Source: Candidatus Hydrogenedentota bacterium
Lineage (GTDB): Bacteria; Hydrogenedentota; Hydrogenedentia; Hydrogenedentales; SLHB01
DNA length: 64,000 nucleotides
NCBI GenBank assembly: GCA_963745075.1
Contig: CAVUWV010000036.1
Span: forward strand, 333,813 to 397,812
Direction of reading: 5' to 3'
Shown: positions 1 to 64,000 of the stretch, piece after piece
Position numbering within the stretch: the stretch's first letter is position 1
Layout of the letters: each line of letters opens with the position of its first letter
Position numbers and translations under genes: made by a program
Notes under the pieces: model-generated
Seen by the model: the letters and a program-made list of their open reading frames with translations, nothing else
Told to the model about the DNA's origin: nothing
Database searches by the model: none

Positions 1-2188
1 CCCAGCGACCGGATACTGTCAGAAGATATTTATCCATTAAAGTATAATTGATCCGCCCCATGTAAGACATAAGGGTTTGTTTTGTATACCCTGATCCATA
101 ACCATTCAATGCCCCATTTGTAGTTGAACCAAGATTATACCACAACTGACTGTCATAGGGAAGTTTAATTGCATTCATATTTGACGATTCATTATGGTTC
201 ATTGAAGAACTTTGAAGCAAAGTAACCCCAAGCGTGTGGTTGCCAAAACTTTTATCATAATACAACAAATTGTCAAGTGTATAAGCGAAGTACTGCGACT
301 GTTCAAGAGCTGCATAGTTACTGGATGATGGTGAATTTCCGCCACGAAGTGAAGACTGAGCTGACTGGAATTGACCTCGCCTGTAATTTCTGAAGTCAGG
401 GCCAAAATTTACATGATAGCGCAAGCCATCAAAAAACTTGATTTCAGCATAGAAATTTCCCAGTGCGCGTAGATTTGTGCGTTCGTCAGTAACATAGTTG
501 TAATCAAGAATTGGATTAACAATATTCAGGTCTCCACCCGGGGTATAAATAAAATTGCCCTCAGCATCATAAGGTACCGCAAATGGCAACATTCCTTTGG
601 CAGCATCATATAATCTTCTGGCTCCGCGGGAACCCCCGGCAGAAAAACCATAATTCTGTACTGACCATGTTCCGGTAAAGGCGCCACCAAATGTAAACCA
701 ATCCGTTGGATTAGCTTCCAGGTTGATTTTCCCTGTATACCGTTTATAATCTTCTCCCTTATTAGTACCCAATTGATTAAGGTATCCGGCTGAAATATAG
801 GTCTTAATCTTTTCGGTTCCCATGCTTGCACTCAGGGTATGATCCTGGGTAATCCCTGTACGGGTAACATAGCCTGTCCAATCAGTGGTTTTTAATTGAG
901 AAGGATCATAGACCCCAGCCGACCATGCATTTGCTATTGTAGCCCATGCCGAAGGATCCTGGCCAAATATCAGCTGATCCATAGCCATGGTTGGATTATC
1001 CGGATCAATAGTTACATTGCTAACTACCATTCCCCGGTATGCTTCACGCCTGTATTTTACATATTCAGCAGAGTTAAAATTCTCTGAAAGATCATTAATT
1101 TTATCGAAGGTAACAGAAGTATTGTAATTAATCTGTGCCTTTCCGGCTTTTCCTCTTTTAGTAGTAATTAGTATTACTCCGTTTGCTGCCCGGGATCCAT
1201 AAATAGCTGCTGCTGAAGCATCTTTTAAGATATCCACAGATTCGATGTCCTGCGGATTAACAGCTTCTATCCCCCCGGAGGCAAGAGGAATTCCATCTAC
1301 AACATACAAAGGTTCGTTGGTGGCTAAAAGAGAACGGTTACCACGGATACGGATTGAACCCATTTCTCCCGGACGAGCATTTGATGTTATATCCACTCCT
1401 GCAGCGCGCCCCTGCAAAGCCTGCATGGTATTCTGAACAGGTGATTCCTGAATTTCCTGAGCTCCAATACGAGCTACAGATCCTGTTAAATCACTTTTCT
1501 TAACAGTCCCGTAACCAACAACAATGACTTCATCAAGTTTTTGAATATCCGGAACCAGCTGTGTGTTTACCACTGCCTGGCCAGTAAATACAATCCTTTC
1601 AGTAACATATCCCACATAGGAATACACCAGCGTAACTCCAGTCTGAGGTACCATAATGGAATATTTGCCATCCAAATCTGAAATAACCCCGGTAGTTGTC
1701 CCTTCTATAGAAATATTTACACCAGGAAGTGGCTCTCTTGTGTTGGCATCGGTAACTATTCCGCTCACCTTATATTGTTGCTGTTGGGCAAAATTTTTAC
1801 CAACCGCCATAGATGGGTCAGATGGTTTATAAATCAGAATATGTCTGTCTTTAATTTCGTAAGCTACATCCTGATTTTTAAGAGCAGAGTCAAGAATTTT
1901 GTCAATGGTCTGATTGCGTGCAATTACAGTTACACGCTGATTATCATTCAACTCATTATTATTGTACCAGAAAGAAAAGTCGCTTTGCTTTTTAATTTCT
2001 GTCAGTACATCCTTAATGGTTGCATTTTCCAGATCCAGATTGAGTTTGGTATCTTGGGAATAGGTATTAGCCGCTGAAAGACCCAGGGTACTAACTAGAA
2101 AAAGTATGGCTGTTAGCTTCATGACAGTTAGTAGTTTTTTTAGGGGGAAAAAGGGCTCATTTCCACCACTTAATAAAAATTTTATCAT
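1..2188 (-). CDS. susC: SusC/RagA TonB-dependent receptor with N-terminal STN domain; runs off the left edge
   Basis: Manual translation from ATG at 2188 stays open to position 1. Motifs: LDEVIVVGYGTVKKSDLTGSV, PLYVVDGIP, DILKDASAAAIYGSRAANGVILITTKRG. Not in the ORF track because its stop lies outside the window. Confidence 0.95.
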   Translation of the reverse strand, partial: MIKFLLSGGNEPFFPLKKLLTVMKLTAILFLVSTLGLSAANTYSQDTKLNLDLENATIKDVLTEIKKQSDFSFWYNNNELNDNQRVTVIARNQTIDKILDSALKNQDVAYEIKDRHILIYKPSDPSMAVGKNFAQQQQYKVSGIVTDANTREPLPGVNISIEGTTTGVISDLDGKYSIMVPQTGVTLVYSYVGYVTERIVFTGQAVVNTQLVPDIQKLDEVIVVGYGTVKKSDLTGSVARIGAQEIQESPVQNTMQALQGRAAGVDITSNARPGEMGSIRIRGNRSLLATNEPLYVVDGIPLASGGIEAVNPQDIESVDILKDASAAAIYGSRAANGVILITTKRGKAGKAQINYNTSVTFDKINDLSENFNSAEYVKYRREAYRGMVVSNVTIDPDNPTMAMDQLIFGQDPSAWATIANAWSAGVYDPSQLKTTDWTGYVTRTGITQDHTLSASMGTEKIKTYISAGYLNQLGTNKGEDYKRYTGKINLEANPTDWFTFGGAFTGTWSVQNYGFSAGGSRGARRLYDAAKGMLPFAVPYDAEGNFIYTPGGDLNIVNPILDYNYVTDERTNLRALGNFYAEIKFFDGLRYHVNFGPDFRNYRRGQFQSAQSSLRGGNSPSSSNYAALEQSQYFAYTLDNLLYYDKSFGNHTLGVTLLQSSSMNHNESSNMNAIKLPYDSQLWYNLGSTTNGALNGYGSGYTKQTLMSYMGRINYTLMDKYLLTVSGRW

Positions 2189-2350
2189 ACCTTTACAATG
2201 GTTTTGGTTAAATAATTTTTGTAGTTTATTGAAAGCCGAAACTTGCTGAATCGGGAAATGTAGCAGCATTTTCCGATTCTCTTTTAGTTAAGAAGTATTT
2301 TCCATAACATCATGAGTTTATTAGGTTTTACATTCAATTTTTAGTATTCA

Positions 2351-3343
2351 CTATTTTTTAAATATTTTTATAGTATCCTGGCTATTAATGTAATTGAAAT
2401 CATGATGCCTTTTCATTATATCGAGCACATGACTGATTTCATCAGTTGCATTAAAAATCCCCGTAAACACCTCTTTTTTAAGTGTATCTGACTGAATTAC
2501 AATATTAACATTGTATATTCGTTGTAACTCATTAGTTATAAACTGAAAGGTTCTACCATCAAAATAAAGCTGCCCCTGCCTCCAACTGGCATACAAGACG
2601 GCATCAACTTTCATTACTGACGATTTTCCGGATGGTTTATCCTGGAGGTATTGCTGATTAGGATTCATGATCCTACCTGCATTTTTTAAGGATGATAAAT
2701 CGTTGCTTAAAATACTAATACTACCTTCAAGCAAAGTGGTTGAAAGTATTGATTCTTCATTATAATTTCTGACATTAAAGTGAGTGCCCAATACTTTAAT
2801 TTTTATGTCTCCGGTTGAGACAATAAATGGATGCCTTTTATCATGTTCTACTTCAAAATACCCCTCACCAGAGAGTAATACCTCTCTGGTTTTACCCGAA
2901 AATTTAGCCGGGTATGATAGTGTTGAACCCGAATTCAATGTAACATGCGTACTATCAGGTAATAAAACTTCAGTTTTAATACCCCTTGGGGTAGTGGTTG
3001 CAATTAAAGGTGTATTCTTATTTGTAATAAGTCCCATAAACAGCCATGTACCGGCAAGAATAAACAGTGTAAGTGAAGCAGCAGCCGTATATTGCCAGAA
3101 ACGGACTTTCCTTCTCTGTTTTGCTGATTCAATTCTCTGTTGAATATTTTTTAAAATTTTTCCATGGCTTGCATTTTGTTTTGCAAGGTCAGTTTTATAA
3201 CTAATATGAGTTAAAATATTATATGCTTCGGCTGCCTTATCATTATTCCTGATCCATGTGTTAAAAACCTCTTTTTCACGATTTGTTGCTGTGCCATCAA
3301 GCACGTTTGCAATCACATTCCAGATATCTTTCTCTTCATCCAT
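2351..3343 (-). CDS. FecR-family anti-sigma factor
   Basis: One TM segment, then LPDSTHVTLNSGSTLSYP, LSGEGYFEV, VLGTHFNV. Lies between the ECF sigma and SusC. Likely start MDEEKD at 3343. Confidence 0.92.
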   Translation of the reverse strand: MDEEKDIWNVIANVLDGTATNREKEVFNTWIRNNDKAAEAYNILTHISYKTDLAKQNASHGKILKNIQQRIESAKQRRKVRFWQYTAAASLTLFILAGTWLFMGLITNKNTPLIATTTPRGIKTEVLLPDSTHVTLNSGSTLSYPAKFSGKTREVLLSGEGYFEVEHDKRHPFIVSTGDIKIKVLGTHFNVRNYNEESILSTTLLEGSISILSNDLSSLKNAGRIMNPNQQYLQDKPSGKSSVMKVDAVLYASWRQGQLYFDGRTFQFITNELQRIYNVNIVIQSDTLKKEVFTGIFNATDEISHVLDIMKRHHDFNYINSQDTIKIFKK

Positions 3344-3505
3344 AAAAAATTCATCTTGGTTATATTTTATAAGAGTATCCAAAATGAAAAGACATCTAAA
3401 CACATTTCAAAAAAAAGGGAAAAAATAGAGAAATGGGATCTGTAATTTATTTTTAGAGTAATATTCAGGCAGGTATCTTAGACATGTCCCATAATTTGGT
3501 TAACC

Positions 3506-4075
3506 CTATAATAATACAGCAGCAATATATTCGTTTATGATTTTTCCAAGTTTCTTAAGGGCAATAACCATCTGAGCATTTACCGTTTTTTCTGATATGG
3601 AAAGAATTCTGGCAATTTCTTTATATTTTAAACCCTCTTCTCGGGCCATCAAAAAAATAATTCTACATTTGTCCGGTAAGGAGGATATTGAATTTTGGAT
3701 CTTTACTTCCAATTCTTTATTTAAGACAATTTCTTCCGGCGTCTGATTATCTATATGAATAGAACCAGAAACCTCATAAATTTCAATATTGTTGTTTTCG
3801 TAATTTTTCAGCTTAATATAGTAAAGCGACCTGTTTCTGGTTGAAGAGTACAAGTAAGCTTCGATATTTTCTACAGTCAACAAATGTTTGCGGCTTTTCC
3901 AAACATTGAAAAAAACATCTGACACAATTTCCTGAATTAATTCATCATTTGAAATGAAATAGGTTGTGAAGCGATAAATTGTATCATAATATATTTCATA
4001 AAATTCAACGAAAGCCTTTTCGTCATCCCGGGCAATCCTATGAATCAAATGCTTAATATTTAAAGAGCCATGCAT
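3506..4075 (-). CDS. ECF sigma-70 factor (Bacteroidota expansion type)
   Basis: EIVSDVFFNVW and LPDKCRIIFLMAREEGLKYKEIARILSISEKTV (region 4). Confidence 0.93.
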   Translation of the reverse strand: MHGSLNIKHLIHRIARDDEKAFVEFYEIYYDTIYRFTTYFISNDELIQEIVSDVFFNVWKSRKHLLTVENIEAYLYSSTRNRSLYYIKLKNYENNNIEIYEVSGSIHIDNQTPEEIVLNKELEVKIQNSISSLPDKCRIIFLMAREEGLKYKEIARILSISEKTVNAQMVIALKKLGKIINEYIAAVLL

Positions 4076-4557
4076 CAGTAATTGAAGTTGTAAATAATGA
4101 TCAAAATGATTTAAACTAATTTTAAATTTTTCCTTTAAGTCTCTCCATATAAAGGCAGAAGTAAACTCATATTCAATCCAGGATCAATCCCATTTTCTGC
4201 AAATACATCTTGCAAGTTATAATATTTATGCTAATCCGGCAATGAAGATCCGGGTAAAATTTTATAAACATATCAAACAATTGTCTGGCCATGTAAATAA
4301 CTTCTGCAAATCATGCATGAAATAAAACAGAATCCCTTTATAATGAAAATTATATCCTGACTCTACTATATACAGTATCTTTTAAATTTTTACACACTAT
4401 TTTGAATATTATCAATTACTATTTACTTAAAGGGGGAATGTTTTTCAATTTATATTTAATTTAGACCAAATAAGATATTAACAGATCTCTATATTTTATA
4501 CCTTTATGTTCATCCCTGAACATCTTTTCATTTTTCAATATTAAAATTTTCATCACT

Positions 4558-5841
4558 ATGAGATTTATAACCTATAACTCAAAAAACTTCAAAAACATTG
4601 AATATATCCGGCATTTGCCGGAAGATGTAAAGAAGGAGATTGAGCTTGTTTCGAGTGTTATTCCGTTTAAAACCAATAATTATGTTGTGGATTACCTGAT
4701 CGACTGGGAAAACTACCGCAATGACCCTGTATATATATTGAATTTCCCCAACCGCACCATGCTGAAAGAAGATCAGTTTGACCGTCTCAGACGAGTGAAA
4801 AACGAGTCTCACTCAGATGCGGAGATCATGAAAGTGATCAACGGCATCAGAATGGAAATGAACCCGCATCCTGCACAGCAAATGACAAATGTACCAACCC
4901 TGGATGGTGAAGAGCTAAAAGGTGTTCAGCATAAGTACAGGGATATTGTACTCTTCTTTCCCAGTCAGGGACAAACCTGCCATGCACACTGCACTTTTTG
5001 TTTCCGATGGCCACAGTTTGTAAAGGACCTGGATTTGAAGTTCTCCATGCGCGAAATAGATAAAGTAGCTGAATACATCCGCAGACATGAAGAAGTGAAT
5101 GAGATTCTGTTTACTGGTGGAGACCCCATGATCATGAGCCCGGCTACACTCTCCAAATACATTGATGTACTGCTGTCTTCAAATCTTAAAAATCTTAAAA
5201 ACATCCGTTTTGGAACCAAGTCTCTCACTTACTGGCCTTTTACCTTCCTCCCCGAACATAATGAAGAAGGACAGGCAATGCTGGATCTTTTCAGGAAAAT
5301 TACCGACAGCGGTCTGCATCTGGCATTTATGGCGCATTTTAATCATCCCAATGAGCTGAATAATGAAGTGGTTCAACAGGCCATATATAATATACGCCAG
5401 ACCGGTGCCGAGATCCGGACCCAGGCGCCTATTCTGAATAACATTAACAACAACAGCAGAACCTGGTCAGAAATGTGGAAGAAACAGGTAAGTCTGGGCA
5501 TGATCCCCTATTATATGTTTATTGAACGGGAGACCGGCCCGTATGATTATTTCAAACTTCCACTGGCAGAAGTATACCACACCTATCAACGGGCCATCAA
5601 AGAGACAGGGAGCTTTGCCAAAACAATTACCGGTCCGGTTATGTCAGCAGCAAAAGGTAAAGTACACATTATGGGAGTAGTTAATAACCCTGCTGACAGT
5701 CAAAAATATTTTATGATGCAATATGTTCGTCACCGGGATTACCGGGAAACCTATAAACCATTTTTCACAGAATATAACGAGCATGCAACCTGGATCAATC
5801 AGCTTAAGCGTATTGAAACGAGGGAAATGAGCGTTAATTGA
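4558..5841 (+). CDS. KamA-like radical SAM/PLP 2,3-aminomutase-family protein, substrate unknown
   Basis: HKYRDIVLFFP, CxxxCxxC (CHAHCTFC)FR, LFTGGDPM, HFNHPNEL, IPYYMF; candidate PLP lysine in GPVMSAAKGKV. Confidence 0.85.
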   Translation: MRFITYNSKNFKNIEYIRHLPEDVKKEIELVSSVIPFKTNNYVVDYLIDWENYRNDPVYILNFPNRTMLKEDQFDRLRRVKNESHSDAEIMKVINGIRMEMNPHPAQQMTNVPTLDGEELKGVQHKYRDIVLFFPSQGQTCHAHCTFCFRWPQFVKDLDLKFSMREIDKVAEYIRRHEEVNEILFTGGDPMIMSPATLSKYIDVLLSSNLKNLKNIRFGTKSLTYWPFTFLPEHNEEGQAMLDLFRKITDSGLHLAFMAHFNHPNELNNEVVQQAIYNIRQTGAEIRTQAPILNNINNNSRTWSEMWKKQVSLGMIPYYMFIERETGPYDYFKLPLAEVYHTYQRAIKETGSFAKTITGPVMSAAKGKVHIMGVVNNPADSQKYFMMQYVRHRDYRETYKPFFTEYNEHATWINQLKRIETREMSVN

Positions 5842-5927
5842 TTTTTAAAAAATAAGTCATACAATTTTTTACCTGCTATTTCACGGTATACCCGGATTAG
5901 TCAGGATTAAAAAAAGCAAAAACAAAC

Positions 5928-7646
5928 ATGAAAGATTCATACATACCATTTAACAAAACAACCGAAGAAAATGCACCCAATGCTGAAAATGTATCCACAG
6001 ACCAGCAACAAGTGAAAAAACAAAACAATGAAAATATTCTGTACATTTTGTACGGAAGCCGCACAGGCAACTCAAAAGCAGCCGCCATACTGGCCAGAGA
6101 TTATGCCCGTTACCTGGGACTGGAGAGTTATCTGCTTGATATGAAAACCATTGACCCTCAAGACCTGCAACATATCCGCAACCTGCTCATAGCTGTAAGC
6201 ACACATGGAGAAGGTGATCCGCCGGCAGTAGTTGAAAACTTTTATAAATATATACACTCTCCTTCAGCTCCGTCAATGGAAGGCGCACGTTTTAGTTTAC
6301 TGGCCCTTGGTGACAGCAGTTATCGCGATTTCTGCAAAACAGGCCGGGATTTTCAGCGCCGGCTGAAACTACTCGGAGCCAAAGAGATCAGTCCGCTGGT
6401 TTCCTGTGATATCGATTATGAAGAAAATGCAAAAAAATGGGTTGAAGAAGCGGTAGCTTCCTTTGCTGAAATACTTCCTGCAAAAGAACAAAAGAAAGGT
6501 AAGCCATTTGCATTCGAAATCAATAAGAATGAGGCCGGATTTGAAAATGCATATTATGCAAAAGTACTGAGTAAGAAATACCTTACCCGTCCTGGTGTTG
6601 GCAAACGTACCCTGCATCTCGAACTGGCTATTGATAATTTTGATACACCTTTCGAGCCGGGCGATTCTTTTGGCGTTTATCTCTCTAATTCACGATTATT
6701 GGTTGATAAGCTTTTGAAAGTCCTGGGTTTTGACGGCACTCACACCATTGAGGCTCCGTCAGGAAAAAAAATGCTGAAAGAAGCCCTGATAAATGACTTT
6801 GAAATTACCATGCTTACGCCACTCATAGTACGAAAATATGCGCAGCTTTCCGGCCATCCCAATATTACAGAACTTACAAGAAACGTGACAGCGTTGCAGG
6901 AATATGTACTTTCACACGATATACTTGACCTGGTGACTGATTATCCGGCTAGTTTCACACCTGAAGAATTTATTAATATTTTACGTAAACTCAATCCCCG
7001 GATCTATTCGGTTGCATCAAGTCCCTCCCTGAAACAGGGTGAATTGCATTTTACGATTGGCCTGGTTGAATACAACATAAATCAACGAAATCATATTGGT
7101 GTCGGTTCAGCATTTTTTGCTGACAGAGTTGAAGAAGGAGATTCAATACCTGTTTACCTGGAATCAAATCCAAAGTTCAGGTTACCTGAAGACACTGATA
7201 CTCCGGTAATCATGATCGGAACAGGCACCGGTATTGCACCTTTCAGGGCCTTTTTGCAGGAACGTAAATATCAGGGGGCAAAGGGTGATAACTGGTTATT
7301 CTTTGGCGACAGAAATGCTGAAAATGACTATTTATACCGGGATGAGCTGGAAGACTTTTTCAACTCCGGATTACTTACCAAACTAAATACAGCATTCTCC
7401 CGTGATCAGCAGGAAAAAATTTATGTACAACATCGCATGCTTGAAAATTCCGCAGCACTGTTCAGCTGGATATTCAAACGCAATGCAACGGTTTATCTCT
7501 GCGGAAACAAGCGAACCATGGGAAAAAGTGTGCGTGAAACAATGAAGGAGATCCTTATTAAAGAAGGTAATTTTACGCCTGAAGTAGCGACTGCTTACCT
7601 GAAGAAAATGAAAAATGAGAAACGGCTGCAGGCCGATTTGTATTAA
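5928..7646 (+). CDS. CysJ-like diflavin (FMN/FAD/NADPH) reductase
   Basis: Flavodoxin motifs YGSRTGNS, STHGEGDPP, LGDSSYRDFC; FNR motifs RIYSVASS, GTGTGIAPF, FFGDRN, AFSRD, YVQH, YLCG. Confidence 0.9.
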   Translation: MKDSYIPFNKTTEENAPNAENVSTDQQQVKKQNNENILYILYGSRTGNSKAAAILARDYARYLGLESYLLDMKTIDPQDLQHIRNLLIAVSTHGEGDPPAVVENFYKYIHSPSAPSMEGARFSLLALGDSSYRDFCKTGRDFQRRLKLLGAKEISPLVSCDIDYEENAKKWVEEAVASFAEILPAKEQKKGKPFAFEINKNEAGFENAYYAKVLSKKYLTRPGVGKRTLHLELAIDNFDTPFEPGDSFGVYLSNSRLLVDKLLKVLGFDGTHTIEAPSGKKMLKEALINDFEITMLTPLIVRKYAQLSGHPNITELTRNVTALQEYVLSHDILDLVTDYPASFTPEEFINILRKLNPRIYSVASSPSLKQGELHFTIGLVEYNINQRNHIGVGSAFFADRVEEGDSIPVYLESNPKFRLPEDTDTPVIMIGTGTGIAPFRAFLQERKYQGAKGDNWLFFGDRNAENDYLYRDELEDFFNSGLLTKLNTAFSRDQQEKIYVQHRMLENSAALFSWIFKRNATVYLCGNKRTMGKSVRETMKEILIKEGNFTPEVATAYLKKMKNEKRLQADLY

Positions 7647-7880
7647 TTCCTTACTTTCAAAAATGAAAACCAGACTACCGGAAAACATAAAATTTGCTGT
7701 AAAATTCGCGCACAAGTAGAAGAGCGTACCCCATTCTGACATTTGATCGCTGGCTTTGCTGAGTAATCCCTGGACCGGACTAACACCGGAAGTTATTCTT
7801 CTTTACCTGGGAGATTGCTCACATCATCAAATTTTCCATAGTCCAGTATTTGGAATAATTAAGATATTCCAGGAACCAGC

Positions 7881-9059
7881 TTAATTGTTATTGTTAAAAG
7901 CTGAAAGATCCCATTCATCTTTCCATTCAATAACCGGTTTTTCATTTTCAAATTTTACAGGCAACCAGATATAACGGCCGTCAACAGGATTTTTCGGCTT
8001 CCAGCGATCAGCCATAAAGATAAACGCATCATCAAAGCCTGCAACTGGCAATACATAAGTGCTCTGGGAATAAAAAGTAAGCTCGGCATGTTCTCCAATA
8101 CAGGGATTCCCCAGCTGTTTCCATGGGCCCCAAATGGAACCGGCAACAGCCACATCGGCAGCATTCGGATCCCAGCCTGTGCATCCGGAAGTAATCATAT
8201 AATATTTCCCGTTTCGCTTGAAAACAGCAGGCGCTTCACGATGTCCTCCCGGAAAAACTCTTGTCCACCTTCCGGTAAACCCAGTATAATCATCATTTAG
8301 TTCTGAGATATCCATGGTTAGATTTTCTTCCGAAGAATGAATATGATAAGCCTTTTCATCATCATCCACAAAAAGTGTCATGTCCCTGGACATCTGTCCT
8401 TTTCCAAAATCGCGACGCACGAATAAGCCTTCCTCAATGGCTTTCCTCCATTCGGGAGTCCACCATTTTAACTGTTCTTCATTAGCCTGTTTTTCGTTTT
8501 TTCCTGCATAATTAACAGGCCACTGACCAGCATTAGGCCGGAAGGATCTGATATAGGTATAGGGACCTGCAATTTTATCGCTAACAGCAACTCCTGTGCG
8601 GGCCGAACTGTAACCACTCCCTTTCAGTTCCAAATGAAACCACATCACAAATTTACCCGTCTTTTTGTTAAAAATTACTTTTGGACGTTCCATAACACAA
8701 CCTCTTACAATTTCGGAAGTTGTATCAGACAGTGATGCCATAGCTATGCCTTCGTTTTTCCAATTGTACAGATCTTTGGAAGAATAACATCCTATCCCCA
8801 CTTTTGCAGTGTTTCCGCCATGGCCTGAGGTTTTATGTTCCCCAAACCAGTAATAAGTATTATTGTAATACAAAATTCCACCACCATGTGCGTTAATGGC
8901 AACACTATCAGTATCGACCCATACTTTTCCTGGATTGAAACTTTTATTTTTACTTTCAATGTTACTGGTTTCTTCACTGTTTTTGCATGAAACCAGTGAC
9001 ATTACCACTGCACTGCATATTCCTATCTCTTTCAGACTTATTGTTAAGAACTTACCCAT
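7881..9059 (-). CDS. GH43-family glycoside hydrolase lipoprotein
   Basis: Lipobox SLVSC; INAHGGG, MERPKVI, SRDMTLFVDDD, REAPA, SQSTYV. Confidence 0.8.
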   Translation of the reverse strand: MGKFLTISLKEIGICSAVVMSLVSCKNSEETSNIESKNKSFNPGKVWVDTDSVAINAHGGGILYYNNTYYWFGEHKTSGHGGNTAKVGIGCYSSKDLYNWKNEGIAMASLSDTTSEIVRGCVMERPKVIFNKKTGKFVMWFHLELKGSGYSSARTGVAVSDKIAGPYTYIRSFRPNAGQWPVNYAGKNEKQANEEQLKWWTPEWRKAIEEGLFVRRDFGKGQMSRDMTLFVDDDEKAYHIHSSEENLTMDISELNDDYTGFTGRWTRVFPGGHREAPAVFKRNGKYYMITSGCTGWDPNAADVAVAGSIWGPWKQLGNPCIGEHAELTFYSQSTYVLPVAGFDDAFIFMADRWKPKNPVDGRYIWLPVKFENEKPVIEWKDEWDLSAFNNNN

Positions 9060-9227
9060 AATTATATTTTTCGATTCACCGTTGTCCTGTATAAATATTT
9101 AACCGGGTCAGACATTTCTCAATCTAACCCGCTATGTCGTCTGGTTTTGAATTTCCACCCAAGAAAGTTGACCCAAATAATAATTCAAATTTCAATTCAT
9201 TACAGTTATTCATCTCATTATTGATAA

Positions 9228-10589
9228 TCATCCAAGTAGTCCAAGTCCGTTGAGGAAAACAAATGCAATGGCGATCGGAGCGATAAAACGGATGATAAAC
9301 AGATAAGCTCCGTAAAAAACTACCCTGACTGTACCCTTATTGGACAATTCATCCTTCAGGACACTCTTCCCAAGGAACCAGCCTACAAATAATACAATAA
9401 ACAAACCACCTACCGGCAACAGAATATTAGCTGAGGTAAAATCAAGAATATCAAAAAGATTTTTCCCAAACAATTGTACTTCGTCCCAGGGTCCCTGCGA
9501 CATTGTACAAACAAAACCCAGGATAGCAATGCCAAAGGCAGCCCAAAATGTAGCTTTTTTTCTGGAAATATTAAATTCTTCTGAGAAAAAGGCAACCACT
9601 ACCTCCAGTACAGAGATGGAAGAGGTAAGTGCAGCAATGATCAGTAACAGGAAGAAAAGGATGGCAAAGAAATAGCCTGCCGGCATCTGATTGAATATGT
9701 TGGGCAGTGTTATAAACACCAACCCCGGACCTGAAGCCGGTTCAATATGGAAGGCAAATACGGCCGGAAATATAGCGATACCTGCCAGTACAGCAATAAG
9801 GGTATCAGCTGCTGAAACAGCCACTGCAGTATTCCCGAGTTTTTCCTTCTTATGAATATATGAACCATAGGTGATGAGTGTTCCCATACCGATACTGAGG
9901 GAGAAAAACGACTGTCCGAGTGCTTCTAGAATAACCTTACCGGTAATCTTTGAAAAATCCGGAGCGAACAAAAAGCGGAGCCCCTCGCCTGCTCCGGGAA
10001 GTGTCAGTGCCCTGACACACAAAGCCAGCAATAATACCAGCAGCATGGGCATCAGTATCTTGGAATATTTCTCAATCCCTCTCTGAACTCCGGCAATCAC
10101 AATCCCTGCAGTTAAAAACATGAAGATAAGCTGCCAGAATGCCGGTTGATAGCCACTTGTCCTGAAAGCTTCAAAAGTATTGGTCAAAGCTGCAGCATCT
10201 TCCCCTTTAAATTGATTCAGCAGCGATGAATATAAATATTCCATGGTCCAGCCGGCTACGGTACTATAAAATGCCAGGATCATGAAAGCAGTCACAATGA
10301 ACATCAGACCAACCAGGTGCCATTTTGCTTTTGGCTTCAGGAAACGAAATGCTCCATACGGATTGCGTTGTGCGTTTCTTCCGATGATAAACTCTGAAAG
10401 CATAACCGGTATACCGATGGCCAGAATAAACACGATATATACCAGCAGAAAAGCAGCTCCACCGTTTTCACCTGCAACATACGGGAATCGCCAGATGTTA
10501 CCCAATCCGATAGCCGAGCCGGCTGTGGCCGCAATTACGCCAAGTTTTGAGCCAAAACTGTCACGCAAAGTAGTGTCCAAATTTGCCAT
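9228..10589 (-). CDS. Sodium-dependent transporter (NSS/SNF family)
   Basis: GSAIGLGNIWRFPY, GGAAFL, QSFFSLSIG, GPGLVFITLP; many TM segments. Confidence 0.93.
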   Translation of the reverse strand: MANLDTTLRDSFGSKLGVIAATAGSAIGLGNIWRFPYVAGENGGAAFLLVYIVFILAIGIPVMLSEFIIGRNAQRNPYGAFRFLKPKAKWHLVGLMFIVTAFMILAFYSTVAGWTMEYLYSSLLNQFKGEDAAALTNTFEAFRTSGYQPAFWQLIFMFLTAGIVIAGVQRGIEKYSKILMPMLLVLLLALCVRALTLPGAGEGLRFLFAPDFSKITGKVILEALGQSFFSLSIGMGTLITYGSYIHKKEKLGNTAVAVSAADTLIAVLAGIAIFPAVFAFHIEPASGPGLVFITLPNIFNQMPAGYFFAILFFLLLIIAALTSSISVLEVVVAFFSEEFNISRKKATFWAAFGIAILGFVCTMSQGPWDEVQLFGKNLFDILDFTSANILLPVGGLFIVLFVGWFLGKSVLKDELSNKGTVRVVFYGAYLFIIRFIAPIAIAFVFLNGLGLLG

Positions 10590-10744
10590 TTCCTGATCAT
10601 TTTTTATTATTTCGGGAGTGAAAATACAAAAACATCAGGAATTAGCATTCCAGTTAAATGAATTTCTTGAATGAGTATGATAATATCCAGGATAGGTCAC
10701 GCATTACAAATGTGCGCCAGACAAGAGTGCATTCCAAAAAAGGT

Positions 10745-11090
10745 CACAAGCGAGATGCGGCAGTGGGAGCTATTGGATGTGGCAGTGGGGGAATACAAGA
10801 AACGCAGTTTCTTATTCGTTATATTTATATCGTTCATATTACCAATGAATTACAAAGTTTTCTTGTTGCGTTTTTTTCCAGCATATTATATTATTCGTGG
10901 CTAAAGTGAATAGTTCGGGGTTCAACTCCAAACCTGAGGGTAAAAGTCACAAGAGGATGCTTGCAACAGAGTTAGGCCACAAGCGAGACGCTTGGGAGAG
11001 TATAAATCTGCTTATTTCAATGAATGGTCACAAGCGAGACGATCCGATAGCTATCGGATGCGACAGTTTAACGCAGACGCTTGCGACATG
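10745..11090. repeat. Cluster of CACAAGCGAGACGCTTG REP-like hairpins
   Basis: Four to five exact or degenerate copies near 10745, 10948, 10978, 11028 and 11075; further copies near 52437 and 52786. Confidence 0.75.
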
Positions 11091-11114
11091 GCCCGGGAGA
11101 AAATAAGAGTAAAT

Positions 11115-11963
11115 TTACAATCTCCCCATTTTGCCGGACTGGTAATCGAGCATGGCTTGTTGTATTTCAGCCTGACTGTTCATAACGAAAGGACCCTGTG
11201 CCACTATAGGCTCATTGAAAGGGGTACCATAACCAAAAAGAAGCATTGAATCCTCTTTTGCAATGATTTCAATTTGCTCTTCGTCAGAATCAAACTCAAC
11301 CAGGTTGTGGGTATCTGCTTCCTTCCCGTTCACTTCAACAAGGCCATTTACTAGATACAACAATATATTTTTGTCTTTGGGGACTGCGGCCTTGTAATTT
11401 GCGCCATTTTTCATTTCCAGCCTGCAAATAGAAATATCTGTGACTGGTTCAACCGGTCCTTTTACATTATTAAAAGTACCGGATACTACATGAAGCTTTA
11501 CCTTGCCTTTGTCGGTTTCAGCAACCGGGATTTTCTCCTTCTGTAACCCGGTATAAGCCGGATCCGTCATCTTTAAAGATGCAGGCAGGTTCAGCCACAA
11601 CTGGATAATTTCCAGTCTGCCCCCATTTGCAAGAAAATCTTTGGAAGAGACTTCAGTATGCACCAATCCGCGACCTGCTGTCATCCACTGAATTCCTCCT
11701 TCATTGATGATACTTTCATAGCCGCCTGAATCTTTGTGCATCAGATCGCCGTCCAGTATAAAGGTCAGTGTTTCAAATCCGCGATGCGGATGGGGACCGA
11801 ATGGCAACCCGTTGTTGTTCTTTCCATAATCCTGCGGACCATGATGGTTCAGGAACAAAAACGGATCAACGTGATCAATGGTATGCGTTGGCATGGCCCG
11901 GTAAGTGGTCAGATCGCCTATCGGATCACTTATTGCCCGATGTATATTTTTAATCGTTCTCAT
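11115..11963 (-). CDS. Pirin family protein
   Basis: DPFLFLNH, HPHRGFETLT, QWMTAGRGLVHTE, QLWLNLP, GPFVMN. Confidence 0.93.
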   Translation of the reverse strand: MRTIKNIHRAISDPIGDLTTYRAMPTHTIDHVDPFLFLNHHGPQDYGKNNNGLPFGPHPHRGFETLTFILDGDLMHKDSGGYESIINEGGIQWMTAGRGLVHTEVSSKDFLANGGRLEIIQLWLNLPASLKMTDPAYTGLQKEKIPVAETDKGKVKLHVVSGTFNNVKGPVEPVTDISICRLEMKNGANYKAAVPKDKNILLYLVNGLVEVNGKEADTHNLVEFDSDEEQIEIIAKEDSMLLFGYGTPFNEPIVAQGPFVMNSQAEIQQAMLDYQSGKMGRL

Positions 11964-12084
11964 AACTATTCTCCTTTCTGAGGAAAACAGACAAGAAAGT
12001 CTTTTGTTTCAATATTAACTATTATTATGACAATCAATGCAATATAAAACCATCTTTCGCACTAATTCAGGGAATTACTACTTA

Positions 12085-12415
12085 ATAATTCCGCACCTAC
12101 GGAGCTGCTGTATGATATTTTTTGTTGATTTTCTACCATAATGTCGTCACTACGTGTCTTGTAGTGCTTATTGTTTTTCGTCATGGTTTGAGCGGGGTAA
12201 CATTCTCAAACCTTCAAATCTTCAAACAACCAACGTCGCTTGAAACCATTTGGAACAATCTGAAACAACCTGAATCCTTGCCTTTGGCATGTGCGGGGGC
12301 ATGGTGAGGGCAAGAATCACGAGCGGCATTGCGCGACGGAATTGTGGGAGCGAGTAATTACAACCGAACAATCAACTGATTTACTACTGAATAAACAACT
12401 GAGTTATCGAATGAA
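12085..12415. repeat. Mosaic intergenic repeat island (reverse orientation)
   Basis: Contains the inverse of the 17788-17851 element, 10-bp AAAC-rich repeats, an ATCCTTGCC..GGCAAGAAT hairpin and ~12-bp repeats. Confidence 0.65.
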
Positions 12416-12457
12416 CCATTCCCTGGATACCCCGGGTAAACCACTCAATCCTTCCCG

Positions 12458-13547
<1,090 letters not shown>

Positions 13548-13773
13548 TTATAAATGGCTGTCGAATTATATTCCAGATTTAAAAATTTAGAACTTAAATA
13601 TTAAATTACAAAGTTCTCATAGCTAGCAATCCAACCCGCTGCCCCTTGGTCCCCTAAAGGGGTCAGCCCGCGATTTTAACCGAAATTTCAATCAAAAACG
13701 GAGCGAAGGCCCCTTTAGGCTATAGGGGGCGTGCGAAGGAAAATAATTTTATTAATATAATCTGAAATTCATA

Positions 13774-14292
13774 TTATTTAATTACTTTATAATACAACTG
13801 CACCAAACCGCTTGAAAACACTTTGAAATCAGTTAATTTAAGATTCGTGCGCTTATCAAAATCATTAAACAATGGCTTTCCTTTGCCCAGCAACAAAGGA
13901 TGAACCGATATCATCATTTCATCAATCAGGTTACATGCCAGGAAAGAAGCAGCCAGTTTTGCCCCACCAAAAAGCCACAAATCCTTTCCGGGTGCCGAAA
14001 GAATTTCATGCATGTCCTGATCGGGTGCTGCTTTCATCAGTTCATAGCCTTTCTCCACATTCTTTAAGCTGGTTGAAAAAACAATCTTCCTTTTATCGGC
14101 AAAAGCGTTGGGAAGGTCCCGGATCAGTTGTTCATAGCTTATTCTTCCCAACAGGATTGTGTCAATCCCTTCCAGAAAAGAGGTCATCGAATAATCCTGG
14201 TCTGTGAAACACCAGTCGATGGCTCCGTTTTCGCCCTCAATAAAAAAATCAAGACTGGTACAGAGGCTGAGTACTATCTTTCTGTGATTCAT
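13774..14292 (-). CDS. Dihydrofolate reductase / RibD C-terminal family protein
   Basis: SLDFFI, LLGRISYE, LWLFGGAKLA, IDEMMISVHPLLLGKGKPLF. Confidence 0.88.
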   Translation of the reverse strand: MNHRKIVLSLCTSLDFFIEGENGAIDWCFTDQDYSMTSFLEGIDTILLGRISYEQLIRDLPNAFADKRKIVFSTSLKNVEKGYELMKAAPDQDMHEILSAPGKDLWLFGGAKLAASFLACNLIDEMMISVHPLLLGKGKPLFNDFDKRTNLKLTDFKVFSSGLVQLYYKVIK

Positions 14293-14304
14293 ATTTATAT
14301 TTAT

Positions 14305-15135
14305 CTAAATCATCTCTTTCTCAAATAACTCTATCATCTCACCCGCAATACTGTAATCCCCGGGATGTGGCGGCAAATTTCCCCGCTCATACCAGGCCAG
14401 TTCGGCAATCTCCTCCGGATCGGGAACCAGTTCCTGTGTTTCATCTGCTTCTGCGATATAAGCTACCATCAATGAACCTGAGTAAGGCCAGGGCTGACTT
14501 TTGTAGTACCGCAGATTGCGAATACTGATTCCTGTCTCTTCCTTTACTTCACGAATGACAGTCTGCTCCAGTGATTCACCAACTTCAACATAACCGGCAA
14601 TGACGGAATAAAATTTACCCCGGAATTTGGTATTCTGTGCAAGTAAAATCTTATTACCCGAAGTAATGGCCACGATGACGGCAGGCGATACATTGGGATA
14701 GACAACTTTTCCGCATGAGGGACAAACAATTTCCCTGACATCTTTTTTCAAGACGGTTTTCGTTCCGCAATGCCCGCAATATTGATTAGAGATGTACCAC
14801 GTCATAAGCTGATAGCCCAGCACACCCATCCAGGAAACCTCTCCGTTTTTTAACAAGCGGAGGTCAAAGATTTTTTTATAAATGAAGTTTTCTTTGTCAT
14901 CAGGAAAATCAAACAGCAAAAAGAAGTGACTCCCATTCAGTGCAAACAGATAAATTGCTTGATTGGTATCTGGCAGAGGGCTGAAGTCTTTTTTACGGGG
15001 AATCGATAACTCCTCCCCCTCCTGTTTTAGCAAGATCTGATCATCCTTATAACAAAGCAGGTAATCATTGTCCTGTACCTCCTGCACCATCTGAAACTGA
15101 TTGTCAAACGTACCCTGCAAAATTTCGTGTAACAT
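14305..15135 (-). CDS. nudC: NAD(H) diphosphatase NudC
   Basis: Zn ribbon CGHCG...CPSC, Nudix box GYVEVGESLEQTVIREVKEETG, SQPWP motif. Likely start MLHEIL. Confidence 0.92.
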   Translation of the reverse strand: MLHEILQGTFDNQFQMVQEVQDNDYLLCYKDDQILLKQEGEELSIPRKKDFSPLPDTNQAIYLFALNGSHFFLLFDFPDDKENFIYKKIFDLRLLKNGEVSWMGVLGYQLMTWYISNQYCGHCGTKTVLKKDVREIVCPSCGKVVYPNVSPAVIVAITSGNKILLAQNTKFRGKFYSVIAGYVEVGESLEQTVIREVKEETGISIRNLRYYKSQPWPYSGSLMVAYIAEADETQELVPDPEEIAELAWYERGNLPPHPGDYSIAGEMIELFEKEMI

Positions 15136-15351
15136 AAGAATTGGTATTAATCTGTTAAGAAAATAAACATTTCTGAAAGCTGAATGTTTGCAACAACTTT
15201 TCAGGAAAAAGTCAAAATCCATTCAAAAATACCGGTTTAAAAATTAAATCCTGCTGTGTTAACCGGCATTTTTAAGGCATTCGCCGATTTCTGCTTCCCC
15301 AAAACATCCGTCAGTGTTATTTTTATATCACAAATTGAAAATTACATTATC

Positions 15352-16842
15352 ATGAATAAAAAGATCACTATTATCGGGGGAGGTATCGCCGGTTTATCAA
15401 CCGGAATCTACGGACAGATAAACGGCTATCATACTGAAATAATTGAGATGCATAAACGGCCTGGCGGGCAGTGTACCACCTGGGAGCGGAAGGGATTTCG
15501 TTTTGACTATTGCCTGCACTGGCTGGTAGGTACTAAAAACGGCATGTATAAAGACATGTGGAAGGATACAAATGTACTGAATAATGACACCAAAATAATT
15601 GATCATGAAATATTCGGCCAAATGATCAATGAGAAAGAAGAAGAATTTACCATTTACACCAACATTGATCGCTGGGAGCAATACCTGTTGGAAATGGCTC
15701 CTGAAGACAAAAAAGCAATCAGAAGAATGTGCAGGCACATGCGAAAAGGAAGGAGTTTCGCTCCTTTCATCCCTGTGCGTACAATGAAAGATGCTGCAAA
15801 CAATGTATCTACCTTTTTCAGTATGTTACCAGTTTTTCTGTTGTTTGTCCGTTTTGGCAAAAAAGACTGTGCTGCCTATTTCAAAAAACTTGGCTTCAAA
15901 AACCCGAAGCTAACCTGGTTTCTGCACAACACCTATGGCAAACTCAATTTCGCAGCTATTGCTTTTATACTGATGCTGGGGTGGTTCGACCAGAAAAATG
16001 CCGGTTACATAATTGGTGGTTCCCAGGCGTTGATTGACCGCATGAAAGACCGGTATCTGACATTAGGAGGCAAGCTTACCACCGGTAAGAGAGTAAAAAG
16101 GATTATGGTTGAAAATAATACAGCAAAAGGAGTTGAACTTGCTGATGGCACTATGGTACATAGTGATTATGTTATCAGTGCTGCGGATGGCCACTCTACA
16201 ATTTTTAATATGCTGGGAGGTAAATATATTTCCAAACAACATCGTGATGCCTATCAGAACTGGGAACTCTTCACTCCCATTGTACAGGTGTCTTTCGGTA
16301 TGGATGCAGTGGTCAATCAGGATGCCCCGGCTGCCATGTACCTGACAGAAAACAAGATGATCGGATCCACAAAACTAAAATCAGGGTATACCATTATGAA
16401 TTATGCATTTGACCCGACGATGGCTCCAAAAGGAAAATCGGTGATTGTACTGCGATTTGAAAGTCCGTGGGAAATCTGGGAGCATATGGATGAAAACACC
16501 TACAAAGAAGAGAAAGAAAAGATCAGGAAAGAAGCACTGTCAATTTTAGAATATCATTACCCTGTTGTTACGGGCAAAATAATGGTGACTGATATTGCCA
16601 CGCCTCGCACCGGGGTGAGATATACAGGAGTATGGAAAGCATCTTACGAAGGATTTATGCCTTCAAAGGAAAACATAACCAAAACACTAAAAAACACCCT
16701 ACCCGGACTGGATAATTTCTATCTGGCCGGTCAGTGGTTGTATCCGGGAGGCGGATTACCCCCTTCAGCTGATTCGGGACGAAAAGCCATCCGGCAGATT
16801 TGTAAAAAAGAGAAGAAGCCGTTTTTACATTACAGCAGATAA
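15352..16842 (+). CDS. Phytoene-desaturase-like FAD-dependent oxidoreductase
   Basis: IIGGGIAGLS, EMHKRPGGQC, GFRFD, FYLAGQWLYPGGGLP. Likely start MNKKITII at 15352. Confidence 0.85.
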   Translation: MNKKITIIGGGIAGLSTGIYGQINGYHTEIIEMHKRPGGQCTTWERKGFRFDYCLHWLVGTKNGMYKDMWKDTNVLNNDTKIIDHEIFGQMINEKEEEFTIYTNIDRWEQYLLEMAPEDKKAIRRMCRHMRKGRSFAPFIPVRTMKDAANNVSTFFSMLPVFLLFVRFGKKDCAAYFKKLGFKNPKLTWFLHNTYGKLNFAAIAFILMLGWFDQKNAGYIIGGSQALIDRMKDRYLTLGGKLTTGKRVKRIMVENNTAKGVELADGTMVHSDYVISAADGHSTIFNMLGGKYISKQHRDAYQNWELFTPIVQVSFGMDAVVNQDAPAAMYLTENKMIGSTKLKSGYTIMNYAFDPTMAPKGKSVIVLRFESPWEIWEHMDENTYKEEKEKIRKEALSILEYHYPVVTGKIMVTDIATPRTGVRYTGVWKASYEGFMPSKENITKTLKNTLPGLDNFYLAGQWLYPGGGLPPSADSGRKAIRQICKKEKKPFLHYSR

Positions 16843-16845
16843 CTT

Positions 16846-17319
16846 TTAATCTTCTGAAATATCACATATCTCAGCATCCGAGGCCTTTATCAGGTCAGCG
16901 GGTGCTATTTTTAACTGAAGTCCGCGGATACCTGCACTTACATAAATCTTTTCATAATTCCGGCAGGTTTCATGAATATAAGTGGGATACTTTTTCTTCA
17001 TCCCAACAGGCGAACAACCTCCCCGTATATAGCCTGTAAGCCCCAGAATCTCTTTCATCTGTACCATGGCTGCTTTCTTGTTGCCGGAAACTTTGGCAGC
17101 TTTCTTAAGATCAACCTCAGTATTCCCGGGAATGATGGCAACAAACACGCCTGTTTTATCGCCTCGCAGCACCAGCGTCTTGAAAACCTCTTCAACCGGC
17201 TCCCCCACTTTGGCAGCGACAGTCTGAGCGCTCAGGTCATTTTCATCTACTTCATAAGGTACCAGCTCATAAGGTATGCCCTGTTTGTCGAGTAACCGGG
17301 CAGTGTTGGTTTTTTGCAT
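16846..17319 (-). CDS. ybaK: Cys-tRNA(Pro) deacylase
   Basis: KTNTARLLD, VFKTLV, TGYIRGGCSPVGMKK, VSAGIRGLQ. Confidence 0.92.
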   Translation of the reverse strand: MQKTNTARLLDKQGIPYELVPYEVDENDLSAQTVAAKVGEPVEEVFKTLVLRGDKTGVFVAIIPGNTEVDLKKAAKVSGNKKAAMVQMKEILGLTGYIRGGCSPVGMKKKYPTYIHETCRNYEKIYVSAGIRGLQLKIAPADLIKASDAEICDISED

Positions 17320-17855
17320 TTTTTCGGTTGTTTATCAGTTGTATATTCAATTGATTATTCAGTAGAGACTCGGTTGTGATTCGATTGTTTCATGAGTTCC
17401 ATGTTGTTTAAATGGAAAACGCAAAGCTCCTCTGTCACCTTGTTACTTTGTTACCTTGTCACAGCCCATGTTACTCACTCCCGCATGGCCAGGCCACAAC
17501 CCGTTCGTGATCCTTGCCTTCACCAGGCCCTCGCTCCTGCCAAAGGCAAGGATTCAGTTGTTTATAAGTTAGATGGTTCAAGCATCCGCTTGGACCCCTT
17601 ATTTTTATTCTGTCGTTTTTATTGTTCCATTAGTTTCATATGGTTTCAAGTTGTTTCAAATAGTTTCAGGCGTTTCAATTTGCCAGCTCTACCGCGAGTC
17701 TCCACCATGGCGCAAGTATTTACTTGTGCCCCGGATTATCAGTTTCAGTTTACACGCTCTTACTTTACTAAAAAATGATAAAAGTTCCAAGTCACGTAGA
17801 GACGACATTATGCTAAAACATTCATAAAATAACATATATAGTAGCTCCGTAAAGC
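17320..17855. repeat. Mosaic intergenic repeat island
   Basis: In order: ~12-bp ATTCRGTTGTTT repeats, 8-bp TTGTYACY repeats, the 85-bp composite element at 17470-17554, 10-bp GTTTCAAGTT repeats, and a GGCGCAAGTATTTACTTGTGCC hairpin (also near 20044). Confidence 0.75.
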
Positions 17856-17981
17856 ATTATTCATTTATTTCCTATAGATACAGGTATTTCAAATAATTTC
17901 AGTTTTTTAAATATACACATTCTCTAAAATCAGTATTTCAAATTTACATATGTAATCAATAAATAAAACCTTAATTATTTA

Positions 17982-17989
17982 TAACTTTG
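17982..17989 (+). promoter_or_regulatory. Bacteroidota -7 promoter element TAACTTTG for the DUF433/DUF5615 pair
   Basis: Matches TAnnTTTG, 15 nt upstream of ATG 18005. Confidence 0.55.
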
Positions 17990-18004
17990 ATAAAAGCTTA
18001 AATT

Positions 18005-18238
18005 ATGAATCCATTACTAAAGCGCATAACAACCGACCCAGAAATCTGTCATGGCAAACCCTGCATACGGGGAATGAGATGGCCGGTTGAAGTTATTATT
18101 GATATGCTTGGTTCGGGAATGACTACAGAACAAATACTTGAAGATCACCCGGAGCTTGAAAAGGATGATATTCTTGCAAGCCTTAACTTCGCCAGGTTAT
18201 ATCTTTCCGGATATTCAATAACCGATGTAGAATCATGA
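18005..18238 (+). CDS. DUF433 putative antitoxin
   Basis: RITTDPEICHGKPCIRGMRWPV...ILEDHPELEKDDILASL. Confidence 0.9.
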   Translation: MNPLLKRITTDPEICHGKPCIRGMRWPVEVIIDMLGSGMTTEQILEDHPELEKDDILASLNFARLYLSGYSITDVES

Positions 18239-18594
18239 AATTTCTTTGTGATGTACATATACCCATAAAACTTGCAAATCATTTAAAATCTTTGGGTTTC
18301 GAAGCTCTTCATGTAAATAATATATTGGAAGGATCAAAAACAAAGGATAATGATATAAGTAATTTTGCAGATGAACAAGACTTTATTGTTATTACCAAGG
18401 ATTCTGATTTCCGTGATTCATATTTTATCAAACAAACTCCTAAAAAACTCATTAAAATAAACCTGGGGAATGTTTCTAACAACGAATTGAAAGATATTAT
18501 TATTAATCATTTAAATATTCTAAGAAGATTATATCCTCAGTCACACTTCTTATTAGAGATCAACAAAGATGATCCACATCTTTTAATCAAGTAA
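18235..18594 (+). CDS. DUF5615 PIN-like putative toxin
   Basis: MKFLCDVHIP...IVITKDSDF; ATGA overlap with DUF433. Confidence 0.88.
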   Translation: MKFLCDVHIPIKLANHLKSLGFEALHVNNILEGSKTKDNDISNFADEQDFIVITKDSDFRDSYFIKQTPKKLIKINLGNVSNNELKDIIINHLNILRRLYPQSHFLLEINKDDPHLLIK

Positions 18595-18675
18595 TGACAA
18601 TTCCTAAAAGAATTATTTGCCTGAAAATCGAGAATCCTCGAAATTGTATACTCAACAAAGTTGAGAATAATTTCG

Positions 18676-18990
18676 GGACCCACACGAGGCCTTCGCTCAA
18701 TCCTAAGGCAAGGATTATCTCCACTCCCACAAGCTTAGCCACCAGCCGGAGGGTACTCCCTCACACATGCCGGGCCACGGGCTGGAGGGTACTCCCTCAC
18801 ACGAGCCTGGCCACAGCCTGGTCGTGAGCTTTGTCACCCACAATCCGCCCACAAACCTGACAAAGGTTCGTGAGCTTGACCCGCGCAAAGCCTGCCCTGC
18901 TAGCCAAAGGTCAAGGTTCGTGATCCATGTTCCGATTTTATCAAATCTTTGATTCTACCAGGCCCTTGCTCAAATCCAGAGGCAAGGATT
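18676..18990. repeat. Chained hairpin island between two convergent TA modules
   Basis: Tandem TACTCCCTCACAC..GGCCAC units followed by CGTGAGCTTTGTCA..TGACAAAGGTT and CGTGAGCTTGACC..GGTCAAGGTT hairpins. A similar chain occurs at 33858-34026. Confidence 0.7.
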
Positions 18991-19542
18991 TAAATTGTTT
19001 CTTTTTCTTTCAATCCGAGTTTGGGTTTATTTAACTTCTTAATTGATTCTCTAATCTTGTCCCTTGTCTCTGATTGAAGGAAAGTGGGTATCAAAATATT
19101 TAAACTGATCCCTAAAATCCGATGAATAATTACCAAATCTTTTAATGTGAACTGAGATACACCATTTATCAGTTCACTCATATACGATTTTGGATGACCT
19201 AAGATTAATCCCAGGTCTTGTTGGGTCATATCATAATCCTTTAAGTTTTTTTCTAATAGTATCCTTTCGTTTACTGATAAATTTTTGTTCATAATTCACA
19301 ATCTCCTCTGCTTTATCAGATTCCTCTATTTGTGAATCAGTGATTTTATCAAAATCAGACCATTCTCTATCCTCGTAGTCTTTAATCAAATCACGAAGTT
19401 TCTTACGTATGGGTTTTAAATCCGGATTCTCATCAATCATTAATCGTAACTTGCGCTCTAGTAATGATGCCTTTTTCAAATCATACTCATTTTCTAACCT
19501 TTCAATTTTCGCAACCTCTTTTATGTCAAAAATTTCTTTCAT
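18990..19542 (-). CDS. HigA-like HTH antitoxin, split by a +1 frameshift near 19238-19242
   Basis: Two overlapping ORFs join as IRKKLKDYDMTQQDLGLILGHPKSYMSELING (XRE HTH); directly downstream of the HigB-like gene. Confidence 0.75.
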
Positions 19543-19553
19543 GATTACACATT

Positions 19554-19895
19554 TTAAATCCAGTTATTATCTCTCAACCATTTTTTAATTACATTACGAT
19601 TGTTTTTAAAGGTCAGTTCGTAATCATCATGACTCCCGGCCCAAACAATCGTTGCTTCTCCGTTTTCTTCTAATTCAATCATTATTAAAGTTCGATGTAT
19701 ATTGATATTGAAGAAATAAAACTCTCCACCATAAACACAATCAGCATCAGGACGTTTTTCGGTTAAATCATGAGGCGTTTCCCAATTGCTATCCTCAATA
19801 TCAGCAATCAACTGTTGGACAGCTTTCAATAATTTTGAGTTTCCTCTGTTTTTCCGAATAAGTTTACCCAAAATGTGTTTATTTATGATTCTCAA
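19554..19895 (-). CDS. HigB-like toxin
   Basis: W-x-TPHDL, PDADCV, FFNI, WAGSHDDY pattern; TATATTTG promoter element at 19922-19929 (minus). Confidence 0.75.
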   Translation of the reverse strand: MRIINKHILGKLIRKNRGNSKLLKAVQQLIADIEDSNWETPHDLTEKRPDADCVYGGEFYFFNINIHRTLIMIELEENGEATIVWAGSHDDYELTFKNNRNVIKKWLRDNNWI

Positions 19896-20327
19896 ATCAT
19901 TTTTGTTTTTTTATTCTACAGCAAATATAATAAAATAGTTCTGAAATAATCAGAACAAACATTCTTTTATTTACCGCCCCTTAATTGCTCCCTCTGTTGC
20001 GGAAATGCTGTTCGTACCTACCACCTGTGACATCCCCCACCATGGCGCAAGTATTTACTTGTGCCCCCAGATTATCATTATTCAACCAATCAAGCCCTGC
20101 TTTGTCACTTTATTACTTTGTTACCTTGTCACTGCCCATGTTACTCGCTCCCACAGGCCAAGTCATCAGCTGCTTGTGATCCTTACCCACACCAGACCCC
20201 TACACAATCCAAAGGCAAGGATTGTCACTTTGTCACCTTGTCACCTTGTCACCTAATTTCAAACATTGATCTTTTTGTTTTGTTATTTACATGTATAAAG
20301 TAACTACCTTAAAAATACATATTAATC

Positions 20328-21308
<981 letters not shown>

Positions 21309-21368
21309 AAAACTGGATATCATTCTTTATCAACTCTTAAGATTAATAAGAAAACTTTCAAAAAACAC

Positions 21369-21527
21369 ATGAAAAAAAAGAGTTATATTCCTCAATCTAA
21401 ACAGATTTCAAAAAAACTATATGAGGCCCTTCAGAAATTAATCCTGCAGGCTCCTACCTGGTCAGATAAGGAATATAATAGCTATAATAAAGTCAGAAAA
21501 AATATAAATAAATCCAGAATCGCATAA
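21369..21527 (+). CDS. Small hypothetical protein (52 aa), possibly an orphan antitoxin-like peptide
   Basis: Manual translation MKKKSYIPQSKQISKKLYEALQKLILQAPTWSDKEYNSYNKVRKNINKSRIA; fills an AT-rich gap. Confidence 0.4.
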   Translation: MKKKSYIPQSKQISKKLYEALQKLILQAPTWSDKEYNSYNKVRKNINKSRIA

Positions 21528-21581
21528 TCTCATATTGTCCATCATTCAAGCCATGTTTTAAATAATTTCAACTATTTGTTT

Positions 21582-22412
21582 ATGTCTGAAATAACCGGAA
21601 AAACAATACTGATCACAGGAGCAACTGACGGGTTGGGCAAGCTGGTGGCCACTCACCTGGCGCAGGCAGGAGCAACCGTTTTGATGCACGGGAGAAATCC
21701 TGAGAAAGGCAAAAGGGTGTTGCAGGAAATCCGGGATAAAACCGGAAACCCGCACCTGGAATATTTCAACGCTGATTTTGCTTCCCTTTCGGAAGTAAGT
21801 CAATTGGCCAAAGAAGTTACCTCCACTTATAATCAACTGGATATTCTGATCAACAACGCCGGTATTGGTGGTGGACCGAAAGCCAATCAGCAACGCGATT
21901 TGAGTGTTGACAGCCATGAACTGCGATTTGCAGTAAATTACCTGGCCACCTACCTGTTGACAAAAAAGTTACTGCCCGCCATAAACCACGATAGTGGCAG
22001 GATCATTAATGTAGCATCCATAGGACAGGAAACGATTGATTTTAACGATGTAATGCTTGAAAAAAGTTATGATGCTTTTCATGCCTACCGGCAGAGCAAG
22101 CTGGCCATGATCATGTTCACTTTCGACCTCGCTGAGGAACTGAAAGATACCGGAATTACGGTCAACACCCTTCACCCGGCTACACTGATGAACACCAATA
22201 TGGTGAAGGAATTTTTCGGCCGTACCATGAGCACGATAGAAGAAGGAGCGGAAGCACTGGAATACCTTACCGTTTCTCCTGAATTGCAGAGTACCACAGG
22301 AGTATACTTCAACCAAAAAAAGCCAGACAGAGCGCTTGGACAGGCTTATGACAAAGAGGCAAGAGACAGATTAAAAGCTTTATCAGAAGAGTTAACAGGA
22401 GGATTTATGTAA
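21582..22412 (+). CDS. SDR family oxidoreductase
   Basis: ITGATDGLG, LINNAG, YRQSK (YxxxK). Confidence 0.93.
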   Translation: MSEITGKTILITGATDGLGKLVATHLAQAGATVLMHGRNPEKGKRVLQEIRDKTGNPHLEYFNADFASLSEVSQLAKEVTSTYNQLDILINNAGIGGGPKANQQRDLSVDSHELRFAVNYLATYLLTKKLLPAINHDSGRIINVASIGQETIDFNDVMLEKSYDAFHAYRQSKLAMIMFTFDLAEELKDTGITVNTLHPATLMNTNMVKEFFGRTMSTIEEGAEALEYLTVSPELQSTTGVYFNQKKPDRALGQAYDKEARDRLKALSEELTGGFM

Positions 22413-22557
22413 TTATGAAAAAAGCAGCGCAGCTTATACAAAAATGCTGCCATGCTTTTATTAAAAAGATGCTGTGCTTTTTTAAAATGCAGCGCAGCTT
22501 TTTTTGTCGCGCTTAGGATATAAGTTTTTTCCGGGATTGAAATCAAAAAATTACAAT

Positions 22558-23322
22558 TTACATTTTCAATTCAATACCCACCGGACAATGATCCGACCCC
22601 ATCACCTGGTCAAGAATAAAAGCCTCTTTAATTCTTTCCATGAAACGATAGCTAACCAGGAAATAATCAATACGCCAGCCCACATTTCGTTCGCGTGCTT
22701 TAAAGCGTTGACTCCAGTATGAATACTGCACTTTATCAGGATAGAAATGACGAAAAGTATCCACGAGGCGGGCAGAAAGAAAATTATTAAATCCGTCAAT
22801 CTCCACCTGGGTGAAACCTGCCGATTTGTTATAATTAGATTTTGGATTCGCCAGATCGATGGGTTCGTGAGCCACGTTCAGGTCACCGGTAAAAACCACC
22901 GGTTTCAGCTCATCCAGTGAATGCAGGTAATCAAGCAGGTCTTTATCCCATGTCTCACGATATTCAAGCCGCTTTAATCCTTGACCGGAATTAGGAACAT
23001 AGACATTCACCAGGTAAAAATCCTCATATTCAAGGGTGATTACCCTTCCCTCCTGATCGTGTTCTTTCTTACCAATATCATAACTGTGACTGATGGGTTT
23101 GTGTTTTGTAAAGATGGCAGTCCCGGAATACCCTTTCTTCTCGGCCGAATTGGCAAATACCTCATAGCCGTCAATCTCAGCAGCGATAGCCTGCATCACC
23201 TCATCCGGCGCCTTGGTTTCCTGTATACACAGTATATCAGGATCCATTTCCCTGACTTTTTCCTCAAATCCTTTCTTTAGCGCTGCACGGATGCCATTTA
23301 CATTCCATGATAATATTTTCAT
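22558..23322 (-). CDS. xth: Exodeoxyribonuclease III
   Basis: SWNVNGIRA, CIQETK, YVPNSG, GDLNVAH, GWRIDYF, GSDHCP. Confidence 0.95.
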   Translation of the reverse strand: MKILSWNVNGIRAALKKGFEEKVREMDPDILCIQETKAPDEVMQAIAAEIDGYEVFANSAEKKGYSGTAIFTKHKPISHSYDIGKKEHDQEGRVITLEYEDFYLVNVYVPNSGQGLKRLEYRETWDKDLLDYLHSLDELKPVVFTGDLNVAHEPIDLANPKSNYNKSAGFTQVEIDGFNNFLSARLVDTFRHFYPDKVQYSYWSQRFKARERNVGWRIDYFLVSYRFMERIKEAFILDQVMGSDHCPVGIELKM

Positions 23323-23389
23323 AAACTCTCTCCCACGTATTTATAACGGTTAAGGATACTAATATAAACATTTTTTTTATTCCGTGGAA

Positions 23390-23690
23390 ACTCAGTTGTT
23401 TATTCGGTAGTGATTCGGTTGATTATTCAATTGTAATTCTGTAGTTTATTCGGTGATTTTTACGGATGAAACGCCATGCTCCTCTGTCACCCTGTTACCT
23501 TGTCACTTTGTCACCTATGACTGCTCGTGATCCTTGCCAACACCGGGCCCTCACAGCCAAGGGCAAGGATTCAGTTGTTTATTCGACAGATGATTCAAGC
23601 GTCTCGCTTGGACCCCATATATTTATTCTGTTGTTTTTATTTTTCCAAATTGTTTCAAACGGTTTCAGGTGGTTTCAAGTTGTTTCAGAG
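23390..23690. repeat. Mosaic intergenic repeat island
   Basis: Same module order as 17320-17670: 12-bp repeats, 8-bp repeats, ATCCTTGCC..GGCAAGGAT hairpin, TCAAGCGTCTCGCTTGGA hairpin, 10-bp repeats. Confidence 0.7.
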
Positions 23691-23730
23691 CGGCGGTGGT
23701 CAATTGATAATTCTGTGGTGATACGTTTGT

Positions 23731-24414
23731 TTAATGATCTACTCTCACACTGATCCCCTCACGCTTCCATACTACCTCAGCTGCTGAATAACTGTACCCG
23801 GCAAAAATACCGTAACCGTTCTTAATATTACTGAATACATTTACCGGCTCCGAATAAAAGTCTTTTTCTGCAATCCGCTGGTTATAGTAAGAAATGGCAT
23901 AGTCATAGTAATTTTCGCTTATGGAGAGCAATTTAATGCGATATATAACGCTGTCTTCATTATAAATGCCGCCGCCTTGTTTCAATCTAAAACTGACTTG
24001 CTGCTTAGGTGACGAAAAAGTCTTGTCAGAAAAAATGAGTTGACTATAATTATTATATAAAGTAGCTTCCACAAATGAATTCGGAGAAAGGATATATTCA
24101 TCAAAATCGGGTACTTCTCTTGTATCATAATAACTAAGCTTATCTACAGACAGCCCGTAAAAATTCTTCTGATCCGGATTATCTTTAAAAAATACAGTAT
24201 ATAAAATTTGCCCGGTAAGTGAATCCTGCAGATAGCTCACGGAAGTTATTTTTACCGGCCGCGGGATTGAATCGCTGGCAGTAACCGGCTCGTGACCGGG
24301 AACAGAAACCGTTAACCGGTAAAGCCCCGGTTGATATTCCGGAGGATTATCTGTTACATAATAGCCAGCAGGTATTCCCTCATGATAGTTATCAAAATAG
24401 GTTGAATGCATCAC
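23731..24414 (-). pseudogene. DUF4249-like protein, 5'-truncated
   Basis: C-terminal EPVNVFSNIKNGYGIFAG and FKDNPDQKNFY; no signal peptide or lipobox. Confidence 0.6.
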
Positions 24415-25352
24415 TGTCCCGAATAACCAGATAAATAGAAGCTGTTCCGTTCATTCAGTTTCCACCTTATTTTCCCGTTCAGGTCAAAAAAATAATACCC
24501 CGCATTATCCCAGGAGGTAAAATGGTTCATGATCGGACCAGCCAGAAAATCCAGGTAGGTTCGGCGGGCCGACAGGATAAAGGTAAGCCTGTCTTTAATA
24601 ACCGGTCCTTCCACCTGTAATTTAGAAGAGATGAGCCCCACCGAGCCCTTTACCGCCAGCTTTTTGCTGTTGCCGTCCTTCATGCGGATATCGGTGACTG
24701 ACGCCAGCCGGCTGTTGTACTGTGCCGGAAAAGCCGAAGTATACAGCTTCACATTTTTGATGGCATCGCTGTTGAAGACCGAGAAAAAACCAAACAGGTG
24801 GTTTGGATTAAACACCTCGGCTCCGTCTACCAGGATCAGGTTGTTATCCGCTTCACCGCCACGCACATACAGGCCTGTGTTTCCTTCGCTTCCCGGCTGT
24901 ACGCCCGGCATCAGTTGCAGGGTTTTCAGGATATCCTGCTCCCCCATCAGTACCGGGAGTTGGCGGGTCATCTTCATGGGGATGTTCAGCATGCCGGGTT
25001 CATGAATGGAATGCATCCTGTTTGGATTCTCACCGGTCACCTTCACCTCTCCTATTTGACTGTTGGACGACAAGAAGATTGAAAGGAGGGTATCTTTCCT
25101 GATTCTCAGGTGCAGAAATTCCGTTTCATATCCGACGTAGGATACCCGGAGGTCGTGCATATCTCCTGAAAGAGAGAGACTAAAAAAACCATAGTCATTT
25201 GTAATTGTACCGGTCTCCCCGTCCGCCAAAACCGTGGCACCAATCAGTTTTTCCCCGGAGGCAGTATCCTGAACGTATCCGGAGACAACGATCTGCTGTG
25301 CCTGCAGGGATACAGTCCATAATAACAAACCGGCAAAAATCCATAATCTCAT
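24411..25352 (-). pseudogene. TonB-dependent receptor, 3'-truncated
   Basis: Signal peptide, carboxypeptidase-regulatory-like domain and plug (LQLMPGV, YVRGG, NHLFGFFSVFN); stops at 313 aa at the start of the barrel. Confidence 0.75.
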
Positions 25353-25489
25353 GACATCGCATTAAAATATCATTTGAAAAGCATATTTAATCCCTTCTTA
25401 CGTTCGGGTAATTACAAATATAGGGAATTTATAGTTACAGCCAAGTTGAGATTTGGGTGATAAGCTGACAAACTCCGTTTTTGATCTAA

Positions 25490-25849
25490 TTACTGCTTCT
25501 CATGTCCGATAATTTCTTTATTATCTAACTCAATCAGATCATAAAACCTGAATAAGTCAGCAATAGTCTTAAAATAATTATCAAATAACTGGATAAGAGC
25601 TTTGTTTACAATATTTCCCGTCGTGACAAGAAGTAATTTTGCAGGAATTCCATTTATTAAATGTGAATCCAGAAAATCAGAATCTTTGGTTATAATAATT
25701 CGATCTTCTTTGATGGATATGTTTCTAATCTCATTATCTTTTGTCCTCTCCTTATCTGGCAGATCATCCGTATGAATAACATCATACCCTTTATCTTTAA
25801 GGGAAATGGTTAATTTATAAGGTAGATTAGCATCCATCAGAAATTTCAT
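25490..25849 (-). CDS. DUF5615 PIN-like putative toxin
   Basis: MKFLMDANLP...IIITKDSDF. Confidence 0.88.
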   Translation of the reverse strand: MKFLMDANLPYKLTISLKDKGYDVIHTDDLPDKERTKDNEIRNISIKEDRIIITKDSDFLDSHLINGIPAKLLLVTTGNIVNKALIQLFDNYFKTIADLFRFYDLIELDNKEIIGHEKQ

Positions 25850-26082
25850 GCGACAATCCTGTGTATTGTTTTTACTTTAGATAATTGTGAAGCAAATGCT
25901 AAACAAGCCCTAATATCATCAATTTCAAGTGCCGGATAATCTTCAATGATTTCAGCTTCACTCATACCAGCAGATAATAAATCCAAGATTAAATCAACCG
26001 TATATCTTGTATTACGCAGGGTTGGTCTCCCATTACAAATCTCCGGGTTAATAGTTATTCTGCCTAATAGATCCTTTTTCAT
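25846..26082 (-). CDS. DUF433 putative antitoxin
   Basis: RITINPEICNGRPTLRNTRYTV...IIEDYPALEIDDIRACL; ATG at 26082 with TATATTTG at 26092-26099. Confidence 0.88.
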   Translation of the reverse strand: MKKDLLGRITINPEICNGRPTLRNTRYTVDLILDLLSAGMSEAEIIEDYPALEIDDIRACLAFASQLSKVKTIHRIVA

Positions 26083-26209
26083 GTTTTTTCTCAAATATAC
26101 AAAAAAATATCCTCACATATGATCCCAACATTATTGAAACTGTTGATAACCTTTCAGATGCCAAACAGATATAAACAGGTGCTAAAGATAATCCATTCAG
26201 CAACCCAAC

Positions 26210-26440
26210 TGGCACGGACGTCCTCGTCCGTGCCTACCATGCCCACTAACTATAGTCTAAAGCATGAAAGCCACGGACAACATGTCCGCGGCAGGTGGTT
26301 ATATTTTTAGCAACACCATGGATTATGCCGGAGAAACTGGTATTTAGAAGATGTTACTGTAGCTAAATAACGCCACACGAGGGGACTCGTGCGGAAGCAG
26401 GGACAGCAGAGGAACTCGTGCGGAAGCGGGGACAGCTTCA
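26210..26440. repeat. REP-like hairpin cluster
   Basis: GGCACGGACGTCCTCGTCCGTGCC; AAGCATGAAAGCCACGGACAACATGTCCGCGGCAGGTGG (near-identical copy at ~36871); two ACTCGTGCGGAAGC repeats. Confidence 0.7.
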
Positions 26441-26453
26441 CCAAAAACTACCT

Positions 26454-27182
26454 CTACAAAAAATTACGGTTCAGAAAATCCTGGAACCGGGCTTTGTACT
26501 GATCACTGACGGGAATGTATTTTTTACCGAAAACAACATGACTTCTTTCCACGGTCTCAACCTTATCCAGGTTGACAATATACGACCGGTGAACGCGCAT
26601 AAAGTGCTCTGCTGGTAGCTTTTCTTCCAGTGATTTAACAGAATTAAGCGACAACACCGGCTTCGTCTCATCTTGCAGGTAAACCTTCACATAGTCTTTC
26701 ATCCCTTCGATATAAAGGATTTCATGAAAATTGATACGCCGGATCTTGTACTCTGATTTGAGAAACAAAAATTCATTGTTGGCCTCCAGTGAAGGATAGG
26801 CCTGTTCTTCGAGTTCAATAAGGTGCTTTGCTTTGTTTACAGCCGTTAGAAATTCCTGGTAACTGAAGGGCTTCAGCAAATAGTCGATGGCATTCAGTCT
26901 GAATCCTTCTACAGCATATTTCTCATAAGCAGTGGTAAAAATAATCTTTGTGCCCGGCTGCAGGGTTTTGGCAAAATCAACCCCGGACAGGTCAGGCATT
27001 TGCACATCGAGCAAGATCAGGTCCACTTTACTGTCTGAGAGAAAATCCACCGCGTCAAGTGGATTATCAAAAGCACCGGCCAATTCCAGATAAGGAGTTT
27101 TTGCAACATAGTCGGACACGAGTTTAAGCGCCAGCGGCTCATCATCCAGGGCGATGGTCCGTATTTTTTTTGCAGCACTCAT
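26454..27182 (-). CDS. LytTR family response regulator
   Basis: LDDEPLA, LDVQMP, FTTAY, YLLKP, FMRVHRSYIVN. Confidence 0.95.
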   Translation of the reverse strand: MSAAKKIRTIALDDEPLALKLVSDYVAKTPYLELAGAFDNPLDAVDFLSDSKVDLILLDVQMPDLSGVDFAKTLQPGTKIIFTTAYEKYAVEGFRLNAIDYLLKPFSYQEFLTAVNKAKHLIELEEQAYPSLEANNEFLFLKSEYKIRRINFHEILYIEGMKDYVKVYLQDETKPVLSLNSVKSLEEKLPAEHFMRVHRSYIVNLDKVETVERSHVVFGKKYIPVSDQYKARFQDFLNRNFL

Positions 27183-28262
27183 GTTGTTTCCAGTTTAAGT
27201 CTCGCGAGGAATTCACCAGCCTGTTCTTCAACCTGCAGCTTATGTCTGTCAGGATAAAGCAACCGCAGCCTTTTCTTCACATTCTCAAGTCCGATGCCTC
27301 CTTGTTTATCTTTGTTCTGAAGCTCCTGCTTTGTCATGCTGTTTTGCACTTCAAACAATATCTCAGTATTTTTCACTTCCATCCGTATCCTGATAAACGA
27401 CCTTTCCCTGTAACTCACACCATGCTTGAAGGCATTTTCCACAAAAGGAACGAACAACAGGGGCGGGACCATCAACTCGTCACAATCTTTGGGCAGAGAC
27501 ACCTCCAGCTTCACTTTATCGCTTAGCCTCAGCTTCATCAGGTCGATGTAGTGATGCAGGAAAGCCACCTCATCACTTAACCTCGATCGTCCCTGGTCCG
27601 ATTCATACAACAGGTAACGCATCAGTTTGGAAAGCTTGAGAACAGCTTCCTGTGCTTCTTCACTGTCAATGCCGATCAGGGAGTAAATATTGTTCAGGGT
27701 ATTGAAAAAGAAATGCGGGCTGATCTGGTTTTTCAGGAAGGCCAGCTCTGAATTCAGCTTTTCTTTTCTCCAGCTCTTTTCGCTCTTTTTCATTCTGTGC
27801 CAGTCGTTGCATCACCCCCAGTCCAAGCGAAAAACCTACAATAAGTACAGAAGTATAGAAATACCCCATCAGTCTGAACTGTTTGATAGGCGGTTTTACA
27901 AGGTTTTTGCCCTTATTGAGTTCCTGCATTACCTTTTCAAACTGCTGATCCCGAACCTTATCAAAAAACACATTCTCATTCAGGTACCAGAGGATAAGAC
28001 AAACAAAGAGAATAATTGCAGTGGTAATCAGGAAATACCAAATTTTGTTGTCCCTGAAAAAATAACGTGGCACCAGCCAGAGGTAATTAAAGTAAAACAA
28101 AGAACCGTAAACCGCAGTATTGAAATAAAACTGATTCAGAAAATGATCGCTTCTGTTCCCGTAACTTGTCATCAGGTAATGAGGCAGAATCACGATGATC
28201 GTCCATGCCAGCAAATGCAATAGTAGGGTTAAACGTCGGTTTGAATGAAATCTGATTCTCAT
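27179..28262 (-). CDS. LytS/YehU-type sensor histidine kinase, split by a +1 frameshift near 27764-27767
   Basis: TM N-terminal ORF plus catalytic ORF (LKNQISPHFFFNTLNNIY, FVENAFKHG, GGIGLENV). Removing one A gives ELEKEKLNSEL. Confidence 0.88.
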
Positions 28263-28396
28263 TTTCTTTTGCTTTGATCTTTCAAAGATAATATTTTGTT
28301 GCGGTATGTTTGGGTGCTAATTTATTTACGGGTTATGGATGGTATTTTGGCTCATTCTATTCAGCTCAGGTGGTAAAGACAACTCATGAGTTGTCT

Positions 28397-29686
28397 CTAC
28401 GGTCTCACTTCTTCCATCTTACGTCTCCTGACTCTTCTGTCTTCTGTCTTCAAACTTCCTCCTCCCCATTCATACCTCAGCGCATCAATAGGGTTCAGTC
28501 CTGCGGCTTTTCTTGCAGGATACCAGCCAAAGAAGATGCCGATAGCCGAACATACCAAAAAGGCAAATACAACCGAGGAAGTCATAATTACCACCGGCCA
28601 GTTCATAATAGAGGCGATGATCCAGGTAGCAGCTGAACCCAGCAGGATCCCGATCACACCACCCATCACACTCAGCATCAATGATTCTATCAGAAACTGC
28701 ATCAGAATGTCATTTCCTTTTCCCCCTACTGACATTCGGAGGCCAATTTCACGCGTACGTTCAGTTACCGATACATACATGATATTCATAATTCCAATAC
28801 CGCCAACCAGCAGCGAGATTCCTGCAATTGCCCCCAGGAGTGCTGTCAGCACATCGCTGATTGAAGAGAAGGTTTGTACCAGCTCTGATTGCGACATAAC
28901 CCTGAAATCATCTTCCTCGCCGGGTTTGATCTTATGTGTCTGCCGAAGGGTTTGTGTAATCTCGTCAATAGCCTTTTCATTTAACTTTTCCGAAGCAGCT
29001 GATGCGTAGATCCCCTGAATATGTGTTATGGCCAATATACGTTTTTGTATAGCAGTATAAGGGGCAATCAGCAGGTCATCCTGGTCCTGTCCCATTCCGT
29101 TCTCCCCTTTGGGTTCCAGCACACCAATCACTTTAAAAGGGATATTATTGAAACGAATGGTTTGTCCCAGCGGATCCAGACCATTTTGAAACAAGTTATT
29201 CTCTACCGTCTTTCCAATCAGGCAAACCTTTGCAAAGGTCTGTACCTCCCGGTCGGTAAATATACGGCCTTCCTCAAGGTCATATTTCCTTATTCCCAGA
29301 TAATTCTGACTGACACCATAGACTGTAGTCGGCCAGTTCTGGTTGCCAAAAACTGCCTGCCCGGAAGCCCTGACCTGCGGAGAGACCTCACTGATCGACG
29401 GACATTCTTTCCGGATAGCCTCCACATCTTCCATGGTCATGGTTTGGGTACTGCTGTTCCCCAGCCTTACACCACCCCTTTGCTGGGAACCGGGAATAGC
29501 AAAGATCAGGTTGGTTCCCATGCCAGACATCTGATCCTGGATACTTTTTTTGGAACCCTGCCCGATAGCCAGCATAGCTATCACTGACCCAACCCCTATA
29601 ATTATGCCCAGCATAGTGAGAAATGCCCTGAACTTATTTCGCTTCAGCGCCTTCACTGCTATTCTTACTATATTTGAATAATTCAT
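28397..29686 (-). CDS. MacB-type ABC permease
   Basis: LTMLGIIIGVGSVI, VGGIGIMNIMYVSVTERTREIGLR, PIDALRYE. Confidence 0.93.
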   Translation of the reverse strand: MNYSNIVRIAVKALKRNKFRAFLTMLGIIIGVGSVIAMLAIGQGSKKSIQDQMSGMGTNLIFAIPGSQQRGGVRLGNSSTQTMTMEDVEAIRKECPSISEVSPQVRASGQAVFGNQNWPTTVYGVSQNYLGIRKYDLEEGRIFTDREVQTFAKVCLIGKTVENNLFQNGLDPLGQTIRFNNIPFKVIGVLEPKGENGMGQDQDDLLIAPYTAIQKRILAITHIQGIYASAASEKLNEKAIDEITQTLRQTHKIKPGEEDDFRVMSQSELVQTFSSISDVLTALLGAIAGISLLVGGIGIMNIMYVSVTERTREIGLRMSVGGKGNDILMQFLIESLMLSVMGGVIGILLGSAATWIIASIMNWPVVIMTSSVVFAFLVCSAIGIFFGWYPARKAAGLNPIDALRYEWGGGSLKTEDRRVRRRKMEEVRP

Positions 29687-29951
29687 TTTAATTTTATTTT
29701 ATGGTCCTGGATTATATTCTCAACAAAAAATTCCGATCTAAAAATAATATCAAAAATTTATCGGAATAAGCAATCCAACCCGCAGCCCCTGTATCCCCTG
29801 AAGTGGATCTTGCACACCATTACAAACCAACATATTATAATAAGGTTGAGCGATGGCCCCCCTGCCTGTACTGCGTTCGGCAGGCAGGCCTTTGGGCAGG
29901 GGGCTAAGCGATGGGATAAATGCTTTATGAATATAATACATACTTCGAATT

Positions 29952-30716
29952 TTACAATTGATCTTCCTCTACCGGCAAGGCTCTAAGTACCCCGGCAGCA
30001 TTGATTCTTTCTTTTACTTTTTCCTCACGAACGATATGTCCGTCACGAAACAACACGTTACGAGTTGTACAGCGGGCAATATCCGGTTCGTGGGTTACAA
30101 ATACGATGGTTTTGCCCTGTTCGTTAAGTTCCTGAAACAATGCCATAATCTCGTAAGAAGTGCGCGTATCCAGGTTACCGGTAGCCTCATCAGCCAGGAT
30201 CACCACCGGGTCGTTCACCAGTGAACGGGCAATGGCCACCCGTTGCTGTTGTCCTCCCGACAGCTGATTGGGCATGTGATCCATCCTGTCTTCAAGACCA
30301 ACGGACTTTAATGCTTTAACAGCCCGCTCCCGTCTTTCCCTGGTTTTAACCCCGGGATTATAGAAAAGAGGCAGCTCTACATTTTCCAGTGCTGATGTTC
30401 GCGGTAACAGGTTATAAGACTGAAACACGAATCCCAGTTTGTTATTTCGTAATTCGGCCAGTTCATTCTTACTCAATCCGTTTATTCTTACTCCATCGAG
30501 CTCATAACTTCCCGAAGTAGGCTTATCCAGGCAACCCAGTATGTTGAGCATGGTTGATTTGCCGGAACCACTGGTACCCATTATGGCTACAAACTCTCCC
30601 TCCCTGATCTCCAGATTAATCCCTTTCAGGGCGTGAACCGTGATCTCTCCAACATGAAAATCCTTTTTCAGGTCGTTTACTTCAATTAGTGTTTTTGTAT
30701 CAGACATGGTATTCAT
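29952..30716 (-). CDS. ABC ATP-binding protein (MacB/LolD-like)
   Basis: [32 protein letters not shown]. Confidence 0.95.
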
Positions 30717-31927
30717 TATTTACGGTTACTTCCAGGACGTTGTGGCATAAAAGGACTCCGTGCTTCAGTTTTAGCAGCAACAGCTGATGTTGAGCTATTC
30801 ATGGCAACCACTATTTCGTCTCCTGCTTTCAGCCCTGAGATCACCTCATAATCCATTTCATTTGTTTCTCCCAGCACTACTCTTTGTGGTTCGATCACAT
30901 TTCCGTTCTTCACCCAGATCATTTTTCCCTGTGTATTCTGACCTTCCTTTTGAATGGACGGCATTTTAATTGTTATCCCGGGATGCGTTTCCTGATATGT
31001 TTTCATAAGTTGCTGATCCGGTTTAAAATACAGTGCCTTTGCCGGCAACAATACAATATTATTTTTCTCCATCACATAAAAAGATACGTTGGCAGTCATG
31101 CCCGGCATCAGTTTCTTTTTCGGATTGGGAGCATCAATTATTACAGTATATGTAACTACATTGGAACTTACCACAGGCTGCATCCTGATCTGAGTAACTT
31201 TTCCGTCAAACTTCATATCCGGGTAGGCATCTACAGTAAATTCCACCCGTTGCCCCAGTCTTACTCTTCCTATATCAGCTTCATCCACACTGGCTTCCAC
31301 CTGCATTTGTGTCAGGTCGTTAGCAATAGTGAATAGGGTAGGTGTATTAAAGCTGGCGGCAACAGTCTGTCCTTCATCCACAGCCCTGTCCAGAATCACA
31401 CCGTCAATCGGGGAATAGATAGTGGCATAGGACAGGTTGATCTTATTACGATCGTACACCGAGCGTGCCTGATTGAGAGAAGCTACAGCCTTGTCGTAAT
31501 TATAAACGACCTGGTCATAATCCGCCTGAGCAATCAGTTTTTTAGCCATGAGCGCCTGGTAACGTTCGTAGGTAGATTTCTGGTACTTCACTTCTGCCTC
31601 AGCCTGGTCGACAGATGCCTTGCTTTGCTCCAGCTGTGCGATCAGAGGTGTCTCATCAATCCTTGCCAGCAGCTGGCCTTTCTTTACCTGCGAATTATAA
31701 TCCACATAAATCTTTTTGATCACCCCGGAGACCTGGGTGCCAACCTCAACAGTCTCCAGCGCCTGCAGGGTTCCGGTAGCGGTGATCAAATCACTCAGGT
31801 TTCCCAGTTTGATTTTTTGCGTTTCCATCGTTACCACTCCCCTGGGCTTCCCAAAAGACCGGAGTAAAATCAATGCACCGGCAATAACTACTATACCGAT
31901 AATGACATATAAAGCTTTCTTTTTCAT
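30716..31927 (-). CDS. MacA-like periplasmic adaptor (membrane fusion protein)
   Basis: VGTQVSG, VKKGQLLARID, IYSPIDG, VDEADIG, LMPGMTA. Confidence 0.93.
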   Translation of the reverse strand: MKKKALYVIIGIVVIAGALILLRSFGKPRGVVTMETQKIKLGNLSDLITATGTLQALETVEVGTQVSGVIKKIYVDYNSQVKKGQLLARIDETPLIAQLEQSKASVDQAEAEVKYQKSTYERYQALMAKKLIAQADYDQVVYNYDKAVASLNQARSVYDRNKINLSYATIYSPIDGVILDRAVDEGQTVAASFNTPTLFTIANDLTQMQVEASVDEADIGRVRLGQRVEFTVDAYPDMKFDGKVTQIRMQPVVSSNVVTYTVIIDAPNPKKKLMPGMTANVSFYVMEKNNIVLLPAKALYFKPDQQLMKTYQETHPGITIKMPSIQKEGQNTQGKMIWVKNGNVIEPQRVVLGETNEMDYEVISGLKAGDEIVVAMNSSTSAVAAKTEARSPFMPQRPGSNRK

Positions 31928-31969
31928 TTGTTTATATTTTAATATTCAATTGTCAGATTTATTATTTTA

Positions 31970-32348
31970 TATGACTATCGGGAATCATGTATAAAGCTAA
32001 TATCTATTTAAAATATTGCAAGAAAAAGCATGCTTACGCTGCCCCCTCCCCCCTAAAAGGGGGCTCACACACGGTTTACCAATTTCAAATTTAGTATTAA
32101 TATGTGCGCTGGCTCCCCTTCAGGGGTACTGAGCGAAGCGATCTCACGACCAGCATGTGCCTGAGCTAGTGCGAGGGAGTAACTTAGCGAAGCGATCTCA
32201 CGACCAGCATGTGCGAGGGAGTAACTTAGCGAAGCGATCTCACGACCAGCATGTGCCTGAGCTAGTGCGAGGGAGTAACCAGGGGCTGAGCGAAAGCATT
32301 GTAAAATCTGATTCATTTTAAATTTATTAATCATTCCCGATAGTCATA
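31970..32348. mobile_element. MITE copy 1 with a nested tandem-repeat insert
   Basis: TIRs TATGACTATCGGGAAT / ATTCCCGATAGTCATA; 8-bp flanking duplication TTATTTTA; homologous to 50966-51224. Confidence 0.85.
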
Positions 32349-32353
32349 TTATT

Positions 32354-33682
32354 TTATAATGTCAACGAAACTCCTTTGTAGAAATCAAGTATTTTATAAC
32401 TAAAGATCAGGTTGTATTTTGACTGCAGCAATTTGCTCTCTGCCGTTATCAGATTGGTGCGTTCAAAAAGGTAATCGACCGAGTTGATCAGTCCAACATT
32501 GAATTTTTCTTCAGCCACCTTGTTCGATTCCTCAAGAGCATAATATTGTTCCAGGCTTGCATTGTATTCTGTCTGGGCCGATGTTACATCAACAACCGCC
32601 TGCTCCACAGCTTTTCGGAGCTGGTTTTTGGTATCAGTAGTGGCCAGCTCAGCATCCTTTACTCCTATTTGAGCCAGTCCGACACTTGTACGAGCCTGTT
32701 TATTCTGAAAAACAGGAACAGACAGGGTAATTCCAACTGATGGGCTCACCTGGTTCTTAAGCTGTGTGGTATAATCGAAGCCACCAGGAACACTGGAATA
32801 ATTGGTACCAACACCAGCGCTTAAAGAGAGATCTGGTATCATTCCGGCTTTGGCTATCTTTTCCTGCATGATGGCCACCTGCTTGTCAGTTTCAGCTTTC
32901 TTTATCTGTGGTTTGATATCCAGTGCCTGTGCATAGATAGTACCGGCATCCGGATTACGGTCCTCAATGAGTAATGAATCAAGATTGGGTGAAGCGATGG
33001 CAAAAGAATCCGTAACCGGAAGTTCCATAAGTTGCTGAAGGCTTACCCGGGCTACTGCAAGCTGACTGTTAGCATTGGCCAGTGTAAGTTTTTCGCCGGC
33101 CAGTTCTGATTTGATCTGCAGATAGTCCGACTGCGAGATCATACTCAGGTCGAGGCGTTCTTTGGCCAGGACCAGTTGCTCTTTGGTAGCATCAATCTGC
33201 TTTTGCGCATTGCTTACGCTCTCCTGTGCATAAAGTACCTGCAGGTATGCATTCAGGATATCCAGTTCAACCGACTCCCTGATCGTTTCTGTGTTATAGT
33301 TACTGCTTTGCAGGTTCAGTTCATTCTGTTTTAGCTGATTGTTAAGCCTGAAACCATTAAACAGGGTCATATTTGAGCTTAGTGAATAACTGGTGTTGTT
33401 AGAGCCTGTCATTGACCCGTAATTACCCGTTTGATTGTCAATTCCCTTATCCCAGACAAAATTCTGCCGGACAGCTCCGGTGAGGGAAGGGAGCCGGGCT
33501 GCTCTTGCCTGTTCAATATACAACTGATCACGGTCACCCGAAAGGCCGGCCTGCTGTACCTGGATGTTCTTACTCAGTGCATAATTGATACAATCATCCA
33601 GGGTCCAGGTTTTTTCCTGAGCTTTGCTACCAGCAGCCAGCGCCAGAAATACAAAGGTTGTCAATAAAATTTTTGTTCGCAT
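32354..33682 (-). CDS. TolC-family outer membrane efflux protein
   Basis: Signal peptide, WTLDDCINYAL, ARLPSL, TolC helical repeats; first gene of the exporter cluster. Confidence 0.9.
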   Translation of the reverse strand: MRTKILLTTFVFLALAAGSKAQEKTWTLDDCINYALSKNIQVQQAGLSGDRDQLYIEQARAARLPSLTGAVRQNFVWDKGIDNQTGNYGSMTGSNNTSYSLSSNMTLFNGFRLNNQLKQNELNLQSSNYNTETIRESVELDILNAYLQVLYAQESVSNAQKQIDATKEQLVLAKERLDLSMISQSDYLQIKSELAGEKLTLANANSQLAVARVSLQQLMELPVTDSFAIASPNLDSLLIEDRNPDAGTIYAQALDIKPQIKKAETDKQVAIMQEKIAKAGMIPDLSLSAGVGTNYSSVPGGFDYTTQLKNQVSPSVGITLSVPVFQNKQARTSVGLAQIGVKDAELATTDTKNQLRKAVEQAVVDVTSAQTEYNASLEQYYALEESNKVAEEKFNVGLINSVDYLFERTNLITAESKLLQSKYNLIFSYKILDFYKGVSLTL

Positions 33683-33799
33683 TTTCTTATTCACTTTATT
33701 AATCTGGGTAAAAGTAGTCTCAGCCTGAAGCAAATAAAAACAGAATAGATGTATGGGGAGATTTTATCGACGGAAGGGGAATGTTTGGGTAGGAAGGGC

Positions 33800-34406
33800 A
33801 GTTGTAACTCAGTTGTTTATTCGGTTGCTTATTTCGGTTGTTTGTTCAGTTGTTTATTACTCGCTCGCACAAGGCCGGGCCACGACCCGGATGCTACTCC
33901 CTCACACATACCTGGCCACAGCCTGGTCGTGAGCTTGACCCGCGCAAAGTCTACCCCGCTTACCAAAGCTCAAGGTTCGTGATGCTTGCCCACACCGGGC
34001 CCTCACATAAGCCAAGGGCAAGGATTCAGTTGTTTCATGAGTTTCAGATTGTTTCAGGTTGTTTCAGGGTTCAAATTAACGCAAAGCCCTCCTTGTCACT
34101 TTGTTACTTAAGTTACTCACTCCCGCATGGCCAGGCCACAACCCGTTCGTGATCCTTGCCTTCACCAGGCCCTCGCTCCTACCAAAGGCAAGGATTGTTA
34201 CCTTGTTACTATTTTCGCTCGTGATCCTTGCCCACACCAGGTCCTCGCTCGTGCCAAAGGCAAAGATTCAGTTGTTTGTTCAATTGATGGTTCAAGGTCT
34301 CGCTTGGACTCCATATTATTTATTTAAGTGTTTGAAGGTTTGAGGTTGTTTGAAATGGTTACAAATGGTTCCAGATGGTTTCAAGTTGTTTCAAGTTGTT
34401 TCAGGC
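33800..34406. repeat. Largest mosaic repeat island
   Basis: 12-bp repeats, TACTC..GGCCAC units, three ATCCTTGCC..GGCAAGGAT-type hairpins, 85-bp composite at 34112-34196, 10-bp repeats. Confidence 0.8.
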
Positions 34407-34580
34407 AGCTAAAAATACACGCCGGTTGTTTTTTTGACGAACGGAATACAATACTTGCCGGTTTTTGATCGTTTACCTGATAATCCTGTGACCGTTACAG
34501 GATCCGTTTGCGCAAATGAACCGTTTAATGTGAATTGGTTAACTGAACCGAACCTATTATTAATTAAAATTCTTTAAACC

Positions 34581-35660
34581 ATGAAAAGGAAGCTCAATAT
34601 TATTGGTGCAGTTCTTCTTTCAGCATCGCTGCTTTGGAGTTGTACTGAAAGTAAGATTGCCGGACCGCAGAAAAGTCTCAAAGAATCTCTGACAGCCGGC
34701 AGTGAAAAGGTAAATACTGCGATTGATGAAATTGCAAAAACACCCGGTTACAGTGTCCTGAATATGGGACAGGATGCCGCACTCAAGGCAGGAACAACTG
34801 ATACGGTTGAATATTTTGACAGTATCTCTCTTGCTGACATCAGTGGTATATACGAGTACCGGTTCGCCCAGGCGAACTACCGTTGCCACAGTTGTTTCCA
34901 CAGAAAATTCGTGAAAACAGGAGACAGTTCGCTGTTGATTGTTATGCTGCCTGAAAAACAGGTATTCCATCCTTACAGGCTGCATCATATGTATGCAGAA
35001 GATTCAACCCTGGAAAACAATTTCAAGATCACAGCCACTGATTATCACTACTTTTTCAACAGGGGTCTGATGTACGACTACAAGCTTACCGCAGGCCTCA
35101 TGCTTGACAGCACCGATATCGGCAGCATGGATATTGAGTCGAACCGAGACTCCTGGAAAGAGTTCAACTACAGTTCTTCCTACAATTTCAGTAACGATTA
35201 CAGCATCAACTTCTCCAGGATGACCGGAGACACTTCACTATTCAGCTTTTCGTTAATGAACGGAACCGATGTACTGCTCAAAGAATCGCTCCAGACCGTT
35301 AAGAATGATACCGCCTGGGGTCGGGAGAAGGAATATACGCTTGCCATCGGAAATGTGGAAATAGTAAGAAATACCTCAACCGATAGTATTGCGGTTTATG
35401 TAGATGGTGTATTGCAAAAAAATGCTACTGTTGATTTTATCTATAGCGAACCCAACAGGGGTGATTGCCGGTTTACAGCAAGCACCCGGGACATTCAGAT
35501 CACTTTTGATGACGGCACACAAACCACGCTCTCAGAACTTATCGGTCCTTCGATGGATATCCTTAAAAACCTGGTAAGCTCAATGCATAACATGTACTTT
35601 GCATCTAATGTGGTTGACTATATAGCCTGGAACATCCACAAAGGGCGCATCAGTAAGTAA
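34581..35660 (+). CDS. Hypothetical lipoprotein
   Basis: Lipobox LLWSC; 359-aa ORF; no family recognised. Confidence 0.75.
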   Translation: MKRKLNIIGAVLLSASLLWSCTESKIAGPQKSLKESLTAGSEKVNTAIDEIAKTPGYSVLNMGQDAALKAGTTDTVEYFDSISLADISGIYEYRFAQANYRCHSCFHRKFVKTGDSSLLIVMLPEKQVFHPYRLHHMYAEDSTLENNFKITATDYHYFFNRGLMYDYKLTAGLMLDSTDIGSMDIESNRDSWKEFNYSSSYNFSNDYSINFSRMTGDTSLFSFSLMNGTDVLLKESLQTVKNDTAWGREKEYTLAIGNVEIVRNTSTDSIAVYVDGVLQKNATVDFIYSEPNRGDCRFTASTRDIQITFDDGTQTTLSELIGPSMDILKNLVSSMHNMYFASNVVDYIAWNIHKGRISK

Positions 35661-35706
35661 GAAAATGGATTTGTCTTGCCCAATGCCTGGTTGAGTCAGA
35701 CAATCC

Positions 35707-35749
35707 AAAAGCAGGGAGGTTTATGAAAGGCTTCCCTGCTTTCTTTTTT
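35707..35749. terminator. Probable bidirectional intrinsic terminator
   Basis: AAAAGCAGGGAGG..GCTTCCCTGCTTTCTTTTTT between convergent genes. Confidence 0.7.
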
Positions 35750-35758
35750 CAGGAATGG

Positions 35759-36763
35759 TTATTCTTTCAAAAAATTAATAAGCGGTGTAATAAACCTGTC
35801 AAATGCTTCAATATGTGGCAGGTGTCCGACATTATCCAGTTCAACCAGTCTACTGTTTTTAATCTTCTGGTGGGTGATTTTTCCAAGTTCCGGATAGTTT
35901 CCCATTGTTTTTCTCACTTCCGGACTGACCAGTGATTTTCCCAGGGCTGTACGGTCCCGTTGTCCGATAATCAGCAGTGTAGGCCTTTCTATATTCTCAA
36001 ACTCATAGCAGACGGGCTGGGTGAATATCATGTCGTAAGTAAGGGCAGCAACCCAGGCAATACGAGGATAATCAATATTCAGCGTCCAGCCGGCCAGAAT
36101 ATTTACCCATTCATCATAAGCAGGCTTCCAGTGATTCCCGTAATAACTTTCCATCTGGTATTTTTTAATTGACTGATAATTCTTATTCAATTCATTATGA
36201 TACCACCAATCGACAGGTTTGTAGGGCACATTCACTTTCCAGTCTTCCAGCCCGATAGGATCTTCAAGGATAAATTTGTCTGTTCTCTCCGGGAACATTA
36301 GCACAAACCTGGTAGCTACCATTCCTCCCATTGAATGACCCAGGACGCTTATCCGGTCAATCCCGAGTGTATCAAGCAGTGCTTTGGTATTAAGAGCCAG
36401 TTGCTGAAAAGTATACTGGTAATGAATGGGCTTAGATGATTTACCAAACCCAATCTGATCAGGTATTACTACTCTGAAGCCTTCGTCAGCCAGCCTCTCC
36501 GCTGTTTGTCCCCAATATGCACCGTTGAAATTTTTACCATGCAACAACATAATGCTCTTCCCGTTAGGATGCTCCGGCTGAACATCCATATAAGCCATCT
36601 TGTATTGTTGTTGCTGATTGTGTATTGTAATATACCGGACTGTATAGGGATATGTATAATTTTCCAGGTTAAGGGCCATTACTTTCAGGCTGTCAGGCTG
36701 ACCGGCAACATTTATTATCAGCAGCCCTGTAAGAATAAATAATAGAAAGCTTTTTTTAAACAT
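35759..36763 (-). CDS. Alpha/beta hydrolase, exported
   Basis: LLHGKNF, PDQIGFGKS, GHSMGG nucleophile elbow, GHLPH. Confidence 0.9.
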   Translation of the reverse strand: MFKKSFLLFILTGLLIINVAGQPDSLKVMALNLENYTYPYTVRYITIHNQQQQYKMAYMDVQPEHPNGKSIMLLHGKNFNGAYWGQTAERLADEGFRVVIPDQIGFGKSSKPIHYQYTFQQLALNTKALLDTLGIDRISVLGHSMGGMVATRFVLMFPERTDKFILEDPIGLEDWKVNVPYKPVDWWYHNELNKNYQSIKKYQMESYYGNHWKPAYDEWVNILAGWTLNIDYPRIAWVAALTYDMIFTQPVCYEFENIERPTLLIIGQRDRTALGKSLVSPEVRKTMGNYPELGKITHQKIKNSRLVELDNVGHLPHIEAFDRFITPLINFLKE

Positions 36764-36954
36764 GATTCAGATTTTAGGGTTTATTCCATCAACAAACTGC
36801 CTGTATGATTGTTTGCAAATGAATAATGAAGAATAAACAGGGTTTCTGACCAGATTTATAAGAACAATAAAAGCATGAAAGCCACGGACAGCATGTCCGC
36901 GGCAGGTGGAAGATATACTGGAAAGACAAATAAGCTATTTTACCAGAAACTTAA

Positions 36955-37033
36955 TTCTACAGCCTCTATAACTTCTACCTCCTCTACCTCCTCTACAGCT
37001 TTTACAGCCTTTACAACCTCTATAACTTCTACC
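36955..37033. repeat. Degenerate 9-bp tandem repeat (TCTACAnCY)
   Basis: About nine units; a related tract lies near 43121-43162. Confidence 0.65.
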
Positions 37034-39526
37034 TCACAACTTCTCCGCAGCCAGTACCAGCAACATAAAATTAGTAGACCCGCCCCCCAGCACATATTCA
37101 GTTTGCTGCCAGAAGAAAGGCCATTTTTTCAGTTCCGCAAAATCCGGACGTATCAGGGCTGTTCCGGAAACTACTCCACCGGGAATGTACGACCAGTCAG
37201 CGCGGTTAAACCCGTAAGCTACTGTTACTGAGTTCTCCCCTACCCCTGAAGCAAATGAAGCGCTGTTTTGCCCGGGATGACAACCCAGCACAAAATTCAG
37301 CGCATGCAGGTAGTAATCCTTGCTGATCTGGTCAGGAAAATAGGTACTCAGAAAATAATTTTTCACACCGTTGCTCTGGATATCCCATCCGGCACCCCAG
37401 ATATTGGGCTTGTAAGGCACACCAAAGGGAGTCAGGCCTGAAAGGCTGTCAATTTGTTTTCCCAGATCCCGGGCAGCCTGTTTGACAGAATTTTTCATGG
37501 CACCATCACCCAGGTCATTCATGATACTGCCCAGCCGCCAACCGATCTGATTAAACGAAGAAACCGTCTGATCCGGATGATTTTCAATAAATGTAAGATA
37601 TTGTTTGTCTTTGGTGGTATTATACAATTCAACAGCCAGTCTGAGCAGATCAGCGTCCACTGTGCTCTGATACTGTTGCCAGGTTGCTTTAGCTATGGAA
37701 AGTGCTTCCCGGGCCATTTGGCCGTTCAGTTCCCCAATCACCCGTGATGCAGTTGCCAGTGCAATGCCAGCCGTCAGATCATGTCCACGGTTTTGTTGTG
37801 TAAACACCCATCTGTCATCAGCCTTGCCTGCTGAAAAAATATTCTCATCAGCTTTCTTTTCTGAAGGTGTATACACTCTGTTATCCGTCATGTTGGCAGC
37901 ATCACCCAGCATTACATACTGATCAAGCGACGGACAGATGATGCCCCGGTAAAAACGACCCAGCGATTCATATCCACCCATAATGGTCAGCATTCCGTGT
38001 TCCACCTGCTGCAACACATCCGGTATGCCATCGGGTTGATGCATCTTCACCTGGTGGTTTTGTTCATCAATAGTAGTTACATCATAATCCGGCTTAAATG
38101 TCTCGTATGCCAGAGAAAGCAGGTAAACCGTGTTGGCCTGCGATTCAATCCGCAAGTCAAAATCACCGGCATCATGCCAGCCGCCTGCATCCAGTCCGGG
38201 AACATGTTCACCTGATTTAAAGGGAGACAATGTTGAAGGACCCTGGATGTATCCATCAAAATGATTGGAATCAACCGGTGCCATCCGGGCATCATCCATA
38301 TGGCACAGGCCGTGCCATATGCGATATCGGTCTTTAACGATCATGTGGCACATCTGCACCGGCAGGAAATATTCCAGTACTGGCTGCCATACACCTTGCT
38401 GATAGACAGCGTTACTGATCTCAAAGAGATTGGAATGCACTTTTCCATAAGTGAAATAATATATTCCGGGCTCACTGACTGATGAAAAATCGGATTTCAG
38501 GTAATTATACCGCAGAAATCTGCCCCAGGAGGCAGGTTGGCGGGAGAATACTTCGTGCTCACTTCCATTTTCATCCACCCTGAGCAGTTTAATTGCTGCA
38601 TCTTTGGTATCATTCTTATCTTTTTCAACCACCACCGATTTGGGTTGTGAAGGCTGATAACCGACCTGCGAAACATGAATAACCGGCTTTTCGACAAAGC
38701 CTTTTATAACTGAAGGTTCCACCAGCCAGTCAATGACATTCCCATCCTTGTCAGCAGCTGCTTTGGCATTCACAATAAACCAGCCATTGCTGTGCTCAGC
38801 CCTGCCGTCAATCATGTTCAGGTCCGACAGGTTACTGGTGATTGTAAGCTGAAGTTTTTCATCACCCGGAGCAATAACCAGTTTTTTACCTGCAGCCATT
38901 GGTTTAGCGACAAACTTGTCTTCTCCCGTTTTGTCAACCGGACTGTCGAACTGCCTGGGAAAAATTCCTGACTCACCATCCATATAAAAACGTTTGCCGA
39001 AATATACACCAGGGAATAATTCCAGGTTAAATCCAACCTTGCCCAGCCACTCTTTTGGCAAGGGCTTATCCAGTTTCACCGTGATACGGAAAGCTTTACC
39101 TTCAGCTTTAACTGATACCTCATAAGGCAGATAAAGATCCGGATAGAAGATGGGATTAAATCCTTTCCCGTTGCGGGATGAATCAGGGAACACCATTCTC
39201 ACTGAGATGATCTGGTTTATAGAATCCACCTCACGAGCAGCCTGCCGCGGGATGGGTGACCACTGCCCCGGAGCCTCTTCCAGTCTCAGGTCGCCATTGG
39301 TAGCAACCCGTACTCCGTTCTGTATAAAGCTGACACCTCCCTGATGTCCTTCAGGATAGTAATCCTGCCCAAGCATCACGTTCAGACCAGGCATTTCAAA
39401 ATACCCCTGGTCATTCAGGGCAAGATTATTTTTATCTGTTTGCCTGTTGCAACCGGTGAAGATCATTCCGGTAAATATGATCAACAGAAAAAGATATTTT
39501 GTGTTGTTAGTCTTGTAGTTAGTCAT
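37034..39526 (-). CDS. GH9-family glycoside hydrolase lipoprotein
   Basis: Lipobox FTGC; HVSQVGY Ig-like start; GGWHDAGD catalytic motif; FVLGCHP. Confidence 0.85.
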   Translation of the reverse strand: MTNYKTNNTKYLFLLIIFTGMIFTGCNRQTDKNNLALNDQGYFEMPGLNVMLGQDYYPEGHQGGVSFIQNGVRVATNGDLRLEEAPGQWSPIPRQAAREVDSINQIISVRMVFPDSSRNGKGFNPIFYPDLYLPYEVSVKAEGKAFRITVKLDKPLPKEWLGKVGFNLELFPGVYFGKRFYMDGESGIFPRQFDSPVDKTGEDKFVAKPMAAGKKLVIAPGDEKLQLTITSNLSDLNMIDGRAEHSNGWFIVNAKAAADKDGNVIDWLVEPSVIKGFVEKPVIHVSQVGYQPSQPKSVVVEKDKNDTKDAAIKLLRVDENGSEHEVFSRQPASWGRFLRYNYLKSDFSSVSEPGIYYFTYGKVHSNLFEISNAVYQQGVWQPVLEYFLPVQMCHMIVKDRYRIWHGLCHMDDARMAPVDSNHFDGYIQGPSTLSPFKSGEHVPGLDAGGWHDAGDFDLRIESQANTVYLLSLAYETFKPDYDVTTIDEQNHQVKMHQPDGIPDVLQQVEHGMLTIMGGYESLGRFYRGIICPSLDQYVMLGDAANMTDNRVYTPSEKKADENIFSAGKADDRWVFTQQNRGHDLTAGIALATASRVIGELNGQMAREALSIAKATWQQYQSTVDADLLRLAVELYNTTKDKQYLTFIENHPDQTVSSFNQIGWRLGSIMNDLGDGAMKNSVKQAARDLGKQIDSLSGLTPFGVPYKPNIWGAGWDIQSNGVKNYFLSTYFPDQISKDYYLHALNFVLGCHPGQNSASFASGVGENSVTVAYGFNRADWSYIPGGVVSGTALIRPDFAELKKWPFFWQQTEYVLGGGSTNFMLLVLAAEKL

Positions 39527-39850
39527 GTTTAAAATAAATTTATGAAAAGCGTAACGGGTATGAAGATAGTAAAAATAAGATTAGTGACAAGCCTGTTTTA
39601 ACCCAGTCAGAATTTAGCTGTTAAGATCTTACAAATATTTTTTACAGACCGGTATTATTTTTTTAAATGCCAGTAGTAATTTATCAAATCCATACAGTCT
39701 CATTCCTTCGTGATGCCCAAAACAAAAGGCAAACCATTCTGTCTTACTTAATGATCAGAGCTTCCAGGAATTTGAAATCCGCCAAAATACAATTATATTT
39801 ATGATCTGATATTAAGTTGTATAAATTGATCATTTTATAATACTACTAAC

Positions 39851-40981
39851 ATGAAAAAACTACTCACATTGACTTTTCTATTGGCCTTGTTGTATTCGTG
39901 CACTAATAAAGCACAGGACATGCCCATTGACAAACAGGCCACACAGGAGACAGTTAATCTTTATAACAATCTGAAAAAAATAGAAAAAAGAGGCTTTATG
40001 GTTGGTCACCAGGACGACCTGGCCTATGGCGTAAACTGGAAGTATGAGCCGGGCCGAAGTGATATTCATGATATTACCGGGGATTACCCTGCCGTATATG
40101 GCTGGGAGCTGGGACATCTGGAGATTGGTGCACCGGTGAACCTGGACAGTGTCCCCTTTGCCAAAATGAGGGAATTCATTCAGGAAGGTTATGAACGCGG
40201 AGGAGTGATCACGATAAGCTGGCACGGCAATAATCCCCTTACCGGCAAAACTGCCTGGGATCCGAAGGAAGGTACAGTGGAAGCCATCCTTCCCGGCGGT
40301 GAAAAGAATGATGTGTTCAACGCGCAACTTGATAAAGTAGCAGCATTCCTGCAAAGCCTCAAAGGAAAAAACGGTGAACCCATACCAATATTGTTCCGGC
40401 CGTTCCACGAACATACCGGCGGGTGGTTCTGGTGGGGAAACCGTACGACCAGCAATGAATCATACAAAAAACTTTTCCGTTATACCGTTGATTATCTGAA
40501 AGATAAAAAACAACTTCATAACCTGCTTTATGTCTACAATACAGGAAGTGAATTTTCTTCACCGGAAGAATACCTGGAACGCTATCCCGGTGATGATGTA
40601 GTGGATATGCTGAGTTTTGACATCTACCAGCGGGGAGATGCAGCCAAAGACAGCTCCTATACCTATTCTCTTGACAAACACCTGGGCATCATTGAAAAGC
40701 TGGCGGCTGAAAAGAACAAGATAGCCACGGTGGGCGAAACCGGCTATTCCCAGATTCCCTATGCCCAGTGGTTTACCAGAAGGGTATACCCCGGACTTAA
40801 AAACCACAAATTCTCTTATGTCCTGTTCTGGCGAAACGCAGGTTACAAACCACAAAATGATGAGATTGAATATTATGTGCCTTATAAGGGCCAGCTTTCT
40901 GAAGAAGATTTTCTTAAATTCTATAACCTGCCTCAGACACTTTTTCAGAGTGATCTGACTTATGACGAAGTATATAAATAA
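39851..40981 (+). CDS. GH26 beta-mannanase
   Basis: GHQDD, ITISWH, FRPFHEHTGGWFWWG, YPGDDVVD, GETG. Confidence 0.92.
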   Translation: MKKLLTLTFLLALLYSCTNKAQDMPIDKQATQETVNLYNNLKKIEKRGFMVGHQDDLAYGVNWKYEPGRSDIHDITGDYPAVYGWELGHLEIGAPVNLDSVPFAKMREFIQEGYERGGVITISWHGNNPLTGKTAWDPKEGTVEAILPGGEKNDVFNAQLDKVAAFLQSLKGKNGEPIPILFRPFHEHTGGWFWWGNRTTSNESYKKLFRYTVDYLKDKKQLHNLLYVYNTGSEFSSPEEYLERYPGDDVVDMLSFDIYQRGDAAKDSSYTYSLDKHLGIIEKLAAEKNKIATVGETGYSQIPYAQWFTRRVYPGLKNHKFSYVLFWRNAGYKPQNDEIEYYVPYKGQLSEEDFLKFYNLPQTLFQSDLTYDEVYK

Positions 40982-40986
40982 CTATT

Positions 40987-42990
40987 ATGAAAATAATGCT
41001 GCCTAAAACAAATAAACTGATAGTATTGCTGCTGGCAATCATCATGCCGGTTGCTGTCCGGGCGATGGTACAGCCAAAAAACTATGAAGTTAAATCGCCT
41101 GACGGCAAAGTAATCCTGAAAGTTGAGACCGGCAATAAGCTACTCTGGTCAGTTGAATACATGGGGCAACCTGCTATTGCCCCTTCAGGTATATCGCTAA
41201 CGCTGGGAGACGGAGAAGTGCTGGGGGATGATACCCATGTAAAATCCGCCAAAACAGAAGAGATCAATTCACAGTTCAATGCCATTAACTTCAGGCGGAC
41301 TGTTGTGAAGGATCACTGTAACCAGCTTACCATGCAATGCAAAAACGATTTTGGAGTGATATTCAGGGTGTATGATGATGCTGTGGCCTACCGCTTCTTC
41401 ACCAAAAAGAAAGGTAATATTATTGTAAAACAGGAAGAGGCCAATTTCAATTTCACTACTGATCATCGGGCTTTCATTCCTTATCTGCGTGATTATCGCG
41501 GAGGCCAGCTCTTCAATGCTTCATTTGAATCGCCCTACAGGGTTCAGAAACTGTCGGAGTTTGAGCGGGATTCATTGTCGATTCTCCCCATGCTGGTCGA
41601 CCTGGGAGACAATATAAAAGTAGAGATTCTGGAAGCCGACCTGGAAGATTATCCGGGTATGTACCTGGTGCTGAATGAAACCGGCAAAGGACTGAAGGGC
41701 CTTTTCGCCCCCTATCCGCTGGAGACGAAAGCAGGCGGTTTTAATATGATGAACCTGATCCCGGTAAAGAGAGCGGATTACATTGCCAACACTACAGGCG
41801 CCCGCAACTTCCCCTGGCGGGCCGTATTGCTCAGCAACGCCGACAAAGAATTACTGAACAACGACATCGTGCAGAAACTGGCCTCCCCGCCCCGTATTGA
41901 GGATGTTTCCTGGATCGTACCCGGACAGGTTGCCTGGGACTGGTGGGATGGTTATGATATTTTCCACGTTAATTTTAAAGCCGGCAAGAATACTCCTACA
42001 TACAAATATTATATTGATTTTGCAAGCGCGAATCATGCGAAGTACATTATCCTGGATGAAGGATGGTCAGATATTTTTGACCTGAACAAACTAAATCCTG
42101 ATATAGACCTGAATGAGATCCTCAGGTATGCCAAAGAGAAAAATGTCGGGGTTATCCTCTGGGCCTCATGGGTTGCCATCACCAATCAGATGGAAGATGT
42201 TTTTCCAAAATACGCTGCCATGGGTGTCAAAGGCTGGAAGATCGATTTTGTGGACCGCGACGACCAGCTGGCTGTTGCCTCTACTTATGCCATCGCCAAA
42301 CTGGCAGCCCAAAACCATTTGATGGTAGATTTCCACGGGATATACAAACCAACAGGATTGCAACGAACTTATCCTAATGTGGTTGGTTACGAAGGTGTCT
42401 ATGGCATGGAGAATTTCAAGTGGGCCGACATGAATATGCCTGAATATGTGGTCACTATTCCTTTTATCCGCAACGTAGCCGGACCAATGGATTACACCTC
42501 TGGTTCAATGCGCAATGTGACACAGGCTGATTTTGTGGCAAGGAACCACGCCCCGCTGACTAAAGGCACCCGCTGCAACCAGCTGGCCCAGTATGTGGTT
42601 TTTGAAGTCCCTATACAAATGTTGTCTGACAGTCCGACAGCCTATATGAAAGAACAGGAATGCACCGATTTTATAACAAGCATCCCTACCACTTTTGATG
42701 AAACAGTTCCGCTGGATGGCATCGTTGGAGACTATGTGGCTGTTGCCAGAAAGAAAGTAGACACCTGGTATATCGGTGCCATGACCGACTGGAGTCCACG
42801 GGACCTGACTATCGACCTTTCATTCCTCGGTGATGGCAATTACCAGGCTGTACTCTTTAAAGACGGGATCAATACAGACACCGAAGCAAAGGATTATAAG
42901 AAAGAGGTAATACCTGTTAAAAAAGGGGATAAGCTGAATATCCATATGGCACCCGGAGGCGGATGGGCGGCGAGGATTGAGAAACAGTAG
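40987..42990 (+). CDS. GH97 glycoside hydrolase
   Basis: SPDG, AWDWW, LDEGW, KIDF, DFHG, RTYPN, GPMDYT, APGGG. Confidence 0.92.
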   Translation: MKIMLPKTNKLIVLLLAIIMPVAVRAMVQPKNYEVKSPDGKVILKVETGNKLLWSVEYMGQPAIAPSGISLTLGDGEVLGDDTHVKSAKTEEINSQFNAINFRRTVVKDHCNQLTMQCKNDFGVIFRVYDDAVAYRFFTKKKGNIIVKQEEANFNFTTDHRAFIPYLRDYRGGQLFNASFESPYRVQKLSEFERDSLSILPMLVDLGDNIKVEILEADLEDYPGMYLVLNETGKGLKGLFAPYPLETKAGGFNMMNLIPVKRADYIANTTGARNFPWRAVLLSNADKELLNNDIVQKLASPPRIEDVSWIVPGQVAWDWWDGYDIFHVNFKAGKNTPTYKYYIDFASANHAKYIILDEGWSDIFDLNKLNPDIDLNEILRYAKEKNVGVILWASWVAITNQMEDVFPKYAAMGVKGWKIDFVDRDDQLAVASTYAIAKLAAQNHLMVDFHGIYKPTGLQRTYPNVVGYEGVYGMENFKWADMNMPEYVVTIPFIRNVAGPMDYTSGSMRNVTQADFVARNHAPLTKGTRCNQLAQYVVFEVPIQMLSDSPTAYMKEQECTDFITSIPTTFDETVPLDGIVGDYVAVARKKVDTWYIGAMTDWSPRDLTIDLSFLGDGNYQAVLFKDGINTDTEAKDYKKEVIPVKKGDKLNIHMAPGGGWAARIEKQ

Positions 42991-43200
42991 ATTATTCAAT
43001 TGTTTACTCAGTAGTAAATGAATTGTTTATTTAGTTGTTTGAGGGATTGAAGTGGTTTGAAGTGGTTTGAAAAAGATGCTGTAGGTTTATAGTTGATCAG
43101 CTTTCACAAAGGATGTAATTTGTATAACCTCTATAACTTATATAGCCTGTATAATCTCTACAATATTGTATCGCTTTTCTATTTTTAGTAAATTTGAAAT

Positions 43201-43410
43201 ATGAGAACCATAAAAAACATCGAAACTAAAATTAAACAATTGACTCCTGATTTAATTGAGGAATTAGATAATTATTTGGATTACTTAATTCATAAAAGAG
43301 CTGACAAGAAATCAAAAAAATTGTCTCAGGACTGGGCTGGGGGATTAAAGGGAGAAAATTACACATCAGTTGATTTACAAAAAAAAGCGCTCGATTGGAG
43401 ACAAAAGTAA
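43201..43410 (+). CDS. DUF2281-like antitoxin
   Basis: IKQLTPDLIEELDNYLDYL...WAGGL...SVDLQKKALDWR; upstream of a PIN gene. Confidence 0.75.
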   Translation: MRTIKNIETKIKQLTPDLIEELDNYLDYLIHKRADKKSKKLSQDWAGGLKGENYTSVDLQKKALDWRQK

Positions 43411-43814
43411 AATACTTGATTGACACAAATATTTGGCTTGAGAGATTATTAGATCAGGACAAATCAGATATTGTTTCTCAATTTCTTGATACTGTTCCAT
43501 TAAACCAAATATTTTTAAGCGATTTTACCCTACATTCTATTGGAGTAATTCTGGCAAAATTCAATAAACTTGACATACTACATAAATTTATAAATGATTT
43601 ATTTTTCAATGGATTAATTGAGCAAATATTTCTTGATCCACATGATTTTGCTGATATTATTTCAAACATTGATAAATATAAGCTTGACTTTGATGATGCT
43701 TATCAATTAACTTTATCACAAAAATATGACTTGACAATCATAACATTTGACAAAGAATTTAATGCAAAAGGAATAAATAAAAAAACACCTGAGGATATAC
43801 TGAAAAAGTTATAA
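43395..43814 (+). CDS. VapC/PIN-domain toxin
   Basis: YLIDTNIWLE, LDFDDAYQ, IITFD; start codon uncertain (TTG). Confidence 0.85.
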   Translation: METKVKYLIDTNIWLERLLDQDKSDIVSQFLDTVPLNQIFLSDFTLHSIGVILAKFNKLDILHKFINDLFFNGLIEQIFLDPHDFADIISNIDKYKLDFDDAYQLTLSQKYDLTIITFDKEFNAKGINKKTPEDILKKL

Positions 43815-43979
43815 TTACCCCATCCTGCCTTATCTTTCTGGACTTATGAGTCTTTTCCTTTTAATAATTGAATGCTGCCTGTCGCGAGTCTCCATACTCG
43901 TAACTTCCGTTCTTATGAAAATTGAATTAACAAACCTTTAATAATCTGACAGAAAAAGAATACTTATTTTTCAACTGAT

Positions 43980-45365
43980 ATGTTTAAACGAAAATATTTT
44001 CTCATTCTCATAACAAGTCTCCTGGGGATATCACTGCTTACAGCATGCACAGGAGGTAAACACAAAGACACTATTCAGGAGCAGAACGATTCTCTGGCAA
44101 CAGTCTTTAATAAGTCGCTGAAAGATAATATTCTGGCTGTTTGGTACCCCCTAATGGTAGACACAATTGACGGAGGCTATTACAGCAATGCCACATACGA
44201 CTGGCAGCTTACAGAAAATCAGCTAAAAATGCTGGTTACCCAGGCCCGATTAATGTGGACAGCTTCGGAGGCAGCTATGTTCCTGCATGATTCTTCTTAT
44301 ATCCCCTATGCGCTGCATGGGTTTAAGTTTCTTACTAAAAAGATGTGGGACAGCAAGTATGGAGGATTTTACAATATTGTTACAAAAGACGGCAGCAATA
44401 CCACTGCATCTTACAGCACCAACAAAATGGCCTACGGCAATGCCTTTGCTATTTATGGCTTTACTTCTCTGTATAAACTAACAGGAGATTCCCTGGCATT
44501 GCAATGGGCTAAAAGAACCTTCTTTTGGCTTGACAAACACAGTCATGACAGCGTGTATGGGGGCTACATTGACCCGATGAACCGGCTGGGTGAATGGATG
44601 TCAGGAACAGATGTTAAGCTGATGAAACCAGACGAAGAACACCCTGTCTGGAAAGACTACAACTCTTCTATTCACCTGTTGGAAGCTTTCACAGCCCTCT
44701 ACAAGGTATGGCCCGATTCACTGGTAAGAACAAGACTGGAGGAGATGCTTACCCTGGTCAGGGATACATTTGTCAATCCCAAAGGGTACCTCAACCTGTA
44801 TTTCACAACCGACTGGCAACTGGTCAGTCACCAAAACATGAGCGAAAAAGAAATCCGGAAGCAAAGCTATACCGATCATATTTCCTTCGGGCATGATGTG
44901 GAAACTGCTTTTCTGATGCTGGAAGCATCTCACGCCCTGGGCCGGGACAAAGACACCACTACCCTGCGCATCGCAAAAAAGATGGATGACCATGCACTGA
45001 CCAATGGTTTTGACAAGCAATACGGCGGGTTTTATAATGAAGGATATTATTTCAGTGGAAGCGACACTATTTCCATCCTGAGTAAAAATTCGCAATGGTG
45101 GATACAGGCAGAAGGAATGCACAGTATGTTGATGATGGCTCAGCTCTTCCCTGAAGAGCCAACCTACCGGCAGGCCTTTCTCAAAACCTGGACTTATATT
45201 GACAGGTATATTATTGATCACCGGTATGGTGGCTGGTTTATCGACGGGCTGAATTACGATCCGGAGGTTGTAAAAGCTAACAAGGCATCCATCTGGAAAG
45301 GGAATTACCACAATGCCAGGGCGCTGATGAAATGTATTGAGATGTTGCAGAATGATGGCGTTTGA
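43980..45365 (+). CDS. AGE-family epimerase (cellobiose/mannobiose 2-epimerase-like) with lipoprotein signal
   Basis: QARLMW, YGNAFAIYG, NSSIHLLEAFT, SFGHDVE, WWIQAE, WKGNYHNAR; lipobox LLTAC. Confidence 0.85.
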   Translation: MFKRKYFLILITSLLGISLLTACTGGKHKDTIQEQNDSLATVFNKSLKDNILAVWYPLMVDTIDGGYYSNATYDWQLTENQLKMLVTQARLMWTASEAAMFLHDSSYIPYALHGFKFLTKKMWDSKYGGFYNIVTKDGSNTTASYSTNKMAYGNAFAIYGFTSLYKLTGDSLALQWAKRTFFWLDKHSHDSVYGGYIDPMNRLGEWMSGTDVKLMKPDEEHPVWKDYNSSIHLLEAFTALYKVWPDSLVRTRLEEMLTLVRDTFVNPKGYLNLYFTTDWQLVSHQNMSEKEIRKQSYTDHISFGHDVETAFLMLEASHALGRDKDTTTLRIAKKMDDHALTNGFDKQYGGFYNEGYYFSGSDTISILSKNSQWWIQAEGMHSMLMMAQLFPEEPTYRQAFLKTWTYIDRYIIDHRYGGWFIDGLNYDPEVVKANKASIWKGNYHNARALMKCIEMLQNDGV

Positions 45366-45817
45366 TGGTTCGGTAGTAATCCGATTGCTATCGGATCAGT
45401 TGATTATTCGGTTGTTTATTCGATAGTAATTCAATTGTCCATTCAGTAGTACTCTGTCGTTGATTCGATGGTTGGAAGGTAGTTCGAAATAGTTCCAAAT
45501 TGTTCCAGGAGGTTCAAAATGGGCGCTTCGGGATGAATATGGCGGGCGGGCTCCCTTTCAGGGGATTAAGGGGCAGCGCGGGGAAAATTCGGTTGTTTAC
45601 TCCCCTTCCTGCCGCAAGGCTCAAGCCTTGTGGCCTTTATCTCGAGCGTATTTGTAATGCGTTCATCCCATTGTTAAAGGTTTAGATCTGGAGGAGTTTA
45701 AACATGAGCTGAAAGCTCTAAAATAGTTTAAGATTTGAAAGGGTTTGAAATGCCATAACATTAACAGAAAATAAGTAAATTCAGAACTAACTAATACAAT
45801 TACAAAAACCAAACACT

Positions 45818-47813
45818 ATGAAAAGTATCAACAGTATTTTTAAATTACATAATTCCAGACTATCTGGACTTTCCCTGGCGATTATATTCATATTGCCCTG
45901 GCTCTGTTCAGTCCCGGCAACAGCCCAAACCCAGGTGATGGCATGGGGCAATATTACCGGAATCCGAATTGAAGGCCAGCTGATGGATTTTGAAACAAGT
46001 CTGCAGGTAGTGGGCCGTAACTGGCAGTCGGTGAATGCGACCGGCAAGGAAAGACAGCGCCCCACCTACCATCGTACCGGAGACGAGCAGACCGTCACCA
46101 CTAAACTGGGTGGCATAGCGTTTAAGGAAGTGGTGACTGAGAACAATCGGGGCAGTGCTGTGGTAAACATCACTTCAGAAGCGCTGAAGGACACTACTCT
46201 TGAAGGGGTTTATTTCTGCGTTGATCTGCCTGCATCCTACTATACCAATGCAAGGCTTAAGGTGAACGGAGCGGCCAAGGAGAAACCAGTATCGCACTTA
46301 ACTGGTACAAAAGATACCAAGATACGCTCAATGGGTGTCCGGCAAATTGAGATCACTGGAAACAACAGCAACTTACCCTGAAGTTTCCCGGAATCAGTTT
46401 AAGGATTTTTCCGCAAGGCAGATGACCATCCCCGGTTTTATGTGCAATTGATGGGGTCAAAAATCAGAAAAGGAGCAACCAGCAAAGCAACAGATCACAC
46501 TACTTTCCTCAGGAGAAATTGACCATTCAACCGCAAGCATTTCTATTGATGCCAACAAGCCCGGCAGACTGTTTGCCGGTTTTGGCGGCAATTTCCGGTT
46601 GCAAAACCCCAAAGCTGATCCGCAGGTGATACAGTATTGTCTCAATAACATGCGCGTAGCATGGGGACGGGTAGAAATGCCCTGGGGCATGTGGCAGCCG
46701 GAAGAGAATATGAATCCGATCGATTCAGCAAAAGCCAGCAAACTCAACAAACATGTGTACAAATCAATGGAGATGGCACAGGAACTAACCAGAAGAGGCA
46801 TTCCGGTAATTCTGAGTGACTGGCAGGCACCAGACTGGGCCATCGTGGGCGAACAACAGGATGCTTACCGGTACCGTCACCTGGGGATCTTCGGGTATCC
46901 GCTGAAGAAGGATAAGATGCAGCAGATCTATCAATCTCTGGCTGATTACCTGGTTTACCTGAAAGATGAATATGGTGTGGAACCGGCGCTTTTTTCCTTT
47001 AACGAATCCGATCTGGGCATCAATGTCAGGATGACCGGTGAGGAACATGCCACTTTTGTAAAAGAATTTGGTTCCTATCTTGCTACACGCGGATTGACCA
47101 CCAAACTGTTGCTCGGAGACAATTCCGATGCTACCACGTTTGATTTTATAAAGCCTGCGATGAAAGATCCGCAAACCTATCCTTATATCGGAGCCGTCTC
47201 CTTCCATTCATGGAGAGGATGTGACGATGCCACGCTGAAGAAATGGGCCGGAGCGGCCCGTGAGATGAACCTGCCGCTGATCGTTGCAGAAGGCAGCACT
47301 GATGCAGCAGCTTACCGTTATCCGGATATATTTTTCGAGCAAACCTTTGCCCTTTATGAGATCAATCTATACATGCGTATTTGCAGCATCAGTCAACCTC
47401 TGTCTATCCTGCAATGGCAACTTACATCCGATTATTCCCCACTCAAAGGCATGGGCATCTTCGGCACTGAAGGACCATTGGAACCCACCCGCCGGTTCTG
47501 GAACCTGAAACAGCTGGCTTCCACACCGGCTGCAGCCTATTCATTGCCTGTCACCTGTAACAAAGAAGAGGTAAACTGTGCCGCTTTCGGGAACATTGCC
47601 CGGGGTGAATATGCCATCCATATGGTTAATAACGGCGCTGCACGCAAAGCAGTTATCACAGGCATTCCCGAAGGAATAAATAGCTTTAGAGTCTATGTCA
47701 CCGACAAAGAGAAAGGCATGGAAAAGACCGGTGAAGTATCCGTTGTGAACGGAAAAGTGGAGGTGGAATTATTGCCAACGGCTTTTGTGTCGTTGATTAA
47801 TGGGGACAAGTAA
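45818..47813 (+). CDS. Putative clan GH-A (GH30-like) hydrolase, broken by several frameshifts at ~46365-46495
   Basis: Signal-peptide ORF plus downstream ORF with FAGFGGNF, FNESD (acid/base candidate), SFHSW, IVAEG (nucleophile candidate) and a C-terminal beta sandwich. Confidence 0.55.
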
Positions 47814-47814
47814 C

Positions 47815-48172
47815 AACTCTTGCTTTGGGAATGAGTGAGGGTCTGGTGTAGGCAAGGATCACGAGAAATATTAGTAACAAGGTGACAATCCTTGCCTTTG
47901 GCAGGAGCGAGGGCCTGGTGAAGGCAAGGATCACGAACGGGTTGTGGCCTGGCCATGCGGGAGTGAGTAACTTAAGTAACAGGGTGACAGAAGAGCTTTG
48001 TGTTAAAAGTATAAAGTAGATAAGTAACCCTGAAACTATTTGAAACAACTTAATAAACAACCGAATCCTTGCCTTTGGAATGTTTCACGCAAAGGCCGCT
48101 AAAGATTTCGCAAAGGCCGCAAAGCGCTAATTCTTAGCGTGCTTCGTGGTTCTTTGCTGACTTTGCGTGGAA
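47815..48172. repeat. Mosaic repeat island (reverse orientation)
   Basis: 85-bp composite at 47887-47971, a second hairpin, 8- and 10-bp repeats, and a CACGCAAAG..CTTTGCGTG inverted element at 48086-48169. Confidence 0.75.
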
Positions 48173-48215
48173 ATATTAAAGATTTTCGGACAACATTGTA
48201 GCTTTGATTTTTTGT

Positions 48216-50111
48216 TCACTTGCAATTTTCACAATAGGTATCCCGGAGGAATTTATTGTCAAGTAATTGAAAGGTAATTCCTCCCTTACTCGAGGAATTA
48301 AAAAGCTCACAGTACCTTGAAGGGTTAATATTTATGGCATTAAGCAAAATAGCACGATAATCCGGCCGGTTGATAAGCTTGTTGTCGATAAGCGTAAGAT
48401 TGAGATAGTAAAACAACAGATCTTCATCCACATCAACCTGATTCACTTTATTTTTAAGAAGCTTGACAGCCAGGTCGTATCGAGCATAAGAGGTAAAATA
48501 CTGTGCCAGGCTCAGCAGGTCCTGATCGGTATTTGTGATGTATCTGTAATTTGAATTGATGTAGCGCAGGGAATGGTCAATCCTTGCATAATCATGTTCC
48601 TGCATATAATATTCGCACTGAACGATCTCGTAGTTGATAAGCATACGCCTGATCAAGGATTGCTCAATTCCGTATTTTCCAAGACTAATTATTTCTTTTT
48701 TAAAGTCAGCAGGAGTAATCCCGCTGGCTCCAAGTAACCAAACCTTGAACTTCAGTGCACATATGTTGTATCGTATGTGACCGTCTTGTGGCATCAGATC
48801 TCTCAGGTCGTTCAATTGCTTCAGGGTGTTGTATACATCGGTCTCATTCATCATGTATTTAAACACATAATTCTTGTTCAGTAAGATACTGAACTCACTT
48901 TTTTGAGGTATCTCAAGTTTATCCAGGTAACCAACCGGTGTCTCATGGCTCCTGACCTTCTCAAAGATTGAATTCTGCAATTCAATGGCTTGTTCAAGAT
49001 TTTTCTCGGAAACTGATTTCTCAAAAAGGGAGACAAGTTCATCAGCTGACAAGCCTTTATATTTGTTTTTTTTGCTTAATTCCAGCACCACCACAGCCTT
49101 TCTGTGCTTTTCCAAAACAGGTTCAAGTTCCTTTGCCAGTTTTTTGTCGTTCAATTTCTCTTTGATCTCCGCTTTTGTCAGCTTAGTCAGATAATTATAG
49201 GACGTACCGGTAATATCATTCAGGAAATCAACCCAGTTTTCAGCAGCTTCGATCTTTGTCTCTATTGTTGGTTGTTGATAGGCCTGCAAAGCACTGACAA
49301 TATTTTGCGCCCGTTCCTGCTGTAATTCAATATTTCTGTCCACGTTACCCTCCACCGAAGAATATGCCCGAATGGTGATCTTTCGAATATCAAAATCTGT
49401 AAGCTTCAAAGAGTCATACAATGGTTTGATATCCTGCTCCGAGAATTCCGCCTTATTCTTCTTAAAAGGAATCACAAATCTCATGGTTTTGTGTTGAAGC
49501 AGATATTTCTCCTGATCGCTCATGCTCTTATCAAGCTGTGACTTGTAGGTGAGTGTGTCGAAATAAATACCCATGTCCAGCAAGTCCCAGCGGTATGATT
49601 TAATATTATAGAAGTAATTATAAAAACACACATATTTATTTTTCAGGAAAACAATATTGTATTCTACTTCCTTATCGCGGTATATTCTTGGCAGAACTCC
49701 TACTTTCACTGCCAATTCTCCATTTTCAGACGGAAGAGAATTCTGTTTAATCTCTTTCATATTTAAAGGCGGGAGAAGATGACCCTTGAATCCGGAGCGT
49801 TTTTTTATTAGTTTCTTAGAACAGTCGTATCTGTCGCGGCTTACCACATCCACTGCCAATCCGTTTATACCGGCTTTTGTAAGTGCTTCAAACCATTCCT
49901 TATTATTAACTACAAAAAAAAGGTTATCATCATTATCACGCAGTACCCCAAACTGTACTTCCCGTGGTTTGGTACTTAACATTTTTGTACAGGCTACGCA
50001 CTTCTGTTGCGATTTGCTGGTTGGAGGTAATAAACCATAATTTGATTGTCCGTATGAATCCGCAAAAAATATAACGATTACGGATAAAAAGAAAAACATC
50101 TTTTTAAGCAT
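48216..50111 (-). CDS. Exported hypothetical protein with an OmpA-C-like segment
   Basis: Signal peptide; IPFKKNKAEF..ITIRAYSSVEG...NIELQQERA resembles an OmpA-like domain; helical C-terminus. Confidence 0.6.
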   Translation of the reverse strand: MLKKMFFFLSVIVIFFADSYGQSNYGLLPPTSKSQQKCVACTKMLSTKPREVQFGVLRDNDDNLFFVVNNKEWFEALTKAGINGLAVDVVSRDRYDCSKKLIKKRSGFKGHLLPPLNMKEIKQNSLPSENGELAVKVGVLPRIYRDKEVEYNIVFLKNKYVCFYNYFYNIKSYRWDLLDMGIYFDTLTYKSQLDKSMSDQEKYLLQHKTMRFVIPFKKNKAEFSEQDIKPLYDSLKLTDFDIRKITIRAYSSVEGNVDRNIELQQERAQNIVSALQAYQQPTIETKIEAAENWVDFLNDITGTSYNYLTKLTKAEIKEKLNDKKLAKELEPVLEKHRKAVVVLELSKKNKYKGLSADELVSLFEKSVSEKNLEQAIELQNSIFEKVRSHETPVGYLDKLEIPQKSEFSILLNKNYVFKYMMNETDVYNTLKQLNDLRDLMPQDGHIRYNICALKFKVWLLGASGITPADFKKEIISLGKYGIEQSLIRRMLINYEIVQCEYYMQEHDYARIDHSLRYINSNYRYITNTDQDLLSLAQYFTSYARYDLAVKLLKNKVNQVDVDEDLLFYYLNLTLIDNKLINRPDYRAILLNAININPSRYCELFNSSSKGGITFQLLDNKFLRDTYCENCK

Positions 50112-50403
50112 GATCAGGTATATTAGTTAGTTTCGTTTTAATCTTTCAGAAGATGATATATTGACATCCTTGTACTAAATAATTCCAGATGCTTGTGTCT
50201 ACAAGCGTTCAGACTAATTTTTTACTCCCCTTCTATTGCGTTCTGTTGACTAAACAATCAAATATATAAAAAAAATCCTGTTGGACAATATCAATGCTGC
50301 ATATCCATACATAAAAAATTGTCTGACAAGCAAGCTCCTATTCAGTTTACTCAGTTTTTATAACTATTTAAAAACCCCGGAGACACAAATAGTCATTCAA
50401 TTC

Positions 50404-50917
50404 TATTCAAAGCCCATTTAAAGTCATTCAGTGTATAATTCATTTCATTCAGTATATAATTTATTATGTTCAGTATACAATTCATGCCGTTCAACTTAGG
50501 ATTCATTTCATTCAGCGTATAATTCATTAAATTCAAACGTGAATTCAGCTCTATCGACAAACATTTTATGTTATGCATTTAATAATTTACCACATTCAAT
50601 GTTTAATTAATTCTATTCATCATAAGATTCATTTGATACATTGTTTGTTTCATGGCATACATTCTATAATTAAATTAATTCAGTATCCACTTCAATTTAT
50701 TCAGCACCTATTTAGTTTTGTTCAGCCTATAATTAAATCTATTCAGTACATAATTAATTCTGTACAGGAAATGATTTACCTTCTTCATAGCACTATCAGA
50801 CGTGTTCAAAGGATAATTAGTTTTGTACAATACTTAATTAATTCTGTTCAAAGTAAGATTTGATTGGTTCAACCTAAAATTAACTCTCTGCAATGGGCTT
50901 TTCGTGCAATTCAATGG
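50404..50917. repeat. Degenerate 21-bp tandem array, 24 full units with no indels
   Basis: Manual alignment; consensus nATTCAnnnnnnAATTnAnnn. Confidence 0.85.
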
Positions 50918-50965
50918 AGGGAGTATTGCTGATCTCGTTTCTTACCTGGCCTATTAATAATATAA

Positions 50966-51224
50966 TATGACTATCGGGAATCATGTATAAAGCTAATATC
51001 TATTTAAAATATTGCCGGAAAAAGAACGCTTACGCTGCCCCCTCCCCCCCCTGAAGGCCTGCCTGCCGCACGCAGTACAGGCAGGGGGGCTCACACACGG
51101 TTTACCAATTTCAAATTTAGTATAAATATGTGCGCTGGCTCCCCTTCAGGGGATACAGGGGCTGAGCGAAAGCATTGTAAAATCTGAATCATTTTAAATT
51201 TATTAATCATTCCCGATAGTCATA
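50966..51224. mobile_element. MITE copy 2 with a nested 28-bp hairpin
   Basis: Same TIRs as copy 1; 8-bp flanking duplication TAATATAA. Confidence 0.85.
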
Positions 51225-51598
51225 TAATATAAAATAGACAGATTAATATATACACGAATTCGTTATTATATTCCTCCCAGTGTATATTATACTGATTAAA
51301 AAATGCTTTTTGCTATTGATTTTAAAGAAAATACCTCTTATTTTTGTTAGAACTAAATGGGATAAACCAGAAAAATATCAAAATATTACTAAAGGGAGTT
51401 ATATGAAGAACGCTAATAAAACCGGGAAGGAAAATGAATTTTTAGATACAACAGAAGAGGATAGTTTCCCAATAAAAACAAATATTGATAAATTATATTA
51501 AAACGTATATAAAACCCGAATATTAATAAACTCTTATACTGTCCGGAAGATCTTCCCCACAAAAATTAATATGTACCAATTTTAAAAAACCAGATGTA

Positions 51599-52240
51599 AT
51601 GAATGATTCCCAGAATAAGCATTTGAGGATGTTTGACAGCGTGCAAGCTGTATTGAACAACCATGAAGAAAATTGGAATATCATACCGATTATGGTAAAA
51701 TTGAAGAAACAGTTTGATGAGCTGATTCAACAGATTGAAAAGCTCAGTGAAGAGGCGAATCCGGGCACAAGTAAAATTACAACCGGAAAAAAAGTCCTGC
51801 GTAAAGTTCTGGTTATTAAAGCAACCGGACTTTCAGGAATACTTCAATCATTTGCTTCAATGAAAAAGGATGCCGCTCTCTTGCAGCGGGTGACATTTAC
51901 TAAGTCAGATCTGAACCGGGCCAAAGAAAAAGAAGTTGCCGCAATGGTCAGACCACTATTATCTGTTGCACGCCAGCACCTTGATAATCTGAGTGATTAT
52001 GGGATAAACGAAGAAATACTAACAGAGGTGGAAACCAGCGTTAATAATTTTGAAGAAGTTATAGGAGCGCCCCGAGAAGTAAAAAACAGGGCCTTTTCAA
52101 AAACAGCAGCAATAAAAGACCTGTTTTTTCAGACCAATGAATTGCTCAGAAATCATTTCGACAAGCTGATGATCCGCTTTAAGGAAATTGCCCCTGTGTT
52201 CTATGACGAATATATACGGGCACGTACAATTGTTGATTAA
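51599..52240 (+). CDS. Hypothetical all-helical protein
   Basis: 213-aa ORF ending FYDEYIRARTIVD; amphipathic helices; no function recognised. Confidence 0.75.
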   Translation: MNDSQNKHLRMFDSVQAVLNNHEENWNIIPIMVKLKKQFDELIQQIEKLSEEANPGTSKITTGKKVLRKVLVIKATGLSGILQSFASMKKDAALLQRVTFTKSDLNRAKEKEVAAMVRPLLSVARQHLDNLSDYGINEEILTEVETSVNNFEEVIGAPREVKNRAFSKTAAIKDLFFQTNELLRNHFDKLMIRFKEIAPVFYDEYIRARTIVD

Positions 52241-52435
52241 GTTGCCGATGCCACTGCAGCCCGTATTATGAACCACAATCCGGAAAAAATAAGACATCTG
52301 GCAATTGGCTATGATATGGGATTGGGTGAAATCCATGAAGAAAACATGAAGCTGCCGGGGGAAAATTTGAATAACCTGCGGATTAAAAGCGGACGCTTGC
52401 TCATTTGAGATATGAACTAATAGCTACTAATAAAA

Positions 52436-52825
52436 CCACAAGCGAGACGCTTGCAGCAGGTGAGGCGGTTTGTTATCGGTTTGAAAGGTAACAAAGTAAC
52501 AGAGGAGCTTCACGTTTCATCCGGATCAGCACGATCGCCACGAAGTGGCAGCTCAATTCAGCCCCAGGCAACGCCTGGGGATAGAGTAACCACATACACA
52601 TACGCCCTGAAAGGGCAGGTAATAATTTAAGCTGCCCTTTCAGGGCGCAATTGTTTTTTTTGCATTAATAAACCCAGGGCGTTGCCACTGGGCTGAATTA
52701 AGTTGCCCTTTCAGGGCGTTGATGCGGTTGTAATTATTGGGTTATTGCAACCGCAAACCAGCGATTATCCTTTGTCAGAAGGGCCACAAGCGAGACGATC
52801 CGATAGCTATCGGATGCGGTAGTTG
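52436..52825. repeat. REP-like island with GCCCTGAAAGGGC / GCCCTTTCAGGGC hairpins
   Basis: Three GCCCT(GAA/TTC)AGGGC units and two CCCAGG..CTGGG hairpins in inverted arrangement, bracketed by CACAAGCGAGACG units. Confidence 0.7.
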
Positions 52826-52856
52826 GGGCACTTTCACCAAAGTTGTTCAGTCAGCC

Positions 52857-55760
52857 CTACCTGGCAATGGTAAATTTTCTGGTAAGTTCTCCTGCACGGA
52901 GAAAATAGATACCCGGCTGGCCAATCTGGCTAACAGGAACTGTAAATTCATCAGCAGCCACCTTGCTTTGAAAAACCACAGATCCCAGGACATTGTAAAT
53001 GGTTATCCGGTAATTTTTCTTATTAAAACGGATATGGACTGCTTCAGTAGCCGGATCAGGGGAGATAAGAACATGGCCATTAATGGCAGTAGCGCCAATC
53101 CCTGTATAGGGTGATACGGTAAGCTCCTGAGTAACATTGGGAGCAGCGTTATACTGATCGTCTCCTGGCTGATGAGCGGTAATGGTAGCATTACCTTCTC
53201 CTTCAACGCTTATCATGTTATTCAATATTTTAGCCACTGTAGTATCTGAACTGGTGAAGGAAACCTGCAACCCAGAGCTGGCAGTTGCAACGGGGGAAAA
53301 ATCGGGGTCTCCAATAGTTTTATCAGGTAAGGGGAAAAAAGTAATAGTCTGGTTTGCCTTTGTAACGGTAAGATTCTGGCTGACAGGATCCGCAGCATTA
53401 TAGATATTATTACCACTCTGAGAAGCAGTTATAGTGGCTGTTCCAACGCCCTCAATCTGAATTTTGTTATTATAAACAGATGCAACCTCAGTATCTGAAC
53501 TGGAATAGGAAACAGCAAGTCCTGAACTGGCTTCGGCTGCCGGTACAAAAGCAGCATCAAGAATTGTTTTATCCTGCAATGATGGAAAAGTAATGGTTTG
53601 ATCAGCTTTCAGCACATTCATTGTGCGTTTAACCCATTCGGCAGCATTGTAATTTGCATTCCCCTGTTGGGTAGCAGTAATGGTAGTAGAACCGGTGCTT
53701 TTAAGCTGTACCTGACCATCCCGGGTGATGGTGGCTACACTCAGGTTGGAGCTGTATAATTGAACAGGTAATTCAGAACTGGCACTTGCAGGAATAGTAA
53801 TCGGTTCCGGATCATAAACAACATCACTGATAGAATCCATTGTAATAACCTGATCTGCTTTGGCAACAACAAAGGTATCAATCACCGGTTCAGCCGGTTT
53901 GTATACAGTATCCCCGTCCTGATAAGCAATAATGCTGCAGGTGCCGGCTCCAATGACCTTTACTGTATCACCATTCACTTTTGCCACACCGGGGTTCATA
54001 CTGGCAAAGCGCACCGGTAACCCCGAAGTAGCCGATGCTGTAATTACAAAACTGGTATCTTTCAATGCCATGTCAGGAATACCATCAAATTGCACAGATT
54101 GGGCAAGCAGGCTGGTATCCTGTTCAACCAACAGATTAATTACCGAATAACCCGGCATAGTAAGCATAATATCACCCTGTATGGTATCGCCATAAGGCAT
54201 CATAGTGGCATAATCTGCCGGTCCGCCAATTGACAGGTCGCCAGTCTTGCCATTTACATATACCTTAGGTGAAAAATCCCCATTGTCAGTTCCGCCGGTT
54301 AATAAATAGTAATAATAATGACTGCCGGGCTTAAAATCTTTCATTTTCACTGATACTACCTGGGACGACGAGCCTTTATTTATCAACACGACACCACTTT
54401 GCCCGGAAGAGAAATCAGAGGCAAAACTCACCACATCAGTACTTCCGGAAACGGAGGAGTACACCATTCGGTCACCAAAATATTTCTGAAAATAGTACAT
54501 ATAAAAAAATGGTGCTCTCGGAGTGTATCTTGGTATTCCGGGTTCCCCGTCAGCAAGCAAGCCGTGGTTGTCACCATTGTTCCAGCCATTTACCAAATCC
54601 CACCTGCTGCCCTGACCATATTGTTCTTTAATAAGCTCACCCAATACAAGGGATGCATGCATTCCATTTATATAAGAAACACCCTGACCCGAACCGGTAG
54701 CAAAAATATTCCACTCGGTAAGTGCCATGGGAAGCGGATCTTTGCCCGCAGCTTTCATACCATTGTCTATATAAGTTTTGATATCAGCTGAAGCAGTATA
54801 CGAATTCAGGATAGTAGAAATACCTGAGTTTTGATCATAAGGTGTATGATAACTGTGCACTATAATGAAATCAGCCATGTCTCCCACCTGTTTCATCATG
54901 CCTGCGTTCCAGTTCTGCTGCACTGCATCCCAGGTAACAGGCTGATCCATGGCTACCACGCCAATTTTTATATCATTACCCACCTCTTTGGCAGCCTTAC
55001 GCATCTCTTCAATAAACACGCGACAGTGTTTGCCATACAAGTCGCCTGAAATAGTTTTGGGCTGCCCGTCCTTATTAAGCGACTGGTCGATGGTATAACC
55101 TGTTTCCCAGTTCCCGAAATTCTCGTTTCCGATTTCCCAGTAACGGGTGCGGCCATTATCATAACGCACCCAGTCGGCTGCATATTTGGCCGCCGTCAGT
55201 ACCGGATCCTCACTGGTGCTGTATCGCGCATATGCATAATTAACAGTAATCATTCCGGTTGAGTTGGTTTTTTTCAGCAGATCGTAATAAGCATCCAGCG
55301 GCATGGTCCAGCTGTCTTTGTTGGCACCATAAAAATTGTCGCTGTAAGTAAAATCCGGAGGCAAATCACCCGGACAGGTAGCTTTGCTGGTGGCGTTCCA
55401 GAAATAATCATTGGACAGGTTCCCGCCAGGCCATCTGATTATATGCGGATCCAGTTCTGAGAGATCTTTCACCACCTGGTCATACTGGTTCAGCTTACCT
55501 CCCCATACACCAGCATTCTGGCCATACACATATTTGCTTACTTTGGACAGTACCGAATCAGCATCTACTGTAACGGTAACCGTTGCAGGTTGTGTAACCG
55601 GTTCAACCGTATCAAAAGCTGTTACTTCAATGGTTTTCGGTACCCAGTTGTCATTAAAAAAGCCTGGATGACTGCTTTGTGCTTGTACGATAGGTGTGAC
55701 ACAAAGTGTTGTGCATAAAATCAGGATGATGCTTTTTGTTTTAAGTAGAATTGTTTTCAT
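52857..55760 (-). CDS. Secreted clan GH-A (GH51/GH44-like) hydrolase with four Ig-like repeats and a T9SS C-terminal domain
   Basis: RWPGGN, YWEIGNE, LTEWN; repeated Q-T-I-T-F...A-S-S-G-L-x-V...G-x-A-T-I-T-A-x-Q-x-G units; C-terminal PDPA...IYNVLG...PGIYF. Confidence 0.75.
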   Translation of the reverse strand: MKTILLKTKSIILILCTTLCVTPIVQAQSSHPGFFNDNWVPKTIEVTAFDTVEPVTQPATVTVTVDADSVLSKVSKYVYGQNAGVWGGKLNQYDQVVKDLSELDPHIIRWPGGNLSNDYFWNATSKATCPGDLPPDFTYSDNFYGANKDSWTMPLDAYYDLLKKTNSTGMITVNYAYARYSTSEDPVLTAAKYAADWVRYDNGRTRYWEIGNENFGNWETGYTIDQSLNKDGQPKTISGDLYGKHCRVFIEEMRKAAKEVGNDIKIGVVAMDQPVTWDAVQQNWNAGMMKQVGDMADFIIVHSYHTPYDQNSGISTILNSYTASADIKTYIDNGMKAAGKDPLPMALTEWNIFATGSGQGVSYINGMHASLVLGELIKEQYGQGSRWDLVNGWNNGDNHGLLADGEPGIPRYTPRAPFFYMYYFQKYFGDRMVYSSVSGSTDVVSFASDFSSGQSGVVLINKGSSSQVVSVKMKDFKPGSHYYYYLLTGGTDNGDFSPKVYVNGKTGDLSIGGPADYATMMPYGDTIQGDIMLTMPGYSVINLLVEQDTSLLAQSVQFDGIPDMALKDTSFVITASATSGLPVRFASMNPGVAKVNGDTVKVIGAGTCSIIAYQDGDTVYKPAEPVIDTFVVAKADQVITMDSISDVVYDPEPITIPASASSELPVQLYSSNLSVATITRDGQVQLKSTGSTTITATQQGNANYNAAEWVKRTMNVLKADQTITFPSLQDKTILDAAFVPAAEASSGLAVSYSSSDTEVASVYNNKIQIEGVGTATITASQSGNNIYNAADPVSQNLTVTKANQTITFFPLPDKTIGDPDFSPVATASSGLQVSFTSSDTTVAKILNNMISVEGEGNATITAHQPGDDQYNAAPNVTQELTVSPYTGIGATAINGHVLISPDPATEAVHIRFNKKNYRITIYNVLGSVVFQSKVAADEFTVPVSQIGQPGIYFLRAGELTRKFTIAR

Positions 55761-55924
55761 ATTGGTTAGTTAGTATATAACATCGGGGTTGCCTTCAAAG
55801 TTAACGAAAAATTGCAGCTGAATGTTACCTGCATACATTATAATGAAATTCCGGAATCTTAATAATAATATCGATTGACAGAAAACTAACCGGATTATCT
55901 TCAAGAGGATTAAAACAGAAAAAC

Positions 55925-58900
55925 TTAGCGGATAATTAGTTTAACAGTTTCTGCACCGGCATTATTCACGGCTTGCACGACATAGATTCCTGGTGGAAAG
56001 TCAAGCACAAGTTCAGCATTACTGACCTTCTTCTGAAAAGTTTTCTTAAGCAGCTCCCTGCCATGGGTGTCATAGATTTTTATAGCATAAAAAGGAAAAT
56101 TCGATGAAATAGCCACATTTTTTCCTGCAGGATTCGGGAAAAGATATAAAGTATTTTTTCCCAGAGACATATCTTTTACGGCTGTATACTCAATTGTATT
56201 CTCTATGTTATAGTCACTAAACGGCTGAAGCTTCCCATTGTGAATACTCATCACAGATTCGCCGGTATACGAAACATTTATTGTATCACCGTATTCAATT
56301 GCAGGAGTAAAAACAAGCCTAAGTGTATCTCCGGCAACATCAACAGATTCTATAGTAACGGGAACACTGTCCAGGGTAATTTCAAAATCGTTCATTGCTC
56401 CCTGATCAATCTTTAATCTTCTGTCAAACACCAGATCAATAAATCTGTATTCGTTCCCATCACTTTCTATTACTGCTTCTTTTATCTGAGGCGGATATCC
56501 TGCTGTGGTATTCACAATCTGCCTGCCAGTAAATTTTTCCAATGCGCCACCATTAGCAGCTTCCAGCAGGGTACCTGAATAGGACAATGTAACTGTATCC
56601 TCAAAATAAATCCGGTGTTCGGGCATTAGTATCAGAACTGCAGAATCACCCTCCAGTAGATTGGCATCTGCAACGTTCAATTCTTCATTGTCATTAATCC
56701 AAATTGAAAAATCATTAGTATAATCTGATGGATTATTCATTTTTTTATTCAGCGAAACCCAGACAGTATCCCCTTCATTTCTGGTTTCTATTGATTTAAT
56801 AACAGGTGGAGCCCCAGGAAGCAGATTGTCAACATACCTGTTACGGAATGGATACATTGTAAGACTGTCGGCAGTCACAATAGTGCCCGGAACATAGGAG
56901 ACTGTAATTTTTTCAGTATTGAGTACCGGTTTAGCCAATGAAACAATTAACAAAGAAGAATCGTTGGGAGCCAGGTCAATATTGTTCACGTGTATTTCCG
57001 AGGTATCATTGACTTTTACACTTAAACCTGCAGGCAATGAAGGTTTGAGAACTGAACCTGAGATTTGTAGTTCAAGCTTGTTGGTGTCTGTAAGTGCAGC
57101 TGAAACAAATTCAGGAGGAACCTGAGAAGTAAATTTAATCCATTTAAGAGCGAATAATCTTTCATTTTCAGCCCCCTTAAATCTAAGATAAACATCATGT
57201 CTGCCACTAACATATTTTACCGGGAAGGAAAAGGTTTTGAAAGAATTCCAGTCTCCTGTAGGCGTTACAGGACATTCAGCAATTTGTCGACCATTGATGG
57301 AATCCAGCCAAACTTCAACTGTTCCGCCATTACCTCCGCAGGAAGCCGTTAACTCTATTGAGTGCGGAGCTTTAAGATATTCCCTGTTCCCGAATTCTAC
57401 ACCTGCATATAGTGCCCAGTCATTGTTTTGTATATCATCCAGCTGATAGATACCATCTTGCTTATTTGCACGAACTGTTCCGTATTGATTTGCCGGGCAT
57501 TCAGCCAGGATCGGTGAATAAGCATCGCGATAAATGTAATAATCAAAATAAGCAGTACTTCCCGATACAAAAAGTCCCTGACGGGTTCCTGTAAACGATG
57601 AAAAATCGGAATAGGAGTCAATAGCTGAAATATCAAAACTGTTACCTACCTTAATCCATTCATTGCCATCAACACTGTAGTACCCACTAATACTGTGATT
57701 CACCCTGAACATCCTGAGCCAAACTGTATCACCTGCTGTATTGGGTGTCTGGTAAACAGTGCTGTTATAGCTGAAAGAAATTATTTGCTGATTGTTTTCA
57801 TCAACCGTGCTGCAAAGTTTTACCATGCTTTTTTCATCGCCCCTTATAATTCTAAGGCCTGCCTGATCGTTGGAAGAAGCTGGATTAAAATCCACTTTTG
57901 TTACAAGTGCATAATTATGTTCGCCATCATTTTTGATAACTGTATTCGGTTTGTTCCGGTTCTTTGCTGTGAGACGCAACCAGCCCGGCCTGTCGGTTAG
58001 TGAATACGAAGCGTCGGGAGTATATCCCAGGAATGACCATTCGGGATTGAGTTGTACCGTGTCGAAAAAATCAGATTTCGGCACCATCCAGGGTATTCCG
58101 CTATCCGGTAGTTTAGGGGCTGAAAAAGCCTTATTCACAGGATAATCAGCAGTTGGTTTTCCATTACTGTTGTAACGCACCTGATTGAGCAGTCCCTGTC
58201 TGCCCTGCCCTTTCCATTCACCTTTGGCATAGAGCGGATGAATTACCCAGCTGGTACTGTCATCAAGCAATACAGCAGCAGAAGCATGATTTGGGCTTGT
58301 AAACAAAGATCCAGGCTTTAACGGATCGTATTCATTAAAAAAATCGCCGAGCAATTGCCAGTCATCCTGACTGGCAGTAAGTGTATCACTTCGCATCACT
58401 TTTTGTCCTCCGCTAAGATCCCTGGCAAAAGAATAATAATAATATCCCTTGTATTTCCACATTACAGGTCCTTCTGCCCAGCTGTATGGATAGTCAGGAG
58501 AAGGGTTGAGCCAGCTCAAGTTATATACTACTCCGGTTGGCTGACCGTCGTCTCCAAGTTCAACAATTCCATTATTGGGCTGACCGTTTTTAACAACCAG
58601 ATACCATTTGCCATTATCATCAATAAAAACCGAATTGTCATATCCCAGACCATAAGGCAGACTGGACGGATTGTTTACCTTAACAGGATTACTCCAGGGA
58701 CCCCGGGGATTATCAGCTGAAACAAAATACATGGTATTGGCACGTGAAAAGTAATCCCAGTATTTACCATTGTAATAGACCATTTGTCCTCCCCAGCAGC
58801 CACCACCAGGGCGATCATCAAAACTACTCCAGGAAGCTTTTACCGGCTGGGCAATGGCTTCCCAATGAACCAGGTCGGTTGAATGATAGATGACTGGTGT

Positions 58901-59086
58901 TACGTTAAAAGAGGATCCTGTAGTATAAAAATCGTTTCCTATACGAGTAAGTGTAGCATCCGGATGGTCGCCCGGAATAACAGGATTCATGTAGGTTGAA
59001 AAAGAAGGGGATTGTGCCTGAAGAACAGCCGAAAGTGCTATTGAAAGGGATAGCATCCAAAAAATTCTTAATACATTAAATTTCAT
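55925..59086 (-). CDS. Secreted GH43 hydrolase with CBM6-like module, surface repeats and T9SS C-terminal domain
   Basis: NPVIPGDHPD, YHSTDLVHW, WAEGP; TGDWNSF..GRHDVYLRF (CBM6-like); FPNPA..IYDTHG..PGIYVV. Confidence 0.85.
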   Translation of the reverse strand: MKFNVLRIFWMLSLSIALSAVLQAQSPSFSTYMNPVIPGDHPDATLTRIGNDFYTTGSSFNVTPVIYHSTDLVHWEAIAQPVKASWSSFDDRPGGGCWGGQMVYYNGKYWDYFSRANTMYFVSADNPRGPWSNPVKVNNPSSLPYGLGYDNSVFIDDNGKWYLVVKNGQPNNGIVELGDDGQPTGVVYNLSWLNPSPDYPYSWAEGPVMWKYKGYYYYSFARDLSGGQKVMRSDTLTASQDDWQLLGDFFNEYDPLKPGSLFTSPNHASAAVLLDDSTSWVIHPLYAKGEWKGQGRQGLLNQVRYNSNGKPTADYPVNKAFSAPKLPDSGIPWMVPKSDFFDTVQLNPEWSFLGYTPDASYSLTDRPGWLRLTAKNRNKPNTVIKNDGEHNYALVTKVDFNPASSNDQAGLRIIRGDEKSMVKLCSTVDENNQQIISFSYNSTVYQTPNTAGDTVWLRMFRVNHSISGYYSVDGNEWIKVGNSFDISAIDSYSDFSSFTGTRQGLFVSGSTAYFDYYIYRDAYSPILAECPANQYGTVRANKQDGIYQLDDIQNNDWALYAGVEFGNREYLKAPHSIELTASCGGNGGTVEVWLDSINGRQIAECPVTPTGDWNSFKTFSFPVKYVSGRHDVYLRFKGAENERLFALKWIKFTSQVPPEFVSAALTDTNKLELQISGSVLKPSLPAGLSVKVNDTSEIHVNNIDLAPNDSSLLIVSLAKPVLNTEKITVSYVPGTIVTADSLTMYPFRNRYVDNLLPGAPPVIKSIETRNEGDTVWVSLNKKMNNPSDYTNDFSIWINDNEELNVADANLLEGDSAVLILMPEHRIYFEDTVTLSYSGTLLEAANGGALEKFTGRQIVNTTAGYPPQIKEAVIESDGNEYRFIDLVFDRRLKIDQGAMNDFEITLDSVPVTIESVDVAGDTLRLVFTPAIEYGDTINVSYTGESVMSIHNGKLQPFSDYNIENTIEYTAVKDMSLGKNTLYLFPNPAGKNVAISSNFPFYAIKIYDTHGRELLKKTFQKKVSNAELVLDFPPGIYVVQAVNNAGAETVKLIIR

Positions 59087-59154
59087 AGTGAGTTATGTAG
59101 CAGATTAGATAACAAAGATAATGAAAATGTTTGCAAAGGATAAGAAATGGGTCA

Positions 59155-60234
59155 TCACTGTCCCTTATAATATTTTCTTCTAAACCAGAAAGCAACATTA
59201 ACAAGGGCAATCATTACCGGGACTTCAACCAGCGGTCCGATAACGGCGGCAAAGGCTTCCCCTGAATTCATTCCGAAGACAGCTATAGATACTGCGATGG
59301 CCAGCTCGAAATTGTTGCTGGCGGCGGTAAATGATAAGGTAGTGGATTGTGCATAACCAGCCCCCATCTTTTTACTCATAAAAAAAGAAAGTACAAACAT
59401 CACAACAAAGTACACCAGAAGCGGGATGGCAATCAGCACGACGTCACCAGGTATCTCAATTATATATTCACCTTTCAGGGAAAACATTACAATGATCGTA
59501 AACAGAAGAGCGATTAGCGTAACTGGACTAATCTTTGGAACAAATTTACATTGATACCAGGATTTACCTTTTGCCCGGATGAGGATGAAGCGACTAAGGA
59601 AACCAGCGATGAACGGAATCCCCAGGTAAATGAAAACGGTTTCCGCAATCTGCCCAATGGTAATGTTTTCCACAGCAGTATTGGTTGGTATGCCAAACCA
59701 GCCAGGCAATACAGCAATGAAGAACCATGCATATACAGAGAAAAACAACACCTGGAAAACAGAATTAAAAGCTACCAGTCCGGCGGCATACTGCGCATCT
59801 CCCTTTGCCAGGTCGTTCCAAACGATGACCATGGCAATACAACGTGCCAGACCGATCATAATGATACCGTACATATAAGGCAGATTGGCATTGTTTTCAC
59901 CAGGAAACAGCTTAAAAAACAGGATATCCAGTGCAAACATCAGTACCGGTCCGATGATCCAGTTCTGCACCAGTGACAGGGAGAGGATTTTGTAATTTCT
60001 GAACACATCCCCCAGTTCCTCATATTTCACTTTAGCGAGTGGCGGATACATCATCAGGATGAGGCCGATGGCAATCGGCAGATTGGTAGTGCTTTCCGGT
60101 GATGATTTGAGAGAATCCCAGAAGGCCGCAATACCCGGAAAAAAATATCCTGTCAGGACACCAATGGCCATGGCGAGGAATATCCATACAGTTAAATACC
60201 TGTCTAAAAATTTAAGTCTGGGTTTTGAAGGCAT
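59155..60234 (-). CDS. acr3: ACR3 arsenite efflux transporter
   Basis: [53 protein letters not shown]. Confidence 0.95.
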
Positions 60235-60291
60235 GGTTAGATTAATTTTAATTTTGAGTTACCCTTATCTGCTTTATTTGACCTGAGAAAT

Positions 60292-60595
60292 TTAACAACA
60301 AGCGGTTTTGCCATCTCCGGAACAATCACAAGAGGGTTCTGAATTGGAGAGTATTCCATTTATAACAGCAGCTGCACAACCTACACCTGATTTTACATAA
60401 ATGGCATCATAACGGCAATTTTCAGCGCAAGCACCACATTCCATACAATCATTGACATCGATGATGCATGCTTTTTTCTTTAATCATTTCAAACACTCCA
60501 TGTGGACAAACTATGGCACACATTCCGCAACCTGTGCAGCGTTCAGTATTCAGTTTTAAGCTGACAACGTTTTTCAGATATTGTAAATTCTTCAT
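60292..60595 (-). CDS. hgcB: HgcB 2[4Fe-4S] ferredoxin; +1 frameshift in the A6 run (60472-60477)
   Basis: Manual translation with one A removed: MKNLQYLKNVVSLKLNTERCTGCGMCAIVCPHGVFEMIKEKACIIDVNDCMECGACAENCRYDAIYVKSGVGCAAAVINGILSNSEPSCDCSGDGKTACC. Has the CMECGAC motif, GVGCA and terminal CC; starts 1 nt after the hgcA stop. Confidence 0.9.
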
Positions 60596-60596
60596 A

Positions 60597-61622
60597 TTAA
60601 ATGAGTTTCATGTAGATATAAACAGACAGACCTGCCAACACAAATGCGATTTGGAAAGGGATGGCCCATTTCATCTCTTTTCTGACACCTGATAACGAGG
60701 TATAAGTAGATGAACCGGTAAAATTCATTGTCAGCCAGGAGGCCAGACTGATGTTAATAAGTCCCATGGCAACAGTTTCCAAAAGTGAGGTTCCCAACAG
60801 AGAATTTAGAGCCAGTGTAACAGCTACAGCCCAGACAGCGCCCTTTAATGCAAATGCTCTGAGGGGGATCCAGGGTAAGAATACGGGAGCCAGCACAATA
60901 CCAGCAAGGTAAGCAGCCAACACGTTTAGTACAGGGATATATCCGGTTTTCAGCATTTTAAAAAAAATGAAGCCATCCTTGTCAAGTCCCGAAATAAAAA
61001 ACAAGATACCTATTACAAGTAGCAGCTTTAAAATATTGCTGGCAAAATCAACCGGGATCACTTTAATTCTGTCAGAAAATAAAAAATTCACTTTTCGCAT
61101 TTCAGGTACCGCCTTGTAACCAGCATCAATAAATGATTTTATGTCACCCGCTCTGATTGGTCCGTATTTTACACGAAAACCACATAATTCTTTAACTTTA
61201 TGTGCAGCAATACCCGGAGCACCCAATTGGGGGACGATTACAGTCCGATGGTTGACAATATTTTCCAATCCCGTATTTTTAATACTTCTGACCAGATTAT
61301 CTGTACCAAAGGTTCCTTTTCCTGCAGCACACCAAACATTTATCCCATTGGTATCCAGGACGAGTATCCAGGCGCTGATACCCCCGAGATTTTTCCTGAG
61401 CACATCAAAAGATAATTTGTAATTTGAAGTAACAAGTACATCGGCCTCTGCATCAGGATTTCCTATTCGATAGATGCCGGGGTCAATTTTATACCTGTCG
61501 CGTTGAATGCCCCACCGCACTTTAAAAGCACCCCAATAATCAGATGCATTTAAGGTTGCACTTATTGCCGGAACAGATGTTATAACCGGTTTCAGAGACT
61601 GCAGATCGACTTCAAAACTCAT
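60597..61622 (-). CDS. hgcA: HgcA mercury-methylation corrinoid protein
   Basis: Cap helix GINVWCAAGKGTFG, VLVTSNYKLSFD, PQLGAPG, YGPIRA, C-terminal TM helices, NFTGSSTYTSLSGVRKEM. Confidence 0.96.
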   Translation of the reverse strand: MSFEVDLQSLKPVITSVPAISATLNASDYWGAFKVRWGIQRDRYKIDPGIYRIGNPDAEADVLVTSNYKLSFDVLRKNLGGISAWILVLDTNGINVWCAAGKGTFGTDNLVRSIKNTGLENIVNHRTVIVPQLGAPGIAAHKVKELCGFRVKYGPIRAGDIKSFIDAGYKAVPEMRKVNFLFSDRIKVIPVDFASNILKLLLVIGILFFISGLDKDGFIFFKMLKTGYIPVLNVLAAYLAGIVLAPVFLPWIPLRAFALKGAVWAVAVTLALNSLLGTSLLETVAMGLINISLASWLTMNFTGSSTYTSLSGVRKEMKWAIPFQIAFVLAGLSVYIYMKLI

Positions 61623-61661
61623 CAGAATATTTATTGTTTTTAATCATTTCAGTTTGATAAT

Positions 61662-62090
61662 TCAATTCCGTTCCCTCTTTATTTCAGCTTTGTACAATTC
61701 AAAAAATCTGCTTCTTATCTCATCTCTTACCCTCCGAAATTCAGACATCACAAACTCATCAGTACCAGTGGCATTTGAAGGATCCTCAAAACCGATGTGC
61801 AGTCTGGTTTTTACCTTTCCCAGAAAAGCAGGGCAGGTTTCATTGGCATGGTCGCAGACAGTGATTACATAATCCCATTCGTCACTGAGATATTGATCGA
61901 CCCTGTGAGGAGTATGGTTACTGATGTCGATACCAGCCTCCAGCATGACCTGCACAGCTTTCGGATTTACCTGAGCAGCCGGTTCAGTACCGGCTGACCG
62001 GACGGTAATACTGTTATCAAATGATTGCAGAAAACCATGGGCCATTTGGCTTCGGCAACTGTTGCCTGTACAGAGGATTAGTATTTTCAT
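61662..62090 (-). CDS. arsC: Arsenate reductase (LMW-PTP, thioredoxin-type)
   Basis: LCTGNSCRSQMA P-loop, VCD..A.ETCP resolving cysteines, FEDP. Confidence 0.92.
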   Translation of the reverse strand: MKILILCTGNSCRSQMAHGFLQSFDNSITVRSAGTEPAAQVNPKAVQVMLEAGIDISNHTPHRVDQYLSDEWDYVITVCDHANETCPAFLGKVKTRLHIGFEDPSNATGTDEFVMSEFRRVRDEIRSRFFELYKAEIKRERN

Positions 62091-62097
62091 TTAAATT

Positions 62098-62433
62098 CTA
62101 TTTTTTACAGTAATCTTTTGAAGTATCAATCTGGTCGATAAAAGTTTGAAATACCTGTTTTAGTTCGTTGAGTCGGGCAGGGTTCAAACAGTAATTGGTT
62201 CTGGATCCTTCAGTGGTACCCACGATCAGTCCGGCAGCCTTTAGCTCTTTCAGATGTTGATTTACAGTAGTACGACTGAGGGGTAACTCTTCAGAAATAT
62301 CTCCTGTTATACAAACTTTGGTATCCGAAAGGTATTTCAGAATTGCCAGACGAGCCGGATGAGCCAGTGCTTTGCAGAAAGAGGCACATACCTGCAGCTC
62401 ATTTTGAAATAATTGCGTTTTTGCATACACCAT
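62098..62433 (-). CDS. arsR: ArsR/SmtB-family repressor
   Basis: KALAHPARLAIL..LPLSRTTVNQHLKELK..GL..NYC; five Cys; ATG at 62433. Confidence 0.9.
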   Translation of the reverse strand: MVYAKTQLFQNELQVCASFCKALAHPARLAILKYLSDTKVCITGDISEELPLSRTTVNQHLKELKAAGLIVGTTEGSRTNYCLNPARLNELKQVFQTFIDQIDTSKDYCKK

Positions 62434-62448
62434 AGCAAACAAAATTTA

Positions 62449-62493
62449 TGACGCAAATATACGTCAATTTTTGAAACATAACGTATAATTACG
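62449..62493 (-). promoter_or_regulatory. Putative ArsR operator(s) overlapping the -7 promoter element
   Basis: Inverted repeat TGACG-CAAATATA-CGTCA (62449-62466) encloses minus-strand TATATTTG; second imperfect site CGTA-TAAT-TACG at 62482-62493. Confidence 0.7.
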
Positions 62494-62502
62494 ACGCTTT
62501 TT

Positions 62503-62533
62503 TAAAAAAATGGTCCTGCCATAAGGCAAGACC
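62503..62533 (-). terminator. Intrinsic terminator after the FmdE-like gene
   Basis: GGTCCTGCC-ATAA-GGCAAGACC hairpin followed by a T-run on the minus strand. Confidence 0.7.
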
Positions 62534-62560
62534 ACAATTTATAATTCTTAGCACTAATAA

Positions 62561-63163
62561 TTATTTAGCAGCGCAATCGATACATACTTTTTTATCATCT
62601 TTAATTCTGCCGTATTCAGTAACGGTCATTTCACCGCATTCTTCGCAGACGAAACTGTTGAAGCTATGTGGATGCTCTTTGAGGTCATAATCAAAAACCT
62701 CTGAGATGTTTATCAGTTTTTCCAAAGGGGCTCCCATCACATTGACAACCAGCGGATCTACAACTGTATCAGGCACTTTACTGGCGGGAATACCTTTTTC
62801 CCGGTAATCTTTGAAAAATGAGGTTTGTTTGTTTGCCAGCATGGCTTCGGCTTTTGGAGTTACTCTTACAGCCTTTTTCGTTGCTTTGTCAATAACAGTG
62901 ACTGCCCATTTCCCTTTATGGGTCTTTTTAAGATTCCCCTTGCCGAAGGTGGTTCCCAGCATAACCTGTAATCCGTCTGCATAACAAGTGGCACAATGGT
63001 CATCACCCAGGTCGGCAATGGCAATTACCTGGCCGTCTTTTGCACGGTCAATGCCCAGTTTGTTAAGTGCTGCTGCGCCCACTCTTAAGCCCATTGGCAT
63101 TGCCGGACATTTGTGTCCGTGAAATTTCTGCCCGAATTCGAGCCATTCTTTTGGATCTACCAT
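62561..63163 (-). CDS. FmdE/FwdE-family protein with C-terminal Zn finger
   Basis: FHGHKCP, C..DGLQ...GTTFGKGNL, GKWA, CEECGE...CIDC. Confidence 0.85.
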   Translation of the reverse strand: MVDPKEWLEFGQKFHGHKCPAMPMGLRVGAAALNKLGIDRAKDGQVIAIADLGDDHCATCYADGLQVMLGTTFGKGNLKKTHKGKWAVTVIDKATKKAVRVTPKAEAMLANKQTSFFKDYREKGIPASKVPDTVVDPLVVNVMGAPLEKLINISEVFDYDLKEHPHSFNSFVCEECGEMTVTEYGRIKDDKKVCIDCAAK

Positions 63164-63252
63164 GATTTTTTGTTTTAAAAGTTCATAAATATATATATTG
63201 TCTGTCCCTGAAAATTTTTCAGGATATCTATTTTAAATTCATTTCTGTAGCA

Positions 63253-64000
63253 TCAGTTAAAAAAGAGCTGAAACTGAATGGTGGCCATATAATTCTCCGG
63301 CGCTCCGTCAATTATTTGTACGGCATTGTCGAACATGATCTTGCGTTTATTTTTGTCCATGAGATAATTATATCCAAGGTGGACGATTTGTGAATCAATT
63401 GCATTCTTACTGAGACCGGCATATTCATTCCATGAAGCCACCAACTGGTTTTTCTTCAGATCCAGTGTTGCCAGCAGATAATATCCTGCTGCTGATTCGC
63501 CATTTAGATTTGCCTGCAGGTATTCTGCCTGTATGTTAAATTTCCGGTAATGATACTGAGCAAATATATTGTACCGGAATTCATTGCCAGAAAATGTAAC
63601 TGAATCAGGCAATAAAGAAGTCAACTGCAACTGATCAGCTTTACGGAACATTACTGAATAACCCGTGTGCAGGTGGTTATTCAATAAATTTAAAGCCGTT
63701 TGGTTTGTTACCATTACTCCATTCTGATTAAAACGGTATTTTTTTATTCCGTCACCATTGAAGATCCCAACCCAGGTTTGGAAATGTTTTTTACGGCCAA
63801 AAAAGGTTCCTTCGATCCCGATATCCCGTCCGCCGAGACCGGCTGCAGGAACAAGTGACTGAATAACAGGTGATCGTTCCGTCAGTGGAATTATCGCGTC
63901 AGACTGAAATCGCTGGAGGCTGAACCGCGGTGTAAACTGTCCGAAGCTGATATTAAAATTATCCTTTCGGTAGAACGCTTCCACATCCTGCAGAAAGAAT
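63253..64000 (-). CDS. Outer-membrane porin-like beta-barrel (OprO/P-like), 5' end outside the window
   Basis: FGQF..RFS, GRDIG, GIFNGDG, QAEY, C-terminal QFQLFF. Confidence 0.65.
   Translation of the reverse strand, partial: FFLQDVEAFYRKDNFNISFGQFTPRFSLQRFQSDAIIPLTERSPVIQSLVPAAGLGGRDIGIEGTFFGRKKHFQTWVGIFNGDGIKKYRFNQNGVMVTNQTALNLLNNHLHTGYSVMFRKADQLQLTSLLPDSVTFSGNEFRYNIFAQYHYRKFNIQAEYLQANLNGESAAGYYLLATLDLKKNQLVASWNEYAGLSKNAIDSQIVHLGYNYLMDKNKRKIMFDNAVQIIDGAPENYMATIQFQLFFN

Follow-up and report, generated by a model that had tools for sequence, protein, structure and literature searches.

Organization of the locus

The window, that is, the whole 64,000-nucleotide stretch of DNA analysed here, carries five genes on the minus strand in the order arsR-arsC-hgcA-hgcB-acr3, separated by gaps of 7, 39, 1 and 57 nt. 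The genes and their associated elements are listed below in the direction of transcription.

62510..62535, minus strand: terminator-like hairpin (11 pairs) followed by T7, a consensus match only, 3′ of the upstream FmdE-family gene
62480..62495, no strand assigned: putative ArsR operator, distal copy, a 16-bp palindrome
62450..62465, no strand assigned: putative ArsR operator, proximal copy, a palindrome overlapping the promoter-like element at 62461-62454
62098..62433, minus strand: arsR, 111 aa from the ATG at 62433, with an alternative TTG start at 62442; Cys41, Cys82 and Cys109; Asn80
61662..62090, minus strand: arsC, thioredoxin-type (LMWPc fold) arsenate reductase-like protein of 142 aa with Cys7, Cys79 and Cys86
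60597..61622, minus strand: hgcA, corrinoid protein of 341 aa; cap helix NVWCAAGK; four predicted transmembrane segments
60292..60595, minus strand: hgcB, 2x[4Fe-4S] ferredoxin with a Cys-rich tail ending in CC; one surplus base at about 60478-60485 (judged an assembly error); 100 aa in the sister genome G041
59155..60234, minus strand: acr3, arsenite efflux pump of 359 aa

The hairpin upstream of the operators probably delimits the ars unit on its 5′ side. A simple scan of the minus strand from arsR to acr3 returned no terminator-like site, bearing out the original prediction of five co-directional genes with these gaps and no internal terminator, and the same kind of scan found none after acr3, where a GH43 gene lies 68 nt downstream. 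The sequence TAnnTTTG at 62461-62454 is presumably a Bacteroidetes -7 promoter-like element, and a sigma-70 promoter scan gave 7 sites against 11.0 expected. Position 62493 falls inside the distal operator and is not a gene start. The synteny also holds elsewhere: the five-gene order recurs in 10 further named genomes and is identical in G041, where 9,402 bases align at 99.56% identity and hgcB is intact. The arsR-arsC, arsC-hgcA and hgcB-acr3 junctions are each spanned by short-read contigs. The cluster is a genuine arsenic-resistance operon of a Bacteroidales bacterium.

Source genome of the operon

The assembly that contains the window (G000) is a Hydrogenedentota genome of ~59% GC, and the GC content of its contig C36 drops to ~41% at position 304,944, where the following block begins.

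C36:304,944-397,812 (~93 kb), no strand assigned: Bacteroidales block covering the whole window (1..64000), with the junction outside the window

Judged by its sequence, this block was misjoined into the Hydrogenedentota contig. The join truncates a Bacteroidales gene from 1,609 to 732 aa and contains ~140 nt of low-complexity filler, while 77,424 aligned bases of the block match contig C31 of G041 at 98.5-99.7%, with the exception of one 919-base piece at 90%; the two differ by 40 indel events, one of which is counted twice. HgcA above the cut-off was found in 0/40 relatives of G000, and no integrase was noticed in the block on a look at the ORF starts. The cut gene, the filler, the match to G041 C31 and the lack of HgcA in the 40 relatives are the grounds on which horizontal transfer of the block into Hydrogenedentota is rejected. 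G041 is the true owner of the operon DNA. The family of G041 comprises only 2 genomes, so a family-level control failed. The original prediction of a Bacteroidota genome was right for the DNA, which is Bacteroidales, and overlooked that the contig is chimeric and the assembly Hydrogenedentota.

A chimeric contig, together with an hgcB that is frameshifted in the window, could suggest that faulty assembly created the cluster or that hgcB is a pseudogene. For the cluster this is refuted by the gene order in G041, the junction-spanning short-read contigs, the ~88 kb that separate the misjoin from the untouched operon and the recurrence in 10 other named genomes; the predicted check for a chimeric assembly was thus warranted for the contig, and the cluster itself was upheld. 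The explanation as a whole is scarcely credible, since G041 also has an intact hgcB and the short-read contigs lack the extra base.

HgcA and HgcB

HgcA scores 423.1 bits against NCBIfam NF040863 (cut-off 275) over model positions 1-323 of 325, and remains below the cut-offs of the HgcAB-like fusion model (193 against 285) and of CdhE (78.8 against 306). The cap helix NVWCAAGK is placed at residue 95 and fits N(V/I)WCA(A/G)GK, which we take to be the HgcA motif. Four hydrophobic 19-mers in a Kyte-Doolittle scan form the C-terminal transmembrane domain, so that the intact cap helix and membrane domain claimed originally are both present, and a stop codon precedes hgcB, leaving HgcA without a ferredoxin fusion. 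In a FastTree phylogeny of 114 rows, from which 2 of 7 outgroup loci without a match were omitted, HgcA falls in a Bacteroidota-only clade of 21 rows (support 99), apart from the AcsC-like outgroup. By profile and phylogeny, as the original prediction had proposed to check, the protein is thus assigned as a canonical HgcA that groups with HgcA rather than with AcsC/CdhE.

In the window hgcB measures 304 nt (60292-60595) and holds all its motifs, two CX2CX2CX3C and the C-terminal cysteines, split by one surplus base that places the two Fe-S motifs in different frames; the two halves reach 47.7 and 60 bits against the HgcB (NF040864) cut-off of 99. The G041 gene is 303 nt long, has the motifs in one frame and scores 116.1 bits, and in 5/5 short-read contigs over the site (from 3/4 short-read runs, 2 studies) one base is missing at 60478-60485. 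Because neither G041 nor these contigs have that base, it is judged an assembly error, and a pseudogene or a programmed frameshift is rejected. An HgcB with its CMECGAC motif and terminal CC had been predicted: the motifs are there, the open frame is not, and the frameshift had gone unnoticed. HgcB tails of Bacteroidota carry no extra cysteines compared with other HgcB (4 Cys in 40/42 Bacteroidota, mostly 3-6 in 58 others), and tail cysteines were dropped as a mark of arsenic specialisation. From family membership, HgcAB of the operon is very likely able to methylate Hg.

G000 owes its only hgcA to the misjoined Bacteroidales block. In a genome survey this Hydrogenedentota species would thus count, wrongly, among the mercury methylators, while hgcB of the same assembly would be missed on account of the indel error. 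G000 is a cautionary example for such surveys.

ArsR, its operator and the flanking arsenic genes

ArsR scores 64.6 bits against NF033788 (cut-off 55). Across 72 ArsRs, Cys41 is conserved in 67, Cys82 in 70 and Cys109 in 59, while cysteine occupies position 80 in just 3; the ArsR of the operon has Asn there. In the 90 nt upstream of arsR, the operator pattern is present at 24/37 arsM loci and 23/35 hgc loci (47/72 in total), compared with 1.1% of shuffles. Both the ArsR cysteine type and the palindromic putative operator are common to arsM operons and hgcAB operons. The best match of the arsC product is TIGR02691 (LMWPc/pI258-like) at 132.8 bits, under the equivalog cut-off of 174.3, with the catalytic-type Cys7, Cys79 and Cys86 present; its context supports the assignment as ArsC. 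Acr3 scores 437.3 bits against TIGR00832 (cut-off 282.8), and its gene is the sole acr3 match in G041.

The five genes are likely co-transcribed and induced by arsenic, because two ArsR-type palindromes precede arsR, the ArsR is of the arsM-operon type, G041 has a single acr3 match and arsenic induces hgcAB in Pseudodesulfovibrio mercurii ND132. The co-induction originally predicted is thus well supported, by inference rather than by measurement.

A slot shared with arsM

The order arsR-arsC-arsM-acr3 recurs in Bacteroidales. An arsC within 1.6 kb upstream and an acr3 within 1.6 kb downstream flank 17/40 arsM loci, 7/20 hgcA loci of the order sample and 11/18 named Bacteroidota hgcA loci. The window has no tblastn match to ArsM, and G041 has no MerB match and no MerA above the cut-off, in agreement with the predicted lack of arsM and mer genes; HgcAB is unrelated to the class I SAM methyltransferase fold of ArsM.

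Among genomes that are mostly incomplete MAGs and whose kin are not independent, canonical (over-cut-off) ArsM is found in 1/31 hgcA+ and 125/370 hgcA- genomes (Fisher p 1.6e-4), and a full re-scoring of the 31 left the former count as it was. Carriers of hgcA are enriched in acr3 (28/31 against 192/370), and within acr3+ genomes canonical arsM occurs in 1/28 hgcA+ against 104/192 hgcA- genomes (p 8e-8), a comparison devised after the pattern was seen. In a second set, made up of 17 more named Bacteroidota genomes with hgcA, three have canonical arsM (p 0.20 when compared with 125/370, p 0.005 when compared with 104/192). In Desulfobacterota there is no significant hgcA/arsM exclusion (17/76 vs 54/175, p 0.22), and the odds ratios of Bacteroidales and Desulfobacterota differ at p ~0.03. 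The effect is gone when any ArsM-like match (E<=1e-40) is counted (16/31 vs 147/370, p 0.25), and the 8 well-supported independent lineages alone give a depletion p of 0.19 (base 0.34) or 0.02 (base 0.54). One genome, G240, has hgcA and arsM together in one cluster. G041 itself encodes an ArsM-like protein of 213 aa, which retains three of the ArsM cysteines and lies in a methyltransferase-peptide-radical SAM cluster, outside ars operons.

A recA tree of 88 genomes, built with 60/126 arsM genomes and omitting G350 (short) as well as G076 and G204 (no match), requires 21 label changes against a shuffled mean of 24.7, at least 7-8 of them forced by well-supported branches. A quick Acr3 tree of 50 rows (L196 omitted) has 9 label changes, at least 4 forced, and in it the G041 Acr3 and an Acr3 from an arsM operon form a pair (support 92). 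The two operon types thus appear not to be confined to one clade. An independent-pairs test (7 opposite, 0 same) was circular, the hgcA- rows having been picked for carrying arsM, and is unused as evidence.

The rarity of hgcAB together with canonical arsM in Bacteroidales hints at HgcAB replacing ArsM, a pattern to which cassette swapping via shared flanks would look identical. In the latter case hgcAB, once inserted between arsC and acr3 in place of arsM, would have spread in Bacteroidales by flank recombination, with arsenic induction incidental and Hg methylation the sole relevant chemistry. Each swap would delete arsM, so that exclusion would arise without shared function, and the single acr3 copy of most genomes offers one slot only. 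The Acr3 labels interleave, whereas the G041 HgcA stays within its Bacteroidota-only clade, and most non-Bacteroidota hgcAB loci have neither arsC nor acr3 nearby, as such a spread would suggest; the lack of methylarsenic in ND132 points the same way. This history is nevertheless rather unlikely. hgcA is kept within ars runs through many rearranged layouts (19/20 and 16/18 loci), canonical arsM occurs in 0/14 hgcA+ genomes without acr3 within 5 kb (9 of them have acr3 on another contig and are possibly fragmented), and the upkeep of a pair costly in cobalamin and Fe-S clusters suggests selection.

HgcAB as a possible replacement for ArsM

The favoured reading, with a probability of roughly 0.4, is that an anaerobic Bacteroidales species has in this operon its main means of arsenic resistance and that HgcAB is the operon's methyl-transfer module instead of ArsM; a selected methyl-transfer role of HgcAB in arsenic handling is proposed equally tentatively. 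As a part of that role, plain methylation of As(III) to methylarsenite is unlikely. So too is the full replacement, in which Bacteroidales HgcAB would be a non-homologous, cobalamin-dependent ArsM, an anaerobic arsenite/methylarsenite methyltransferase repeatedly swapped with arsM in one slot, with Hg methylation as a side reaction.

Under the favoured reading, the anatomy suggests that ArsR would cover its own promoter by sitting on the two palindromes there and would be released once trivalent arsenic binds its cysteines, so that arsR, arsC, hgcA, hgcB and acr3 would be made together. From what is known of their families, ArsC would be the reductase that turns As(V) into As(III), and Acr3 the pump that exports As(III). 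By analogy with what is shown for ND132 HgcAB, HgcB would keep the HgcA cobalamin reduced, SAM would methylate the cobalamin and the methyl group would pass to thiol-bound Hg(II). The selected acceptor would be a thiol-bound arsenic species, the job of ArsM in sister operons, and methylmercury would be a by-product. HgcAB and ArsM are both SAM users (PMC11588087), and methylcobalamin with glutathione methylates As(III) non-enzymatically, according to a review (PMC6950371). Against a stand-in for ArsM, PMC12953829 reports hgcA MAGs in several phyla whose arsenic genes include arsM.

The available part of the ND132 preprint (bioRxiv 10.1101/2022.10.17.512643) describes an hgcAB deletion with raised sensitivity to As(V) and unchanged sensitivity to As(III), its Summary gives no significant loss of As resistance, and no mono- or dimethylarsenicals were detected in wild-type cultures. 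A role as ArsM stand-in is thus favoured by the same slot, the arsM depletion, the acr3 enrichment, the spread over several clades, the shared ArsR and operator, the lack of significant exclusion in Desulfobacterota and the ND132 As(V) sensitivity. It is opposed by the lack of methylarsenicals in ND132, by the co-occurrence in G240, by the 3/17 set, by the loose ArsM count, by the ArsM-like protein of G041 and by the HgcB tails. The predicted part of HgcAB in metalloid detoxification or As methylation accordingly gains from the slot and the canonical arsM depletion and loses from those ND132 cultures. The further expectation that arsenic would raise methylmercury output is not supported, since in the same portion of the preprint transcripts did not predict the methylation rate.

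The As(V) phenotype and the unidentified thioarsenical formed, both within that portion, would also suit another arsenic chemistry of HgcAB (low-potential reduction, thioarsenic handling or MAs(III) demethylation), in which exclusion would reflect antagonism with ArsM through a futile cycle or SAM competition. The ArsR here combines Cys41 and Cys82 with Asn80, and in Arsenicibacter the C80S mutation leaves ArsR responsive to MAs(III) alone (PMC11868830), the positions being matched by number and unaligned; arsP, arsE, arsF, arsG and arsN are frequent in these operons. However, arsM operons have the same ArsR type, Cys80 being rare throughout, and organoarsenical genes as well; the conserved Cys109 could serve as the third As(III) ligand, and corrinoid demethylation of MAs(III) is without precedent in the literature searched. 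Such a chemistry is improbable.

CCl4 reduction by heterologous HgcAB, reported in the accessible portion of bioRxiv 10.64898/2026.04.26.720869, would fit either that chemistry or a native job unrelated to arsenic, such as halomethane dehalogenation or the use of methylmercury as an antimicrobial, with ArsR as a general thiol/soft-metal sensor. For such a job, which the part available of bioRxiv 10.1101/2022.11.21.517362 also favours, the loss of arsM would be a matter of niche, since the toxicity of MAs(III) persists in anoxia (PMC11868830). Yet Desulfobacterota hgcA carriers, which are anaerobes too, retain arsM at 17/76, and the exact position between arsC and acr3 is left unexplained; an unrelated job is still more improbable.

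What the present analysis adds is a countable pattern (slot, regulator, operator and canonical arsM depletion in one order and not in Desulfobacterota), which turns a loose association of hgcAB with arsenic into the specific question of whether Bacteroidales HgcAB does the job of ArsM. If it does, the long-sought native HgcAB substrate would be named for at least one lineage, the places where mercury methylators persist would be shaped by arsenic, and arsenic selection would help to explain their patchy spread among the fermenting Bacteroidales of soil and sediment.

Comparison with known systems

The linkage of hgcAB to arsC/acr3 is already in print, also for Bacteroidales, so the arrangement that first seemed striking is known. 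In its available part, PMC7438021 (mSystems 2020, Fig. 6) presents selected examples, drawn from diverse methylators, in which acr3 and arsC lie beside hgcAB, with the same genes and linkage as here and with arsR and arsM also near hgcAB; the counts, the arsM-operon comparison and the exclusion test come from the present analysis. The portion seen of PMC10504345 (ISME J 2023) describes HCC_PROLIX_006, a Prolixibacteraceae (Bacteroidales) polysaccharide degrader with 248 glycoside hydrolases and hgcAB co-located with arsenic-cycling genes. This is in essence the arrangement originally noted here. It is a different organism, and the portion seen makes no mention of arsM being replaced. The combination of a shared arsC-acr3 slot, ArsR type and operator with arsM depletion in Bacteroidales was not found in the literature searched.

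In ND132, as described in the available part of bioRxiv 10.1101/2022.10.17.512643, ArsR2 lies upstream of hgcAB, as ArsR does here, and hgcAB transcription responds to arsenic, but the locus has no other ars gene and ArsR2 has a four-cysteine site (Cys47/49/86/88). In contrast, the present operon has an ordinary Bacteroidales ars-operon ArsR (Cys41/82/109), with hgcAB between arsC and acr3. Paludibacter jiangxiensis is among the Bacteroidetes named in the same part of the preprint, and some of these have arsC/arsB/arsM. A related tested operon is arsRMC of Arsenicibacter rosenii (PMC11868830). The Bacteroidales arsR-arsC-arsM-acr3 operon shares the backbone, the ArsR cysteine type, the palindromic operator and a SAM-using methyl-transfer gene in mid-operon; it differs in having the class I SAM methyltransferase ArsM, the only one of the two with proven As methylation, where the present operon has the unrelated corrinoid/ferredoxin pair.

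Identity of the operon genes

The five genes arsR-arsC-hgcA-hgcB-acr3 are co-directional on the minus strand, and re-measurement returned the originally reported spacings of 7, 39, 1 and 57 nt.

62433-62098, minus strand: arsR, passing the ArsR model, 64.6 bits (cut-off 55)
62090-61662, minus strand: arsC, thioredoxin-type reductase-like, 132.8 bits, under the equivalog cut-off of 174.3
61622-60597, minus strand: hgcA, NCBIfam NF040863, 423 bits (cut-off 275)
60595-60292, minus strand: hgcB, 304 nt, two Fe-S motifs out of frame with each other
60234-59155, minus strand: acr3, passing the Acr3 model, 437 bits (cut-off 283)

The HgcA assignment of the original prediction is upheld by HMM search, the protein passing NF040863 and neither the HgcAB-fusion nor the CdhE model, and by a 114-row tree that groups it with Bacteroidota sequences (clade of 21 rows, support 99) apart from AcsC-like proteins. 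The claimed absence of arsM also stands, with no ArsM match within the 64-kb window. The operon is real and of a known kind, although it is sited on a chimeric contig and its hgcB contains an indel error.

Origin of the operon and frameshift in hgcB

The predicted Bacteroidota origin applies to the operon DNA, which is Bacteroidales, but not to the assembly holding it (G000), which is Hydrogenedentota with a misjoined block. Near 305 kb the GC content of contig C36 (CAVUWV010000036.1) falls from about 60% to about 41%, with no recovery before the contig end, the other 35 contigs lying at 58-61% (34 contigs) or 52% (one); past the drop the tetranucleotide correlation changes from 0.96-0.98 to 0.28-0.43. 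The low-GC DNA starts at C36:304,944, directly after a poly-T/poly-A low-complexity tract, and is from there onward near-identical to contig C31 of a Bacteroidales sister genome (G041), to which the host side has no match. The join truncates a 1,609-aa gene that is complete in G041. Host-side ribosomal L11 shares a 90% cluster with a protein named Candidatus Hydrogenedentes/Hydrogenedentota (one of seven looked-up proteins yielded a name), HgcA exceeds its cut-off in 0/40 relatives of G000, and the hgcA of C36 is the only one in G000. Thus the compositional shifts, the G041 match, the cut gene and the relatives with no over-cut-off HgcA show that the contig is chimeric and that the operon on it comes from Bacteroidales. 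The junction (C36:304,800-304,944, outside the window) is filled with low-complexity sequence.

Chimeric assembly had been named as a danger to the prediction; C36 is chimeric, but some 88 kb separate the misjoin from the operon, and the gene junctions of the operon are reproduced in G041. Short-read contigs bridge the operon junctions, hgcA-hgcB with no more than 30 letters to one side, and an artefact is a very improbable explanation. The acr3 of the operon is the sole acr3 match in G041, so this is the working ars operon of that organism. The own side of G000 carries a canonical ArsM (C36:123,588-124,412) and a MerB match on contig C3; with the misjoined Bacteroidales hgcA, the assembly therefore gives the misleading impression of a Hydrogenedentota genome that combines hgcA, arsM and merB. 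Contig C22 of G000 (30,470 bp; 51.9% GC vs about 59% elsewhere) is possibly a second foreign contig or a mobile element. In a relative of the host, locus L088 (G017:C332:6556-7290) encodes an HgcA-like protein with NVWCAAG that scores 171.5 bits, too low for the cut-off of HgcA, and is probably a paralogue of the HgcAB-like kind.

Both Fe-S motifs predicted for HgcB are there, but not in one open frame, and the gene is missing from the ORF list. Over window positions 54599-64000 G041 is 99.56% identical, the one gap lying in hgcB, and its intact hgcB encodes 100 aa, over the HgcB cut-off. One base is missing at 60478-60485 in 5/5 short-read contigs covering the site, from three of four runs (at most 4 samples of 2 studies, depths <6, one run possibly the source sample). 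Judged from these sequences, the extra base is an assembly error. The Bacteroidales block shows 40 indel events relative to G041 across 77,424 aligned bases. Overlapping ORF pairs resembling split genes at window ~12458-13529, 27179-28262 and 45818-47813 coincide with indels at 13140, 27764 and 46251-46477, and are probably assembly errors.

In G041 the organoarsenical genes arsE-arsF-arsG (L101:10147-10862, L005:179-1299) precede hgcA by 5-6 kb, with no adjoining arsR or arsP seen. Immediately upstream of arsR (window 62561-64000; L005:1979-5062) lies a unit of TetR, TauE-like, phosphate-porin-like and FmdE/zinc-finger genes, in that order, which was not seen next to hgcA at any of the 79 further loci; its FmdE protein belongs to a 25-member cluster with Tenuifilum. 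At the start of G041:C31 (L101:273-2582), ~14 kb upstream of hgcA, are two ORFs that we take to resemble an IS21-type transposase and helper ATPase.

hgcAB and arsM share a slot

An even draw of 401 genomes from the order of G041, Bacteroidales, contained HgcA over cut-off in 31, ArsM (NF008823) over cut-off in 126 and an Acr3 match in 220. Canonical arsM occurs in 1/31 genomes with hgcA vs 125/370 without (p 1.6e-4), and among those with acr3 in 1/28 vs 104/192 (p 8e-8); ArsM scoring covered the top 6 candidates in each of the 370, and full re-scoring of all candidates in the 31 left the count unchanged. The depletion becomes borderline when the count is restricted to the 8 independent lineages that are well supported. 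The sole order-sample genome with both systems, G240, holds them in one cluster (L194, G240:C3:206,000-221,000), arsR-DGC-hgcA-hgcB followed by a second unit, arsR-arsC-arsC-arsM-acr3. Depletion is weaker in a second set, with canonical arsM in 3/17 named hgcA genomes (p 0.20 vs the overall rate, 0.005 vs the acr3-positive rate). In Desulfobacterota (251 genomes; one sub-cut-off match included in each list) arsM is found in 17/76 hgcA-positive vs 54/175 hgcA-negative genomes (p 0.22).

The comparison drew on 40 of the 126 arsM loci and, for hgcA, on 20 of 31, long contigs being preferred, plus 18 named Bacteroidota among 80 hgcA loci. Both an arsC within 1.6 kb upstream and an acr3 within 1.6 kb downstream are present in 17/40 arsM, 7/20 order-sample hgcA and 11/18 named hgcA loci. 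The arsM and hgcA labels interleave on a quick Acr3 tree, where 50 rows need 9 changes (at least 4 of them forced), and likewise on a recA tree (88 rows; 21 changes vs 24.7 shuffled, at least 7-8 forced); the pattern is therefore not that of a single clade without arsM through one loss.

The preferred reading, tentatively held at a probability of about 0.4, is that HgcAB is kept in the operon for arsenic handling in the place of ArsM. Methylcobalamin and glutathione can together methylate As(III) with no enzyme present, according to part of a review (PMC6950371). Accessory gene families are common to arsM and hgcA loci. In a somewhat less probable alternative, hgcAB is a passenger with no function in common with arsM; swapping of the two through shared flanks would leave the identical genomic pattern.

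The depletion vanishes when any ArsM-like match is counted (16/31 vs 147/370), because 15 of the 31 hgcA-positive genomes, G041 included, carry a ~215-aa ArsM-like protein, which keeps three ArsM cysteines. It is the only ArsM-like match in 15/31 hgcA-positive and 22/370 hgcA-negative genomes. No core ars gene lies within 1.5 kb of it in 15/15 genomes; a radical SAM gene stands 3' of it in 12/12 motif-oriented loci (3/15 not orientable), and a 32-38-aa cysteine peptide accompanies the two in 11/12 (examples are L198, G041:C23:24,906-28,436, L199-L201 and L294-L301). Thus the short protein belongs to another system, and it may still methylate arsenic.

An ArsG/DsbD-like gene is upstream of hgcA in 13/20 loci. 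Directly upstream of hgcA in several (L179, L187, L189, L191 and others; e.g. L187:5715-6706) are a DsbD_TM protein and a ~90-105-aa Cys-rich membrane-anchored protein with no Pfam match, the latter in 9/20 hgc runs vs 0/40 arsM loci. This module is possibly an hgcAB accessory.

Control of transcription

62535-62510: hairpin and T-run, putative terminator of the upstream FmdE-family gene
62480-62495: 16-bp palindrome, putative ArsR operator
62450-62465: 16-bp palindrome, putative ArsR operator

A scan for minus-strand terminator-like sites returned none between arsR and acr3 and none after acr3. The palindrome pattern, derived from the window locus itself, recurs upstream of arsR in 24/37 arsM and 23/35 hgc loci vs 1.1% of shuffles. 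Among 72 such ArsRs, Cys41 is kept in 67, Cys82 in 70 and Cys109 in 59; the nearest relatives of the operon's ArsR come mostly from arsM operons.

Proposed function and comparison with known systems

Trivalent arsenic would free ArsR from the two palindromes, and a single transcript would then supply ArsC, HgcAB and Acr3. The ars families act in As(V) reduction and As(III) export; here ArsC would reduce As(V) and Acr3 would export As(III). HgcAB would pass a methyl group from SAM via cobalamin to a thiol-bound soft ion. That transfer, with SAM as methyl donor, was shown for Hg in Pseudodesulfovibrio mercurii ND132 (PMC11588087), in a paper whose main text nowhere contains 'arsen'. Alternative native roles have been proposed (bioRxiv 10.64898/2026.04.26.720869; 10.1101/2022.11.21.517362, each in part), and one unrelated to arsenic is improbable.

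The available text of one preprint (bioRxiv 10.1101/2022.10.17.512643) reports that arsenic induces hgcAB in ND132, that hgcAB transcripts couple poorly to methylation rate and that a deletion strain is more sensitive to As(V), not to As(III). Some other arsenic chemistry of HgcAB is unlikely, if slightly less so than a role outside arsenic. Mono- and dimethylarsenicals were not found in the ND132 cultures, according to the same text; this result ranks with flank swapping as the most important against HgcAB standing in for ArsM. The arsM slot and the depletion make the native function of HgcAB directly testable, the pattern itself being no proof of the chemistry.

Published accounts, as far as their accessible parts go, describe acr3 and arsC flanking hgcAB with arsR and arsM nearby (PMC7438021), a Prolixibacteraceae polysaccharide degrader whose hgcAB lie together with arsenic genes (PMC10504345) and the same linkage elsewhere (PMC11984097, PMC10349881). 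With this linkage and the arsenic induction in print, the finding as originally predicted is known. Neither slot-sharing nor arsM exclusion was found in a literature search that misses most subscription papers; for hgcA MAGs from other groups, the arsenic genes listed include arsM (PMC12953829, in part). When positions are paired by number, not by alignment, the operon's ArsR has Asn80, in contrast to Arsenicibacter ArsR, in which, from the available text, As(III) is bound by Cys41/80/82 and Cys41/82 are enough for MAs(III) (PMC11868830).
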